Shown: positions 1 to 64,000 of the stretch, piece after piece | Position numbering within the stretch: position 1 is the first letter of the stretch | How the letters are laid out: every line of letters starts with the position of its first letter | Origin: Catajapyx aquilonaris | Lineage: Eukaryota | Assembly (NCBI GenBank): GCA_000934665.2 | Contig: KZ538083.1 | Coordinates: 62,001-126,000 of the forward strand | Direction of reading: 5' to 3' | DNA length: 64,000 bases | Notes under the pieces: generated by a model | Told to the model about the DNA's origin: nothing | Seen by the model: only the letters and a program-made list of their open reading frames with translations | The model's database searches: none | Translations under genes and position numbers: made by a program

Positions 1-471
1 AGAGTTTGTTATTATACACATTGTACCTGAATTAAGGCAGTCCAATCACACAGGTGTCTTATTGCCAAGCAATTGTTTCAGTTTCTTATTGTCTTATTGA
101 GAAAATTAATTAGCACGTGTAATCATTTGATGGTTGCGATAACTCCATCACAACATGCGGAGTAGTAACCCTGTACGAGAATGAAGATTTTAAATTGCAA
201 TTGCATTTGCAGCTATATTACGCACTGACTGTGAGTTTGAGTTTTGTTGTGACATGCCATGTTAATATGTAATAATACGTGGTTTGTAACTGAAACTTTT
301 TGCTCCTGCACTACCTCCATACACATACTAGAATACAATCTGATATGATATCACAATATTCTGTTCCTTACAGTCTTTCGTGTGTTAGACAGTGTATTTT
401 GTGTGCCCATTGTGTCATTTTGGTAATATGGGAACATGTGGTTTTGTTTCAAAGAATTTGTTACTATACAC

Positions 472-922
472 ATTGGTGAGTGTGGCAGAAACACAGCAGG
501 TCTTGCTCTGATCAAGGTGGTGACTGAATTGCGCATTGTGGCACTTAGCTTTTGTGCACAGCAACTGTCAGTGAATTATTTATGAAGATTCTTGGATTCA
601 GTGTGGTGTTATCTTTTGCAATATTCAAATGGTTTACCGTGAAACTTGTCAATGGACTCATCATCAGCAAGTTGGGTCACACCTAGTGCTACGTTAAGTA
701 TTCCTTCATTACTCCCACAAGTATAGGCAAATATTTGTGTCTGTAACTCTGTATTGTCTCCTTCCACTGTTACATAAGGATAAAGCCTACCATACTCTAA
801 TCAAGGTGCATGATGAGTTGTGTAATGAGAGTACTCCGAATTTGCTTACTGTCAGTATGGTATCGGTACTTGATTTATGAAGAGCCATTGATTAACATTA
901 ATCCATGGTTGACACATGGTCT
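472..922. repeat. Diverged duplicate of the IR 5'-flanking region (partner at ~3032-3314)
   Basis: Shared blocks include attggtgagtgt, gactga.ttgcgcatt, tttatgaagat, gaaac.tgtcaatggactc.tcatc, tattccttcatt and atccatggtt..cacatg. This copy has an extra ~170 nt. Confidence 0.8.
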
Positions 923-1103
923 CCACTGCCAAAATGTGTGAAACCAGTGCCAGTTTAGGATGGCTGCCACAATGCACCAAACAAGCTGTTGAAACATTTA
1001 CAGTCGCGTGTCCTACACAAGTATATACACTGGGTATAAGATTTACTTGAACTCTTCAGCAAATGGAGCAAGCTGTCAAAAGAAGGGATGGTTATTGTCA
1101 CCT

Positions 1104-2984
1104 TCAAATGGTAAATGTGATGGTAGCTTCAGGATTAGGTGAATGACACAGGGTTTGCCTTTGGTTGGAGATTGGTCTCACCAAATGTAACTTGTTCATT
1201 GCAGGTTGAGGTATTGAGCAAGTTCGCTCACGTTGTTTGATATGAATGACGTAAAACTCGAGCAGCAAGCACACGGCAGACGTGCAAAGTCCAAATAAGA
1301 GTGCCATGAATACTGACTTCAAGTTATGTGTCGCCAGGGATTTGGGGTCACTTCGTTGAGACTCGATTTCACCGCTTTTAAACCATTTCATATTTTGCAG
1401 TTCTCTTTCTCGCTTTTGCCTAAGGTACGAGTTGTAATGAAGAATTCCGCATTCGGCATATCTCATTACGCCACGTTGAAGTGACTCAAGTGTGACTGAA
1501 TACATCTCAGTGGATACCGCACCAGTCACTATTGGGAGCCCGCTCTGCACTGCATGAATCTTATCCAGATGAAGTCTGTTCTCATCCTCATCGTCACTCA
1601 TCAGTTGACTTTCATGTATAAAACAAGCATACTTTTCCACTAGTGCCTTCCGAATGCACTTTTCCATAAAATCACGATAGTCATCGTCGTCATAATAGTC
1701 GATCCCACTAGCAATCACAGTTTCTACTTCAATATCACTGACATTCACAAGGGAATCAAAATAATAATCGTCCCATCTGCAACTACCCCACTTGTAGCCC
1801 ATGTCTACAAGATCAGTTAGATATTCCACATTTTTAACAGGCTTGTCCATAAGCAGTCCGACCATGTCTGAAGTGAAGAAGTTGCACATCAGGACACAGA
1901 AGAAGGAATACATGCAGAATATCCAGGTCGCAGCAGGTGTCAAGTCTTTCACTTCGATGGACTGGCACAAAAGGGGTGGGTACACTTTCAAAACAAAGAC
2001 GTTGACAATATTCAAGTCATTTTTAGGCTTCAACAGGTGCCAAAACATTGCTGTGACCCCCACAATCACGGTGACAAAAGGCAGTAGCACCTGCCAGGAA
2101 AATGGAAAGAGGAGAACTTCCCATATCATTGTTGGGGGGAAATGATTTGTTACTATAAGCATACTGTCCATACGGTAAGGTTGGGTGTAGCTGTAACTGT
2201 CGTTGAACATTATCGGCGTCCATTGCTGAATATCACTTAAATCACTTGTAGGAAGTTCGTAGCCGTTGTAGTGCAAATATTGTTCCAAGTAGATATTTAA
2301 ATAAAGATCTTTATTAAAGACAAATATTATTCTTCCACGAAAGTCCACCGGACTCATCTCATAATACAAATCTTGAAATAATGTCACGTTCTTTTCTTCA
2401 ACCGAGTCGTATCCAGCATTGCAGAAGTGGCAAGGTGACCAAAATCGTGCTGTCAGTTGTCCATTTTCTTCTTTTAAATTGTCCACACTTAATTGATACA
2501 TATGTCGAGTGTAATCGAAATCTACACTTTCGTGCTGCTGCTCATCTTTTAAGTGCAACAGAATGAAATCACGAGTAATTTTCCAATATCTCAGTGCATA
2601 AAAGAATAGGCCAAGTAGTGAGAGATAGTGCTGGTTCCTGGAGTGAACAAGAATGAAGAAGCACTGCCCCGATTGCTGGATGACCAGATCACTTTCCTTC
2701 ACACTCTTCGGATTCTCCTCTAGTGAAGCGATGACCACAGGATTAGTGTTCATCAGAGTCAGTAGTTGTTCCAGACCGTTGTCCAGTGCCCGTCCATCGT
2801 GAAGGATGGCCAAAGAGCAGTTTACCAGTCGAGAGTTCTCCAGGCTCATCCTGGACACTAATTTTACCAGAAGTGTCTCTTCGTCATGATCCTTGGATCT
2901 CGACTTCAGCACTATCACTGCTGCACAACTTTCCAATTGTAGGCCTACCAATAAGCAGGCAAAGAACACGGTTTTACAGAACAT
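1104..2984 (-). CDS. Intronless divergent ionotropic receptor (IR; variant iGluR-family chemoreceptor), ~626 aa
   Basis: Single long ORF. The first ATG (2984) gives the signal peptide MFCKTVFFACLLVGLQLESCAA. IR hallmarks occur in order: YTQPY..S1 end, 'LLFPFSWQV' before M1, 'LLCQS' pore region, 'FFTSDMVGLL' M3, 'LTDLV', 'RYAECGIL' S2 end, 'LKSVFMALLFG...LLLEF' M4. Confidence 0.85.
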   Translation of the reverse strand: MFCKTVFFACLLVGLQLESCAAVIVLKSRSKDHDEETLLVKLVSRMSLENSRLVNCSLAILHDGRALDNGLEQLLTLMNTNPVVIASLEENPKSVKESDLVIQQSGQCFFILVHSRNQHYLSLLGLFFYALRYWKITRDFILLHLKDEQQHESVDFDYTRHMYQLSVDNLKEENGQLTARFWSPCHFCNAGYDSVEEKNVTLFQDLYYEMSPVDFRGRIIFVFNKDLYLNIYLEQYLHYNGYELPTSDLSDIQQWTPIMFNDSYSYTQPYRMDSMLIVTNHFPPTMIWEVLLFPFSWQVLLPFVTVIVGVTAMFWHLLKPKNDLNIVNVFVLKVYPPLLCQSIEVKDLTPAATWIFCMYSFFCVLMCNFFTSDMVGLLMDKPVKNVEYLTDLVDMGYKWGSCRWDDYYFDSLVNVSDIEVETVIASGIDYYDDDDYRDFMEKCIRKALVEKYACFIHESQLMSDDEDENRLHLDKIHAVQSGLPIVTGAVSTEMYSVTLESLQRGVMRYAECGILHYNSYLRQKRERELQNMKWFKSGEIESQRSDPKSLATHNLKSVFMALLFGLCTSAVCLLLEFYVIHIKQRERTCSIPQPAMNKLHLVRPISNQRQTLCHSPNPEATITFTI

Positions 2985-4329
2985 TTTTCTATGTTCTACA
3001 TCTAAATAATTAGTGTTAGGATTCTCCCCTGATTGGTGAGTGTTGCTGAGACACACTAGTTCTTGTTGTAATCGCGATGGCGACTGAGTTGCGCATTTTA
3101 GTATTCGTGTGATGTATATAACTGTTAGCGAAAGATTTATGAAGATCTCCGGATGACTGACATATCGTGTCTGCTTTTGAAATATTAAAATGGATTGCCT
3201 CGAAACCTGTCAATGGACTCGTCATCCACAGGTTGGACCACACCTTGTGCTGCATTTACTATTCCTTCATTTCTACGAAAGTAACATAAATCCATGGTTA
3301 GCACATGATGGTCTTACATTATTTTGCACAACCTGACAATCAGGATATGGCCCACACCTTTCCTTAGATCACTAATATTCTCTATAAAATATTTACGATA
3401 GATGAGAAGCACACTAGAGATACGTATACACTATAAGGTCTAAAATAATTAAAGCAGCAACATCATGATTCATAAGTTTATTAATGTCTTAACATTCATT
3501 TGAAAACATGTAATGAAATGAAGCCTGTTTGGAACCAGTGTTAATTTTGTGCAAACTTCCAAGAACAAAGTATAAGCATATCAACTTTCTGAAGCACATG
3601 TGGTTAAAATATGGATTCTTGTCCTGTGATCTCACTCTCAAGCTTGGACCACTAAATTGGACGACCATTTTTATTATGGGCTTTCTAAAATCCACTGGTA
3701 AATGCGTAAATCACTGCCACATTTGGAATGTGAGACCTACAATCTGCAAACTATTACTAGGCCGTTACAGACTTTTATGTGCACTGTCTCATAAAGTGGC
3801 TCTAACTAGTCAGATATGAAATTAACAATTATTCATAAGCCATTGAGAAACATAGCGGGAAAAATAACATAAGCACCTTATATGGTCCTCATCCGTCAGG
3901 TTCATTTCTGCAAATAATATATACTGCATGCTTGTCAGAATGTTGGGATTGTTATTGAAAAAAATTATTATTCCTACGTGTTCCAAACATTGGGCAAGAG
4001 TACTGCCTGTACTACTCATTGCTTGTGATGTAATAATCAAGATGCAAAGTGTATTGCGTTGTTCTGACAGAGTTATCTCATGGGTTTGATTCATGTCTAT
4101 GATAGATTTTTAAAAAAAGTATACACAATGACATTATTACGGAGATAGGCGGTTGAGAAATGATAGAGTTTGACGCACAAAATGTGCTGATGCAAACACC
4201 CTGCATTCTTTTTCTCCCATAATTTTTTGACCAGTATGTTGTCATCCATCAACTAAAAACTTATCCAGTACAAGTAAATAAGGAAGACGGCTTGCCAAGT
4301 GATTAAAAAAGGGCGTGGAGTTCAACAAA

Positions 4330-4681
4330 AAAAATCATGTGACGTAACATGAGTATGACTTTGATGTGTCACGTTTTGAAATTCCCTCCGCGATTGACAC
4401 TCTGGCAACAGTGTGTGTCCCCCCCACAAAAAAATAAGTCTGGAAAAAAAGAGAAAACTGGACGCGCATGACGCGTCGGGAGAATAAAAAAAATTGAAGT
4501 GAAAAAGAAGGACACACAGTAGTTGGTCAGTGCTTGGTGGGACGAGAGGAGCTTGGTGTGTGTGAGCGTGTGTAGAAGGACTGGCGGGTCAAGCTGGGCG
4601 TCCCCGAGCACCAGCCCTCTTCGCCCCGGGGCACAGACGACGGCCACACACTTCCGACTGACTGTCCAGCAGAGGAGGACG
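4330..4681 (+). promoter_or_regulatory. Putative promoter and non-coding first exon of HMG-CoA synthase
   Basis: CpG/GC-rich island with TCATGTGAC/GTCACG motifs, Inr-like TCAGT at ~4527 and a G|GTGAGT donor at 4681/4682. The next + strand coding exon is HMGCS, whose acceptor (15858) lies just before the ATG. The linkage is inferred. Confidence 0.45.
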
Positions 4682-4955
4682 GTGAGTTGTTGTAGGCAGG
4701 GTGAACACGTTGGCAGGCAGGGAGGGCCATCCGATGCATGCTGTGTCACCACACGATTGGTACAGAGTTGTTGCTGTGTAGGTACATGCACGTTGGCTGG
4801 AAATGACTGTCCATGCTGGGTACGACTTGCTGGTTCACGATTTGATTCAACAGCGCAGTAAGAGTAGTGGGGGTACGTCAGGGTACCTAGTGTATCGTTT
4901 GAGAGAGAGAAAAAGTTGGGCTGGATCGTGCCAGATTGTCAGAAAAGTGAACGTA

Positions 4956-5246
4956 CAGTACAACCCCGATTATCCGACCGTCCCACTCCGGCAATGTATT
5001 CTCATCAAATATTGTAATGTAGGCCTACTAAGCGTTTGTTTTGTATTGCCTTAGTTAAATTTTAAACAGCAACGTGTGGACGTAAAAAATAAATACTGCG
5101 CTGTTTCTGAGAAAAGCGTAATGTAGTGCATTTATGATTTGATATGTATTTTTGTAGTGTTTCCGTTGCTCCTTGGATTATCCGACCTTTTCTGTTATCC
5201 GACAATGCCCCGGTCCCATGCGTGACAGATAGTCGGGGTTCTACTG
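4956..5246. mobile_element. Tc1/mariner (pogo/Tigger-like) MITE
   Basis: TIRs CAGTACAACCCCGATTATC / GATAGTCGGGGTTCTACTG flanked by TA on both sides; no ORF. Confidence 0.8.
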
Positions 5247-6902
5247 TATTGTCATTCAGAGATGGTTGATTAATCATGCCCTGGGTGACTCACTGGTAAA
5301 GCCCTGGGAGATTCATGCCTGGTAGATCTGATCAGCTAGTGTTACTCCTGGTTATTGTTGGGCACTGAGGCAGGAATAAGGATAAACATCCCATTTGTGA
5401 TATACTAGAGAGGGTGCGACTGGCCGCTGTCAGTACCCTTTGGTGTGAGTACTATGTACCGGGTGGAGCATGCAGGAACCTTTCATATATTAAAATAGAC
5501 TGGCCAGCGCAGGTGGTCATTGGCCACTGATATCAGTAGGGGTAGAAAGAGCATCTGGGCATGTGATCGTTGACGGTATGTTTGTATTTTTTTAAAGATT
5601 TAGTTTTGTGTAGGGGCTTCGGAGCCACCCAATTCTACGCACAACTCTCCAACTTGTCAGATATCAGTTATCAAGTGCTGTACATAATTAAGGTTTTGGC
5701 CAGTAAGGAGGAGCAGAGCTGTTGAGATGAGTCTGCGGATCAAGTTTCACCTTACGAGTGTAATCTGAGCTTATGCCTACATAACATTGCAGAGTTTAGA
5801 GAATTTGTCATTGAGCCAGGTTGCAAGATGCAGGCAATTCATATGGAAATAATATCATGTTGGGATAATGAAATAATTGAATTAAGTGGAGAGTATTTAA
5901 ATTATTGCGCAGGGAGAGACGAATGTCCGTAATGTTTTTATAGAGTTAGGCAATTTCCCTTTCCCACTTCCTCAGTCCTCAGCTGCAGAAAAAAGTTTTT
6001 CCTTTTTTTTGTGGCATCCTAATACTGTAATATATTATGATAGCTAAATGTGGATAGCATGAAGTTGAGGTGTAGAAATTTATTTACTTGTTTTTTGGAG
6101 TTTTTCATGGTGATTTCTTAGAGGTACAGTTTGGAGCCCTGCTATTTACAGTGTCAGATAAAGCAACTATTGTGATTGAAGGACATCTATTTTGCTGTTT
6201 GCTATTTGTTGTTTTATGTATGGGTATGTAAATCGCTGAGAACTTGCAAGTGTTGAAATAATGTACCTGGAACAGGACCCATGGGAATTCCTTTTTTACT
6301 AGTTGCGTAGTTGTAAAATTTTTTGAGATAGCCTTAACAATACATGTTACATTTTAAAAGAGACATATTTAATGCAGTGTAAACGATAGAATTCATCTTC
6401 ATAAGGGATCACAACTGACCTACAAGAATAATTATCATAAGGTGCATAAGTTATGAAAGGAGAGTTACAACTCATTTTGAAATTGCCTGTTATGTCATTC
6501 ATCATCACTGACCAACATTTCAAGGGTAAAGCAACTACTAAGTTGGCACTAATGTTGTTGATTAATGATGCCATTACTAAACTTGTGAGACTTGTTTATT
6601 AATGCGATTGATCAATTTCTTTGCATCATTCCAAAAAAAACTTGATTGCTTGAGTTATGCAAGTATTTCCTTATCGTTCGTAGATGGAGAAATAGAAGTT
6701 CACATCTAAATATCATAATCTGTACATCTTTGACAGTATTGTGGTAATTGCATTTGACCTTGGCTCTGATTCAAATGCAGGCCAAATTATTGAGTAAGAA
6801 ATTATTAATTACCCCTCTGCCAGATATGAAAGGGGTGTGTGACCAATGCTTATTGTGGCATCACCCTATCTTGCACTTTTATGATTCTGTGATGTGATCC
6901 CC

Positions 6903-6955
<53 letters not shown>
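6903..6955. repeat. (AAT)n microsatellite
   Basis: About 17 perfect AAT units. Confidence 0.95.
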
Positions 6956-6956
<1 letters not shown>

Positions 6957-9545
6957 GTTATTTACCTCCACCTTGGTGAGGGAAGTAAAATCCTCTAACG
7001 AGTATATATTGTGAGATTAAGTATAATGTATCATGTATCAGAATGCACTTGTTATTTTGAATTCCACACGTTATCATCTGTACAATAGGTGCATTCCTGT
7101 CAATAAGTATAGGTTCCGATTAGGAGCATGATGCATTCCCCTGCTATCATTGGCAATATCTAAATCTGATTGTCTTAATTGGCCTTTAGTATTTGTTAGG
7201 ATACTAGATCTTTAAAAAAAAAGTTCTACTCAATCCTGTTGATGTGATGCAGTATAATCTTACTGTTCACCTCAAGTTTTGTACTCCTGCCAAGAATTAC
7301 CCTCAATTTTCATGCAGACTTATAATTGGTGCTGCAGTTAAACCAAGATGACCTTCTCTGTTAAAAAATTAATGCATTTGCAACACACAGTAATATCAAT
7401 TTTGCTAAGGGATTATGCAAGTCCTTTGCCATGATCGTCGTCTCAAAAACTGGCCAACTCAGAATGAGTCAGACAGATGCTTCAGGATCCACATGATTAA
7501 TGATAGATACGGTATGAGTCAAAGTCATTATTTTGAGGGAATCATAGTTTTTCTTCTTCCACATCATTATTTCTTTATCATGAAGCAATGTCGTGGTTTG
7601 TAATAAGTTTAGGCTCTGTTTTGACATGTTTATAAAATATGGTTTGGACAGCCCACCTGCAAAATTTAACTGCCAGTTGTGTTGTAATGCAGGTCTGACA
7701 CGGGAATTGCAACAGGAAGGTTGTGGCCACCTATTGGGCATGAGTCTATTTCTGAGCTGCGTCAAGCCACTTTCTTCCAACGCTTCTCTTTCTTCCCCCC
7801 TAATTTTAGATGGGCGTCCCGGAGCACTATTTGAACCTTGAACAGGGCTTTGACAGGGTTGAATCGCTGCAAGGCACGTAACTGACTTTTTTTTCACACT
7901 TGGATTATGTGGAGAGAGCAAGTCATTACCTGTGATGGAGAGTAAAAGATTAGTGGCATTGTCACTGATTTTGACCTAAAAACCCACTGACCTCCTCTAT
8001 TCATGGCTACCTGTATAATCCTCAATGATTATTATGATGTGACCACCACGGCTGCAATTTCTACCTGTGAGCAAGGCAACGTTGAAGGTGGGATTGGGGA
8101 ACTGAGGTGCGTCACAAACTGAAGTGTTAATTTGGTCTCCCAACTGTGGTGTTGCATTACTTAAGTTTTAGCCACTTTGTGATAAGGGTAGTGGAACCAG
8201 AAAAGGCAGTTTTAAGCTTCGTTGCAGACAGGAAAGGTTAGTGCAAGCGGTACGTGATGAAAGAGAAAGTTATGTTCCAAGTGAATATCTGCGTTCACCA
8301 GTGATTTTTCAGGTGTTTATGGCCGTGGGCAGTAAACAATCTTTGGTGGAGAATTGGCTTTGGTGGAAAGTCAGAGTGGTGAGATAGGAATTGAATATTT
8401 GATCGGATATTTCCTGAGGGAGAATGTGGCGTACACCTTTGTGTACATTCGGATTGTTCTCAACGGAAATCCTCCACTCAGTTCTGCATATATCCTAAGT
8501 GAACTCCACCATTAATCCACATAAATGACAAATCCAGTGGGCAAATGAGTTGTTCGCATCAATTCATCCGCCAAAATCATGTGGTCGTATAGAGCAAACT
8601 TGCATTTCTGAGCTTTACTTATGAGTACCTATCTAGTCATTATTTGCCATTGTCCCTTTCCAAGTTGTCAAATAAAGTATTGCGGATTGCAATTAAATAT
8701 GAATTAAGTGTGACAAATGAGGGCTAGGGCAGTCCATCAGAAATGTTGAAATGAAGGACATTTCTTAATTTTTGATTGCAGCAATGCTTTGCTGGAAGGA
8801 AGGAAATACCAATATGGTGTTAATCTAAGTGTCATATAAATTTCTCCTGAGTATTTTTATGTGTATATCCACACGGTGAAATGACAAAATGGAAGAGCTC
8901 CGTTGAGGCCGAAGAATTCACATGCGAACCTCATGCTGGATGTATCGTCTTCACCTTACACAACGTCAGAGTTATAAAAAGTAATAAGGGGTTAAAGGGG
9001 CAAAAAGTGATGGAACTCTTTTGTGGCGTGTGAATAAGCAATGAAAGGTAATGGCATTGACGTCTCTTTTATGGCCTTGGGTCATAGGAAGATAATAATA
9101 AAAGGGAGGCTGGGAAGCTAGTGATTCCTAGCGTCATATTATCACTATAATTTATTATTTTGCAAACGTGTGTACCATGAAGTTGCCCACAATTGCTAGC
9201 GTCATTCCTGCTGTTCCACATTTATATTCCACCTTGACCCTGACACCTCAACCTTTAACCCTGTTGAAGAAGAACTGGAGCATGCATCTATCTGGAAAAG
9301 TGGCATAAAGGGGTGTAATTTTAAGTCTTCACCTTTTGACATCACTCAAAGCAGCAAGGAAGACTCATTACGCACATTGAATCCGGGATTGAGCAACAGG
9401 AATGGATCACCATGACATTTGTAGTTGTAGGGACCTGCAATTGCTGGAAATTGATCTCATTTCATTGCATTCAGCACAATTGCTAGTAATTAATAGTGCT
9501 GAATGCTGAAATGAGATCAGTTAATTTAAAATTAATTATGTGCAA

Positions 9546-9941
9546 CCGAAGCAGGTTGGTGGAATGGATAAGGCGTCCGACTGCTAATCGGGAGGTCCTG
9601 GGTTTGAGTCCTGGGGCCGGCGATCCTGACCGTGGTTTTCTGTGGTTTCCCACGGTCTACCCAGGAGAATTCCGGGGTTCCTTCCTAAATAATAGGCTAC
9701 AGCCGATTCCTTCCTTTCCTATCCTTGACCCATCCATGGGGAGGTGCGGTGTCGGTTTCTGACCCGCACCTAGGGGATGGTCTTGCAACCTGACCCCCTG
9801 GGGGACTGCACACGACCCCCAACCCTCCTCACAAATCCCTATCCTGATCCCTGCACCGGAGAGAAAAATGGTGGTAATCCACCCCCCTAAAAGGGCGTAG
9901 TTCCCTCCAATGGGGTAAAAAACAAACAACAACAACAACAC
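9546..9941 (+). mobile_element. tRNA-derived SINE with 12-bp target-site duplication
   Basis: tRNA-like head with A box TGGTGGAATGG, arm GACTGCTAATC and B box GGTTTGAGTCC; (CAA)n tail; TSD AATTATGTGCAA at 9534-9545 and 9942-9953. Confidence 0.9.
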
Positions 9942-11761
9942 AATTATGTGCAAGGAATGTGGATGCAAAAGTGTCACCTGTGGAACAATAATAAACTGCT
10001 CAGATTGGGATATTAATTAAGTGGAAGGGTGATTAATTGGCACCTATAATTATGCTGGAGTCGGCTACAGAAAAATATGGAGAAGCTCAGATGGAATAAC
10101 CAGAAGCAAGACCTCTTGTTTCGTGAACCTTTACTACGTACATGGGATACTCTAATTTTGAAAACGATGGGCACATTATTATATAGGGTTCTGTTTGTAC
10201 ATGGGAGGGCTTGTAATCAATGACCTACAGATAACTGGGGCTCACTGCATAAAGAGTGAACAGTTTTTGCTGCACTTGTTACCTGCTGGTGAGTTTATAT
10301 TTTTCCTGGATTATTTTTAAAAAGGTATGTTCCATTCAATGAACTGAATGACAGCCAGCTCAGATGATTGAGCTACATGCAAACCTCTAATAATTCTTGC
10401 TCCCTTATGTAGTGACCTTCATTTCAACATTATGGTACCTTTTTTTTGCAAATATTTGGTGGATGACGTGCAAAGTTCGGGTAACCTGTAATTGCCTTAC
10501 TGCAGGGACAGGCCATTTTTCAGGCTTTTATTTTTAAAGAGCTGCAAGTACGTCAGTGTTTTAAAAGTGCGATCCTTGAGAAAAATCTGGCTAGTTTTGT
10601 GACGCAATGTTGACAAGGTGAAATGTATTAAACAAAAAAAAAATCGGTGGTCTGACGTAAGGAAAGGTAATAAAATGCGCATTTTGAGTCTGGGTTGGAT
10701 GTGAATTTAAAGGACGTGTTTCTTCATGGACCGAAGGGAAATCCCCTATTCATTACAGCCACTTGTACAAATCATGCACCTTTATACACTCACGAGCTGC
10801 ATAATTTCCCACCAATAAACACTTTGGTCCCACGTATGTGATCGGAACATCAACACAGCAAAACTGGAATAGCAAGTCCCGTTAATGTAATAGTTGTAGT
10901 GAAAGTTTATAACACACCGTTATGCTGAATCTGATCCAGTAAGCTTGATTGGGATAAATCTCTTTCGGTTATGCCACAGCTAGATTTGGAATTAAATTGA
11001 CATGGGGTGAAGATGTACAATATTATTTCATGCACTTTCACTTACATTTGAGAGAGTTCTACTGTAACATTAACAGTACAATATTAACTGTAGTTTTCTT
11101 GCTGGTGCAAAATGGCTTTGTGTGAGTTCTACCTTGGATTTCTTCATCTGATGGTTGGGGGAGGATCTGTTGCATGGGGGTTAGCTTCTTCTGTGATGAC
11201 CACTCACGCAAGTAGTGGCCAAAAAAAACCGAAGGGTATACGTTATTTTTTTTGCTGTTATCACGTAGGAGCTTCCTGGCCAGTGGTTGCTCAGCAGGTA
11301 TTGAGTGGCGCCTCACATGTGGATAAAGGAGTTTTAAAAAAGAGTGGGAGGCCAAGTGCAGGAGATCAGTCGGATACAGGTGGTCGGAGAGTAAGCATCT
11401 TCTTTGTGCTTCTAGTACAGTGCAGGAATCATCCGCTTTGCAAGGTATTCTATTGTTAACGACACTGAATATTCTTTTGCACAATGCACAGCATTTGAGA
11501 TAAGTCCTTTGTCTTGAGCCAGCACTTGTTGTTTATATTGACATGTGGATCTTATCTGAGGGATGGAATTAGAATTGCTGCTAGTCAGGTAACCACAGGT
11601 ATCAGTGTCTGCGCTTATGGATTGGAGATTGCCAGTGCTGGTGTACCTGGTTGTTGTGCTTTTAATATTTACTTTCTCCTACACTCAGATGTGGGATGGC
11701 ATAATTTCTAGAAAATAGTATGGCCTATGAAATCTTGGGTTATTAGATTCTGATAGTAGTA

Positions 11762-11921
11762 TAGTTGAATCCGGATATTCCAGATTTCAAGGGTCCATGG
11801 AAATAAGTCTGTTATAGCCAAATACACAGGCTATATATGGGAGTTTTCCTGGACCGGCCTTTCGAGTATGTTATAACCGAAAGTCTGTTATAGCAGAGGT
11901 TGCTATATCCGGATTCAGCTG
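11762..11921. mobile_element. Internally deleted Tc1/mariner-type MITE (same family as 37598-38019, opposite orientation)
   Basis: Ends (c>t)AGTTGAATCCGGATA...TATCCGGATTCAGCTG, TA-flanked. Internal sequence matches the reverse complement of both ends of the 37.6-kb copy. Confidence 0.8.
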
Positions 11922-14353
11922 TAGTTACATCATCCTGTATAGTCAATGGCATAAATTTGTGAGACACTACATATCATATGATTAAATAGTTGAGGAAAAT
12001 AGTTTATTATGGCTAATCTATTTTCTCCGTAGTTGTTCACTTTTTAGCCAGCACAGCAGAGAATGTCTGCTAGATTCAATATTGTGCTTTTCGAGTTATC
12101 TGGTTATGGAATACACCTGACAGTCTTATTTACAGTTGTGCAACGACCAATTAGGGGGCTTTTAACACTGTTAGAGATAAGCATCCTCACAGTTTTTAAA
12201 TTAGCGGCAACCTTTTCTCCATTGAGTTTTTTTTTTCCAAAGATGAAGAACATATCCTTATATTGACCCTTGCTGCTGCGGATGGGCTACCTATTCATTG
12301 TTATGCTCATGGATGTGAGAAAAGTTCATTTTCTCATGATAATGGGACTCAAGGGCAATCAGCTTGTCCTTACGGCGGATATTCCAAGTTCGCTTTTGTC
12401 TTTTTCCTAGTTATGTGAAAGATCGTGGATAATATCAAGGTGTCTTTGTCACTTTTTTTTATGTGCATGTGGAAGAAGGAAATGCTGGAAAGTAGGCTCT
12501 CTCGAGAAAACCACCATGGTTGTAGAATGTGATAAAGAAAGTGAGCAGGCTTTCTCACTGCCATGCAGAAAGCCAATCCTGAAATCTGACACACATTTTT
12601 GCTTTTTTTTTCTCTCTCTCTTGGTCGTCTTCTTCCATCCTCTTCCTTTTCTTCAACCTGCTTCCACCGCTGCTACTTTTTTTTTTCTTCTGTTAAATGT
12701 GAGAGTTGCATAACCGTGCTTGGGGGGCTTTCACAGGGCAGCATTATAATAATGATATCCGCGTCTTTTTTCGTTGAAATTGTTATTGCATTCGGTTGGA
12801 TTTTAACGGTTTGCATGACACTGAGCCACTTGTCATTTTGTTAAGAGTCCAAATTGACAATTAAGTTCAATTTCTGTACCGGTTGTGACCTTCAAGTCCC
12901 AGAAATAATGAAGAAACTGGTATTTCAGCTTCATTTTTTTCTACTGAAATACCTGCATGACGTTAGTTCTGACACATGAGAAATGTGACCTGCATTGGTA
13001 CGTTGAGCTTCAAGGCTAATATTCAAACTATTAGCCGTTAAGCAATTTTTAAAATATATCATGCAACCGCAGTTGATGCCACTGCTGGTAGGATTACATG
13101 TTGATACATTGCACATCCTTTAAGAATAAATATACTCACTTTGTCATACGGAAAAATCAAGAGTTAATTAGGCAGTTGTAATCAGTGTAATTCAGTGTTA
13201 GAGGAAATTAATAAGTAATCACATTGAACACAATGACAGTCATGTGATATTTCTTGTTTAACAACTTGAGAGTGTACGGTCTTGTTCAACCATTTTCCAT
13301 CATCTGCTGTGTAAGCCAAGATTGCTCGGATGGTTCATCTATTACCACGATAATATTAATGGCAAATCAACGACTGAAATCTGGGATTAGACTGCTGCAA
13401 ATATTTTTGTATAATTGGAAGCATTTTTAAAAAGTTCAGTAGCACATAATTATGCTGTTAATGACAGGTGTACTGAGCGTGTCGGATGTTATCTAAGTAA
13501 ATGGCATGTATGGCATGACGTGGGGAAGCGGTTTTTTGTGTGCAATAGCAGAGTTTGCGTCAAAGGAAGGTGCCTAACTAGTTTGACAGCGGCATGATGC
13601 CCTTGGAAGGTGCCTCATCCCCACCCGTTGCCTCCCCCTTTTTTTTTCCTGGGCCTTCCAGGGTAATTATTTGCTTTGCTCTGCCTTCCACAAAAAATAC
13701 ACAAGCATTATTCCATGGTTCTTGTCCAATTAAGGATGCTGCAATGCTGAGAAGATTTAATTGCCTTTTTAAGTGCATATAACCTAGCTACAATTAGTCA
13801 CCTGCTATTGTGAGGAAAGATCCCAAGACTTGCCAGCAGCAGTCCATAGAGTCATCTTACAGTACTGATGATGTAACAGTTATGTGGAGTCATGTGCAAT
13901 TAAACATTTATTGCCAGATGAATATGGAATAATTTTTACTGGATTATTATTGATCTCATCAGGTCATATAAAGCATTATACGTTATACGTATAATAAGAA
14001 CAGAAAATTTAATGTCTTGGTTTGACTTTGTAAAGGCTTAGCTGCATAAACATATATTGGGCTTTAATTAATGTCCGACTGTGTAAAAACACATAAGCTC
14101 AATTCAAAATCCTCGTTGTGACTGAAAAGTTCCACCTTGCTGTATCTCGCAATTGAACATTACAATCATTGCACCAGGCATACCAGATTGCTTGCGGTGA
14201 AGTACATATTGTTAAGGCATGAGAGTATAAGACATATTTTAATAAAATAGTAACAGTTCATAAAACCAAGACATTCAGGAACTGTTTTATGAAAGCAAAC
14301 TAGGGCAAATATCTGATTATGTATTCACAATACATAATCCAACATTTCATCTA

Positions 14354-15671
14354 CGAGGGGCGTTCATAAAGTTCGCTTTGAAGGGAAAGAGAAAAACTGT
14401 TCAAATTGCACACATGCAGGAGTCCTTCTCTCTATTTATCTATTTGAACCATGCAGAGCCACACATTTTTACCAGCAACGCACGACCTGTAGGACACAGT
14501 CGTTGTCGAAGTCAACACGTTGTGTTTGAAAGATGAAAGCCTCTGTTGTCCGTGGTGGGGGGCACTTGTGTTTCTCCCATTATACCAAAGACCTGCCCGG
14601 CTTGGAAGACCCTCCTGTCGATGAAGCTACCACTGGAATAGCTCTTCGGGGTCATAGGAGAAGCACAAGCCTCACCACACCCCACTACCACCACAATAAC
14701 AGAAGTTGAAAACATTTTTCAAACACTTGTTGACTTCAACAATGATTGTGTCCTGCAGGTTGTGCATTTGCTGGTACAAATGTGTGGCTCTGCAGGGTTC
14801 AACTAGAGAGAAGGACTAAATCGTGGGTTGATTAATAAGTCATTGCACGTATTTCATTCAAAAACGGTAACACATACAGAGATGACCTTTGCTGAGTTTT
14901 GAAGCTCAGGCGATTACACTTTGATTTGGCATACAGATGTCGCCCATATTGCGGGGGGAGGCAGGGATACAAAAGGGGATCATGACCCTCCACAGCACCA
15001 TCGCCCTATGAAGGCCCGAGCCTGATGCGCTTGGAGCTGTTGGACTCAGCATGCTGGACACTCGGAGATGGGCAACACTGGAGCTTGCTTTCGAGTGTGG
15101 GACAAGTCAGAGCACTATGCTTAGGACTCTGAAAGCCTGAAAGGTCTCAGTAAGTTAGCACCCCCACTGGTTCCTCACCATCTCTTTGAGGTGCAAAAGA
15201 GCCACCATTTTGCCTTCACTTGGAACTCAATCGCAATGAGAGCGATGGTTTTTTCAAATGGTTTGTAGCAGTGGATGACACATGGCTCTGGCCATAGTTC
15301 TCTGACTTGTCCCACACTCGAAAGCAAGCTCCAGTGTTGTCCATCTCCGAGTGTCCAGCATGCAGTGTCCAACATCTCCAAGCGCGTCAGGCTCGGGCCT
15401 TCTTAGGGCGATGGTGCGGTGGGGGGGTCACGATCCCCTTTTGTTTCCCTGCCTCCCGTTCGATGTGGGCGACATCTATATGCCAGATCAAATTGTAATC
15501 GCCGAAGCTTCAAAACTCAGCAAAGGTCATCTCTGTATGTGTTACCGGTTTTTAATTTAAAAATACGTGCAATGACTTATTAATCAACTCACGTACATGT
15601 GTGAAATTTGAACCGTTTATCTCTTTTTTTTCAAGGCGATGCGATGGTACAAACTTTATGAACACCCCTTG
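14354..15671 (-). mobile_element. Rearranged, non-autonomous mariner element with two long internal inverted repeats
   Basis: TA-flanked TIRs CGAGGGGCGTTCATAAAGTT / AACTTTATGAACACCCCTTG, extending ~60 bp. Degenerate transposase peptides: DTRRWATLELAFECGTSQSTMLRTL (HTH), LVPHHL (WVPHEL-like), FVAVDDTW (first catalytic D) and WYKCVALQG..EKD* (C-terminus). Confidence 0.85.
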
Positions 15672-15871
15672 TATAATTTTCATTCATACAACAGACCCGT
15701 AATGGTTGACATGCTGGTTGATCTACTAATGAAGTTGCATATTCATGAGAATCTTTTTCTTGGTTGGTTGCAGTTCTGATAGTTTAACTAGTGTCAAGTT
15801 CATGACGAGTGTTATGTTGTTGTGGCTTGTATTCATAGGCTATCTGTTGCATTTTCAGATCTGCGTAAAAG

Positions 15872-18800
15872 ATGCCTCATCAAGGAAAGGAAAAGAAGAC
15901 GTCGTGCTGGCCTGAGGATGTGGGTATAGTGGCCATCGAGATATATTTCCCATCCCAGTATGTGGACCAGACGGAGCTGGAGCAGTACGATGAGGTGTCT
16001 GCTGGGAAGTACACCATCGGTCTGGGGCAGAACAAGATGGGAGTCTGCAGTGATCGGGAGGACATCAACTCCCTTTGCCTCACTGTCGTGGAGAGACTAA
16101 TGGAGAAGCATCATGTCGGTGAGTATGTGGGAAAACCCCAGGGTGACACAACCGCTTTGCAAGGTTACTAAAATTCAGGAGTGTTATGGCCAGAAGGTAA
16201 TGAAAGTTGCCTGGGTGGGTTAATTAAGTTGTGGGTTTTCCAGGAAAGCTTTCCCGTAGGTTTTTTTACCTTTGTCTTGACATTGAGTGCATTTTTCATT
16301 TTTATTTACTCTCCTCCCTTCTCAGGGATTAGCCGTCAACTACATTTGGCTTACTCTTTCACTTGAATTCCACAGGCAGTGTTAAAATTGATTATCTATT
16401 GCCAATATGTTGCTGATAGATTGTATAAGTTGTTAAATTTTAAATATCAACCAAAGTAGCATTATATCTCGGCTAGATATGTATGATTAGTCGTCTGTTA
16501 ATTCAACATGTTTGTGTGGCTTTTCCAAAGTGAACAGACTATGTGCTCCTTTTGTGACAGAGTTTTACTACTCTATTGTTCCTGCATTGCTGTAACAGAA
16601 ACATTAGGTGCTTGTTGAGTTCATGAGTACATTTCAGTGTGCTTTCGCTACAGGCTTGGCATGACATGTGAAAGTAAGTCTCTCTGTTGGTTCAGGCATG
16701 TAAGACTTGTGATGCTTGAATATGCCATACCAGTCATTATAATTACTAATCATTACTGACGACTATCAAGAATACCAACATGCCTACATGGCATTGTGAA
16801 TGCAGCTATTGAATCAGAATTTGTCTAGGTTCATATAATTTGTTTGCCCTACGTAAATTTCAGCACCTTTTCCTCATATATATCACCTAGCTGATCTAGT
16901 TCAAACAAAAAGTTTCTTGACTTCAAGGTGTTGCGCAGGGCAGATTGCACCATTGCGAGTGTCGCCTTAATTCCAAGGGTGATCATTGTTATAGCTGTTA
17001 GGCCACAATTAATAAAAATGGTAACCTCAGGGTCCAAGGCCACACCAGCTGCAGTGCAAGCAAACCTTACCATTTCTTGTTGTCACTCCTACATCCCATT
17101 TCCCTCCAACTGCAATAAATTATTTAAATGCCTTTGCTGCGTATGATTGCCAAGTATCACACATTTTTGCATTCTTTATAGGTTATGAGAACATTGGCCG
17201 CTTGGAAGTTGGCACCGAGACCCTATTGGACAAATCTAAGAGCGTGAAGACTGTCTTGATGCAGCTGTTTGAGGAGAGTGGCAACCGGGATGTTGAGGGT
17301 ATTGACACCACCAACGCCTGCTATGGTGGGACAGCTGCCCTGGTCAACGCCCTCAACTGGGTGGAATCCTCTGCCTGGGACGGACGCTATGCCCTGGTAG
17401 TTTGTGGGGACATAGCTGTCTATGCCTCTGGAAGTGCACGACCAACTGGAGGGGCTGGCGCTGTTGCTATTCTGGTGGGTCCCAATGCTCCGCTGGTGGT
17501 GGAGAGAGGGACGCGTTCATCTCACATGCGGCATACCTATGACTTCTATAAGCCTGACATGGAATCTGAGTACCCACGAGTTGACGGAAAGCTGTCTATT
17601 CAGTGTTACTTGGCAGCCCTTGACAACTGCTATTGGGAATTCTGCCGTAAGACAGAGGAAAGGGCTGCGTTGGAAGGCAAGAAGGAGAGAGTGACGCTTG
17701 AAAATTTCGATGGCCTTCTGTTCCACTCACCCTACTGCAAACTGGTCCAAAAGTCACTGGCAAGGCTTGTGTACAATGACCTCATGCGTGCCCAAGATGC
17801 TGAAGAGCTGAACAGGAGGTTTCCTGGGATGGAAAAGTTCAGGAAGGCCAGGATGGAAGACACCTATGAGGACAGGGACCTGGAGAAGGCGATGGTGTCC
17901 TTCTCAGCACCCGTGTTCCAGCAGAAGACGCATCCCTCACTCCTGCTTGCAAACCAGATTGGAAACATGTACACTGCTAGCCTTTACGGGAGTCTCATTG
18001 CTTATCTCATCAGGTGAGGGTGTTTTTCATGGAGCATCAATTGTCTTTTATACATATAATAGAGGCATGTTAAAATGTTAACCGTATTTGCAATTCTGTG
18101 TCTTTTCTCGTGCAGCAAGTCAGCACACGCACTTGCTGGAAACCGCCTGACCCTCTTCTCATACGGTTCGGGCTTGGCATCCACCATGTTTGCAATTCGA
18201 ATTAGCTCAGAATCTGGCCCCAACTCGGCCTTGTCTCGCATGTGCCAGAGCCTAGCAGACATCAAGAGGAGATTAGAAGCCAGGACCAAGATGTCTCCTG
18301 CAGACTTTTCTACCATGATGCAGAGGAAGGAGGAAGTCCTACATAAAGGTATGCAAACTAACTTGCAACATGCAATTATTTTCGTTGGGGGTCTCAATTT
18401 AGTGGCACACAGCAAATTTGGCAAAAAAAAAAGGTTGTGCATAAGAGATGTAACTGGATTTAAGCAGCGAATTAAAAGTTAGTCAATCTCACTTAATTTT
18501 GCCATAAAGAGCTTATCTGCAGTAGGTAGACATCAATACTGCATTTCTGTTGACATTGAACATACTCCAAGGAATAATGGGGCTAATCTTATGCATTTGA
18601 AATTGTTGCAACTACACCAAAGAACATCTAACAAATAACTTTTTCCTACATTAGTTCCATACACTCCGAGTGCACCCACATCTGGCCTGTTCCCGGGTAC
18701 ATGGTACCTGACACAAGTGGACTCTGAGCATCGCCGGACGTACGAGTACACCCCACATGACTCGATGAATGGAGCAAAGTATGAGCTGCGTGCCGGTGTG

Positions 18801-18893
18801 CATGTCAGTGCCAATGGTAACAACAAGGGAAAGGGAAACTTGGTTGGAGTTGGGATTCAGACCGCTTCTAGGCTTGTAGCAAATTCCAGCTGA
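15872..18893 (+). CDS. HMGCS: Hydroxymethylglutaryl-CoA synthase, ~516 aa; exons 15872-16118, 17182-18013, 18116-18348, 18655-18893
   Basis: [34 protein letters not shown], catalytic [40 protein letters not shown]. All introns are GT-AG and in frame. Confidence 0.97.
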
Positions 18894-19554
18894 TTCATCC
18901 TCATTTGACGTCGCGTAAAGTTTTACGTTGGAGGTGTGCGGTGCTAAACAATTATTTTGAAAATAAAAATACTCACATGGGTAGTACGACTTAAAGAGGA
19001 AGTTTGATTTAATTAGGTAGCATCACAGTGGGGTTGGAAGTATCTCTCTTTTGCACTGTCCTTTACTTTTGTATAGAGCAAAATTAGGTGGATCTCATGT
19101 CCGCTTTTTATGTAGCAGGGAACTTTTATTTATTGTTATATCTACCATATTTTATGCAAGGTGGCAGTGATTTATTTTTTAATTTTTTCATATTAGGGAG
19201 GGTGATGGGAATGACCTCATTCCCATAATAATATTCTGTATATTGTGTTGGACTTCCCAAATCTGAAAAATTGCAACTTGACGTAGGTGTTTGTAGCAAC
19301 AAATTCGTTCCACAGGCAAAGTTACTTGTTAATGCCTAACAGTGGAAATATATTGTCTGCAGTTTTATTTTTTTGTTTGTTTTGTAGCTGAGCTGAATCA
19401 AGATCTAGTTTTGTACAATTTATATATATACATATATTAATATATATAAAGATATGCACATTATTTGTGATGGAATAAAGATGAGCAGCTTAGACAAGAA
19501 CTGTGAACTTTATTCAACAACGAAACTGAGTAATGTGTTACATAACACTGACCT

Positions 19555-21089
19555 CTAGTCCAAGAGGTTGATTGGAAGTCGAGGAGACTTTTGAGTTTTA
19601 CGTGGGATATTGGGTGTCCCCGGGGCAGACCTCTTGGGCTGATGTCCTTGTGCCCGTGCGGCAGAGGTGCTTGGGCCAGCACGAGGAGGTGGCATCATGT
19701 TTTGCCCCTGATTGTTCAAGTTATTACCAGTGATAGATCGCCCTGGAGCTACATTCCGGCCTGTCCCCAGGTTAACACCCCCAGTTCCATCTTCAGAGTT
19801 CAGGATCGAGCAGATGACGCGCTTGATTTCTAGGTGCTTTGAATACAGGCTCGCGTATTCATTGAGAAGCTCAGACAGTTTCCTTTCCAACTCTCCCATT
19901 ATCTTGAATACTTCATCATCTTGCTTCTTTGTCTGTATCTCCTTGAGCTCGAAGCTCTCTGCAATCTGAAGTTACAAGTGAACAATTGGAATGCAACTTG
20001 GGGTCATTGACCTCAACACTGTGATTTTATACCATTTCACTCAGCTTAGCCCCCTTGGCTCTTCGCCCTTCAGTACATTCCTTCGTCTTGTTGATGAGCT
20101 GCTTGAAGAGACTGTTAGTCATTCCCTGCATGGCCTGGATTTTTTTCTGTCCAGGCAAATCCCATGACCTAGAACAAGCATGTGAAGTGTGTTGTATGAT
20201 ATGCAAACAAACCACTGTTTCATGGTAACTGAAGTTACTGTCATTGACCCTACCCCAAGCCTACCCTATCCAAATGAGACCACTACTAATATTTGCAAAA
20301 CTGTCTCATACACTGCTAAATAACTGCAAATTCAAGGAGATGGACAACTACGTGATCAACTGGTGCTCTGTTTTGGGGGAAAACACATTCAGAAGAGCCA
20401 ACTCACATTTTCAAACCCTCTTTGCATTGCTCAAGCTTGTGAAGCAGCACAAAATGATGCAGTGTGCATCTCTGTGATTCAACTAAGAATTATGTAAGTG
20501 AATGTGCAGAAGAGTTCACAAGTTGGGCAAAGCTGCTTCTAATGTTTGACCTTCTGAGCTACCAACTAAAGCGTTTGGGATGTGGCAACACAGATTGTAA
20601 GGCAGACTTGTGTGCATGCAGAATTCCAAACCCAAGCCCCAAGCCTAAAGCGGTTCACAACACAATTGTTGCCAGAGTTAACAATCCAGATGTGTTAAAT
20701 GCAGGTAGACTGAAGTACTGTACCACTTGATTCAAATGTGAATCATTTCATCTTCCCTGTAAGAAGTGCCTTGCGTACATGCTCCTATGTGAGAAAATTA
20801 AGTAAAATCTCTAACGTTAAATGGCAACATGAAACTTCTGCAGTCGTGCTGTAGATTCTAACTCGAGGCTCTCTTTTGCATATTCCACGAATAGTAGTAG
20901 TCATGAACAAATGCGCATGGCTTCAAGAGACGGCTTTTTTAATGCTCATATGCAGTGTTCTCATGCATTATAAGCACGTGGGAGGCGAGACAAGTACCGT
21001 GCAGTCATATCATCCTCTTCTTGTTCATCGGGCTGCTGGTAACTCATCGCTTGACCTCCAGGCGGCTGCACCCACCTTCCACGGTCCAT
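19555..21089 (-). CDS. Uncharacterised ~212-aa coiled-coil protein; coding exons 21089-20998, 20168-20033, 19965-19555 (probable 5' UTR exon ~21357-21560)
   Basis: Three exons join in frame via GT-AG: MDRGRW...MTAR|SWDLPG...LSEM|IAESFEL...LLD*. Helical heptad-like middle, Pro/Arg-rich tail, AATAAA on - at 19509-19514. No family recognised. Confidence 0.65.
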
Positions 21090-21569
21090 CTTTGCACAGA
21101 CAGCGACGTTGAGTTGATGCTAACAGCAAACTACAACACCAAAAAATAACATTAGTTCATTAATCACTGGTTAATCCAGTACATCTTTTCCTTGATTACA
21201 ATTGGTCATACATCTGGCAGTGATTGTTTGAGTCATACTGTGCGACATGGTTTTAACCAATAAATGTATTAGGGTGAACTTCCACCCAAATATTGTCAGA
21301 CTAAAGGAAAGTGCCTGAACCGGCCTGAACCAGTGTTCCAAAGATGGTGAGCTTACTTCTTTCAGGGCAGCCCCTAACTTCGGCGCCTCCAGCCAGCTAC
21401 AAATCCGGAGTTGACTTCCCGGCTGTACCCGTAATGCCAACCACCGCTATTTCTTCTCGTAAAGGACCAACACTTGGGTAGGATTTCAGGCCGGATCCTT
21501 TCCCCCTCGAGCAGACAACAACTCTTCTCCGGTCGAACGTCGAAGACTCTTCTCATCCAAGCCGCGCGT

Positions 21570-21610
21570 TCGAACACGTCACGTGACCAAATACGTGACG
21601 TAATCATGAA
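21570..21610. promoter_or_regulatory. Palindromic E-box (GTCACGTGAC) promoter element
   Basis: GTCACGTGAC at 21578-21587 with a second ACGTGACGT nearby, immediately upstream of the minus-strand orphan gene's first exon. Confidence 0.5.
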
Positions 21611-22855
21611 TTAATATGGCACAATCGGAATATACCTCTGATAAGCAACATTTTATTTATTTAATAATGTAACTTGGTAATTTAAAAATGTAAAATTACT
21701 AGAGTAATTTAAGAGCAGCACAATTTGGAGCTGGCAACATGTGTGGGGTGGCGCCAAAATGGCGCCGGGTTTTGTGAGGTTCTGATGGCTCGGCTGGTGA
21801 TGAAGTCGAATTTTGGAAGCCGAACGATCAACGAAGGACAGAGAGGCGAACCCTGCAGATTGCCAAGATGCTGAGGATCAACCAGCAGGTACCGGTATAC
21901 ACCCTGGGTCACAACTTGAAACACGCTTCTATACTTATAGGTATGATAATTATGCAACTATAATGTTACAGAAGCATCTCCATTGAGTTTAAACAAGTTT
22001 AAACCAGGTCTGTGCTCTATTTCTTGGTAGGCTACAGTTGAGAGAGTTTAGATCCAGGTCATGAGGTGTTGGAAAACACAAACATGTTAAAAGTTTCATT
22101 TGTGAGGCACCAGACAAGTTAATAACTTTTCAGTGATTCTCAGGTAACTTGGATATTTACTGTTTCATTATCTGAAAGTGCAATTTAAATACATTACGGA
22201 CTTGAGACTGACACACCTTCCTTGCAGATTCATGCAATTACACCATTTAAAAATTGAAACAAACCAAATGTGCGAAGAAAGACTGTATTGTCACTAACTG
22301 TGAAAAAATTATCATACATTCAGTAAATCTTGAACACTGCAAAAAAAATTGTGAATGAGATAATAATGAGCCCTGCATGTCTTCAGAAAGAGGGCGAAAT
22401 GCTGTACAACATCACAAGCTGAATAATCATGCACAGTAGCATAACAATTATAAAAGTAAGTTAACCTAAGGCTCACAAAATTAATCTGACACTGCTTCAT
22501 TGGCACATTCACACATGTAAGTTACCTAATGTCATGAGCATGAGGTTAGCAAGTTGCAACTAGCAAGTGGAATTGATGGGCTTTCACTAGCTGGGTGACT
22601 GATGTCTTTTTCATGTGTATCGAAGTAGGCAGCATGTGATGCATGCAGCACATTAACTTTAATGCATTTGTGTTGTAGAGCTGTCCTACCCTGCCTAGGG
22701 AAACGCACACAACCTCACTTACTACAATGTCACTAACCAAATGCTGATGGTGGTACACATGCTCACTTGAACAACTCTGAGGAGGATAAAAAATATCTAG
22801 CAGATTTTAGCTTCCTGGTGCCAAAACTCTGCAGAGAGAGAAAAAAAAGGACAGC

Positions 22856-25800
22856 TCAGAAATCTTTGGTAAAATGTGTGTTTAGCAGTCCAAACTTGGA
22901 ATGAAAGTCCTCAAACGATGAGTAGCTCTTGCTGCCGAAGTACTTGGCCTTTGACTCAGTCCTACGAGAGTTCAGGTGCATATCATCATACGGGAATAGC
23001 TGCTGTGGCTGTTGCCTTCTGTTGCACGGGGGACTTGCAGCAGTTAGCACCCTCTGTCCTCCAATGGTAACAAAGTTCTGAAAATTCCTCCAGGTGCGGT
23101 CATTGGCTACTGAGTCCGACTGCAGGGAGTACCTCTTATCCAGCTGGGAGTGGAGCAAACGACCCAGAGCTGCTGGTTGCCCCTTGGCGACCTCCTGAAT
23201 GGAGGGGTCCTCCTTTTGTGGGGTCTTCTCATCATCTACATCTGGTGAGGCACAAAGACAGATAAATTACATTATCAGTCCTCCAGTCACACAAGCATAA
23301 TTTCATGTGATGAACCACTCATTCAGCCTGAGGAGGGACATTTGAAGTTATTGTGCTTTACTGTTGCAGCTTTAGCGCACCTGTCATACCTTTGGGAGCT
23401 CCTTCTGGTGGCACTCTCAAGAACTGCCAGGAGGTGTCCTTCCCTTCCTTGATGAGAGAGACCCTCTTTGCTTCCTCCTCGCCCCCACCTCCATCTCCTT
23501 TTGTTGGAGGCACCACTTCCTCCACAACCTTCTTCTCTGGCTCCTCCTCTGCCCCAGACACATGCCTGTGCACCACCTCATGCCCCCCACTGTCCACCAC
23601 CTTTCCATTTCTCGTCCCCCTCTGCTGGCCCGCTAACAATTGTCTCCACTGTGGCTTTTCTTGAGCCACTGTGGAGCTGCTTGTGTCCATGCTGGCTGCC
23701 CTTCCGAGGTTGTGCCTCCCACTGCTTCCCTGAAAGCAATATGTCACTTATTACATAATGTGTAAAAGTGGTCAAGCGTCATTTGTACCCGTCAAGCAAA
23801 AGTCAGGTTTCCATTATATAGAAATTAAAATGGCATCCATGTTGGGTTGCTGCAGGATGTTTAATGTCTGCATACTCAACAACTAACCTGCGAGTGTGAT
23901 GTGAGCGAGGTAGCTGAAGGTGGCCAGCCCCTCCGCTTCTTCCTTCTTCCAGTGACCAGAAGAGTGGTCCATGCAGATCTAGCCTCTGGATAGTGTAAGC
24001 AACGCACCACAAAGATGATGAAACCTTGTAGGGAGTTGCACAAGCAGAACAAGTACTGGAAGAAGAGTCTGGCCCCTCCAACAGAGAATACCCCAAATAT
24101 CCAAGTCACACCTAGGAGTGCCATCACTGTAAATGCCCCGCGGACCTGGAAGTGGAAGATATATTTGTCATTGCATGAGTGGGCTAAGGCAGACATTACT
24201 CGTACAAGTCCACTCACCTGTGCAACCCCAATTCCCTTCTCCTTTTCCACCCCAGTCTTCCCAGCTGCTCTTTTCTGGAACAGTACGCGGCTGACCAAGA
24301 AAAATACAACACAGTTGACAGCCAGCATCACGCAGCAAGGAGCCAGATATGCCAGGTAGTATGCATATGGATGTCTTGGTGACAGTAAGCAAAACTCTCC
24401 ATTTCCTCTGGAGTACCACTGGGGGCCAGATCCTACCGTTGCTCCAACCACAACCAAAGGAATACCCCATGCTGCTGCCAGCCTCTTGGCCATGAATCTG
24501 GTCTCAGCAGTTGCAAACACAGTCACCAGCATCTGGTACATATTGACTGCCTCCACCAGCATCCAGGCCAATGATGCTAAAACAAGATAGTGCACAAGAG
24601 CACCAGTTGCACGGCACCAAGGGCCATCTGTTCCTGGGAGAGACCCTGCCAAGAAGGCAGCATTGAGAAGCAGGAGCGCTAAGCAGAGGTTGAGTAATAT
24701 TTTTCCAGAGTGGTCACGATTTAAGCTGCGGAAGAGCGAATATGTTGCAATGGTGAGGGCAAGGCCTAATGTGCTTAGTCCTGAGCCAACATAGCTGATT
24801 ATGGATAGTATGTATCTGTGGATATATGGGGTTGAGTCATTGTCAAGTGGTTCAAGCAGAACTGAAAATGCTGTCAGATGATTTGACTGGCACTCTACGC
24901 TGGCTGTACCAGCGACAGTTGTGATGCCATCTGACTTCCACTGCCGCACCACCCCATCCCAGTACACACAACGTGGTGATGTTACAGCCAAAACTGGCAT
25001 GTAATACACCACTGGGTGACTCAAGTCTTGCACAGTCAAGTTGGCTATTTCTGCTACTATCACCTCCTGATCCACTGGTGGTGCTGGACCATATGAGGGC
25101 CAGAACAACTTGGCATTGCGGAATGAGAAGAACAGAAGCCGTGTGTCATTGCTGGCTGCCCTCAGCGCTTCAGATGGGATGATCATACCATGTGGTGCAT
25201 ATGGAGCTGATAACTCAATGTCAGAATCCAGCTGTGCTGAGGCTACAAGTGTCACCTGCAAATAATTTCAGACAATTGATTGTATAAAAGAATTTGGCAT
25301 TAGCATTCTCACTGAAAATACTCGAGAGGCAGTCAGTCACAACATGCATGAATAAATTCAGGTTTTGGTTACAGGCAGGGGTTGGCCACTCCTCTTGTAT
25401 AAGTGTAGTGTACACCTGACTGCACTGTGACATTATTCAATGCTGCATATGGAATAATTTTTTATAAGGCTGTTCTAGAGCTACCGAGGGAGCAAGTGAT
25501 TACACTACAATGATGTGTACACCTCATTACAGGAGTCGCCATTCTCAGTTATACTGAACCTTTGATTCTCTAACTATTTGAATGAATTTCAAGTACTATT
25601 CACCTTGATTGCCATGTTTGGCCAGATATTGGCAACTGACTCGTTGGAACCTAGTGGTACACCTGTAGCGTAATGGTGAACTGCATCGAGTATAATATCA
25701 CCACTGCCCTCCATTGCTGTGTGGTTGGCCTCCATCAGGCGACTCACAGCAGAAAATACTCGATTTGCCATTTTTGGATCACTAATGGCAAAGGACACCA

Positions 25801-28800
25801 GCTGAGAGACCCGTTGTGCTGCGCCATGCACCTGGGAAGGTCCCATGGCCAGGGGATCACCTCTGGTCATCTGCTCCAATCCACGTGCCATTTCCTCTGC
25901 CCGTATTCCACAAGCTGTGGAGTTCACCTCTCCCCAGTGCACCAGTCCACCTGCCCATGAGCAGACACGAATAGCATAGGGGACACCGTTTAATCTAGGG
26001 CGCAACTTTGAATTTCCTGGGCTGACTCCTGGGTGACCCTCAGTGCTCTCGCGGTATTCCCAGTCCTTGAGCCTCGCATGATCTTTGGCTGGATCCTGCT
26101 TTAAAATGCAACAGAATAGAACCAATAACAAGAGTGCATTTAATCAAGGGAAGACATTAGGTTTGTGTTGTATAAGTACGGTATCTAAAGAAACATGTAT
26201 ATCAAAATGTTGAATTTCTGTAAGTTGCACAGGATATAGATTTACACCACAAATGCTTCTTATAAAAGTCACTCCCATATATGCTTCTGCATAGACTTAT
26301 CTCTCTTCAATTTATTACTTCATGTAAACAAAAGAAATTTACTCTATTACCTCACATGAAGTGGCATGCCATTATACAGTAACTCGGGGGTAGCCGGCAT
26401 GCCGCAATTTTAACCGAGGTAGATTTCCGTAATTTAGATCCTTGTAATTTTTTAATGGAATGCTTCTAGTTCATACTGATATTATGTTACGATCAAAATG
26501 GGCGAGTGTGCAGGCTGTGAGAATATGCAAGTTCTGTTGCACAGTGCATATAAAAAATGAAGACTGTGTGACCAATCCCATCGTCAGCCTGCTTTTAAAT
26601 AGAGATTACTGCCAGACACTGCAATTGAAAACAATATATTTGGAAATGTGCCTTTTCTATAACCCTTACATGAATTTCAATTTTCAGGCAAATGTCAAGT
26701 TCGGATGTAATGTATGTGAAAACCTCGCTTTACACTGGCATACCTCGCCCTATACCGGCATGCCGGTATATCCACCAGATCGTGCATTTCTAAAAACAGG
26801 TCGACCTCGGTTACACCTACATTCCGCTTTATGTGAGGTAATACAGTATTATTCGTAGCCCACAAATTGAGAAATAGCATATTGTAAATTATTTTAAGAA
26901 CTGGCATACACAGGGAAATTCCATATTTTTCTATAAATACTGATTAGCCACAACTGCTTGCATAATTTCAGGATCATGAACAGTAGCAGTGCTTCTGACC
27001 CTTTCTGATGCATCAGCCCTTCTCCCTGGCCTGATTTTGACTCCTCTCTTCCTCCTGGCTGGTGGATTTGCCCACTGGAAGAAGCCGCGCTGCCCCAGAG
27101 CACCGTTCAGAGTTGTCTGCACCACATCTGAGGGACCGATGGACTTGCTACCAAATGGACAAGGCTGCCTCACAATGCTTCCATGTTGTGTTTTGGGCCA
27201 AGTTAAGGTGCCATAGGGTCCAGTCACCATCTCCTCAGGACAGTTGACTAAAAAAGAGTCGGCAATGAATGAGTGAGTAAACTGATAATTGTTGCATAAT
27301 CTTGGATGTCTCATGTGCTGTACAGTTCTATGTACACTATCTGTTGGAGAGATAATTATGTGATCAATACCATTAGTACCAGCCAGCTGTTCAACAGCAT
27401 TAGTACATTGCAATTTGCAGTGAACTTACGTGATTACTTCCTGCGGTCAACAATTTATTACCCAGGCACTACTGGGATAGAAGAGTGGATTGATGTCTTG
27501 AAACCTAACAAATATCTGACCTGTCTATGCTACAGATTCCTACAGTAGTAAATGTGACTGTAGTTACTTGTATTAAATGCACTGAGCATTGGGACCGATT
27601 CACTCACTGCACTGCTCAACATTTGCCTACTCTTGTTAAGTTAGAATGTCTAAACTTGTTAGTAAGGTTTTTGAGAGGCTAATTACCGCAATAGTAAGCA
27701 GTTCAGGATGCAAATGACTTCCCTCTGGGTGACATACAAATGTTCTACAAAAATTACTCCTACACCACTCCAACAGCATTGACAATGTGCTTAGTTACTG
27801 ACCATTTCATCACAATCTTAATACTTGGACAACATGGTTGTAAGGAATTTGACCATTATGTCTAAAGTAGCCTAGTTTCTATATAATGAATTTCATCGAC
27901 ATAGCCTATGTACATTCCCACATTATTTCTCGGATCCGTGGGAAAAAGAGCATAAGTCAAAAAATGTGCAAATTGAGTTATGTGTTGTGTTACGGTCACA
28001 AGGAGTCCCTCTTGATTCTCCCGGAAAAATGTGCGAGCAAGGGTATATCATCTTATCAAGGAGATCTTGCTCGGGAAGAGAGGTACAAGTGAAGTGATTC
28101 CCAGCGCTGGATTTACGGCAAGGCAACCTAGGCAGTTGCCTAGGCGCTAGGGTGGCAGATTTCAAGGAGCAGCAAATTAAGGCATACAAAAACCTAAATG
28201 AAGAATAAATAATTACGCGTCTGGAAGCAGCACCGGATTTACCAGTAGGCAGAGTAGGCAATTGCCTAGACGCGGCAGCGAGGTGCAATAAATCTTTTTC
28301 AAATAGTCTACAATAATAGGAAGTAAAGGCGAAATCATTTAATAATTCAAAATTTTCACAGGGGGATTCCCAGCACTGAACTTGCCACTAGGCAGTAAAG
28401 CCTACTAAGGCCAGTCGCCCTCCACGGGGCAGCCATAAGTTGCAATTTAAATTTTTAAATAAAATGAAATGAAATGGAGAGAACTCCAGAGAAAAATTGA
28501 ATTTTTAAGCGTCATGGTGGGGGCGGATCTCAACTGCCTAAGGGTGGCCGGGGTGGGGGTAAATCTGGCACTGGTGATTCCATCCAACTTCGTAATGCAG
28601 GATAAACATTTTGCACCAAAAAGTACTTGTGTCATTGCCATGCATGTTTTCTATAGATTCTGCGCATATGCGAAAGGGCATATGCCATAATGTGATCGAA
28701 TTTCAAAATGGAACAAGTCATGTTTTCTAATTTTTTGGTGCATTTGCCTGTTCCATGTATTGTTATGTGATGATGCATGACCTAGAACCACACTTGTGCA

Positions 28801-31800
28801 GCAGAAATGCCAGTTCTGGACAGCATGCTGGCCTACATAAAATGTGTAAAGTCCAGTGTTTTAGAAAATTTGCTTTCTTGAAAAAAATTAATTTTTTGAC
28901 TTATGCTCGTCTTTTACCCGCGCATCCGATATTTACAGAAAAGATTATTGTTATTGTGTTACTTGTTAGATGAAAATCCACCATTCCCTTTTTCTACCGT
29001 CAATCCCTACTGTGTACTATCGTGTGCCACACACAAAGTGTCACTTCCCAATGAACCTGAATGACTAATATATTGTACAGTTGTCCTCACACTGAATTGA
29101 TGAGATAGTTCTTGACTAATTTTGAATCACGGTTGACACTTGACCTTAAATATTCTTGGAAGTTACATACAGCCTTCTAGAGCGATCTAGAGTGCCTACC
29201 TCACTTCTTGGACCCAATGTTCATAACTCATTCCCCTCCTCGTTTTCGCAACAATGAGACAATTCAGTGGGAGCCAACAGTGCAAAACACAATGTAGCTC
29301 AAGGGAAGAGTCACTTTGCAGCAGAGCACGCACTACAACCATACCTTTCTGTTCGCAAAGTTCCCCTTCAAATCCCAGAGTGCATCTGCACTCAAACTGA
29401 TTGGCATTGGGGGTGCAATTGCCCCCATTCTGACAAGGACTGGGCTTGCAAACTTCTGCAAGAATTTACCACATTTTTGATCTTCATTCACACCAATCCC
29501 CCCTCTTCCGCACTGCAAGTTGAGCACAACTCCACTCACCTAAGTCTACCTCACATTGTTTGCCTGAGTATCCAGGGGGACAAGTGCAGTGGAAACTGTT
29601 GACTGCATCACTGCACATGCCTCCATTCTTGCAGGGAGATGAACTGCACTCGTTGATTTCGGCTTCGCACACCTTACCTGCAACAGAGTAACAGTACGAA
29701 TGCCAGCTGTAATTGCTGTCAGACCATCTCATTACAAAATGCTCACCTTCAAATCCAGCCATACAGATGCACTCAAAGCTTCCATCCTCCCTGTAGATAC
29801 ATTTCCCACCATGCTGACAGGGTGAGGATTGGCACTGGTTGTAGATCTCACAAGTGGTCCCTGAATATCCACTACGGCAAAGGCATGTGAACTGATTGCT
29901 AGTCATGCTCAGGCAGGTCCCTCCAGACTGACATGGGGATGGGGTCATGGCACAGGGGTCAAACTGGGAGCAGTTGGATCCGTAAAAGCCTGCCAGGCAC
30001 TCACACTCGTAGGTCACGTCACTGGTGTTCCGACAAGTCCCATAGTCACTGCAAGGATTCAGGAAGCAAGGATTTCGCCTGTCACAGTCAGAGCCGTAGA
30101 AACCAGGTGGACAGATGCAACGATAGCCAGGTTTGGTTGGAGTTGGAACACACTCGCCATTCTGGCAAACCTGTAGCTTACAGTCTGAAATAGAGTCAAA
30201 GCAAAAATTCAATTGATGACGTTATATTTGAAAATATTCGAGCCGAGTTGTACTTCTTTCCTTGACCAAAAACATTCAAAACTCACAGTCAGCTTTAGTG
30301 GTGTACTCAATGATTCCGCTGGCCATTCCTACTTCCCTGGCATTCCAAGCATACACACTGAATTCATATTCTGTCCAGGGTGCTAGCCCACTGACATTGA
30401 GGCACATTCTCCTGTCCTTGGTTTCCACGAGTCCAGTCTCCCCTCCTTTATTGCCGATTGAGGATGTCGCATTGACCCTTGCCATCAGTCCATGTGCCTT
30501 TTCCCTCACTTGCAAAAGGTAGCCCAACACTGTCCCCAGCCTAGGTGCTTTCCAGCATGATAATGCCCATGTGTCTCCTCCACTAACCACCTTAAGTTCC
30601 TCTGGCATTGAGATCACTTTCACCTACAGTAGGGGTGTATGCATTAGTATTGCATTAGATGTGCTCTAACTAATGAACTAATTATGAAATTTATTGTCGC
30701 GACTAAATTGACTATTTATGAATTATGAGAGTATTGAATATCTACCTGCACTTCAAGGGCAGCCCTGGCCCTCCTCAGTGGTGAGCCTCCATCCTCAGCA
30801 ACAGCTACCAGACGGAATAAGCGTGACTTTGGTTCGAGGTGCCTGCGCAATGTTACAGCTCCAGTTTTCCGATGAATCTGGAAGAGACCAGTGCTTCCCT
30901 CCTCCACCAGGCGATAATAAACCTCTGAGTTGTAAGACACCGCATCAGCATCTGCTGCCCGCACATGCACTATGGGTTCTCCCAGGGGCATCAGGATGTG
31001 AATCTCCTCCCTGCATAAAAATAAAGACCAATAGTAGCAACAATAAGTACCGTGGCAAGCAGTGTGGGGAAGGACTCACCTGTACAAAGTTGTTTCAAAC
31101 ACAGGCGGATACATGTTGTACTCGGTGACCCTCACTTGCAGCGATTCATACTCACTCACTCCCTGGTTGTAAGACACCACAATGATGCTGTAGGTGGCGT
31201 TCAATGGCCTGTCAATATTCCTGCGCAAGAGTGAAGTAGTTAAAAAATGGTGGAGCATAGGATAAGTGTAAATTGATGCTTGATAAAAATTTATTTATTT
31301 TCTCAGCCTACACCTAAAGGTCATCTATAAAGTGCAAAAAGTGGGAGTGCACACATGTTTGATCAGGTGGAGGTGGTCTCAACTGCTGTAGAAAATTCCC
31401 TGCCATCTCAAGCATGCGGGAACTCCAACTTTCGTGTACTACTGTACCTGCTTGCTAGAAAAATGACCTTATTCATTACACCTCCTGTAGAGATGAGAAC
31501 ATCAAAAGGATTTAAAAGATTTCAATCACGATGAAAGATTACTGTAACAATGCTGCTGCTTAACCAATGAGTAGATAGCCAAAGACAAATTGGGTGATCA
31601 AATCGGCTCATTCTGCCTTGAGAGGCTATATAATCACATCAGATATTGGTGGGGGTGTATTACATAATACTTCTCTCAAACCATTAAGGCCAAATTAATC
31701 AAAAGACTCATCGACTTCAGTCCAGCCAATCAACGAAACCTTTTCCCAATGAAACCCCAAGTGATTTTGTCCGATGAAATTTTGCAAAGGCCCAAAGACT

Positions 31801-34800
31801 GTTCAAGTTGCAGCATATATGGAGGATTTATTCTTGCTGTTATAATAATGTTTCTTGTTGGCAATAATTTTTAAGATGTCTCGATCCATGGTTTGGTTTC
31901 TGTATGAAATAAGGGACAATATGGATGAATATGGTTTGTGCGGCCTTCATGTAGCCTACCTGAAATCCTAATTGTCTACTTATCACTATCGTACTCATTG
32001 GTCATGTAATACACCCACTTTGGGAAATACGCTCCACCTGTCAAATGGGGCACCATCTTTGAGCAGGAAAAGCATCGGATCAGACATGCCCTACTGCCAT
32101 ATATAAAAAGAATTCACTTTCCAGCAAGCTTTCCAGAGCATATGCAACCTCATTTAATTATAATGAATACCTTTTGGTGGTAACATCCCCCGTGTGGGCA
32201 TCGATACTGAAGAAACCATGGTCTGCACTCTCGTGGATGCGGAAGACAGGAGTGGCTGCTGCGGGGCCATCCGTGTCCCCGACCACCACCCGGGTCACGA
32301 ACACCCCCGAAGGTGCCCCTTCATAGATGCGGGCTTCGTGGGCCACCGGCACGAACTCCAGTCGCCCTGAGGATATATTCAACCAAAATATTACAACATG
32401 TTCCTATATACTGAATATGTGAAACATTAGCACTAAAATAACCAGCATATATGGAGCAATACAGTTCAAAGATATGGTAATTTACACGCTGGTGTTGCAA
32501 CAAAGTTTAAAAGTATACCGGTCTATTGTCGTCTCTTTTGAACTGGGTTGCTCATTTCCTTTCAGCTGATTTCACTTATTGTGTTTAGTCCTTCGGAAGC
32601 ATCAATAGCGAATCTCAAGGCTGTTCGAAAGAATAACCTCTCTGAGCCATTTGCATGAGTGCATCTGATTGTGGCTGGGTGCATTATGTGACGTGTTTTG
32701 CCTGTTATTGTCAGGCGTCATATAGATAATAATAAAAAAAGGACGAGTATTTGTGACGACTAGACGGTTTGGGAAAAGGCATTTCCGACGCAAAATCATA
32801 ATCGGGGAATGGCACTGACGTCACAATGACCATTTCAACAATTAAAATGTGACGTCAGTCTAATACTAGCCGCATATTCAGCCAATTAATGCATTTCCTT
32901 ACAAATGAACCGCGGTACATCCTGCAAACGATACGCGAGCAGCCGATTAAATTACAAGTGCAAATTACTCATACGCCATTCTCACCACCTTTCCTCGCCC
33001 AAGTGTTCGGTATGATGAATGGAGCGCAATTAAAACCTTTCAGCCCGTACAATTTTGTACGCGCAAATATTGGTGATTAAAAAAACTGGGAAAACGGAAG
33101 GAAGCAAATGGCCAAAGAAACGGTGCGGAGAAAGCCTTGTTCTCACAGTGCCTTTTCCGGCCTGCGACGTGTACAGGGTCCGTTATCTGAGCATCTTTGC
33201 AACCATCCCCTGCACTTATCATTTATGCAAAGGAAGAAAAAAAACAACAACATGAAGTTTCTCAAAAGATGATCACTTTCTCCTCCGATTCAACAACAAA
33301 AAAGCGTGCAAAAGACTGCTCCATATTTTCTCTCACGTAATTCCTCTGGAGGGTATGTGACGTGTCCTCTCGAGATTCTCTTTAAGAATTTCGAGTGTTT
33401 TTTTCCGTCCTTGGAACCGACGAACCGCGCTAAATACCAGAGGAGCCGAGATGTGTTTGTTTTTTGGTCGGGAAGCCATGCACTTGGTGCACCAGAGAAA
33501 CTGAAGAAGAAGAAGAAGAAAAAAAAAGCTCTGCATCTTTCAAGAACTACAAACACAGAACAAAAGGCAGTGATGTTGCCGTTGGCAAGGTTCTTTTTCT
33601 TCGTTACTGGTGACACCGGTGGCCTTGCCCTCCGTTCCAAATCGACTTCTTCCTGTTGCCGTATTAGGAGGCGCTTAAAAATTAGCGATTGGTCACAATG
33701 CGTGGTGTTGAGACAACTGGATTGTTCCAGTCAGAAGAGAAGGGCAGATATGTCATTAATAAGTAAAAATTGTGATTTTTCACTAGCGAGTTTCTGTAAC
33801 CTGAGAAGGGTAAGTGATGTCACAGGGGGCAACAATGGCTTTCAACAATAAGTAGTAATTAAAGGCGTGTGATGTCATACTCTTCCGTGGTTGCAGCAAA
33901 CTGTGAGACTTACCTTTCAGGGTTGAAAAAATAGCCTTGTATGGACAGAACAAGTAATTTACCTATGGGGCAACTTGTTTACGTCTAGTGGCTTAGATCG
34001 ATCACATCTAGCCATAAGTGTGGACATAAGAAGTAATTTGTTTATGCCAACTTCTTACATTTTCATGGTAGTCACCCAATATGTATACGATATCCGGTAT
34101 AGGCAAGGGTTGGTAATGTGGGAGTAAAACATGCTAATTTTTTGTGACCTTAAACTTCACAGAAGTGAAGCATATAATTATGGTGGGTTGCATGTTCAAG
34201 AGTAAATCCAAAGCAAGTGATTACTTCTTTTCTCATTAGTAATTGCAGACTGTAACATTATTCGAAGCAATACTGTAACAAGGATCCACATTTGCTTGGG
34301 TATACATACATACAGGCCACTGATACAAAAGCAACAAAGGGTCACTTTCTTTACTGATCCATATGTGCAGAAGTTTTAAAGTGCAGCTGCGCCATTCAAC
34401 AGCAATAATAACCTGCTGTATACGGTCCACGCATCAAGATCCAATAAGGAAAAAACAATGTTTCGATGAAGATTTACGACACCAGCACCACATAAAAACT
34501 GTTACAAGCTGCGCACCGGATCGTTCATCACAAAAGATGCTAACAGGATCACTTCCCTGCTTTCTTTACTCGATGGACCAGAAATTAGCCGGGACTTCGG
34601 AGTTTGTTTTTGGTGGAAAAAGAAAAGGAGGCTGAAGTCCACGAGGCGTGACTTCCTACATGTTCATATAACAGCGCTTTAACCGCGGACCTGCATTGTT
34701 GTGCATTGTTCTACCAGAAGAGTTACACCGAAAGGGTTAAACGCGTGTTGCTCGGATTATTTGCGGCAGTGAACCGTCTTTTAAAATTGAATTTGTCATG

Positions 34801-37800
34801 TAAGTATATTCAAGTAAATTTCAGTATGAAATACAGTATATACCCTCTATAATGTGTGTAATTGCATAATATGCTAATTATTGAAATAATTTTAAAATGT
34901 ATTTGTATGATGTAACAATATGTCCAGTATGCCTATATGGGCATACTGGACATATTGTTACATCATACAAATACATTTTAAAATTATTTAAAATTAGTAT
35001 ATATAAATATTATAGTAAATATTTATAAAATGTTTTCAATTCATATTCTATACTATGTGTAGACATGAAATTAATATAAAACCATTGTAAATCTACATTT
35101 TAAATGCATTTAAGTATACATATTGGTATTGTAAAATTTAATGCTAGTCAATACAAGCTACATAAATAAAAAAAATACGGGGCGCCGCTGCATGCAGGTC
35201 TGACAGTATAATAGCCTAATATAGACAATTTTAATGAATATTAATATTTAAAAAACCAGAAACCGGATAAGGGTGATCGGGGCAGTTCACACAAAAAGCT
35301 GATGTCATTCACAGCTGTTTGTTCTCTGACACAAGCTTGAAGGATGGTCCAAGGGCCCGTCGGCAAGGACGCGCCTGCTATTACTTTCCAGCAACATCTC
35401 CGGTGTCCAAAAATAAAAATCTGCTCCTCCAATCATCTTTCTCGTTATGAAGCAAGGATACCTCCATTGTACGGCCAGACTTGATGAGGAGAGGGAGACA
35501 CAAGATGTGTCGCAAACGGTGTGCCTTGATCAAACCTATCCGTTTGTTGCTTTGACCCTCAGAGCTTTTCAGAGATCCCCATCTGGCAGAGGCACACAGG
35601 AATAAACGTTTGGATGTCAAGGTTGACCTTAGTTACTTCAGATCCGAGGTGAGAGATATTTACGGGGGCCGTCGACTTGCCAGTCTCTGTTTGGCCGTCA
35701 ATGTCAGGAAATTTCTGGCGCAGAAACATTGGTCGCTGGGCATCGTCACGAACAGCTGCAACCTCCCCTTGACGCCTTGCGGCCAGCTACAAAGGCCAAC
35801 AACCATCAACAATCCGCCTTTTTGTTGTTCATCGCTCGCTTTCCAAATTCAGACCAGGATTTCGGAACTACCGATGAAAGGCAAAGCAAAGGTGACCGCA
35901 ACGGAATTTCCGGCCCCAGAAGCCCAACGAACCCAAAATGTGGGGTTCACCAAAAATGGCTAGTATAACAATGTTCCTACATGTGGGTGCCTGAACCAAT
36001 TTTCCTCTTATAAGACAAAATAGTGCCAAATGACATCACCATTGTTATTTGGCATTATGAAGTCGACATAATATTTTAATTGTTAATTGTTTTTTGTTGA
36101 AAATTATAGCACCATTTTTCTCTCTCTCCACAGTGAAAACAGGGCCATACCGAGCTCACCCGTCCTGAACCGAATCGAATCCGGATCGCAAGCAAAAATG
36201 CTTAGAAATCTGGAAAGCTCGCATTTTCACCAATTCATCTCCCGGATCGTGAATCAAGCATGTCCAGCGTAGTAGTAAAAGTGCGTGACGTCAGCAGATG
36301 CCATACCCGTATACCAGGGCGGGGGGTACATGCTTCATTTTCGCCTCCATTCAAAGAGAGCCCAAATGGGAACGACTCACGCCAAGGTTGCGGCTCAGGA
36401 AGGTCGTTCCCATTATCGCCCAGCACTCAAATTTACTCAAAAAATTTTGTTCGGATCTTCCATTAGGGGTAACCCGAGCTGGCGGGTAATTAACCCGCCG
36501 GAAGAATCCAGGTGATGCACTGATATACAGCTCATTAACGGGGCTTATCAGGTGCGCTTTCTTTTATAGACTATTGTGGGGTGTACTACCGATAGTGTCA
36601 CACCTAGCAACCCCGCCCAAATGGGTTGACATCTTAGGCTTGGTTGCATTAACACAAATTACAAGAGAAAAATATCCGATTATGTATAGATATTCGCAAC
36701 TACACGTGTGTAGTTTCGCAGCTCATTAGATGATTAGCCGGTCCTGATGCATGAGATAAATAATTAGAGGGTAGGTGGTTAATCAACGTTTTTGGTTGGC
36801 GTATATCATGCGAGGACTCCTCCCTTTTGCCATTCATTGCTGGCGATCAACCAGCCGCAGGAAGTCCATTTAGTTAAACAGTCGGAAATCACAGGTTTTT
36901 CCTATTAGTAGCACAAGGACCTCCCCAAGACAACAGCAATTTCCGGTACTTTCTCAGGGGAGGACCCCCGAAACGCCCTATGAATTTTGGCAATTTCGCA
37001 CACCTAACATTTCCACCTTCTACACCAAGTTTGCCACTTTACCTAAAAACTGCCCTTAGCACAATAGGGCATATAGCTACGGACTACTTAAACATCTATT
37101 GTCCCTTTCCCAATAATACGGTATTCCATGGACCCCATTTGGGCCGCAACCCCAACGTTCCTCCAGGTGTGGCCCCTCTCCAATTCATTTCGGGACGTGC
37201 CGATTGCAGCCTATTAGATGACGAGGAAGTGACGTTGAGGAATTCGGGGCTCTATAGAAAACTCGTGAGAAAGGGTGCCCGAAAGGTCGCGTGCCCCGGA
37301 GAAAAGACGAGCGGGAAATTGGCGGATCACAATCATCGGGCCGCGCGAATAAAGGTGGGGTCGAGCCTGGAAAAGGTCACCGTGTGAATGCCCAATCACA
37401 TCGATCCTTCCCGTTTGTTGCAATGAGCTGTTCCAATCCAAGGAGGAAACTAATTTCATAAATCCGGTTGCGCTAATCCTGACTGTTACATTAACCTTTC
37501 ACAATATTCCTCTGAGGAACCGCATTAATCATCAATACCCATGATCATCAACGAGCACAATTTTTTTATAGAACGTAGATTATTACTGCTATAACTACAG
37601 TTGAATCCGGATATAACAGCCTCTGCTATAACAGACATTCGGTTATAACATACTATAAAGGCCGGTTCCTGCATACTTCCATAAGAGCCTGTGCATTTTT
37701 ACTCCTGATATAATACTCATTTTCACCTCACCTCGGCTGTAACAGACAATTTCTTGGCTCCTTGATGGTAAAATATGTTTTTTTCTGACATATAATGGGC

Positions 37801-38888
37801 AAAAAGAAGACGGCAGAAGAAATTTACAAATTTTTTTGGTCCTGCCTAATTCACAGGTTAGTTCATTTTGCATATTTGTGGAAAGTTTCATTAATAAAAG
37901 CATATGGAAAGCAGAGACCTTTCTGTATTCGTTGCAAGTATCGATTTGGCTATAACAGACCTCGGTTATAAGAGACTTTTCCGCAGTCCCTTGAAGTCTG
38001 TTATATCCGGATACAACTGTATTATTAATTTGGACGATGTATTATGTGTAAGGGAAATCTTCCCTAATGTACCCGTCTGGGTGAGTGGGAATAAACAATT
38101 AATTTAAAAATTTAAAGAACTATTATTAATGTCTAATCTAGTAATAATTGTTATAGCTAATTGTTGTATAAAAATTGTGAGACTTGTTAAAGATAGAGAG
38201 GCTCTCTAGTTAAGGATCATGGATGATTCATGTGGTTCCTCAGAGGCATTGTTAAAGGTTCAACAACAACAACAACGGTTTCATGATATTTTGGCAATAA
38301 GAGGTAGCTATAAACCCTCGATATCCATGGGTCCATTATTCTAATCAACTACTCCATTACTGCCCTATAGAACTCCCTATAGATTTCTCCGTAAATCCTT
38401 TAGAAATTTAGAATATTCCATCATGAACTACACAATTCCTAAAATTCTCCGTAAATCTTTAATGGCTCATTCACAAAGAGTAAATCCACATAAGCTCGCC
38501 CAATCAAGCAGTTGTTCAGTGGTCATAAAAATGTTTGCGAAACCTCTGTCTCAACAGTTGTTCGCATTCAATTAGCCGTCTTCCTCGGCAGTAGGAGCCA
38601 ACGGACCCTAAGAAAGCGACAGGAATCCTGAGACAATGTGAGCCGGAACAATGGCATCTGAATAGCTATTTGTCCGCCCCTACAGCTAACAGTGTGACGT
38701 CTCCAGACAATGCAATATCTATCCCAAAAGTGTCCGTATATGTTTTCTCGGTACGGCGCATAGCACGCTACAACCTGGCCCATTTCCCATGTGTGGTTCC
38801 CACGGGGGTCTCTCCCAAGCAACACCTTGCTCTTACCTATTGCATCTTTCATCATCGCCAGGAGCATAATAGTGATTGTGAGCCTCAT
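22856..38888 (-). CDS. Adhesion GPCR, ~1442 aa: SP-2x cadherin-FN3-5x EGF-HormR-GAIN/GPS-7TM; exons 38888-38837, 32366-32171, 31220-31080, 31010-30746, 30623-30287, 30184-29747, 29677-29540, 27247-27000, 26095-25604, 25255-24218, 24145-23888, 23729-23390, 23241-22856
   Basis: All 12 introns are GT-AG with compatible phases (4329 nt, no internal stop). Motifs: cadherin (EGAPSG, DTDG, FSID.HTG.V, N.YPPVF, A.DAD, AEDGGSP), FN3 (GLAPWTEYEFSVYAWN), five 6-Cys EGFs, HormR (C..WPKT..G...CP / R.C..W..C), GPS (CVYW..W..C..HL|TAF), secretin-class 7TM. Confidence 0.9.
28102..28573. mobile_element. hAT-type MITE in an aGPCR intron
   Basis: 8-bp TSD GTGATTCC (28094-28101, 28574-28581), imperfect TIR CAGCGCTGGATTTA / TAAATCTGGCACTG, and subterminal AGGCA/TGCCTA repeats. 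Confidence 0.8.
34884..34989. repeat. Perfect 50-bp-arm palindrome with 6-nt spacer
   Basis: 34884-34933 is the exact reverse complement of 34940-34989. Confidence 0.92.
37598..38019. mobile_element. Tc1/mariner (pogo/Tigger-like) MITE
   Basis: TA-CAGTTGAATCCGGATATAACAG ... CTGTTATATCCGGATACAACTG-TA, with repeated TATAAC subterminal motifs. Confidence 0.85.
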
Positions 38889-40479
38889 CTTCTTCTTCTT
38901 CTTCTTCTTCTAAAACTTTCACAGCTGGGCCACTCACATCCCGTTTCCTTCGGGTGAAACCCCCGCTGCCGGCAATAATAAAGCACTGCACTGGGTTACT
39001 AATCGACACATCGCGCACCACACCACCATTGGCGCCTTCTGGTTCCTGGTGGCGCCGGAGATCAACTGAGACCCCGCGTTCAAACGGGGGAAGGTTTTGA
39101 ATACAGTGGCAGGCAGCCAATAGAAGGGCTTCCCAGGCACCTCCCCCGCTTTTTATTGCCCAATAAGAAAAAAGGCGCGGGATGTATCCGTACCTTGGAG
39201 ATAACAGCTGACGAGGGCATGTCAAGTGGTGACCCCGCAGTTTTTGTGTTGGACTCGACTAAAATATGGCACCATATGCATATAAGTTAAAATGTGACAC
39301 CAAAAGAGAACCCCTGGGAACTGCTGAATCGATGACAAGTGTGAGCTGATAGCAGGCAGCCTGGTGTTACTATTCACACTAGAGGTGTTACTGCCCGAAC
39401 TTGACTCAATTTTACATGTAAAAATAAGATGCAGTTCGGATAACCAAAATGTGTCTGATTTCATGCAAATGTAAATAATTGTAGCATGAAAACAATAATA
39501 AATATGATGATAAGTTCAATGCCAATAAGGCCCACATGGTTAACAGTAGAGTACACGAGATATTATTTACATTTTGTACCCAGCACACATTGTGCTTTGT
39601 TAGCTTGATAACTTGAATGTGGTCGATAGTGCCTAATCCTATCAACGCGTAATTTAAAACCTTTTTGATGCAGTAAAATTGCGTCGTGCATGCAACACAC
39701 TTTCTAGGAGAAACGAACCTGAAAACTAATCCAAACATAAAAGAGAATGTAAAAAAATGAAACTGCTGAATGTTCCAATTATATAACTAGTGAAAATAGG
39801 GATCTGGCTCGATCATGCGCCATATGTCCCACCTGAATAAATGAACACGCTCGCTTTTACCAATTAGCTGGACGACAACTGACCCGCTTCTACTAATCTA
39901 AAACGCAACATTTGAACGAGGACGAGCACAAAACATACAGATCAAAGCACAAAAAAGTGGGCGAGCTAAACATGGTTTCATCTGGTTCTGAGAGCACGAC
40001 TAAGAAGTGTTGCAGTGGGACACACTTCTTTTTTTTCTCTCTCTCTCTCCTCCTGCCCCTAAATGTGGGAGGGCCAGATTATCTGAGTCACGATCAAAAC
40101 ATTCATAGTTCAAAACCATTCCCCCTTGAAAACCAGTTTTTGTTCGGGCCGGAAAAAAATAAAATAAAAAGAGAATTCGTACACCTACTTCCACTTTATC
40201 GAAATCCTGTGAAAGTTACCAAATATCATAATCAACCCCCATCCCGCACCCCCTGGGGAGCAAGTGTCATTTCCTGCATGGAAATTGTCATGTCGTGCAG
40301 TGCTGTGGCTTTCCTTGTGCGCCGAATTGCATTCCGTCGAGTACCATCCGTTGGAAATTCGCAATTCGCAATTTTTCGATTTAAAATCGCCACAGGAAAC
40401 GTTTTTCCTGAATAGTATGCGTAGTATGAATAATATGCGATTTTTAAATTTCTCTATTGGTCATGAAAAGTCTTCAATG

Positions 40480-40738
40480 CAATTTTTTTTGCAACCAGTT
40501 ACACACCATGTCATTATAATTGTTCATTTTAGGAATAATTTTAAACATTATTTTTTTGTGCAATTTTTGCAACCAGTTGTACACTGTAGTATATGTAATC
40601 ATAATTATCATTTTTCATTTTAGTAATAATTTTAAAAATTGAGTATATATTTTTTACAATTTTTGCAACCAGTTGTACACTGTAGTATATGTAATAATAA
40701 TTATCATTTTTCATTTTAGGAATAATTTTTAAAATTAT
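40480..40738. repeat. AT-rich tandem repeat, 3 copies of ~80-96 bp
   Basis: Unit caatttttgcaaccagttgtacactgtagtatatgtaat...cattttag.aataatttt at ~40480, 40561 and 40657. A short inverted pair (atgcgattttta / taaaaatcgcac at ~40435/40797) flanks it. Confidence 0.8.
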
Positions 40739-42873
40739 CTATGGTGAGCAATGTTGCATAATCATTTATTAATTATAGTTAACAGTATGCAACTCTAAAA
40801 ATCGCACATTGATATTTTTAAATATTTTACCACGTCTCCTAACAAGCAAATAATAAAGTAGTCTCCTGGACTCATCCATCAGCACTCTAGCAAGAGTGAA
40901 TTTTTTCGTATTTTATTTTAAAATTTTTAACCTCCACCTTCATCGAGTGCTGACGGTGTATCAACAGCATGTTTGTCAGAAACATTTTTAGTCCATCGAG
41001 AATATCAGGTCCAATTCTAACAAATTAGTATGACACCACAAGAACCTGGACTGCTCTACTCTACATTGCGAAAAAAATTACTCCTCGACGCAACTTCCCT
41101 CGGAGGAAATTGGCCCAACCCGCTTTGAAGTAGTCTTGGACACTTTCTTCTTCCCCCAATCCCATAAGTGGATCCACTTGAGGAGGATGACTGAATATGC
41201 AAACTTGTGTTGGGCACACCCGCCCACGCTCTCTTCTGCCCCAGGATCAACATCCTTTTAGTCCAGGTCTGTCACAAAGGCGAGCCTCAATCCAGACCAT
41301 CTAAGGGGCTGTCCACGACCTAGCTGTTTAACCCAGTAACCTTCGGGTGAAGCTACACCTTGAGCAACCGGAACATTCAGCTTGTTTGTCCCTTTTTTTT
41401 TTCTTGCGCCCAGATTGGTGGTCATTATTGTTTTCAGGTTCGTGTAGAAGAAAAACAAGAAAACAAATTGAGGCTCGCGCATAGCCGCGAAACATTAGCC
41501 AAATTCTGCGAATTCCTCGAAGAGTGCTGGGCGAAATGCAAAATATGACCTGATATGACTAACATTAAAAATACGTCGCATTGTAGCATGTTTTCCTTCC
41601 ACTACAAGCTTTGTAAATCAAAATAATAATAAAATTCTAAATTCAAATCACATTTTTATTTCATCCTCCAAAAAAAAAAAATTAAAAATAAGGGTGGAAT
41701 TTTCGTCCCACTGCTATAGTTACGGCGAACTTAGCAGTGGGACTAGTGGCGAGACTAATCAAGTATTTAATAAAGTGACCCTGAAGGTCGGCGGAAATGT
41801 TCAAAAATCCGTGCACATTAATCAGTGTTCCGAAACGGATTAATTCACACACAATACACTTCAGGGCATGTGTGACCTTCCCCATTTCTCCGGAAGTATT
41901 TCATCCGCCAAAAAAAATTGGGTAATGTTCCGGCCGTACCGAAAAAACCGGAATGTCTAATCAAGATGTGAAATAACCGCTCATCCTGGATCACTTTCCT
42001 GTCGTTACTTGAAATGAAGGGAAGAAGTCTTAATAAGAGAAGCCGGCTTTGAAAAAAACAAAACGAGTTTTCGCGTGCGCTGAAAAACGAAACCGTTTCT
42101 TTTAAGCCAATTAGCAACCTTGTCTTATTTTGCTGGGGTTAGAAAAATTCAGAAAGAGCAATTTTAGCTGATTATGCCACTACCGCATGTTTACCAGTAT
42201 TTTTTAAATCAACAGTGCGAATTTTTAATGGTATGTAGATTAGGGTTGGGAGGCACCTGCATATATGGCCGGAGATGGGCTTTTCAAATTGCATCTGCAA
42301 CCCAAATGGGCGCATATGGCTGGCAACAGGCATCAAACAAATATTTGCCAGAATCTACCCCAAATAGCATGAGTGAAACCAGAGGCTTGTTTTTTCCCCC
42401 CTTGTTGCGCGTTTCAGGTTCCAGTCTATATAATTGCCCCATAATTAGTCTTCCAGACAAGATAGGAGCAGGGCTTTTAAGAATGGCATCTGTTTTTCTC
42501 ATAGCTTCGCAGGCTGGAGCTGGCCATGCTTATGTGATGCGCAGTAATGTGGAAGCATAAAATTTATTATGAACTACACTAACGGGGTGTTGCCAAAAGC
42601 ATGTTATGACAGCGACGAAATGCATTTTCAACGAATGCATGACAATTTGCATCGTAACTGTATGTACAGCAATGAACAAAATGGTACAGTACATAATGAC
42701 ATACATCTTTTCTTTGTGTACAGTACAGCAGTTGCCAGCGTGCTTCTAATCATTGTGATTACCATTGGGGAGACAACAGATTCCACTGTCCATTTTAGCT
42801 TCTTACCCTACAAGCAAATTGACATATTCCAGTAGAAGTCCAGTAAAGGATTCGAATTTTTCATCCTTCTCAG

Positions 42874-42976
42874 GGCCGGTTTCACCGAGCCTGGTTTTGA
42901 CAAAACTCTTTTGGAAAATCCCTGCAAATAGAATAGGGATTTTCCAAAAGAACCTGAGTTTTTATAGAAACCGGCC
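42874..42976. mobile_element. Small hairpin MITE (PIF/Harbinger-like ends)
   Basis: Terminal GGCCGGTTTC / GAAACCGGCC plus an internal perfect 17-bp stem, 42907-42923 / 42935-42951. Confidence 0.55.
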
Positions 42977-44661
42977 ATGGGGCATCAGACCACATATGTT
43001 ACGGTCCATACACTGATACAAACCGTTAGGTTCAGTCTGAAGTGCTTCTCCAGCTAATTAGCTAAAGATGACCACTGATTGAGAAAGTTGGGAACAGGAT
43101 TGCTATTAATTAAACATCGGATTCAGAAGGGCAGCTGACTTTATTTGCGTCCTGTACCTCCAATGATGTACCAAATAGTCCTTAGCTAACTATACTGCTA
43201 CAGAGTAATATGCAATGTAACCAGAGAGCTTGTCATCCAAACCAAGAGCAGTCACATGCACACCTCTTCAAGAAGTAGTTTAAAAAATTAAAAAACAGAG
43301 ACGCACGACCACCATACAGGAATGAAGGAGACAACCATCGAACAACACCCAAAGTTATTGAGACATAAGTAGGCTTTCCTTTTTGCCGCTCAATTTTGGA
43401 TAAAAATGGTCAGTGAGGTAGGCTTGCATTTTGAAACCCCACGTGAGAAGGGATTTTTGTTTCCGACAAACACACATTTACAAAACAAGTCTAATGTTGC
43501 CAAAAAGAATGCAAAATCACTGCTTTTTTTTTTTTGAGGGACCTGCCTTTTGCAAGTGGCCCCTCCTAAAACTCAAAAATACTATGCTGACGATGGAAGA
43601 TCAGTTCTAAGGACTTACACGCTTTCTAACCCACAAGCTACTGAATGCTAGGGGGGTTGTAAAAAAATTCACAACCTAAACTAAGTGACAGACACCACAA
43701 CACTCACTAGCACCACTTTATCAAAAATGGGAGGATGAAAAAAATAAAAAGCAACATGTAATCTGCATCCTGGAACCTGCTCCTGACATGCCAAAGCGAC
43801 TGGCATGAAAGAAGCAGATTCCATCGTTTCCCAGTCTTCTAAATGCGGAGGAAACGATCATGGCCCACTCATCCTTTCTCAGATGGAGAGCAAACCCCCG
43901 ACGATATCACAAGTAAAAAGGATGTATTGCACAGGCACTAATGCTACGAGTCCATCTATTTAAATGCTAAAAAAAAGCCGCATGGAAAACATGTCCTGAC
44001 CTTGCGCTCCATCTGAGAAACCTCATGTGAATCACAACCACATCAAATGTACACCTTTATGTACAGTATAAAATTGTTTCCACATATATAAGTACATATG
44101 GCCCAGATTGTTAATAAATTAGCAATATAAATACTAAGTCCTACCAGTTAAGAGCTATAAATACTACAAAAGTGGAAAATAAGTGGGTGCAACATTGTGA
44201 GCTGCCCTTGACATTCATCTGAACTGTTGCTTTGAAGATCATCAATTGCCCTCTGTTACACTATTAATTTTGACACCTACTCGTTAAATTAATATGCATT
44301 GTCAGTTTCACTTACAAGTTAACTCCAAACTAATACTGACACTTTATACTTTTTATGAGATTCACTATAAATCTAGGTTCTTAAAAAATTGTGATTCAGC
44401 TGCTTTGGGAAGATTCTACATTGCTGAAAAGCAAGAAAAAACTATCAGTGATGTAATGCAACCTAATTTTTGAAAATTTACCGAATACATTTAGGATTAG
44501 GTATCAATCTTTTGCAAATTATGGACAGGTACGATTCCAATGCTAATTGTCATTTTTCATGTTAAAATGCTTGCCATGAATTTGACCAGCAATTTCGAAT
44601 CAATTATAAATACTCAAATGAAATCCGCATTTACCAAGTTGTTGAAAGGAGTGTTTTCATT

Positions 44662-47600
44662 TTAGTCAGCTGCCACTTTCTTAGCAAAGGCTGTGAGTGC
44701 CGATATCTCGCATGGTTCAGTAGGCAGTCGGCTGAACTCAATCTCCTCGTTGGTAGAGCTGTGAGGGTCTAAAGAAAGCAGAGCAGACGAGCACATGACA
44801 AGACACATGTAGACATAACAATATAATGAAGCAAGTTAAAGTTTCACGAACTTGAGAAGGTTGGCACTAGCTTTGACGCCACAAAACAGTGATGGAAAAA
44901 TTTCCTACTAGAACTACTTTTCCGTCTCTCTCCTTCTTATGTACGTATATTAATTTCATTACTTGGGGTTACTTATTGCATAACCTATTATGAAGGTACA
45001 GGGCTTGCCAACCACATGCCAGCTCATAAAGAAAAGCCCCATAACTCCCACTATATTATGAGCAAATGCCTAACATAGCAATATCAAAAATATTACTTGG
45101 GGTTGGTTGTAGAACAACATATGAACCAACTCTTGAAAATACCAGGATTTTGAAGTCCCATTTTTTGATAGCTCCTCTTTTCCCTCTGTTTAATATGCAT
45201 CCACACAACCAACCCTAGGTGGTTTGTCAAATTAATAATCACCTGATTCAATGGGCCAGCGCTTGTGCGAGGGTGCATACAGTACGATGAGAGCAAAAAT
45301 GTAAATGTTCCACATTCCATACACCCCTGTGAAGAAAGCTGAGGTGTAGTCCAGGTGGATGTCATCATCCCACTTCCACCTGCCCTCTGACACCTGCCAA
45401 AAAATAAAATGAAACAAAATAAGTGAAACAGTTGCTCTTCTGTTCCCACGAATAAGGTGACAACTGTTACATTTAAAAATCTCACCTGTCCCAAGATGAA
45501 CCCAATAACAGTCATGGCTGCACAAAGTAGGGTGGCCAGCATGAGGAATTTGAAACGATAGATGATACCCTCATAGTGGACCCTACGAGCACTGGCCATT
45601 GTTGGCAGGGCAGCACGTTTGGCACTTATGTTGCGGAACACCTCCCAGATCATGTAGGAAAGGAAGAAGAAGTACATGCCCGATGAAACACCAGCCACTA
45701 TTATGAAGGTCAGCTGTTGAGGCAGCAAGTCAAGGAAATATTAATCCCATCTATGTTGCCAATCCATATAATGTTTGGCATTGAGCACTAGAAATCACAG
45801 AGTGGCATGGAAAAGGATACAGCCAGATTAGTCCCAATCTTGGTGGCCCAGATGGAGTAGAAGGGGTTGCGCAGCTGGACGCCTCTCTCGCAGAGATCAA
45901 ATACAAATAGGGACAGGCACCCTACCAAAACAACACTCAGATGTCGCCAGTAGGCCTTCAGGTGGTTGCGCTCCAGTGTGTCCTTCATATAAAAGAAATA
46001 GGAAATTAATTGTTGCCAATGAATCCCACAATATAATTCAGCCAACTCATTTATCTCTTACCTTGATCTAAAATGCAGCATGATAGAGAATAAAATAATA
46101 TTTTAGCTTAAAATTAAACCTGTTTAGCACCTCTTAACTACAGGTACTTGGTACCCCAAATAAGAATTTGAGCACCTTACAATATTGAATTCCTGGTGAA
46201 CTAAATATTATTCTGAATGAACCGCATGCACTACAGAACTACGTCACGAACCCTTACCATGAGATGTTCACCAGCAAAGACGAGCCAGAAAGAGAGCAGA
46301 GTTGCATAGAATATGCCCTGCCTCATGTCATTAACGAGTAGTGTAAATGGCATGTCATAAGCCAGAGTCAGATACTCCAGTGGGAGGTTCAGCAGTGTCA
46401 GGGCAGATCCCAGAGCCATCAGCATGTACTCCAGTAGAGCAGGAGGGCGGGATAAACCCTTAATACGGTGCCAGAACCACACCATTATGGCCACTATGCA
46501 TGGGAAGAAGACGGTCTTCATTGACAGCCATACCTTCGTGAAGCCACCATTTTGGTATATTGTCTGCAATAGAAAATAAGCATATTGCGGGTCAAATGTA
46601 ACTCTGCATATGCAACACATCGCAAAAGTCCTTTTCGAGTGACAAACAGAAAAGAGATCTTAGGACGCATATTAATGCACCCATGCATACTGACCACTAG
46701 GTGAACATCAGCCAGCTTCCCCAAATCAACGTTGACCTTGTCTGCTGGAAATCGCAGGTTCAGCAGGTAGAAGTCATGGTGGAGTGATCCAAGTTCAAAT
46801 AGAGGAAGAACCAAGCAATCATAATAGTAGCCATCAATTTTCTGCAATTCGTAAAATGTTGTGCATTAAAAACTTGCCTATCACGGCTATCACTTAACAC
46901 CCCTAGTTACCAGTTTCAGTGGTACTGGTAAGTTAGCAGTAACTAGCAGTGGGGGTAAAATTCAACCCACTGACTCTTAATATTTCAATTCCATTTATTA
47001 AGGAGAAGAAATTTTAGTGAAGCAAGTATCCTTTGGCATTTGTTTCCAACAATATTAGCTTCTGAAGACTGTCTCTGCTAAGGCAGAATAAAACAACTAC
47101 TCACATCGTGTATCTCACACTCCAGGTTTCTCTCTTCCTTCGAGGAAGCATACGGCTTCCAATCTGAGTCGGAGTCACCAATGTTCCGGTACCCCATCCG
47201 TGCATCCATTGTTACTACTGTTTTCTTAACTGCATTCTCCCCGTCTGCATACTTGATGTCTAACTGCAGGACTCCAATGAGATTCTGCTGCCAGCGGGAG
47301 TAGTCCAGAATGAGCCGGTCTCGAGGAAGGGGCAACTGCAAATGAGCATTTCCTTTAGTATACAAGTTCCTTTATACTATGACCCAGGCAAGTGTTTAAC
47401 CACCAAAAAACACTGGTTACCTGAAATGTGAAGACAATGTTATCTGCGTTCAGGCCCTTTTCCACGATGTCATGGAAGTCATGAATGCGTTCACAATTCC
47501 CAATTCCTCTAGAGTACATAAACTTGGTTTTTGTTCGGTTTGCTTCTCTATCAATGCATTTTGTGGCCGTCACTGGCTGGGCACTCGATGGTGCTGGTGC

Positions 47601-48438
47601 TGAAAGGAAATTGACAGGAATCATATGAATATACAACATTGTTGCACGTAACACATATCTAGTGGCAGCTTGCTACCAATTGGCAAACTATTTCTTTAGC
47701 AGTTCATTAGTGTACTATAAGAGCATATGAAAGAGTTGATATGAAAACTAGTATTAATCTGTTAATCAGCCCTGTAGCCCACATGATAAGCAAAATTCTG
47801 ATAGCTATTTATATGAAGGGTGACATGCCATAAAGAGGCAAGTGCCATTTTGGCGGAAAATCACTTTTTTGTGTTTTCCTGTGGCAAGTGTCACCCTGCA
47901 GTTGCAATAAAAATGTGACTGTCCTTCAAGCCTGCAAATCGCAAATATGATGTCAAAAATTTTAACTTCATAAGGCAACATGTCACAACGAAAGAAGAAA
48001 CCGTCCCCTGTAAAGTTTTGTTTTTGGCACTTTTTGGATTACGGCATCATATGCTCTATTCGACGCACTTTTTCTCCAAAAAATGGCTCAAAAATCGCCC
48101 TGCATCTTATATGCAAAAATGCACCAATGACTGTCGTTCTGAATCTGATAAGCTTAAGTAGGGAAGCGTCGTGCCCGTGTGACTTATATGCCTTCAATAC
48201 GGTACTTTAGAAAAACAAACATTGGACCAATGACAGCCCGGGAGCTCCTTGTCTGCTCCCTCTGCAATATCTAAATAAATAAACTAGCAGCCAATCAAAT
48301 AGCCAGCCATATCACCCAGATAACACCCATACCAATGAGTCCTCCTAGCAGGAAGCACGCCAGCTGGCACAGAAGCAGCAGGGAGGTCAGCACGGCCAGC
48401 TTCCGCCCACTCAAGTTCTCCAAGATGGTCCCCGGCAT
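44662..48438 (-). CDS. wls: Wntless (Evi/GPR177), ~538 aa; exons 48438-48333, 47599-47421, 47335-47105, 46841-46695, 46563-46258, 45982-45821, 45713-45486, 45393-45243, 44768-44662
   Basis: [93 protein letters not shown]. Frame is continuous. Confidence 0.97.
45714..45820 (-). other. U12-type (minor spliceosome) GT-AG intron in wntless
   Basis: 5' splice site GTATCCTTTT; branch site TTCCTTGAC (45737-45729) ~16 nt before CAG; no strong polypyrimidine tract. Confidence 0.85.
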
Positions 48439-49395
48439 CTCCGCTCCAGCCTAAAACCTAAAGTGGGGAAATGCGTATTAGTCGCATTGACCAGAACAGG
48501 CTCTCACGGAACTTCCACTGCATATGTGGTTCACTGACAGGTTGACAGTTTGTTCTACTAATCTGTGACATGTCCAGTTGTATATGCACTAGGCCATGCA
48601 TCCTCACCATACCTTCCAGAGCAGTTCCAGAAGAAGAAGAAGAAGAAGCCTTCACCCCCAGCGTCCTCCTCGCCCCTCTTCCTTCCCCCTCCCCTCCTCC
48701 CACAGGCAGAGAGGCAGCCTCCCCCCCTCTTCTTCCCGGTCCTAAAATTCCTCCCCTTTTCTCTCTTTTCTTCCAGGGACCGGGAGGTGCGGAAAGGTGG
48801 CGGTTCCCCCCTTCCCACCTAAAAATAGGTTCCCTTTACATTTGTAGGGAAGGTGACGGAAAAATGAGGGAAGGCTTCGAGGGGGGAATGAGGCAAACAA
48901 AAGCTGCCTGATGGGGGGGAATTGCCAGACCAAAATGCGAGTCAATAAAATTCGATTGGAACCCGGTTTGTGCCCCGATTCGGGTCATTGGGGGTCAAAT
49001 CGTTCGATTCGGTACAAATAGGACGGTTGGGAATGGACTTAATGTTAATTACCGCTAAATGACACACTTAAAGTTTATTGCGCATCGGCGACCTTGGCAT
49101 TGAACAGTTATGGGTTGTAGCTGCTTATATAGCTAATACAGCATCGGGTGATCCGAACCCGAGCTGAAGCACTGCGGCAGGTGCACTTACAGCACGTCGT
49201 CCCTGCAATTGTAATGTTGCAGTGCAGCAACACGTAGTAATTAAACAACCGGGATTGAACTACTAGTAAGTAACAACTAGTAAGCTAATAGCTATAACAG
49301 TTTAGCTTAGGTTGGAAATACGTGATTGTTGACAATTCAAGGTTGGAAATAACAACTGACCACGTTGTCTTCTTTGGACTTTTTTGGAGCTGTTG

Positions 49396-51427
49396 ATGAT
49401 GGAAGGACCAAAAGAGGCGGCGCAGGGTGTGCAGCACTGCCACTTTTTCATGGCTCGTAAGAAGAGGAACTGCAGGATGAAGGTCAGGTCAGGGCTCAAG
49501 TACTGCCCGGAGCATGAGATCATCCTGCAGCAGCAAAGGGGCAGCGCAGGTGGAACAGATGATCAGCCAGAAGGGACCAGGAAGAGGATCACATGCCCTT
49601 ATGATCCTAAACAGTAAGCCATACGGTGCATAGAAAAGTGTGGCATACATACAGCGCAGTCTGTCCGTCAGCACAAATGTCACAAAAGAAATGTTTACAT
49701 GTTTTTCATTGTGCCTCATTTTTATGACTGTATCATGTAATTGTCTTTTTCAGCACCTGCTATGCAGATTCTTTGCGCAAACATCTATTTCGATGCAACT
49801 CAAGGCCATTGCCACAACCTGCCTACTACTCACGGGGAATAAACTCTGGCGACGGTATCGATGAAACCAGGATTCCGCTACCTGCAATACCGGATGATGT
49901 TCTCGTTTCGTTCATCCAGAAGATCAAGACTATACACCAGAGGATTTCTGTACCATACGAGACCCGCATAATGCGCCATCCAGCCCTCGAGGTGGAGCTT
50001 GAGAATGCAGGACGTTCCGCAGCTAAGCATTTGCTGCAGACATCGTCGCTCCTGGCTCACATGGATGCTGTGGGACTAATGTCAGATGATGACCAGACAT
50101 GTTACATTGAGTTTGGTTCAGGTAGAGGTCAAGTAACTTTCTGGCTGACCCAGGCTGTGGCATCCAAGCACATTTTTGTGCTGGTAGATCGTGAGAGTCA
50201 TCGTCACAAGCACGACAACAAGCTGAAGGATAGCCCATTCGATGTGGTCAGGATAAGGATCGATATTGAAAATCTTAGGCTCGACCAAGTGGAGGCTGTT
50301 GTAAACTCAAAGCAGATTGTGGGCCTCAGCAAGCACTTATGTGGGGTAGCTTGTGACTTAGCACTACGATGCCTGGCCAGCAGTGGGGACAAGGTTGCGG
50401 GGATTGCCATGGCTCTCTGTTGCAGACATAGGTGTACCTGGAAGGATTATGTCGGGAGGCAGTTCTTGATGGTTAGTTCACATCGTGTTTTATATTGGGA
50501 CGTTTCTTAAGTACTACGCCTGACACAAGCTGAATTCTCAGTGTGAGCACTTCAGGGAATCAATCACAGTGAACTATGTCAAGATTTACAAGTCACCCCT
50601 TATGTGTTGGAGGTGGAAATTTATTTTGATTCTATTTCTGGTTCCTTAAGTTTACTGTAGCTGCTGGGTTCCCATTTGCTGTCAGTTTAACACATGCATG
50701 CTATTTCTCAGACTCACTTGCTCCTGTGAGGAACCAAATGAAAAGCAGTGAACAGATGAAGTTACTGCACGTTGTAATTTTGTTGGTCCGTCGGTTTTGA
50801 ATACTGTGGTACTCAGATGACCTTTATTTAAAACTTCAGATTTTTAGAATTTTTGAGAACTGTAGGCCTAATTTTAGTTAGGCAGCAATTGCTATTTAAG
50901 TGATTGACTACTTTTGAAGTAATTTGTTGGCTCTGGAGTTTACCATTAGATCTTGTTGTTTTTTTCTATCGAAATATCTTTCTTTCTTCAACCAAAATGA
51001 GCAGACTTTTAATTGCTGCCTTTCATTTTGCAGGAGCAAGGATTGTCAGCAAAAGAATTTAATCTTCTCTGCTCCCTGGTGAGCTGGGCAACATGTGGAA
51101 GCGGATTCAGCCGTACTAAGGAAGGTGTTCCGAACGTACTGCAGGACATGTCAGCCAGGTAAAGTGTACACTGTCAGGATAACACGTATTGCAATTATTA
51201 TTATTATTATTCTGTACTGACTTATTAGATATGAGAAACTGGACCTAAGCAGACAGCACCGGGAGGAGATTGGAATGCAGTGCATGGCAATTTTAGACTA
51301 TGGTCGAGCCCACTATTTGCAGCAGCACGGATTTACAACTCAACTAGCTGAATACACCACAAAGGAAGTATCATTAGAAAATATCATTTTAATAGCCACC
51401 AAAAATATCAGTAATCATGTGGAATAA
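49396..51427 (+). CDS. TRMT13: tRNA:m(4)X modification enzyme TRM13, ~419 aa; exons 49396-49613, 49754-50471, 51034-51158, 51229-51427
   Basis: CCCH finger (CHFFMARKKRNC..YCPEH), CHHC finger (CPYDPKH..HLFRC), IEFGSGRG, RIDIENL, KHLCG.A.D, CC.H.C.W..Y.G, SWAT, LDYGR, SLEN. Confidence 0.95.
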
Positions 51428-51470
51428 AATTGGTATAAACTTTTTAAATGGACCACATTCCTTTCGGGGT

Positions 51471-52572
51471 TCACATGCTGTACCCTGCTTTTCTTATCCA
51501 ACCTAAGCCATCATTTGTTTTTCCAGCTGGCTTGTATTCCAGACCAATCCATCCGTCATACTTCAATTTTTCCAGCATACTGAATATGTAGTTGTAATTC
51601 ACCTCTCCAGGAGTATCAGGTTCATGGCGATCTGGCACCTGAGCAATCTGGATGTGACCTGTTGGAAGATATTCCAGTTAGCCAATGGTGCCATATTTCT
51701 CTATGCCAAATTGAATTTTGATTGGAAACTATATGGACGAGCTCTTACCAACATACGGTAGAAGTTCAGCAGTGCGATTGGTAAGGTTACCGCATGCATG
51801 TTGTAGATGGAAATAGTCCAGCTGTAGCTTCAGGCCTTTGCGGTTAAGTTTCTTCACCACCGACAACCCTAAATGGTTATTAATCCAATGAAAATGTGTG
51901 CACTGATTAGCCACATGACGACTCACCTGTGTCAAAATCATGGAGGAAGTACCCTGGCAAAGTAATCTTGTTAATTGGTTCAATAACTCCAACCAGCCCT
52001 TCCTTTTCCATCCTGTCCGCAGCCCAGGTCAAGTTGTTCTCATAAGTTGACATCATTTTGGCATGGTCCAACTTGTCTGCAGCGGTAGTCTTGCCAGCCA
52101 TTATGTGTATCCTGCGGAGTAACGCACTGGCCTGGTTAGGGTTGTTGATGCATTATTTGAAAGTGCAAGGTGCACTAAAAGGTGTCCTCGGTCACCTTTG
52201 GCAGTTGAGAGCCTTGGCGTACTTGATGGCCATCTCAATGCTATCCTGGAAGCTCTTCTCCTTCCCCGGTATGGCTGCGAAACCAAACTCCCCGCTCTTG
52301 ACATCTCCTACAAAACCAATCATGACATTACCGTACTTCCAGTGAATTTATTGAATCACATTACCAGGGAAGACATTGATGAGCACCTGCTGCACCCCAG
52401 CCTTCTCCTTGGCCCTGACCACCTCCTCCAGCGGGTACTCGTACGGAAAGGCACACTCCACCGCCTTGAACCCAGCCTTTCCAGCAGCCACGTACCTCTC
52501 CAGCAGTGACCCACACTCCTCAAACATGAAGCTCAAATTGGCACAGAAACGAAGACCATTTCCACACGCCAT
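51471..52572 (-). CDS. HYI: Hydroxypyruvate isomerase, ~270 aa; exons 52572-52365, 52307-52196, 52111-51927, 51868-51749, 51658-51471
   Basis: [71 protein letters not shown]. Confidence 0.95.
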
Positions 52573-52810
52573 ACTGCCCTACACGAAGGTCAAAGTGTGA
52601 CACCGTGTGACACTCACTACAGGGGATCACCAAACGATGATATCATAAAAGCGCCCGGTTCAAACACACTTCATGCCATATATTTGCGAAGGAAATCAGT
52701 AGGTGGTGCACGCTGCTTCCGTCCGAATTAGCGGCACGACATGACGTATTAAGGCCCGTATTAAGCCTTGTTTACTACCGGACGATTTGAGCTCGGTCAC
52801 ACGGGACCTA

Positions 52811-52852
52811 TTTTCCCATCTGTCACTGATAGATCAGTGACAGATGTGAAAA
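52811..52852. promoter_or_regulatory. Palindrome in the divergent HYI / LRR-gene promoter
   Basis: TTTTC-c-CATCTGTCACTGAT-ag-ATCAGTGACAGATG-t-GAAAA. Confidence 0.5.
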
Positions 52853-53016
52853 TCGGGAATTGGATTCATGCCGAGTCTCACTGAATTGGTACCGGCGGTA
52901 TGCATACGTCGGTATAGGTGGTGGCAGGACTGCGTGCGAAAAATGGGGTCACCTGCTGGGTATATCGATTTGGCGAACGAGGACGCCCCTGGAGTCGACT
53001 CAAGGCCTTCCACAAT

Positions 53017-54782
53017 ATGTCACCCAGACATGAGGTGGTTCCGTTGAAGCGGATGTGTCTCCTGGTGCTGTCCGACTGCCTGGAGGAGTATGCCAGGTGT
53101 CACATCCTGTCCTGCGAGGTTGAAGGACGATGGCATGTGGATCCGGACTACCCGCTGTTCTGCCCCGAGCTGAAGAGGGCCAGGGACAAGTGGCAGAGGC
53201 TGCTTCCGGTCAGTCTGCGAGAGGACCTTCTGAGTGTGGTGTCTTCGGCCAGGAGGAAGAGGTGGATGGCCGTGGCCGGATCGGTGGCCACCACCGACTG
53301 CTGCCGATGCGTGTCCTTCCTGCTTCTGTACGGCGAAGGAATCAAGATTGTGCACATACAGGACCTGAACAACCATGCCAGCCGGTACTTCTCGTTTCTC
53401 GGCCAGTTCTCCAAGGACCTACGACACCTCAGGTTGGGCTCAATCAAGTCTTATGTGACCTACGGATCGGATGTCCTGCAAAGCGCGTTTCGAGTACTGC
53501 GAAACCTCCATACCCTGTCCTTCTCAACATGTCTACCAGTGGATGACTTCTTGGAGGCCATAGGAAGAAGCTGCTGGTGTCTCCAATGCCTGGACCTTGG
53601 ACTGTCCAGGTTCGGTGGGAGAGGACCGGGGTTGACCGAGCGAAGTATGCGACGATTGTGTTTCGCCGACTGGCAAAATGAACAGTACCCGGGACCAACA
53701 CAACGGAACCCTTGCTGCGACACCCTCAGGATGGTCAGCCTCGGAAGGGAAGGATTCTTCCAGATGAACCGTGGAAATGTCCCGCCTTCTTCGGCAGTCG
53801 CGCTACTCCTGAGGATGGTCCCAAACTTGCAGTCAATCCCCGGGTACCCTAGGACAGGTGAGTACCATACAAATCTCGCCCACAGGTATCTTACAGATTT
53901 TCGTACCCTGCAGGTGAGGCGTTCGTGGTCATCATGTCGGAGGACACTCATCCGGCCCAGACCAAACTGGAGACTGTATGGGATTACAAGACGGACAGGG
54001 TCAAATTGGCTGCCATTAACCGATTGGCTCCGGAGTTGACCGATCTGGTGCTGCGTAACCCGAAGGAAGGTGTCTGCGAAGAGCTGCATTTGTTCCAGAA
54101 GGTGACCCGATTAATGCTGACGGACCTGGAGAGATGGGCAACTCTCAGCGTGCTTTTGCAGCTACGAGGGGAGCACTTGACCTCGTTGCAGGTGTACAAC
54201 TCCCGCACCCTGATTGACCTGACCCAGGTGTCCATTCTTTGTCCCAATTTGGCCAGACTCGTGTGCGACAATGTTCATGTCCAGTGTCAACATCTGCAGG
54301 AGTCGCCTTCTCCAGGGCGGATCCTGGAGTCCATGCAAGACCTGGGGCTCTCGGGTGACCTGGGTCCAGGAAGCGACAATGTTGTGTCCAGTTTCCTTCC
54401 TATTTGTCCCAACCTGCAGCATTTCTCGTGGAGACAAAGGTTCTTGAAGGAGTCGGCCATAATGAGCGACCTAAACCTGGAGAACCTTTTGAAGCGAACC
54501 GGCGGATCATTCTCCAGCCTGGAATCCATTTGGTTGGCCACCGATTGTCGCCTGACCATCACTAGCGTCTTGTTGTTAGTCAATTCGTGTCCTAACATAC
54601 GAATAATAGGGTCAATGCGCTTCTGGAAGATCAGTCCCGAAGAAGTGACCAACTTGAGAGCAGAGTTACGAAGCAGCAACATGGACGTGGAGCTCTGGGG
54701 TGATGAAGAGATAGAAGATGTTTCCAGGCAGAACGAATTGGCCCGCGTTCTTGTTTATCCAGGCTGGCTTTTGCCACTCTAA
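53017..54782 (+). CDS. Leucine-rich-repeat protein with N-terminal BC-box-like motif, ~569 aa; exons 53017-53857, 53914-54782
   Basis: A 56-nt GT-AG intron joins two long ORFs in frame. Repeated LxxLxL / CPNLxxL units; N-terminal PLKRMCLLVL and LPVSLREDL. Confidence 0.75.
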
Positions 54783-55255
54783 AAATGACCATAAATTGTG
54801 AAATTACATATGTTCCATTATATGTTTGTGCTGTCTGATGCTACCTAATGTTACAGTAGGCATCATGTTGCTCATTTTAACTTGTTAAGCCATTGTTACG
54901 TTATTGTTGTAAATATATATACGCACGTTCAGACCTGCTTATAATGTTTCTGCCTTGAGCGACAATAATCGACGGACAATAAAAGGCTGCTGAGTTAAAC
55001 TCACATTATGTGGCTATTTATTGAGTAGATTAGACGCGCTCGAGACGCGATCCTGATGACGCCGCGCTACCCAGGCACAGTTCAAAAAATGGCGCCACAT
55101 ATGGCTTCTCTCCCACATATTAATCCGAGTAGCAACTACTCGATAGTATCATTTCGCACTATCCATCGGAGAGAAGCAGTTTCTTCAGTCGCCTGCGTTT
55201 GTTTCTCCGCCGATTGACCTTTTGTGGTTGACCCGAGTTGACCTGACCCGGCAAG

Positions 55256-56419
55256 ATGCGTCGCAAGGCGGGGGTGGGTGCGATCCACAAGCAGAAGCAG
55301 ACCCAGGAGAAGTACAAGGACAAAGGGACCGAGCTGCAGGAGCTGCAGTTGGAGGAGGTGAGACCCATGCCGACCCAGGCAAAGTTTGTTTGTTCGTTTG
55401 TCCATTTCATGCCCGTTTTATACCTATTTCGTACTCGTACAATGCCAATTGATGTCCCATTTTGTACCACTGCGAAGAACTAGTTCCCTGCTAGTGCTCT
55501 GTATAAGTCATCGAATAACAGCTCCAGTTATAGCGGTAACAGCAGTGGATATTGGATATGCTCTCTTTTGACCTGCAGATGTCTCGACAACTTGAGGTGT
55601 TTCGTGGTAACCTGGAGGAATTTGCTTCCCGTCACAGACAGGAAATTCGTAAAAGCCCACAGTTTCGACGGCAGTTTCAAGAGATGTGTGCGTCAATTGG
55701 GGTCGATCCACTTGCGTCTGGAAAAGGTATATTGAGAAGGGTCTTATAGGTTCTCTTGATCGGCTGCTGTGATTCTGTAGGATTCTGGTCTGAGCTGTTG
55801 GGTGTGGGTGACTTTTACTATGAGCTTGGAGTGCAGATAATTGAGGTGTGCCTTGCCACTTGCCACCGTAACGGAGGCCTGATCACGTTAGATGAACTCA
55901 GGACTAGGCTTATCAATGCCCGAGGGAAGAGTAAACATCACCAAGAAATTACCAAGTTAGTATCAGATGTGTACTACTTTCTAATGGCACTGTTGCGGGA
56001 GTTTCATTATCTTGCCTTTTTGTAGTGACGATCTCCTAAGAGCCATTAAAAAGCTGCGTGTTCTTGGAAATGGCTTTCAAAATCATTCGTTGGGTAGTGG
56101 AAAGCACTTAATCCAGTCTGTGCCTGGTGAACTCAGCATGGATCACACGGCCATCCTACAGCAGGCAGAGTCCACGGCCTGGGTGACGGTATCCAAATTA
56201 CAGAAGAATCTTGGTGGGTTCTGCTTTTATTACTGCTTGTAGATTTGAAATGTGATGGAATTATAACTTGGACACCTGACAGGTTGGGAAGAGGATAGAG
56301 CCAAGCGCTCCTTGGAGTACATGGTGAAGGAAGAACTCGCCTGGGTGGATACGCAGAATCCGACCGAAGTCTCCTACTGGTTTCCTAGTCTTTTTGCAGC
56401 CTGTGCAGCTGCTAAGTAA
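55256..56419 (+). CDS. SNF8: ESCRT-II subunit SNF8/Vps22, ~249 aa; exons 55256-55357, 55579-55726, 55781-55955, 56026-56213, 56283-56419
   Basis: [87 protein letters not shown]. Confidence 0.97.
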
Positions 56420-56946
56420 TGCACACACTCTGTCCACCATATTGAATAAAGCTTTTTGCACTGTTTTCATTCCACAATCCTTTTCATTGGGAGTGGTAAC
56501 ATGTATCCCAAATGTGTCAGGTGTACAAAAAAAATAAATGATAATTTACAAGAGTATATGGATTTTTATTGTGCATACAGGATGAAATTAGGTGTGGTGA
56601 AAATATTTATCCATGTGGTAAGACATTTTAAAGCATGGGAATATTATTTGTGCAGTAAATGCATTTTTATATTTGCATTAAACCATCACCTTCTCTGTTT
56701 ATGTAATGATGCGTCTGAATATACTAGCCCTTAACCAATGTTATAATGATAATACACAGATTCACATGCAGGCCTACATTATGGTTCGTACGTGCTGTTC
56801 ATTTGGTTAAGCTGCTGAATTAAAACAGCAGCTGGCTTCAAGCAGAGCTCATGGAATGGGAACTTACTACTTGTAACTATTCAACTAACGTTGTGTTACA
56901 GAATTTCGTGACTGGTTTCCAACAATGTATTATCAGTGTAAATGTC

Positions 56947-59900
56947 TTATTTGAGAACAAACTGATCTGGCATGCTGAGAGTAAGATGGAAGACATCTTC
57001 AACAGTGGTAGGTCCATCTGTGAAAAAGGGAAAAGGGAGTTATATGGATTAGTCATGGATTAATTTGACCATATGAAAATAATTAACAGGTTCAGTGAAA
57101 GGAGCCTGGATCAGTTGACATTACGCAATTGTCCAGTACTTGCAATGAGCCCTGAAATTCAATGTAAACAAAGCATGCTTACTCATCTGGTACCAATCTG
57201 TGCGTCCCTGCTCTCCTCTTGCGGAATCTAGAGCATCTCTCATGGCAAATATTACTGTGCATGAGGTGCAAAGTGGGGCTTCTCCAGTGCTCTTAGACCT
57301 TAGAACACCCAATGGATTAGGAGCTTTTTTCAGGAAGGTCAAGAAAAACTGCTCCGGTATGTCTCGAGCAGTAGGAGGCTTGTACTCCCAGGTGTTGTGG
57401 GTCAGCAGTTCTCCAGTATTGACATCAAAACGGAATTTTTCAGTAAGCCACATTCCCAGGCCCATAACGAAGGCACCTTCAACCTGTCCAACGTCGACCA
57501 GTGGACTCATGCTCATTCCAACATCTTCAAGTATGTCTGCTCTTCTTATCTGTTAGGAGATGTCATTGTATTTCCAATTTCACCAATGTGAAAATGTGTT
57601 GGTAGTGTTCAATGACTTACGATGGTTTGTGCTGTGAGCATATCCATCTCAACTTCCATGGCGGTTATGGCGTACACGTGATATGTCTTGGGAGGATCTC
57701 CATACTTATACATGTACTGGGCCACTAAATTAACACCAGAACTGTGGCATTCAGCAATCAATTGTTGCCAAGTTGGGTTCTTCATTCTGTCCCGTACTGG
57801 TTTGATGCGCTCGTTCAACATTTTGCAGCACTGTTGCGCAGCCTGGGTAATTAATAAAGAGAAAATTATATGGAAGCTGGAAAAATGGTTTCATAATGAA
57901 AATGATCATGTGGTGGAAGAATCGCTTATCAGTGCTCAATTTCAGCTAATTTGTACGACGACATGGATTGCATTTGCTGTTACTGTACTGGTACTTATAA
58001 ATACTCCCAGAGTATGTCCTTTTGGTGTAATGAAACTTACATATGCATTAAGATCACTGGCCATGGCTGCTCCTGTGACACCACTGTTTGCTCCGACCAA
58101 ATTGTCCGCTGCCTTCACTTTGACCAAATCAAGTGGGATGCCCAGCTCGTAGGCAACCACCTGAGCCACTTTGGTATTGATCCCTTGGCCCATTTCAATT
58201 CCACCTATTGAAATGCCTACTGTTCCATCTTCATGGTAGATGGCAACAAACGCTGGGTACGGTATGCCGTAATGCACTGGCCATCGCATTGGCATTAGAG
58301 CCAAGCCCTTCTTTCTCCAGCGATTTTCCTGAAGGAAGAATTGGCAAGGTTAGCATCCTAACAACTTGTGTTGTAAAAAAACAGCAGACATGTAACAATA
58401 TGGCGCTTTTAAAGTTTCATTAGTGTTTGTGTGTGCAAATTCAGTTTTGTCACATGGCTCTTTTCCAATAAAGGTCTAATCACCTTATTGAACTTGTCAA
58501 TTTCAGCTCTGCGACCCTTGTAATTGGATGAGTCTTCAACGGCCTTCTTCATCTCAGGGATGGGAAAGAACTCATCCAATTCTTCAAATGGTTTTATGTT
58601 ACCCATAAGGTCCATAGTGATCAGCTTATCTCCTGGTTTCATCATGTTGGCTTCACGAACTTTCCAAGGATCCAGCTTTGTTTCTCGAGCAATATGCTCC
58701 ATTATAGTTTCAATCAGAGCAAGTCCCTGCATAGTACCTGAAATATATTTATTTAGCTTGATTAGTTTGAACAGGATGTTATTTAGTAGTGACACTACTA
58801 GGCTTCAGTTGTGTTGTAGTACCGTACTGCGCAATATTACAATGACATGTGTTTGCTGTGTGAACACATTAATCTGCAGATTTTACCAGTTTGTTCACTT
58901 TGGCAGCTATGTAGACGCTTCTTATTATCGTAAGTATTTTTGCATGAAAGTAACTTGCTAATTGTCACTAACCAGGTGATCGGCAGAATACATTGGTTGC
59001 TGTGTTTGTCAGGACTCGGCCTGCTGGCATTTTCCAGTTCGTAGCATCGTAGCAGTTCTGAGCTGTAACTGCTGCGTAAAAGGATGTTGACTCATTGTAG
59101 TCAATTCCAGTGTCACAAATAAGGCTGCTCTTTAAGCTCTGAATCTTTCCAGTTTTGTCATCTACCACAACCTAATGATTACAAAAATAGGTCAATGTGC
59201 ATTTTATTTGATAGCCCATATTCATACCTCATATTTGCACAAGTATGGTTCACGCCTTCCACACATCTTCATGTTGGTGTCAATGTCAAGTACCATCCTG
59301 ATGGGTCTATTTAGTTTGTATGCAGCTAGTGCACATCCAGCAGCAACCACAGATGCACGGGAGATCTTGGCACCATATGCGCCTCCTACTCTTTTCACTC
59401 TCACATTCACTCTGTCAAAGAGGAGATACCATCATGTTGTGCTGCATTCTTTACAACCACTGGGATGTATACATACGTGTTGTTTGGAATTTTCAACATC
59501 TGAGCCACACAATTCTGCACGTGGTCAATCCACTGAGTGGCCGAGTACACGTCGAATCCATCATCTGACGGGACACAGTAACCGACCTGCTTCTCAATGC
59601 TGAAGTGGTACTGATGCGCTGTCTCAAGTTCACCCTTGATGGTTTTGGTGCTTGTGATCAGTGGAGGATTGTTCGGATCTGGTTCTGGGCCCATGGTCGG
59701 TTCTCCAGATATAGTTCCACTCTCCATTTTGCCATGCTTCAGAGCATCTTTGATGGTCAATATTGGTTTCTTGATGTCGGTGTAGTCCACCTTCACTTTC
59801 AATGCAGCTTGGGTAGCTAGTGTTGGGCAGTCTGCCACGATGAGGCCCACGGGTTGGCCAGCGTACACCACTTTTCCACTGCACAGGATCTAAATATGAA

Positions 59901-62900
59901 CAGAAAGGTATAATTTATTATCGGATGTAAAGACCTGCTGTTGAACTACTGACCTCCTCTGGATACATTCCCATCAACTGAACATTGTTCATTCCAGGGA
60001 TGTCTTCAGCACGGTAGAAGGCAACTACACCATCCATTTTCTAATATGCCGATATTAACCGATATTAAGTGATTGGAATAAAGATCATAGCAGAATACTA
60101 ACCAAGGCTTCAGAAGGATCAATCTGTTGAATCTTTGCATTTCCTTGCGTTGTAAGTACAAACGCGGCATGCAGTTCATTAGGACGGTGAGGCATGTCAT
60201 TGACGTACTCTGCTTCTCCTGAAGAATGACAATGTGCAATTAATACTAGCAGTGTCATTTAATTAATGATACCAACCTGAACATTGAGCCAATGCTTCCA
60301 GCTTGACCACAGCCTTGCTGAGAGGCCAGGTGCTTTCATCGGTGTCAAAGTCTTGCTTTCCTGAGGACAATCCTCTTTCCAAGTGGTCAGCTCCTGTCTT
60401 CAGACGGGGACCAACAACATCTCTCAGAACAAAGAGCACAAACTTGTAGAACAGTGCCAGGGACAGATTTTTCCGAAATTCTGGTGACGATTCAACTGGA
60501 GACGGTTCCGGTACAATTTCTTCTGACAAAACCTTGATGGCTTCGTTTAGTGTATCCTGATTGTTCAGCTGCTTTCCGTTCAAGTATTGCTCAGTTTTAG
60601 TTGCGTGAATCTGCATAGAAAATCACATATTTGTTATGTAACACACAAACTGTTCATATCTGCACTAGTTCTTACGAAATGTTCCCCGATTCCTCCGTAG
60701 ACAATCCGTGGTTGTTCGGTAATCTGATAGTTTTTAGACGGATCAACTTTAGCCAAGAATCCAGCGTTGACGTAAGCATGTGAAAACTGATATCGTGGCA
60801 GAACCTGGAAAATGTTCTCTGTCAGTCTTACCTGCAACTATTACAGCAAAATCAAAGAATCACCTTAAAAGTCCTCATGAGATATGATCTGTCGAGTTTT
60901 GGAAACGTGAAGCTCAGCAGAATTTTATTTTTCATATCAATTTTGAGGAACTCAGGCATAGTCATTTCCTTGTTTCCATCTAGCAAAAAAAGTCAAGGTA
61001 ATCTGTCAATAAGAAGCGGCGCCATCGTGTCTACTTTTTGTCTATGTACCTTTGGATGCGATAACAACTTTCACTCCGGCTGTTTCAAGCGGTAGGAACA
61101 AATCTGACGAAAATCCTTGAAGTCTATGCTTCATCATGATATTACCCGCCAAGGTTCCAACCTGCGAGAGAAGAATACTAATTCAATATAACAAAAGACA
61201 CGCAAATATTCAATTTTGTAACAAAATTACTAAAAGGAAGAACACTCCAAATAATTATGTAACTGAGAGGCTGAGAGGTAAAAAAAAAGTATTACATCTC
61301 TTATGGCATGACTGGCAAGCTTTTGCAGGTGGTGCAATACAGCTGACAGGTAGCTGTAGTCTTTATTTTGAGTAGTTGCTTCAGCCAAAGTCGTCATTAA
61401 TTCAGATATCGTGACTTCTCCTCCAAGGGTCAAAGGGTCAAGTTTTCTTTCTCTCAGCTCCGGTATGCCATTCAGATCTATGTAAGCATCGTACGGTCCT
61501 TCATGCTTGAATACACCTGTGTAGAGGGTAACGTAAATAAATAAGTAAAATAAATAATAGCTTTATCATATTATATAATATACCAGATGCTGTGTTAGCT
61601 CCAACTAGTCGCACCGACTTGTCCTTTAACTGATCCATGATTTGAAAACATTCTGCCAATTTGGTAGGTCGAAACCATTGAGCACCATCTTTTGATTGTA
61701 TCCACACTGGCAGATTCTCTATTGGTAATTTCTGGCAGCAGTTATCCGGGTTACCGCAGCATCCATTTTTTCCAATGTCCTAGAAGAGTAATAGTTCTTC
61801 CTGAAGTCATCTATTACATGCCAGGAACTCGTGACAGATGCGTGTAAGCCACAAACGACCTCACGTGAGATGCTGCGATAGAGTTGTATATACATGGACC
61901 ACAATACACGCAATGGCAGGGCAAGGGTGGAGTGTACTAGTGACTAATAGTACTAGAGATAGAGCTTTAAAAAAAAGTTAAAAGTCCTACCTCAATATCG
62001 CCGCATCTAAGCTTTATTTGTTCCTTCAGGTCCTCAGATGCGTCGGATGCGAACGATTTAAATGTGTCCAGAATAGGACGGAAGCCGGTACATCTGCATA
62101 TGTTCCCGTCCAGGTTGTCCTCAGCATCTTGCATTGTGAATTTCGGATTCTGTTGCTGCGTGCTGTAACAAAATATTAATAATTATGGAAAATACTGCAG
62201 GTCATACATGGTGCAGTACCTGTTCATAATCATGACCATTCCAGGACTGCAGAACCCGCATTGGGACCCATTGAATTGGGCCAACCGCTTCTGGATCTCG
62301 TGATGACCTTTGCGCTTGTCACCTAGGCCATCGACAGTGGTGATGTCCCATCCGTCGCACAGCATCACCGGAATCAAACACTGCAATTATGATCTTAGCC
62401 AATGACCACATCCTTCTGGAGCCCCACATATTTTGAAATGTACCGGTACGTACCGAGTTGACAGCGCAAACTTTGTCCGTTTTGCTGGGTCTGTCGGGTA
62501 CCCTCGCGGTGACAATACACGCACCGCAGCCTCCTTCACGACATGACACTTTGGTGCCTTTGAAAGCAGCCACATCTCGAATGAAATCCACCAGACGCAT
62601 CCGTGACGAAGTGTTTTGATCCACTGTAATATGTTATCATTACGCACAATGCAATGACATTTTACATAATGTGTGTCCGAACCTGTGAAGTTTTGGCCGT
62701 TTATTCTTAACTTGATGCTGGTCAAAGGTGAATCGTCTCGAACCACGGTGTGGCATTTCAAACACGATCTGGTCCCATCGGGTTTTCTGTCCAAGGGCAA
62801 CCTGGAATTTCTTATAGATATCACTTTCGTGCTTTCGCATAGAAATATTTTTTAGAAATTGTTTTCTAATGGCAATAAAGTTTGTATTTGCCTGCGTTAT

Positions 62901-63507
62901 TTTGAAACCTTTTATTATGCTATTTGGAAGGCCTTGGGGACACCGCCATCGGGGAGTTATTCTCACGAAATTTTTATTAAGGCAATAAACCGCAATATAT
63001 TGTTGAAAGAAACGTACCCTGGTCATAATGCTGGTGTAAAAAGTGGTTGGAATTGATTCCAAACTGATATGAAAGTAGGTAGCCAAAATATGATTAGCAA
63101 AAGTACTTTCACATTCCATTAAATATTACTGTACAGTACTCTATATAGAATATAGCCTGGAGCAAATATTTATTTCACATAATTATAGTCATGTGACAGG
63201 GTGTTTCTTACTAATTAGTAGGTCAGTAAGAGGCTTAAAATATATGAAGTCATAAACAAGAAATAATTAGCTGCGAATTAATTTTAGTGTGGCTGTGTAT
63301 ATGCTCGGGCATTACATGAGGAGGACTGTATAGAGAAAAATTAAATTCAGCATGATTTTATCACTAAACGACACCTTTGAACATCGACGGCATGCAAACG
63401 TCCTTGCATGTTATTAGTGACAAATAAATTAAACGACATGCTACATACTCGGTGCTGCACACTGGACAATTGGTTTGCCACAACTCCTTGCTGGATTGAA
63501 GCCCCAT
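56947..63507 (-). CDS. AOX: Molybdo-flavoenzyme of the xanthine oxidase family, arthropod aldehyde-oxidase type (many small exons; first coding exons 63507-63449, 62801-62683, 62623-62454)
   Basis: 2Fe-2S motifs [34 protein letters not shown] region LVGANTA, GTLAGN; Moco region [42 protein letters not shown] (catalytic Glu). It lacks the XDH-type GGGFGGKE Glu. Confidence 0.9.
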
Positions 63508-64000
63508 TGTGACTCCGAAGTGACTGGAAGAGAACCACCTTGCTAATTGCGACTCCGAAGAAGACAGCCTTGGATAGGCATTACTTGCACATACATACGT
63601 TACCAAGAGAAATGATTGGTAGATGCCTTTTCCTTCCTTCACCTCACAGCACTGACAAGTGATCGCTGAGATTGAGATAGACCAAAGAGCTGGACTGCAT
63701 AACAACAATAAAAAGTAGCATCACGATAATAAAAAGTTGGGTCACATGTGACCTTGGAGCGCCACCTGTCCTAGCACGAATTGCTAGCTTTATTTGCGGA
63801 ACTTAACATTGTCCCATCTGCATTTAACTCCCTGCATGCAAGCCGATTACCCGGAAACAAATTTTTTGCATGCGTAATGACGCACCCACCTTTTTTATTG
63901 GCCACAAAGTCAGAGTGACACTACTGATTAATGGAAGTTCAGTCAAGCCCGTTAGGATATTACATAAACTTGGCCAAATATGTTAGTGCGTAGTAGGTGA

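Follow-up and report, generated by a model that had tools for sequence, protein, structure and literature searches.

A gene predicted on the minus strand extends from 38888 to 22856 of the window, by which we mean the whole 64,000-nucleotide stretch of Catajapyx aquilonaris DNA that was analyzed, and consists of 13 or 14 exons that join in frame. The predicted protein is 1360 residues long in the 13-exon version, which carries one terminal stop, or 1397 residues long in the 14-exon version. Its domains follow the order signal peptide, two cadherin repeats, FN3, five or six EGFs, HRM, GAIN/GPS, 7TM, and a tail of ~260 residues. Inspection of the window sequence revealed GT-AG splice sites of compatible phase at the exon ends, these junctions being predicted, and ten full-length homologues matched collinearly along the locus by tblastn, with no match elsewhere in the window. 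The features, all on the minus strand, are as follows.

38837..38888, minus strand: exon 1, with the start codon, encoding a signal peptide (17 residues and 1 extra base, ending in phase 1)
32171..32366, minus strand: exon 2, first part of cadherin repeat 1 (Pfam Cadherin E 4.2e-8; tblastn of Strigamia residues 4-69 matches here)
31080..31220, minus strand: exon 3, remainder of cadherin 1 and the cadherin 1-2 linker (tblastn, orthologue alignment, splice sites)
30746..31010, minus strand: exon 4, cadherin repeat 2 (Pfam Cadherin E 4.7e-12; tblastn, splice sites, orthologue alignment)
30287..30623, minus strand: exon 5, fibronectin type III domain (Pfam fn3 E 3.7e-9; collinear with orthologues)
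29747..30184, minus strand: exon 6, EGF 1-3 and most of EGF 4 (Pfam EGF E 4.8e-35, five stretches across exons 6-7)
29540..29677, minus strand: exon 7, end of EGF 4, then EGF 5 (Pfam, splice sites, orthologue alignment)
29345..29455, minus strand: optional exon 8, a phase 1-1 exon of 111 nt encoding a sixth EGF (Pfam EGF E 5e-6)
27145..27247, minus strand: exon 9, N-terminal half of the HRM (hormone receptor) domain (sub-cut-off Pfam HRM; 3' end between 27104 and 27152)
25604..25994, minus strand: exon 10, C-terminal half of HRM and GAIN subdomain A (homology to orthologues; 5' end between 25994 and 26095)
24218..25255, minus strand: exon 11, GAIN subdomain B, GPS, tethered-agonist stretch, and TM1-TM5 (Pfam GPS E 9.4e-10, 7tm_2 E 1.2e-32)
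24976-24857, minus strand: GPS motif, within exon 11
24880-24872, minus strand: HL|T triad, within the GPS of exon 11
23888..24145, minus strand: exon 12, TM6, TM7, and start of the tail, following a 72-nt intron (splice sites, orthologue alignment)
23390..23729, minus strand: exon 13, cytoplasmic tail (phmmer matches of the tail to orthologues)
23450-23400, minus strand: conserved tail motif KEG.D[TS]SW.F.R.PP[DE]G, in exon 13
22856..23241, minus strand: exon 14, tail end and stop codon at 22858-22856 (splice sites, frame; weak similarity to decapod tails at the 13/14 junction)

Exon structure of the predicted gene

Between 32403 and 44500 on the minus strand, no candidate other than exon 1 combines an ATG start, hydrophobic character, a phase 1 end, and a good donor, and orthologue signal peptides stop at the same point ahead of cadherin 1 in the alignment. 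The cadherin 1-2 linker in exon 3 contains a degenerate DxNDN motif. A preliminary description of this DNA had proposed 13 exons joined in frame into a signal peptide-2 cadherin-FN3-5 EGF-HormR-GAIN/GPS-7TM protein, including the junctions 38837>32366 and 29540>27247. The frame, the domains, and the single stop of that model hold, and both predicted junctions keep the frame, although the model skipped an open exon that encodes a sixth EGF. This exon (29345..29455) has both a good acceptor and a good donor. Since the sixth EGF is missing from all 13 aligned arthropod orthologues, each of which has five EGFs, we treat its inclusion as optional, and it may or may not be part of the transcript.

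Nine variants of the donor/acceptor junction inside the HRM domain scored 65.6 to 88.6 bits against the family profile, and none was singled out. Among the predicted exons, exon 14 is the least certain. We also considered whether two in-frame-looking introns, 24217-24146 (72 nt) and 29746-29678 (69 nt), might instead code for 24 and 23 residues, respectively, but rejected both because the residues are missing from orthologues and the introns have consensus GT..AG ends.

An (AAG)n run lies immediately upstream of exon 1, and a hexamer resembling a poly(A) signal lies past exon 14, at about 22663. Pfam matched none of the eight ORFs that lie inside or next to the gene on the two strands. No long repeats were found in 22000-40000, and the gene region holds one tandem repeat, which is trivial.

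Domains, cleavage site, and tail

A Pfam scan of the open frames recovered the domains that had been claimed, including fn3 and Cadherin twice at the E values listed above, with HRM falling below its cut-off (19.6-20.8 bits, E 1.2e-3 to 5.1e-4, versus a cut-off of 26.2). The 7tm_2 match (E 2.1e-40, 139 bits versus a cut-off of 20.6) identifies a secretin-type seven-helix domain, within which seven hydrophobic segments were observed, and a GPS motif immediately precedes TM1 (E 1.7e-9, 38.5 bits versus a cut-off of 22.5). The window's protein thus combines two features of adhesion GPCRs (class B2), namely, 7tm_2 and a GPS within a GAIN domain. Its GAIN-B matches the GAIN chains of ADGRG6 and ADGRG1 by sequence. 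For GAIN subdomain A, the exon 10 piece had no Pfam match at E values up to 10; the Strigamia counterpart of this region passes Pfam GPR128_GAIN_subdomA (25.8 bits versus a cut-off of 22). No CUB, pentraxin, or SEA match was obtained for the window's protein.

The HL|T triad of the predicted autoproteolysis site is intact and conserved, and it is followed by TAFS. At two of the four canonical cysteine positions of the GPS, the window's protein has I and S. This pattern is shared by the family to which the protein belongs: H-[LM]-[TS] is kept and cysteines 2 and 4 are lacking in 50 of 50 rows, including the window's, whereas both cysteines are present in 26 of 29 outgroup rows and lacking in the other 3. 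The start of the tethered agonist has the family consensus T-[AS]-F-[SA], which the window's protein fits.

The cytoplasmic tail had been described as acidic. Its composition is instead basic, with 33 D+E versus 41 K+R and a pI of about 9.5. When the tail was used as a phmmer query, its conserved motif was matched in cockroach, termite, locust, and decapod orthologues (E 3.7e-7 to 1.6e-3). The motif is common to the window's protein and its Pancrustacea relatives, and the tails diverge outside it.

Relatives in arthropods and molluscs

We surveyed the modules of related proteins by running phmmer with the window's own modules against 196 retrieved proteins, 112 of which matched the 7TM at ≥230 bits. 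The N-terminal cadherin module was found, in the same order, in 86 of these 112 proteins, along with FN3 in 56, EGF in 100, HRM/GAIN-A in 90, and GAIN-B/GPS in 108. Many of the proteins that gave no cadherin-module match (26 of 112) or no FN3 match (56 of 112) are fragments. Stored Pfam lists of relatives likewise show Cadherin, fn3, EGF, GPS, and 7tm_2, and two cadherin repeats are present in orthologues by alignment and Pfam. Carriers of the cadherin module comprise chelicerates, myriapods, crustaceans, non-holometabolous insects, and molluscs, and family members were found in ticks, spiders, crustaceans, cockroaches, planthoppers, oysters, and octopus. No member from a holometabolous insect was among the database matches retrieved.

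The architecture had been proposed to be an independent assembly. The survey does not support a special or lineage-specific assembly, since predicted proteins from numerous arthropods and molluscs have the same domains in the same order. Examples that agree with the window's protein from end to end are Strigamia maritima T1IQ43, Rhipicephalus pulchellus L7M4R1, Amphibalanus amphitrite LOC122383897, a Periplaneta americana "uncharacterized protein," and Haliotis and Mactra proteins. These relatives are 41 to 59% identical to the window's protein over the GPS and 7TM and have the two-cysteine GPS and tethered-agonist consensus in common with it; the molluscan members have more EGFs than the window's gene.

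The family is already present, unnamed, as predictions in public databases. None of its members has a curated name, and the automatic names that they carry (ADGRE1-like, CELSR2, LAT-2, and GPR64) are inconsistent and are wrong or arbitrary for the family. A Protein Atlas search returned generic chordate 7tm_2/GPS clusters only (scores of 0.87 to 0.93). The proposal that the receptor is uncharacterized agrees with the literature that we searched, in which we found neither a description of a cadherin-FN3-EGF adhesion GPCR family nor a published study of any member. The usual model animals appear to lack the family, which is apparently unstudied. The window's gene itself is a modest result, namely, another orthologue of a family known as database predictions.

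Because the junctions are predicted and the EGF exons are parted from the HRM and GAIN exons by introns (one of 1.9-2.1 kb, another of ~1.15 kb), the locus could be viewed as two neighboring genes that have been wrongly fused: an upstream one for a secreted or membrane cadherin-FN3-EGF protein and the other for a separate HRM-GAIN-7TM receptor. We consider this very improbable. The junctions are in frame, and the last EGF exon ends in a donor and contains neither a stop nor a membrane anchor. Some orthologues with the whole architecture reside on contigs that scarcely exceed the ORF (for example, an ORF of 1374 aa on 4704 nt and another of 1434 aa on 4757 nt); cadherin and 7TM are therefore on one intron-free molecule in these orthologues, which are explained most simply as single transcripts. 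Tick and scorpion UniProt entries, which we take to be transcriptome derived, also carry the whole architecture, and the domain order is constant across arthropods and molluscs.

Placement relative to named receptors

The 7TM had been judged more similar to vertebrate ADGRG receptors than to Flamingo or Cirl, and two lines of evidence support an ADGRG-like 7TM. Among solved structures, ADGRG6 (148 bits), ADGRG2 (146 bits), and ADGRG4 (129 bits) ranked ahead of ADGRL3 (116 bits), ADGRD1 (111 bits), and ADGRE1 (90 bits). In a maximum-likelihood tree of 47 rows, which is unrooted, covers references other than CELSR, ADGRA, ADGRD, ADGRF, and ADGRV, and includes one ADGRG6 (Narcine) as its sole bona fide vertebrate ADGRG, the family fell on the ADGRG6 side of a split with support of 100/99. 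On the opposite side were ADGRE1, ADGRE3, Cirl, a sponge L4-like protein, and BAI-like receptors, an arrangement that led us to reject the ADGRE/ADGRL4 (EGF-TM7) identity that is the label of many pipelines. Given that the tree is unrooted and contains a single vertebrate ADGRG, "ADGRG-like" here denotes this one split together with the solved-structure ranking. These sequence comparisons support placing the family's GAIN and 7TM among the ADGRG6/G2/G4-like adhesion GPCRs.

The family itself was recovered as a single clade (96/90), within which the branching follows the species tree, with subclades for molluscs (99/97), arthropods (99/97), and Pancrustacea including the window's gene (100/99). 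The window's gene was also recovered in the Pancrustacean subclade of a 79-row quick tree (99 SH-aLRT). The sister of the family clade was an echinoderm (sea-star) sequence, and the family was not nested with ADGRG6.

ADGRG6 (GPR126), ADGRG2 (GPR64), and ADGRG4 (GPR112) are the closest solved relatives of the window's GAIN-B and 7TM, and these vertebrate receptors share with the window's protein the canonical HL|T site as well as a tethered agonist of the T.F..L. type. However, identity to them is about 28%, and their ectodomains differ entirely, being of CUB/PTX/SEA types rather than cadherin-FN3-EGF-HRM. Vertebrate receptors, as judged from the Narcine ADGRG6 row, also keep the four GPS cysteines, whereas the family keeps two. 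The predicted ectodomain of the family is unlike that of any vertebrate ADGRG and unlike that of CELSR/Flamingo.

CELSR1-3/Flamingo (ADGRC) are likewise cadherin-bearing adhesion GPCRs, and the cadherin, EGF, HRM, GAIN, and 7TM domains that they have in common with the window's protein raise the prospect that the latter is a shortened CELSR/Flamingo paralogue that has lost most cadherin repeats and laminin G domains and whose 7TM lies inside ADGRC. We think this highly unlikely. CELSR proteins, of about 3000 residues, combine some nine cadherin repeats with laminin G domains, and FN3 is not known to be part of them. In contrast, the window's protein has about 1400 residues and two cadherin repeats, with an FN3 domain sitting between cadherin and EGF, and Pfam found no Laminin_G match in any exon frame or in eight relatives scanned, so that the earlier view that this is not a Flamingo/CELSR-type architecture stands. 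As indirect evidence that the 7TM does not group inside CELSR, a database search with a 2088-residue cockroach orthologue, whose length range of 1148 to 3654 aa spanned CELSR lengths, gave 112 matches, none of which was a CELSR or had the CELSR architecture. Consistent with the ADGRG6, G2, and G4 ranking, a search of solved structures with GAIN-B alone returned neither a CELSR chain, such as that of CELSR1, nor a latrophilin chain at E values up to 10. One report counts 23 adhesion domains in CELSR and notes deposited entries of the CELSR1 ectodomain (PMC12038025).

Drosophila Cirl, Flamingo, Remoulade, Mayo, and Ketchup belong to the same receptor class as the window's protein, and none has its architecture as far as they are outlined in the available portions of two reports, where Mayo and Ketchup comprise GAIN and 7TM only and Remoulade is ADGRA-like (PMC13197933; PMC6900090). 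Another cadherin-bearing adhesion GPCR outside CELSR is represented by molluscan Ig + cadherin + HRM + GAIN + 7tm_2 proteins (P0189-P0194, about 3000 residues). These have many more domains, are about 30% identical to the window's protein, and group by 7TM with BAI-like receptors across the 100/99 split. Adhesion-GPCR cores thus appear to have acquired cadherin repeats on at least three separate occasions, giving CELSR, the protostome Cad2-FN3-EGF family, and the molluscan Ig-cadherin receptors.

The least probable alternative is that the locus is a decaying, nonfunctional copy of the family. Nothing directly favors this reading, although the HRM exon has a weak donor and database searches returned no near-identical protein (best identity, 54 to 59%). 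Against it stand 13 or 14 exons that are all open with a single terminal stop; an intact cleavage triad, family cysteine pattern, set of seven TM segments, and tail motif; and an ordinary terminal branch (0.43 versus a median of 0.48). Taken together, these results make it very likely that the locus is one intact protein-coding adhesion GPCR gene, orthologous to an old, conserved, and unnamed arthropod-mollusc family with an ADGRG6/G2/G4-like core.

The classification of adhesion GPCRs and nearly all functional work on them concern nine vertebrate subfamilies, five fly receptors, and three worm receptors. From 7TM sequences alone, Scholz et al. 2019 argued that invertebrate clusters need new subfamilies, with ectodomains undescribed in the accessible text of that paper (PMC6900090). 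One such cluster is now defined by a fixed ectodomain architecture, a diagnostic GPS signature, and a clear relation to ADGRG6-type receptors. We lean toward the view that the family is an overlooked ancient subfamily, related to yet distinct from ADGRG2/4/6, that dates from the protostome ancestor at least, that disappeared from vertebrates and holometabolous insects, and that nematodes did not keep; because its sister is a sea-star sequence, it may date from the bilaterian ancestor. If so, its defining traits would be the cadherin-cadherin-FN3-EGF-HRM ectodomain, a GPS minus one cysteine pair, and, in Pancrustacea, the tail motif. The losses in vertebrates and holometabolous insects and the absence from nematodes would then account for the lack of model-organism work, and the subfamily would need its own letter in adhesion GPCR nomenclature.

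The preliminary description also raised mechanosensing as a possible role. By its predicted domains, such a receptor would self-cleave in its GAIN domain at HL|T, and the cleaved ectodomain would stay bound while its cadherin, FN3, and EGF modules contact a partner on another cell or in the matrix. Pulling or ligand binding would bare the tethered agonist T-A-F-S-V-L-L, which would in turn switch on both the 7TM and a G protein. A probable role for the conserved tail motif is to bring in a cytoplasmic partner.

Structure of the receptor gene

Stop-to-stop frames on the minus strand from 22856 to 38909 were scanned with Pfam, in-frame GT-AG pairs were enumerated, and exons were then joined by coordinates. 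The gene at this locus is real, and the 14-exon model predicts a protein of 1397 residues with one stop, at the end.

Predicted exons of the receptor gene (GT-AG model)
38888-38837, minus strand, exon 1
32366-32171, minus strand, exon 2
31220-31080, minus strand, exon 3
31010-30746, minus strand, exon 4
30623-30287, minus strand, exon 5
30184-29747, minus strand, exon 6
29677-29540, minus strand, exon 7
29455-29345, minus strand, exon 8 (111 nt, sixth EGF)
27247-27145, minus strand, exon 9
25994-25604, minus strand, exon 10
25255-24218, minus strand, exon 11
24145-23888, minus strand, exon 12
23729-23390, minus strand, exon 13
23241-22856, minus strand, exon 14

The cadherin, FN3, EGF, GPS, and 7TM domains claimed in the preliminary description were all found by Pfam, in order along the minus strand from cadherin first to 7tm_2 last: two cadherin repeats (E 4.2e-8 and 4.7e-12), fn3 (E 3.7e-9), five EGF stretches (E 4.8e-35) and a further one (E 5e-6), HRM (E 1.2e-3; at 19.6 bits under its cut-off of 26.2), GPS (E 1.7e-9), and 7tm_2 (E 2.1e-40). 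The inter-repeat calcium motif of cadherins is partly kept, as judged by eye in the alignment; the H-L-T triad, with a predicted cleavage site between L and T, lies at 24880-24872, and seven hydrophobic segments stand C-terminal to the GPS. Exon 10 had no match in the Pfam scan and is homologous by phmmer to the region before GAIN-B in orthologues. In orthologues this region matches ADGRG7-derived Pfam models: the Strigamia protein scores 25.8 bits with GPR128_GAIN_subdomA (cut-off, 22), and the Nilaparvata and Acanthaster proteins score lower.

The junctions are predicted, and the fused architecture of a single gene is well supported by relatives. Ten full-length homologues match the locus in domain order and nowhere else in the window (tblastn), and a multiple alignment with orthologues crosses the cadherin, FN3, and EGF exon junctions without gaps. 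Several orthologues carry the full Pfam set on short contigs, those of 1374, 1434, and 1518 aa on 4704, 4757, and 5181 nt, respectively. Since these contigs scarcely exceed the reading frame, they are most simply assembled transcripts, which would place the cadherin and 7TM ends on one mRNA in those species.

Three parts of the model deserve comment. For exon 1, the minus strand between 32403 and 44500 offers a single candidate combining an ATG start, hydrophobic residues, a phase-1 end, and a good donor. The intron splitting HRM is not certain in position: nine in-frame variants scored 65.6 to 88.6 bits against a family profile (57 orthologous HRM-GAIN-A segments), with 27145>25994 scoring highest, and the HRM cysteines are all kept in every variant except the lowest scorer, 27174>26005. 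Finally, the preliminary description counted five EGFs, joining 29540 to 27247; five stretches are indeed present in its exons, but it omitted the frame at 29455-29345, a clean sixth EGF flanked by good splice sites. Without these 111 nt the model stays in frame and predicts 1360 residues. In all 13 aligned arthropod orthologues the fifth EGF is followed directly by HRM, with no sixth EGF. The exon may be constitutive, a cassette, or unused.

Two stretches that are open or nearly open within large frames, 24217-24146 (72 nt) and 29746-29678 (69 nt), were rejected as coding because they have consensus intron ends and encode residues missing from orthologues. The short introns of the gene measure 69, 69, 72, 84, 102, and 122 nt, and two of them, 31079-31011 and 24217-24146, are open in frame and might pass for coding sequence; the long introns measure about 0.95, 1.15, 2.1, and 6.5 kb. 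An (AAG)n microsatellite at 38889-38909 (minus strand) adjoins the predicted start codon, in presumed 5' UTR.

Affinities of the 7TM and GAIN domains

Ranked against solved structures, the 7TM scored best with ADGRG6 (148 bits), ADGRG2 (146), and ADGRG4 (129), followed by ADGRL3 (116), ADGRD1 (111), ADGRE1 (90), ADGRG1 (88), and ADGRF1 (79). The GAIN-B piece alone matched ADGRF1 (GPS part only), ADGRG6 (about 105 residues), ADGRG1, ADGRG3, and ADGRB2; no CELSR or latrophilin appeared among solved chains at E values up to 10.

A quick tree of 79 GPS-plus-7TM segments agreed with a careful tree of 47 (LG+C20+F+G4, 328 columns; support given as ultrafast bootstrap/SH-aLRT), for which 32 rows were removed: near-duplicate sequences, plus the four rows with the longest branches (Coilia, Electrophorus, Aphelenchoides LAT-2, and Allacma). 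A 100/99 split set ADGRE1/3, Cirl, a sponge L4-like protein, a hemichordate PTX/LamG receptor, and molluscan BAI-like and Ig-cadherin receptors apart from a ray ADGRG6, amphioxus, mollusc-LRR, echinoderm, and cnidarian "G6-like" proteins, and the cadherin-FN3-EGF family. The ADGRG-like 7TM proposed earlier is thus supported by the structure ranking and by its position on the ADGRG6 side of this split, in a tree that is unrooted and holds one bona fide vertebrate ADGRG. This phylogeny places the 7TM relative to ADGRG6, ADGRE, Cirl, and BAI-like receptors; it is without CELSR, ADGRA, ADGRD, ADGRF, and ADGRV rows. No CELSR was present among the 112 matches retrieved with the 7TM of a cockroach orthologue, in a length range spanning CELSRs.

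The family formed a clade of 26 rows in the careful tree (96/90), with mollusc and arthropod clades within it (99/97 each). The window's gene fell in Pancrustacea (100/99), adjoining decapods (80/91); taken by itself, this position would point to a crustacean as the likely source of the sequence. Since the gene tree mirrors the species tree, this looks like an old orthologous family. Its sister (100/99) is P0177, a sea-star EGF-7TM protein from Acanthaster planci, and this placement, together with its two-cysteine GPS, hints that the receptor core is older than the protostome-deuterostome split. P0177 has EGF, GAIN, and 7TM domains and no detectable cadherin or FN3.

The GPS itself carries a signature, read from a 79-row alignment (50 family and 29 outgroup rows). 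H-[LM]-[TS] is kept in every one of the 50 family rows, that of the window's gene among them; in the same 50 rows the second GPS cysteine is replaced by a hydrophobic residue and the fourth by S, A, or T, whereas 26 of the 29 outgroup rows keep both. The exceptions are the sea-star sister, a sponge protein, and an aberrant fish entry. After the cleavage site, the family reads T-[AS]-F-[SA]-[VIL]-L versus T-N-F-A-V-L in most others. In a GPS with all four cysteines these pair into two disulfides, and the joint loss of two would fit the loss of one disulfide.

Six molluscan proteins of ~3000 residues (P0189-P0194) combine Ig, cadherin, HRM, GAIN, and 7tm_2 domains. Their 7TM groups with BAI-like receptors, and they are a third case, separate from the other two, of cadherin repeats joined to an adhesion-GPCR core.

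Distribution of the family and its place in the literature

Searching with the GAIN-B/7TM frame returned 36 proteins of similar length and 170 longer ones, of which the best 120 were listed; the cockroach 7TM query returned 112. Close matches were 41-59% identical over GPS plus 7TM. They came from chelicerates (ticks, spiders, scorpions, horseshoe crabs, sea spiders, and one mite), myriapods (centipede and millipede), crustaceans (barnacles, Daphnia, ostracods, decapods, and krill), one springtail, non-holometabolous insects (cockroaches, termite, locust, and planthoppers), and molluscs (gastropods, bivalves, and octopus). Among the matches listed for longer proteins and for the cockroach query, the architecture was not found in holometabolous insects, vertebrates, nematodes, annelids, brachiopods, or flatworms; because the searches rest on a word index and length ranges, these absences are suggestive only.

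When the window's own modules were used as phmmer queries against all 196 retrieved proteins, 112 matched the 7TM at 230 bits or more. Within these 112, matches were found to the cadherin module in 86, FN3 in 56, the EGF array in 100, HRM/GAIN-A in 90, and GAIN-B/GPS in 108; many relatives lacking a module match are short or partial entries. The N-terminal cadherin module was not found in the 196-protein set outside these relatives. Two of the six molluscan Ig-cadherin proteins, P0190 and P0194, gave generic cadherin matches (E about 1e-7) at internal positions.

On this sequence evidence the architecture defines an old arthropod and mollusc family, unnamed in databases, where members bear automatic and conflicting names (uncharacterized, ADGRE1-like, ADGRE2, ADGRL4-like, CELSR2, ADGRG4, GPR64, and LAT-2). 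The earlier idea of an independently assembled cadherin-GPCR holds with respect to CELSR within the tests made, and the architecture is not confined to this genome.

As far as full-text literature searches reach, the receptor is uncharacterized: they turned up no study of the family and no account of any cadherin-FN3-EGF adhesion GPCR. Scholz et al. 2019 (PMC6900090) reported unassigned invertebrate clusters from 7TM trees, and family members may lie in one of these unnamed clusters; the word cadherin is not used in the accessible part of that article. Its division of ADGRG into GPR56/97/114, GPR64/112/126, and GPR128 agrees with our solved-structure ranking. In the portions available, Wittlake et al. 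2021 (PMC8584163) restrict their definition of ADGRN and ADGRX to chordates, and a 2026 Pharmacological Reviews article (PMC13197933) covers five fly receptors, none resembling the window's gene. Cadherin appears only in the references of a choanoflagellate GPCR paper (PMC12716839). The accessible part of a stick-insect transcriptome study (PMC6426647) reports an "Adhesion GPCR G2-like" transcript, with slightly raised levels in ganglia and gut, which may be an orthologue, and excerpts of a bivalve tentacle paper contain an adhesion GPCR auto-annotated CELSR1 (PMC11682238).

Cytoplasmic tail, proposed mechanism, and neighboring genes

The tail had been described as long and acidic; with 33 D+E versus 41 K+R and a pI of 9.5, it is not acidic and has acidic patches only. 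A phmmer query of 262 tail residues matched the motif K-E-G-K-D-T-S-W-Q-F-L-R-V-P-P-E-G (23450-23400, minus strand) in three cockroaches or termites, a locust, and three decapods (E 3.7e-7 to 1.6e-3), and the motif was seen by eye in the aligned barnacle orthologue. Its conservation favors a coding role for exon 13 and suggests a conserved interaction in the cytoplasm; exon 14 is weakly supported as coding. The consensus, K-E-G-x-D-[TS]-S-W-x-F-x-R-x-P-P-[DE]-G, matches no named domain.

By analogy with established adhesion GPCR behavior (PMC13197933, in part, and general knowledge), the GAIN domain would cleave itself between the L and T of its H-L-T triad. The N-terminal fragment, with its pair of cadherin repeats, FN3, EGFs, and HRM, would bind some partner, either in the matrix or on another cell, and force or binding would free the tethered agonist, activating the 7TM. 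Classical strand-swap homophilic adhesion seems unlikely for a protein that has just two cadherin repeats.

The ten full-length homologues revealed no tandem paralogue in the window (tblastn), Pfam matched no intronic ORF of the gene, and no long repeats were found at the locus (22000-40000). The neighboring genes are unrelated to the receptor gene.

Other features of the window
1104-3209, minus strand, 701-residue single open frame that may belong to a divergent ionotropic receptor gene of the chemosensory type (Pfam Lig_chan E 1.1e-3; 19.2 bits, cut-off 30.8)
17025-18482, plus strand, HMG-CoA synthase, two exon-like frames (HMG_CoA_synt_N 1.1e-59; HMG_CoA_synt_C 2.2e-65 and 6.2e-18)
45093-46659, minus strand, Wntless-like TM protein, two exon-like frames (WLS-like_TM E 4e-30 and 1.5e-15)
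49728-50510, plus strand, TRM13 tRNA methyltransferase exon (Pfam E 9.1e-47)
52918-54782, plus strand, two overlapping long open frames of 373 and 306 residues (no Pfam match)
57121-59889, minus strand, aldehyde oxidase/xanthine dehydrogenase-type molybdoenzyme exons (MoCoBD_1, MoCoBD_2, a/b hammerhead)

The Wntless-like gene shares the strand of the receptor gene and is its nearest upstream neighbor. The overlapping frames at 52918-54782 lie in the G+C-richest part of the window (0.54), close to the TRM13 exon.

Follow-up and report, generated by a model that had tools for sequence, protein, structure and literature searches.

A predicted N-myristoylation signal, widespread among hexapod aldehyde oxidases, combined with a local four-cysteine ribbon in Catajapyx aquilonaris

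Described aldehyde oxidases and acylated redox enzymes

Insect aldehyde oxidases (AOXs) clear odorants, pheromones and xenobiotics and also make auxin. The Drosophila and silkworm enzymes are called cytosolic in two papers (PMC5817353, PMC7724976), and AOX-type enzymes are described as consisting of two identical subunits (PMC7724976). Myristoylation goes without mention in the available text of these two papers on insect AOX and of one on sawfly auxin synthesis (PMC10380194). Likewise, a search for AOX or xanthine dehydrogenase (XDH) together with myristoylation, made in a collection of mostly open-access papers and judged by title and the start of the abstract, returned no acylated AOX or XDH, and a looser search on AOX localization returned nothing relevant among the 25 of 359 matches listed. 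A working analogy is offered by FSP1/AIFM2 and NADH-cytochrome b5 reductase, redox enzymes that are reportedly targeted by an N-terminal myristate; these are unrelated proteins without molybdenum or Fe-S centers, and acylation has been shown there, whereas it is predicted for the AOX described here.

This AOX is encoded by Catajapyx aquilonaris on the minus strand of a 64,000-nucleotide stretch (positions 62,001–126,000 of contig KZ538083.1), hereafter the window. It has the same domain set as Drosophila AOX1 (PDB 7PX0) and insect AOXs, 7PX0 being also the best structural match for a springtail homolog; unlike the window protein, 7PX0 aligns from residue 7 and is without an extension.

Gene structure, transcript and start codon

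The gene model comprises 21 coding exons specifying 1329 aa in an open frame without internal stop. Exon-by-exon Pfam scans recover Fer2, Fer2_2, FAD_binding_5, MoCoBD_1 and MoCoBD_2 above or near the cut-off and CO_deh_flav_C below it, such that two 2Fe-2S, FAD and molybdopterin domains lie in a single frame, as in the molybdo-flavoenzymes of the xanthine oxidase family. Within this family, the substrate-binding Glu of XDH, the NAD-binding loop and the catalytic Glu serve as discriminators of AOX and XDH. In the window protein, GAKIS aligns with the XDH GGKET, the Glu of the motif being replaced by Ile; the GEAP motif with the catalytic Glu is present; and the NAD-binding loop (FFTGYRK/FxGYR type), which is described for XDH in the available text of PMC7724976, is absent from the matching place. 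The best solved match of a molybdenum-site exon is Drosophila AOX1, the sole significant match for that exon, and both 2Fe-2S motif sets are complete without the cysteines of the extension. The domain set, the replaced Glu and the absent loop support the AOX identity given in an earlier note on this DNA, and by sequence the gene is an intact, expressed AOX rather than an XDH. Elsewhere in the window, six-frame translations read by eye contain exons at 55100–56020 (+) that we take to be SNF8/Vps22-like, an exon at 15869–16168 (+) presumably like that of HMG-CoA synthase, and a 701-codon single-exon frame at 3209–1107 (−) that we take to be receptor-like.

No run recorded as RNA was listed, and the only public run holding the region, X1, is of unrecorded library type; its contigs leave out canonical introns throughout the gene, and of the 14 joints listed 12 lie outside the 5′ region, most of them equal to introns of the model. 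The in-frame joining of exons 63507–63449 and 62801–62683 proposed in the earlier note holds in its coordinates, phase-2 join, GT/AG ends, acaATGG context and translation, and the 63449>62801 junction is found as an exact joint in one X1 contig (depth 4.5), which skips precisely 647 bases with a shorter arm of 30 letters, one below the 31-letter bridging rule. The intron is partly covered in X1 too (depth bins over 63026–63527): unspliced or retained-intron RNA is present beside the spliced form, and the coverage would fit a branch between the two. No upstream ATG displaces Gly2; in the spliced leader of this one run, an in-frame TAA at 63602–63600 lies 7 codons 5′ of the ATG, so that in that transcript the start is not extendable upstream and Gly is residue 2. 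The joined exons translate into an extension of 46 residues ahead of the first 2Fe-2S strand (Table 1).

Table 1. Features of the AOX gene and its N-terminal extension, in window coordinates
Feature	Positions	Strand	Basis and remarks
5′ UTR exon, non-coding	63595..63659	−	5′ end undefined; joint 63523/63595 with 65 letters on shorter side; leader translated
5′ UTR intron, GT..AG, 71 bases	63524..63594	−	Skipped by X1 contigs; leader translation
First coding exon	63449..63523	−	ATG at 63507; holds the MGLQSSK signal and Cys pair 1; copies on C1282 and C1882
Predicted N-myristoylation signal, codons 1–7 (Gly2, Ser6, Lys7)	63487..63507	−	GXXXS(K/R) match; identical in paralog
First CxxC (Cys14, Cys17)	63457..63468	−	Translation; kept in paralog
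Phase-2 intron, 647 bases, interrupting the ribbon	62802..63448	−	X1 contig joint
Second coding exon	62683..62801	−	Remaining ribbon, linker, first 2Fe-2S strand
Second CxxC (Cys33, Cys36), then His37	62753..62764	−	Translation; kept in paralog
Other 19 coding exons	56947..62623	−	2Fe-2S, FAD and molybdopterin domains to the stop; gene model and Pfam matches

N-myristoyltransferases (NMTs) prefer an N-terminal GXXXS(K/R), according to the available text of PMC8689648, and the start of the window protein, G-L-Q-S-S-K with Gly at position 2, matches it in full. An NMT gene is found in the genome. The earlier identification of MGxxxSK as an NMT motif is thus borne out by a match that is conserved in a paralog, and Gly2 of the window AOX is likely to be myristoylated.

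Paralogs, homologs and the two parts of the extension

Exon 2, exon 3 and a molybdenum-site exon have four matches apiece in the genome and exon 1 has three; these can be resolved into three genes, namely A (in the window), B and C. Gene B is complete on C1882 and occurs again as two halves, the 5′ one on C1282 and the 3′ one immediately upstream of the window; these copies are dS ~0.05 apart and hence alleles or a recent duplicate. The upstream 3′ half (C173:126792–129837), which belongs to a tandem AOX copy, lies at a dN of about 1.5% from the C1882 copy, and together with the C1282 5′ half it may be one gene split across contigs. Gly2 and the four Cys, on whose conservation in orthologs the earlier note had made its proposal depend, are unchanged between genes A and B (copy C1882a), as are Ser6, Lys7 and His37, at dS near 1. 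Over 45 codons, the extension differs from that of C1882a by 9 non-synonymous and 16 synonymous changes (p 6e-6 against neutrality; dN 0.09, dS 0.97, dN/dS 0.09) and is thus under purifying selection; the enzyme body (dN 0.125, dS 1.64) has a ratio no different from it (Fisher p 1.0).

Paralog C, which is sister to A+B (SH-aLRT 88), has neither signal nor ribbon and is transcribed across most of its body. The exon counterpart and its splice acceptor are retained there, with no Cys in that exon; no MG exon is found before the neighboring Med18 gene, and ATGGG is absent from the 1.6 kb separating the first matched exon of paralog C from Med18. X1 contigs leave its 5′ end uncovered, and its start is a predicted one, probably an ATG within the exon matching window exon 2. 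The gene (C1882:13140–18361) stands head to head with Med18 (about 20100–21650). The tree would fit a gain in A+B or a loss in C alike, and the shared acceptor hints at loss.

A profile search gave 5691 relatives, the best 120 of which, a sample near the springtail and amphipod seeds, were examined; 19 with truncated or fused starts were dropped, and 101 arthropod homologs with complete starts were kept, with the proviso that annotated starts are possibly wrong in either direction. Among these, 22/101 begin with MG, and Ser6 is present in 20 of the 22 versus 15 of the 79 others (Fisher p 7.6e-10, kinship ignored), no comparable excess being seen at positions 3–5 and 7–10 in the 101 homologs. 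As related proteins share starts, sister pairs were compared: in 14 pairs, one with the window protein and from a tree without 6 long fused rows, Ser6 is confined to the Gly2 member in 10 pairs and to its partner in 1 (p 0.012). All 20 MGxxxS proteins are from springtails or insects (springtail, cockroach, locust, true bug, sawfly and ant), and the malacostracan clade includes none of them. Positions 3–5 take 15 forms among the 20, and the length of sequence ahead of the first domain is variable, as would be expected of a processing signal. These proteins, e.g., those from Folsomia (P0024), Schistocerca (P0067), Euura (P0108), Solenopsis (P0121) and Nezara (P0078), resemble the window protein in having Gly2 and Ser6 before the 2Fe-2S domain and are 41–46% identical to it; the C. 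aquilonaris genes join the springtail and insect AOXs in one moderately supported clade (SH-aLRT 87; 40 selected homologs). They differ in lacking the Cys pairs and in their shorter linkers, with Lys7 in none and Arg7 in one, and their database names leave acylation unmentioned.

Thus, the extension of the earlier note is shared only in part by other arthropod AOXs: the signal recurs (20/101 with MGxxxS), whereas a CxxC pair ahead of the 2Fe-2S domain is found in 0/101. The MGxxxS start can be seen as widespread among hexapod AOXs and not peculiar to the window gene. Its absence from 79/101 homologs and one of the three genes of this genome, paralog C, indicates that AOX function is independent of it. 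It is likely an old hexapod AOX signal that was repeatedly lost; alternatively, it may have been gained repeatedly. Other kinds of start are also seen in the sample. In one AOX from a plant bug and one from a wasp (P0085 and P0019), MGxxxS lies a few residues inside an annotated start that is perhaps placed too far upstream. Several proteins without Gly2 from mayflies, a stick insect and a mosquito (P0075, P0093, P0120, P0010, P0096) have short aromatic/hydrophobic starts, e.g., MW-x-x-(I/L)-F, possibly a membrane anchor of a different kind in place of myristate. In shrimp, crab and amphipod AOXs (e.g., P0006, P0021, P0022, P0032), a MAPQ start is common instead of MG.

The ribbon has the CxxC-x15-CxxC pattern read in the earlier note, i.e., four Cys in two CxxC pairs that are conserved in the paralog and form a predicted zinc site. 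In the homolog sample, it appears confined to this genome, in the two independent genes A and B. It is no chance product, given that CxxC-x(10–20)-CxxC occurs in 0/2930 46-residue blocks of homolog bodies and in 0/804 stop-free six-frame blocks of the window. Its resemblance to the SSSCA1/Auto_anti-p27 type (PF06677), suggested earlier, does not withstand comparison. The two are alike in the CP at pair 1, the PL motif after it and the Gly before pair 2; however, in the 24 archaeal Auto_anti-p27 ribbons (from 28 loci) of a home-made profile, which is distinct from the Pfam model, the inter-pair spacing is 12 in 22/24 and 13 in 2/24 as against 15 in the window ribbon, and the LLxG helix preceding their first pair is absent here. 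On this profile, the scores are 7.7 (window ribbon) and 10.8 bits, which 122 and 34 of 1000 Cys-fixed shuffles reach, while TFB members score a median of 11.2. Ribbons of the TFIIB/TFB/BRF1/RRN7 kind (PF08271, PF11781) share with the window ribbon the CxxC-x15-CxxC spacing (15 in 28 of the 30 archaeal TFB ribbons profiled), a Gly turn before pair 2 and a hydrophobic-acidic tail. Yet on the TFB profile, where 31 and 4 of 1000 Cys-fixed shuffles reach the scores of 10.7 and 15.6 bits, the window ribbon is not separated from generic four-Cys fingers, the 8 unrelated GATA fingers profiled scoring higher (median 19.7), and for this reason no family claim is made: it is best described from its sequence as a generic ribbon with TFIIB-like spacing, assignable to no family.

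Exon shuffling from candidate donors within the genome is not supported: its SSSCA1 gene is at another locus, with an intron in phase 0 versus phase 2 at the window ribbon, and the scores of its BRF1-like and RRN7-like ribbons are reached by 499 and 45 of 2000 shuffles. Pfam has no family for either of the two exons scanned singly (half a ribbon each). A protein-database search with the ribbon exon alone, again half the ribbon, gave 2 candidates, none scored, and 4 matches that are unrelated repeats; with half-ribbon queries, matches in the PDB came only at E > 1, those in the ESM Atlas (0.78–0.81), all small Cys-rich clusters, are leads only, and 219 pattern matches in metagenome contigs included no relative. 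The ribbon itself was likely acquired later, in this lineage.

Membrane tethering and its alternatives

Myristate by itself is a weak membrane binder. The reading favored here, with a probability of roughly 0.55, is that the conserved extension, myristoylated on Gly2 and bearing a four-Cys zinc ribbon, keeps the AOX reversibly bound to a membrane, close to lipid-soluble aldehydes. Upon removal of Met1, the NMT of the genome would acylate Gly2, while Cys14/17/33/36 would bind one zinc. As the subunits are two and identical, the dimer would carry two acyl chains, whose avidity could offset the missing basic patch. The ribbon would act as a folded spacer or as a partner-binding second signal that selects the membrane, and the anchored enzyme would oxidize membrane- or droplet-partitioned aldehydes, releasing H2O2 or superoxide locally.

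The same acylated Gly2 might also be carried by a mostly soluble enzyme, in which the acyl chain serves stability or engages either a protein partner or a chaperone that binds lipids, and the ribbon is a protein-interaction module. This is a possible reading, though a distinctly less probable one: stability and protein interactions are named among the roles of myristoylation in the available text of PMC8689648, most of the 20 homolog signals are without a basic cluster or nearby Cys, and residues 2–20 of the window protein hold one basic residue only. The two acyl chains that a homodimer would bear, and the reported use of myristate for targeting by FSP1 and cytochrome b5 reductase, speak against it.

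Alternatively, the extension cysteines might be S-palmitoylation sites providing a second membrane signal rather than zinc ligands. Myristate and palmitate are commonly paired. The sperm hexokinase is reportedly a case in point, and the ribbon profile scores are weak. Nevertheless, in the two CxxC pairs the first Cys is followed by Pro and the second pair is preceded by an Asp-Gly turn, both aligned to positions of the ribbon consensus, and the Cys lie 12–34 residues from Gly2, beyond the usual distance for dual acylation, which makes palmitoylation improbable. Somewhat less probable again is a four-Cys site that binds iron in rubredoxin-like fashion or forms a redox switch beside the 2Fe-2S centers, sensing the H2O2 made by the enzyme or acting as an extra electron carrier. 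Four-Cys ribbons and rubredoxins do have a common knuckle fold, and His37 is unchanged in the paralog, with weak cytochrome c3 matches (E 1.1); but these matches are at chance level and both 2Fe-2S motif sets are already complete, and a variant with c-type heme bound at the CxxCH is remote, heme c being attached in the mitochondria in animals. That the extension is an unmodified linker of no special role, or that another start is mainly used, is very unlikely: the junction on one contig of one run, the partly covered intron and a transcribed paralog C without both features would allow it, but it sits poorly with the purifying selection on the extension, the upstream in-frame stop and the Gly2–Ser6 coupling across hexapods.

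Returning to the favored tethering, hexapod AOXs, although termed cytosolic, are likely membrane-tethered in the MGxxxS subset, as judged by their starts. A broader proposition, for which the odds are about even and which runs counter to the prevailing picture of a cytosolic family, is that hexapod AOXs were ancestrally N-myristoylated and lipid-anchored, the anchor being kept, lost or replaced paralog by paralog, and that the ribbon was added here as a targeting module, in an architecture unseen in the other xanthine-oxidase-family proteins sampled. What is new beyond the first reading of the locus is that MGxxxS is a recurrent start of hexapod AOXs and the ribbon a local feature. The genome itself offers a natural comparison, with AOX paralogs that have the extension and one that does not, and recombinant AOXs would be without the modification when produced in bacteria or with an N-terminal tag. 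The in vivo substrates of insect AOXs are called unclear (PMC5817353). If the favored reading is true, a whole subset of AOXs would work at membranes or lipid droplets, which would bear on the aldehydes that these enzymes meet and on the site at which H2O2 is released.
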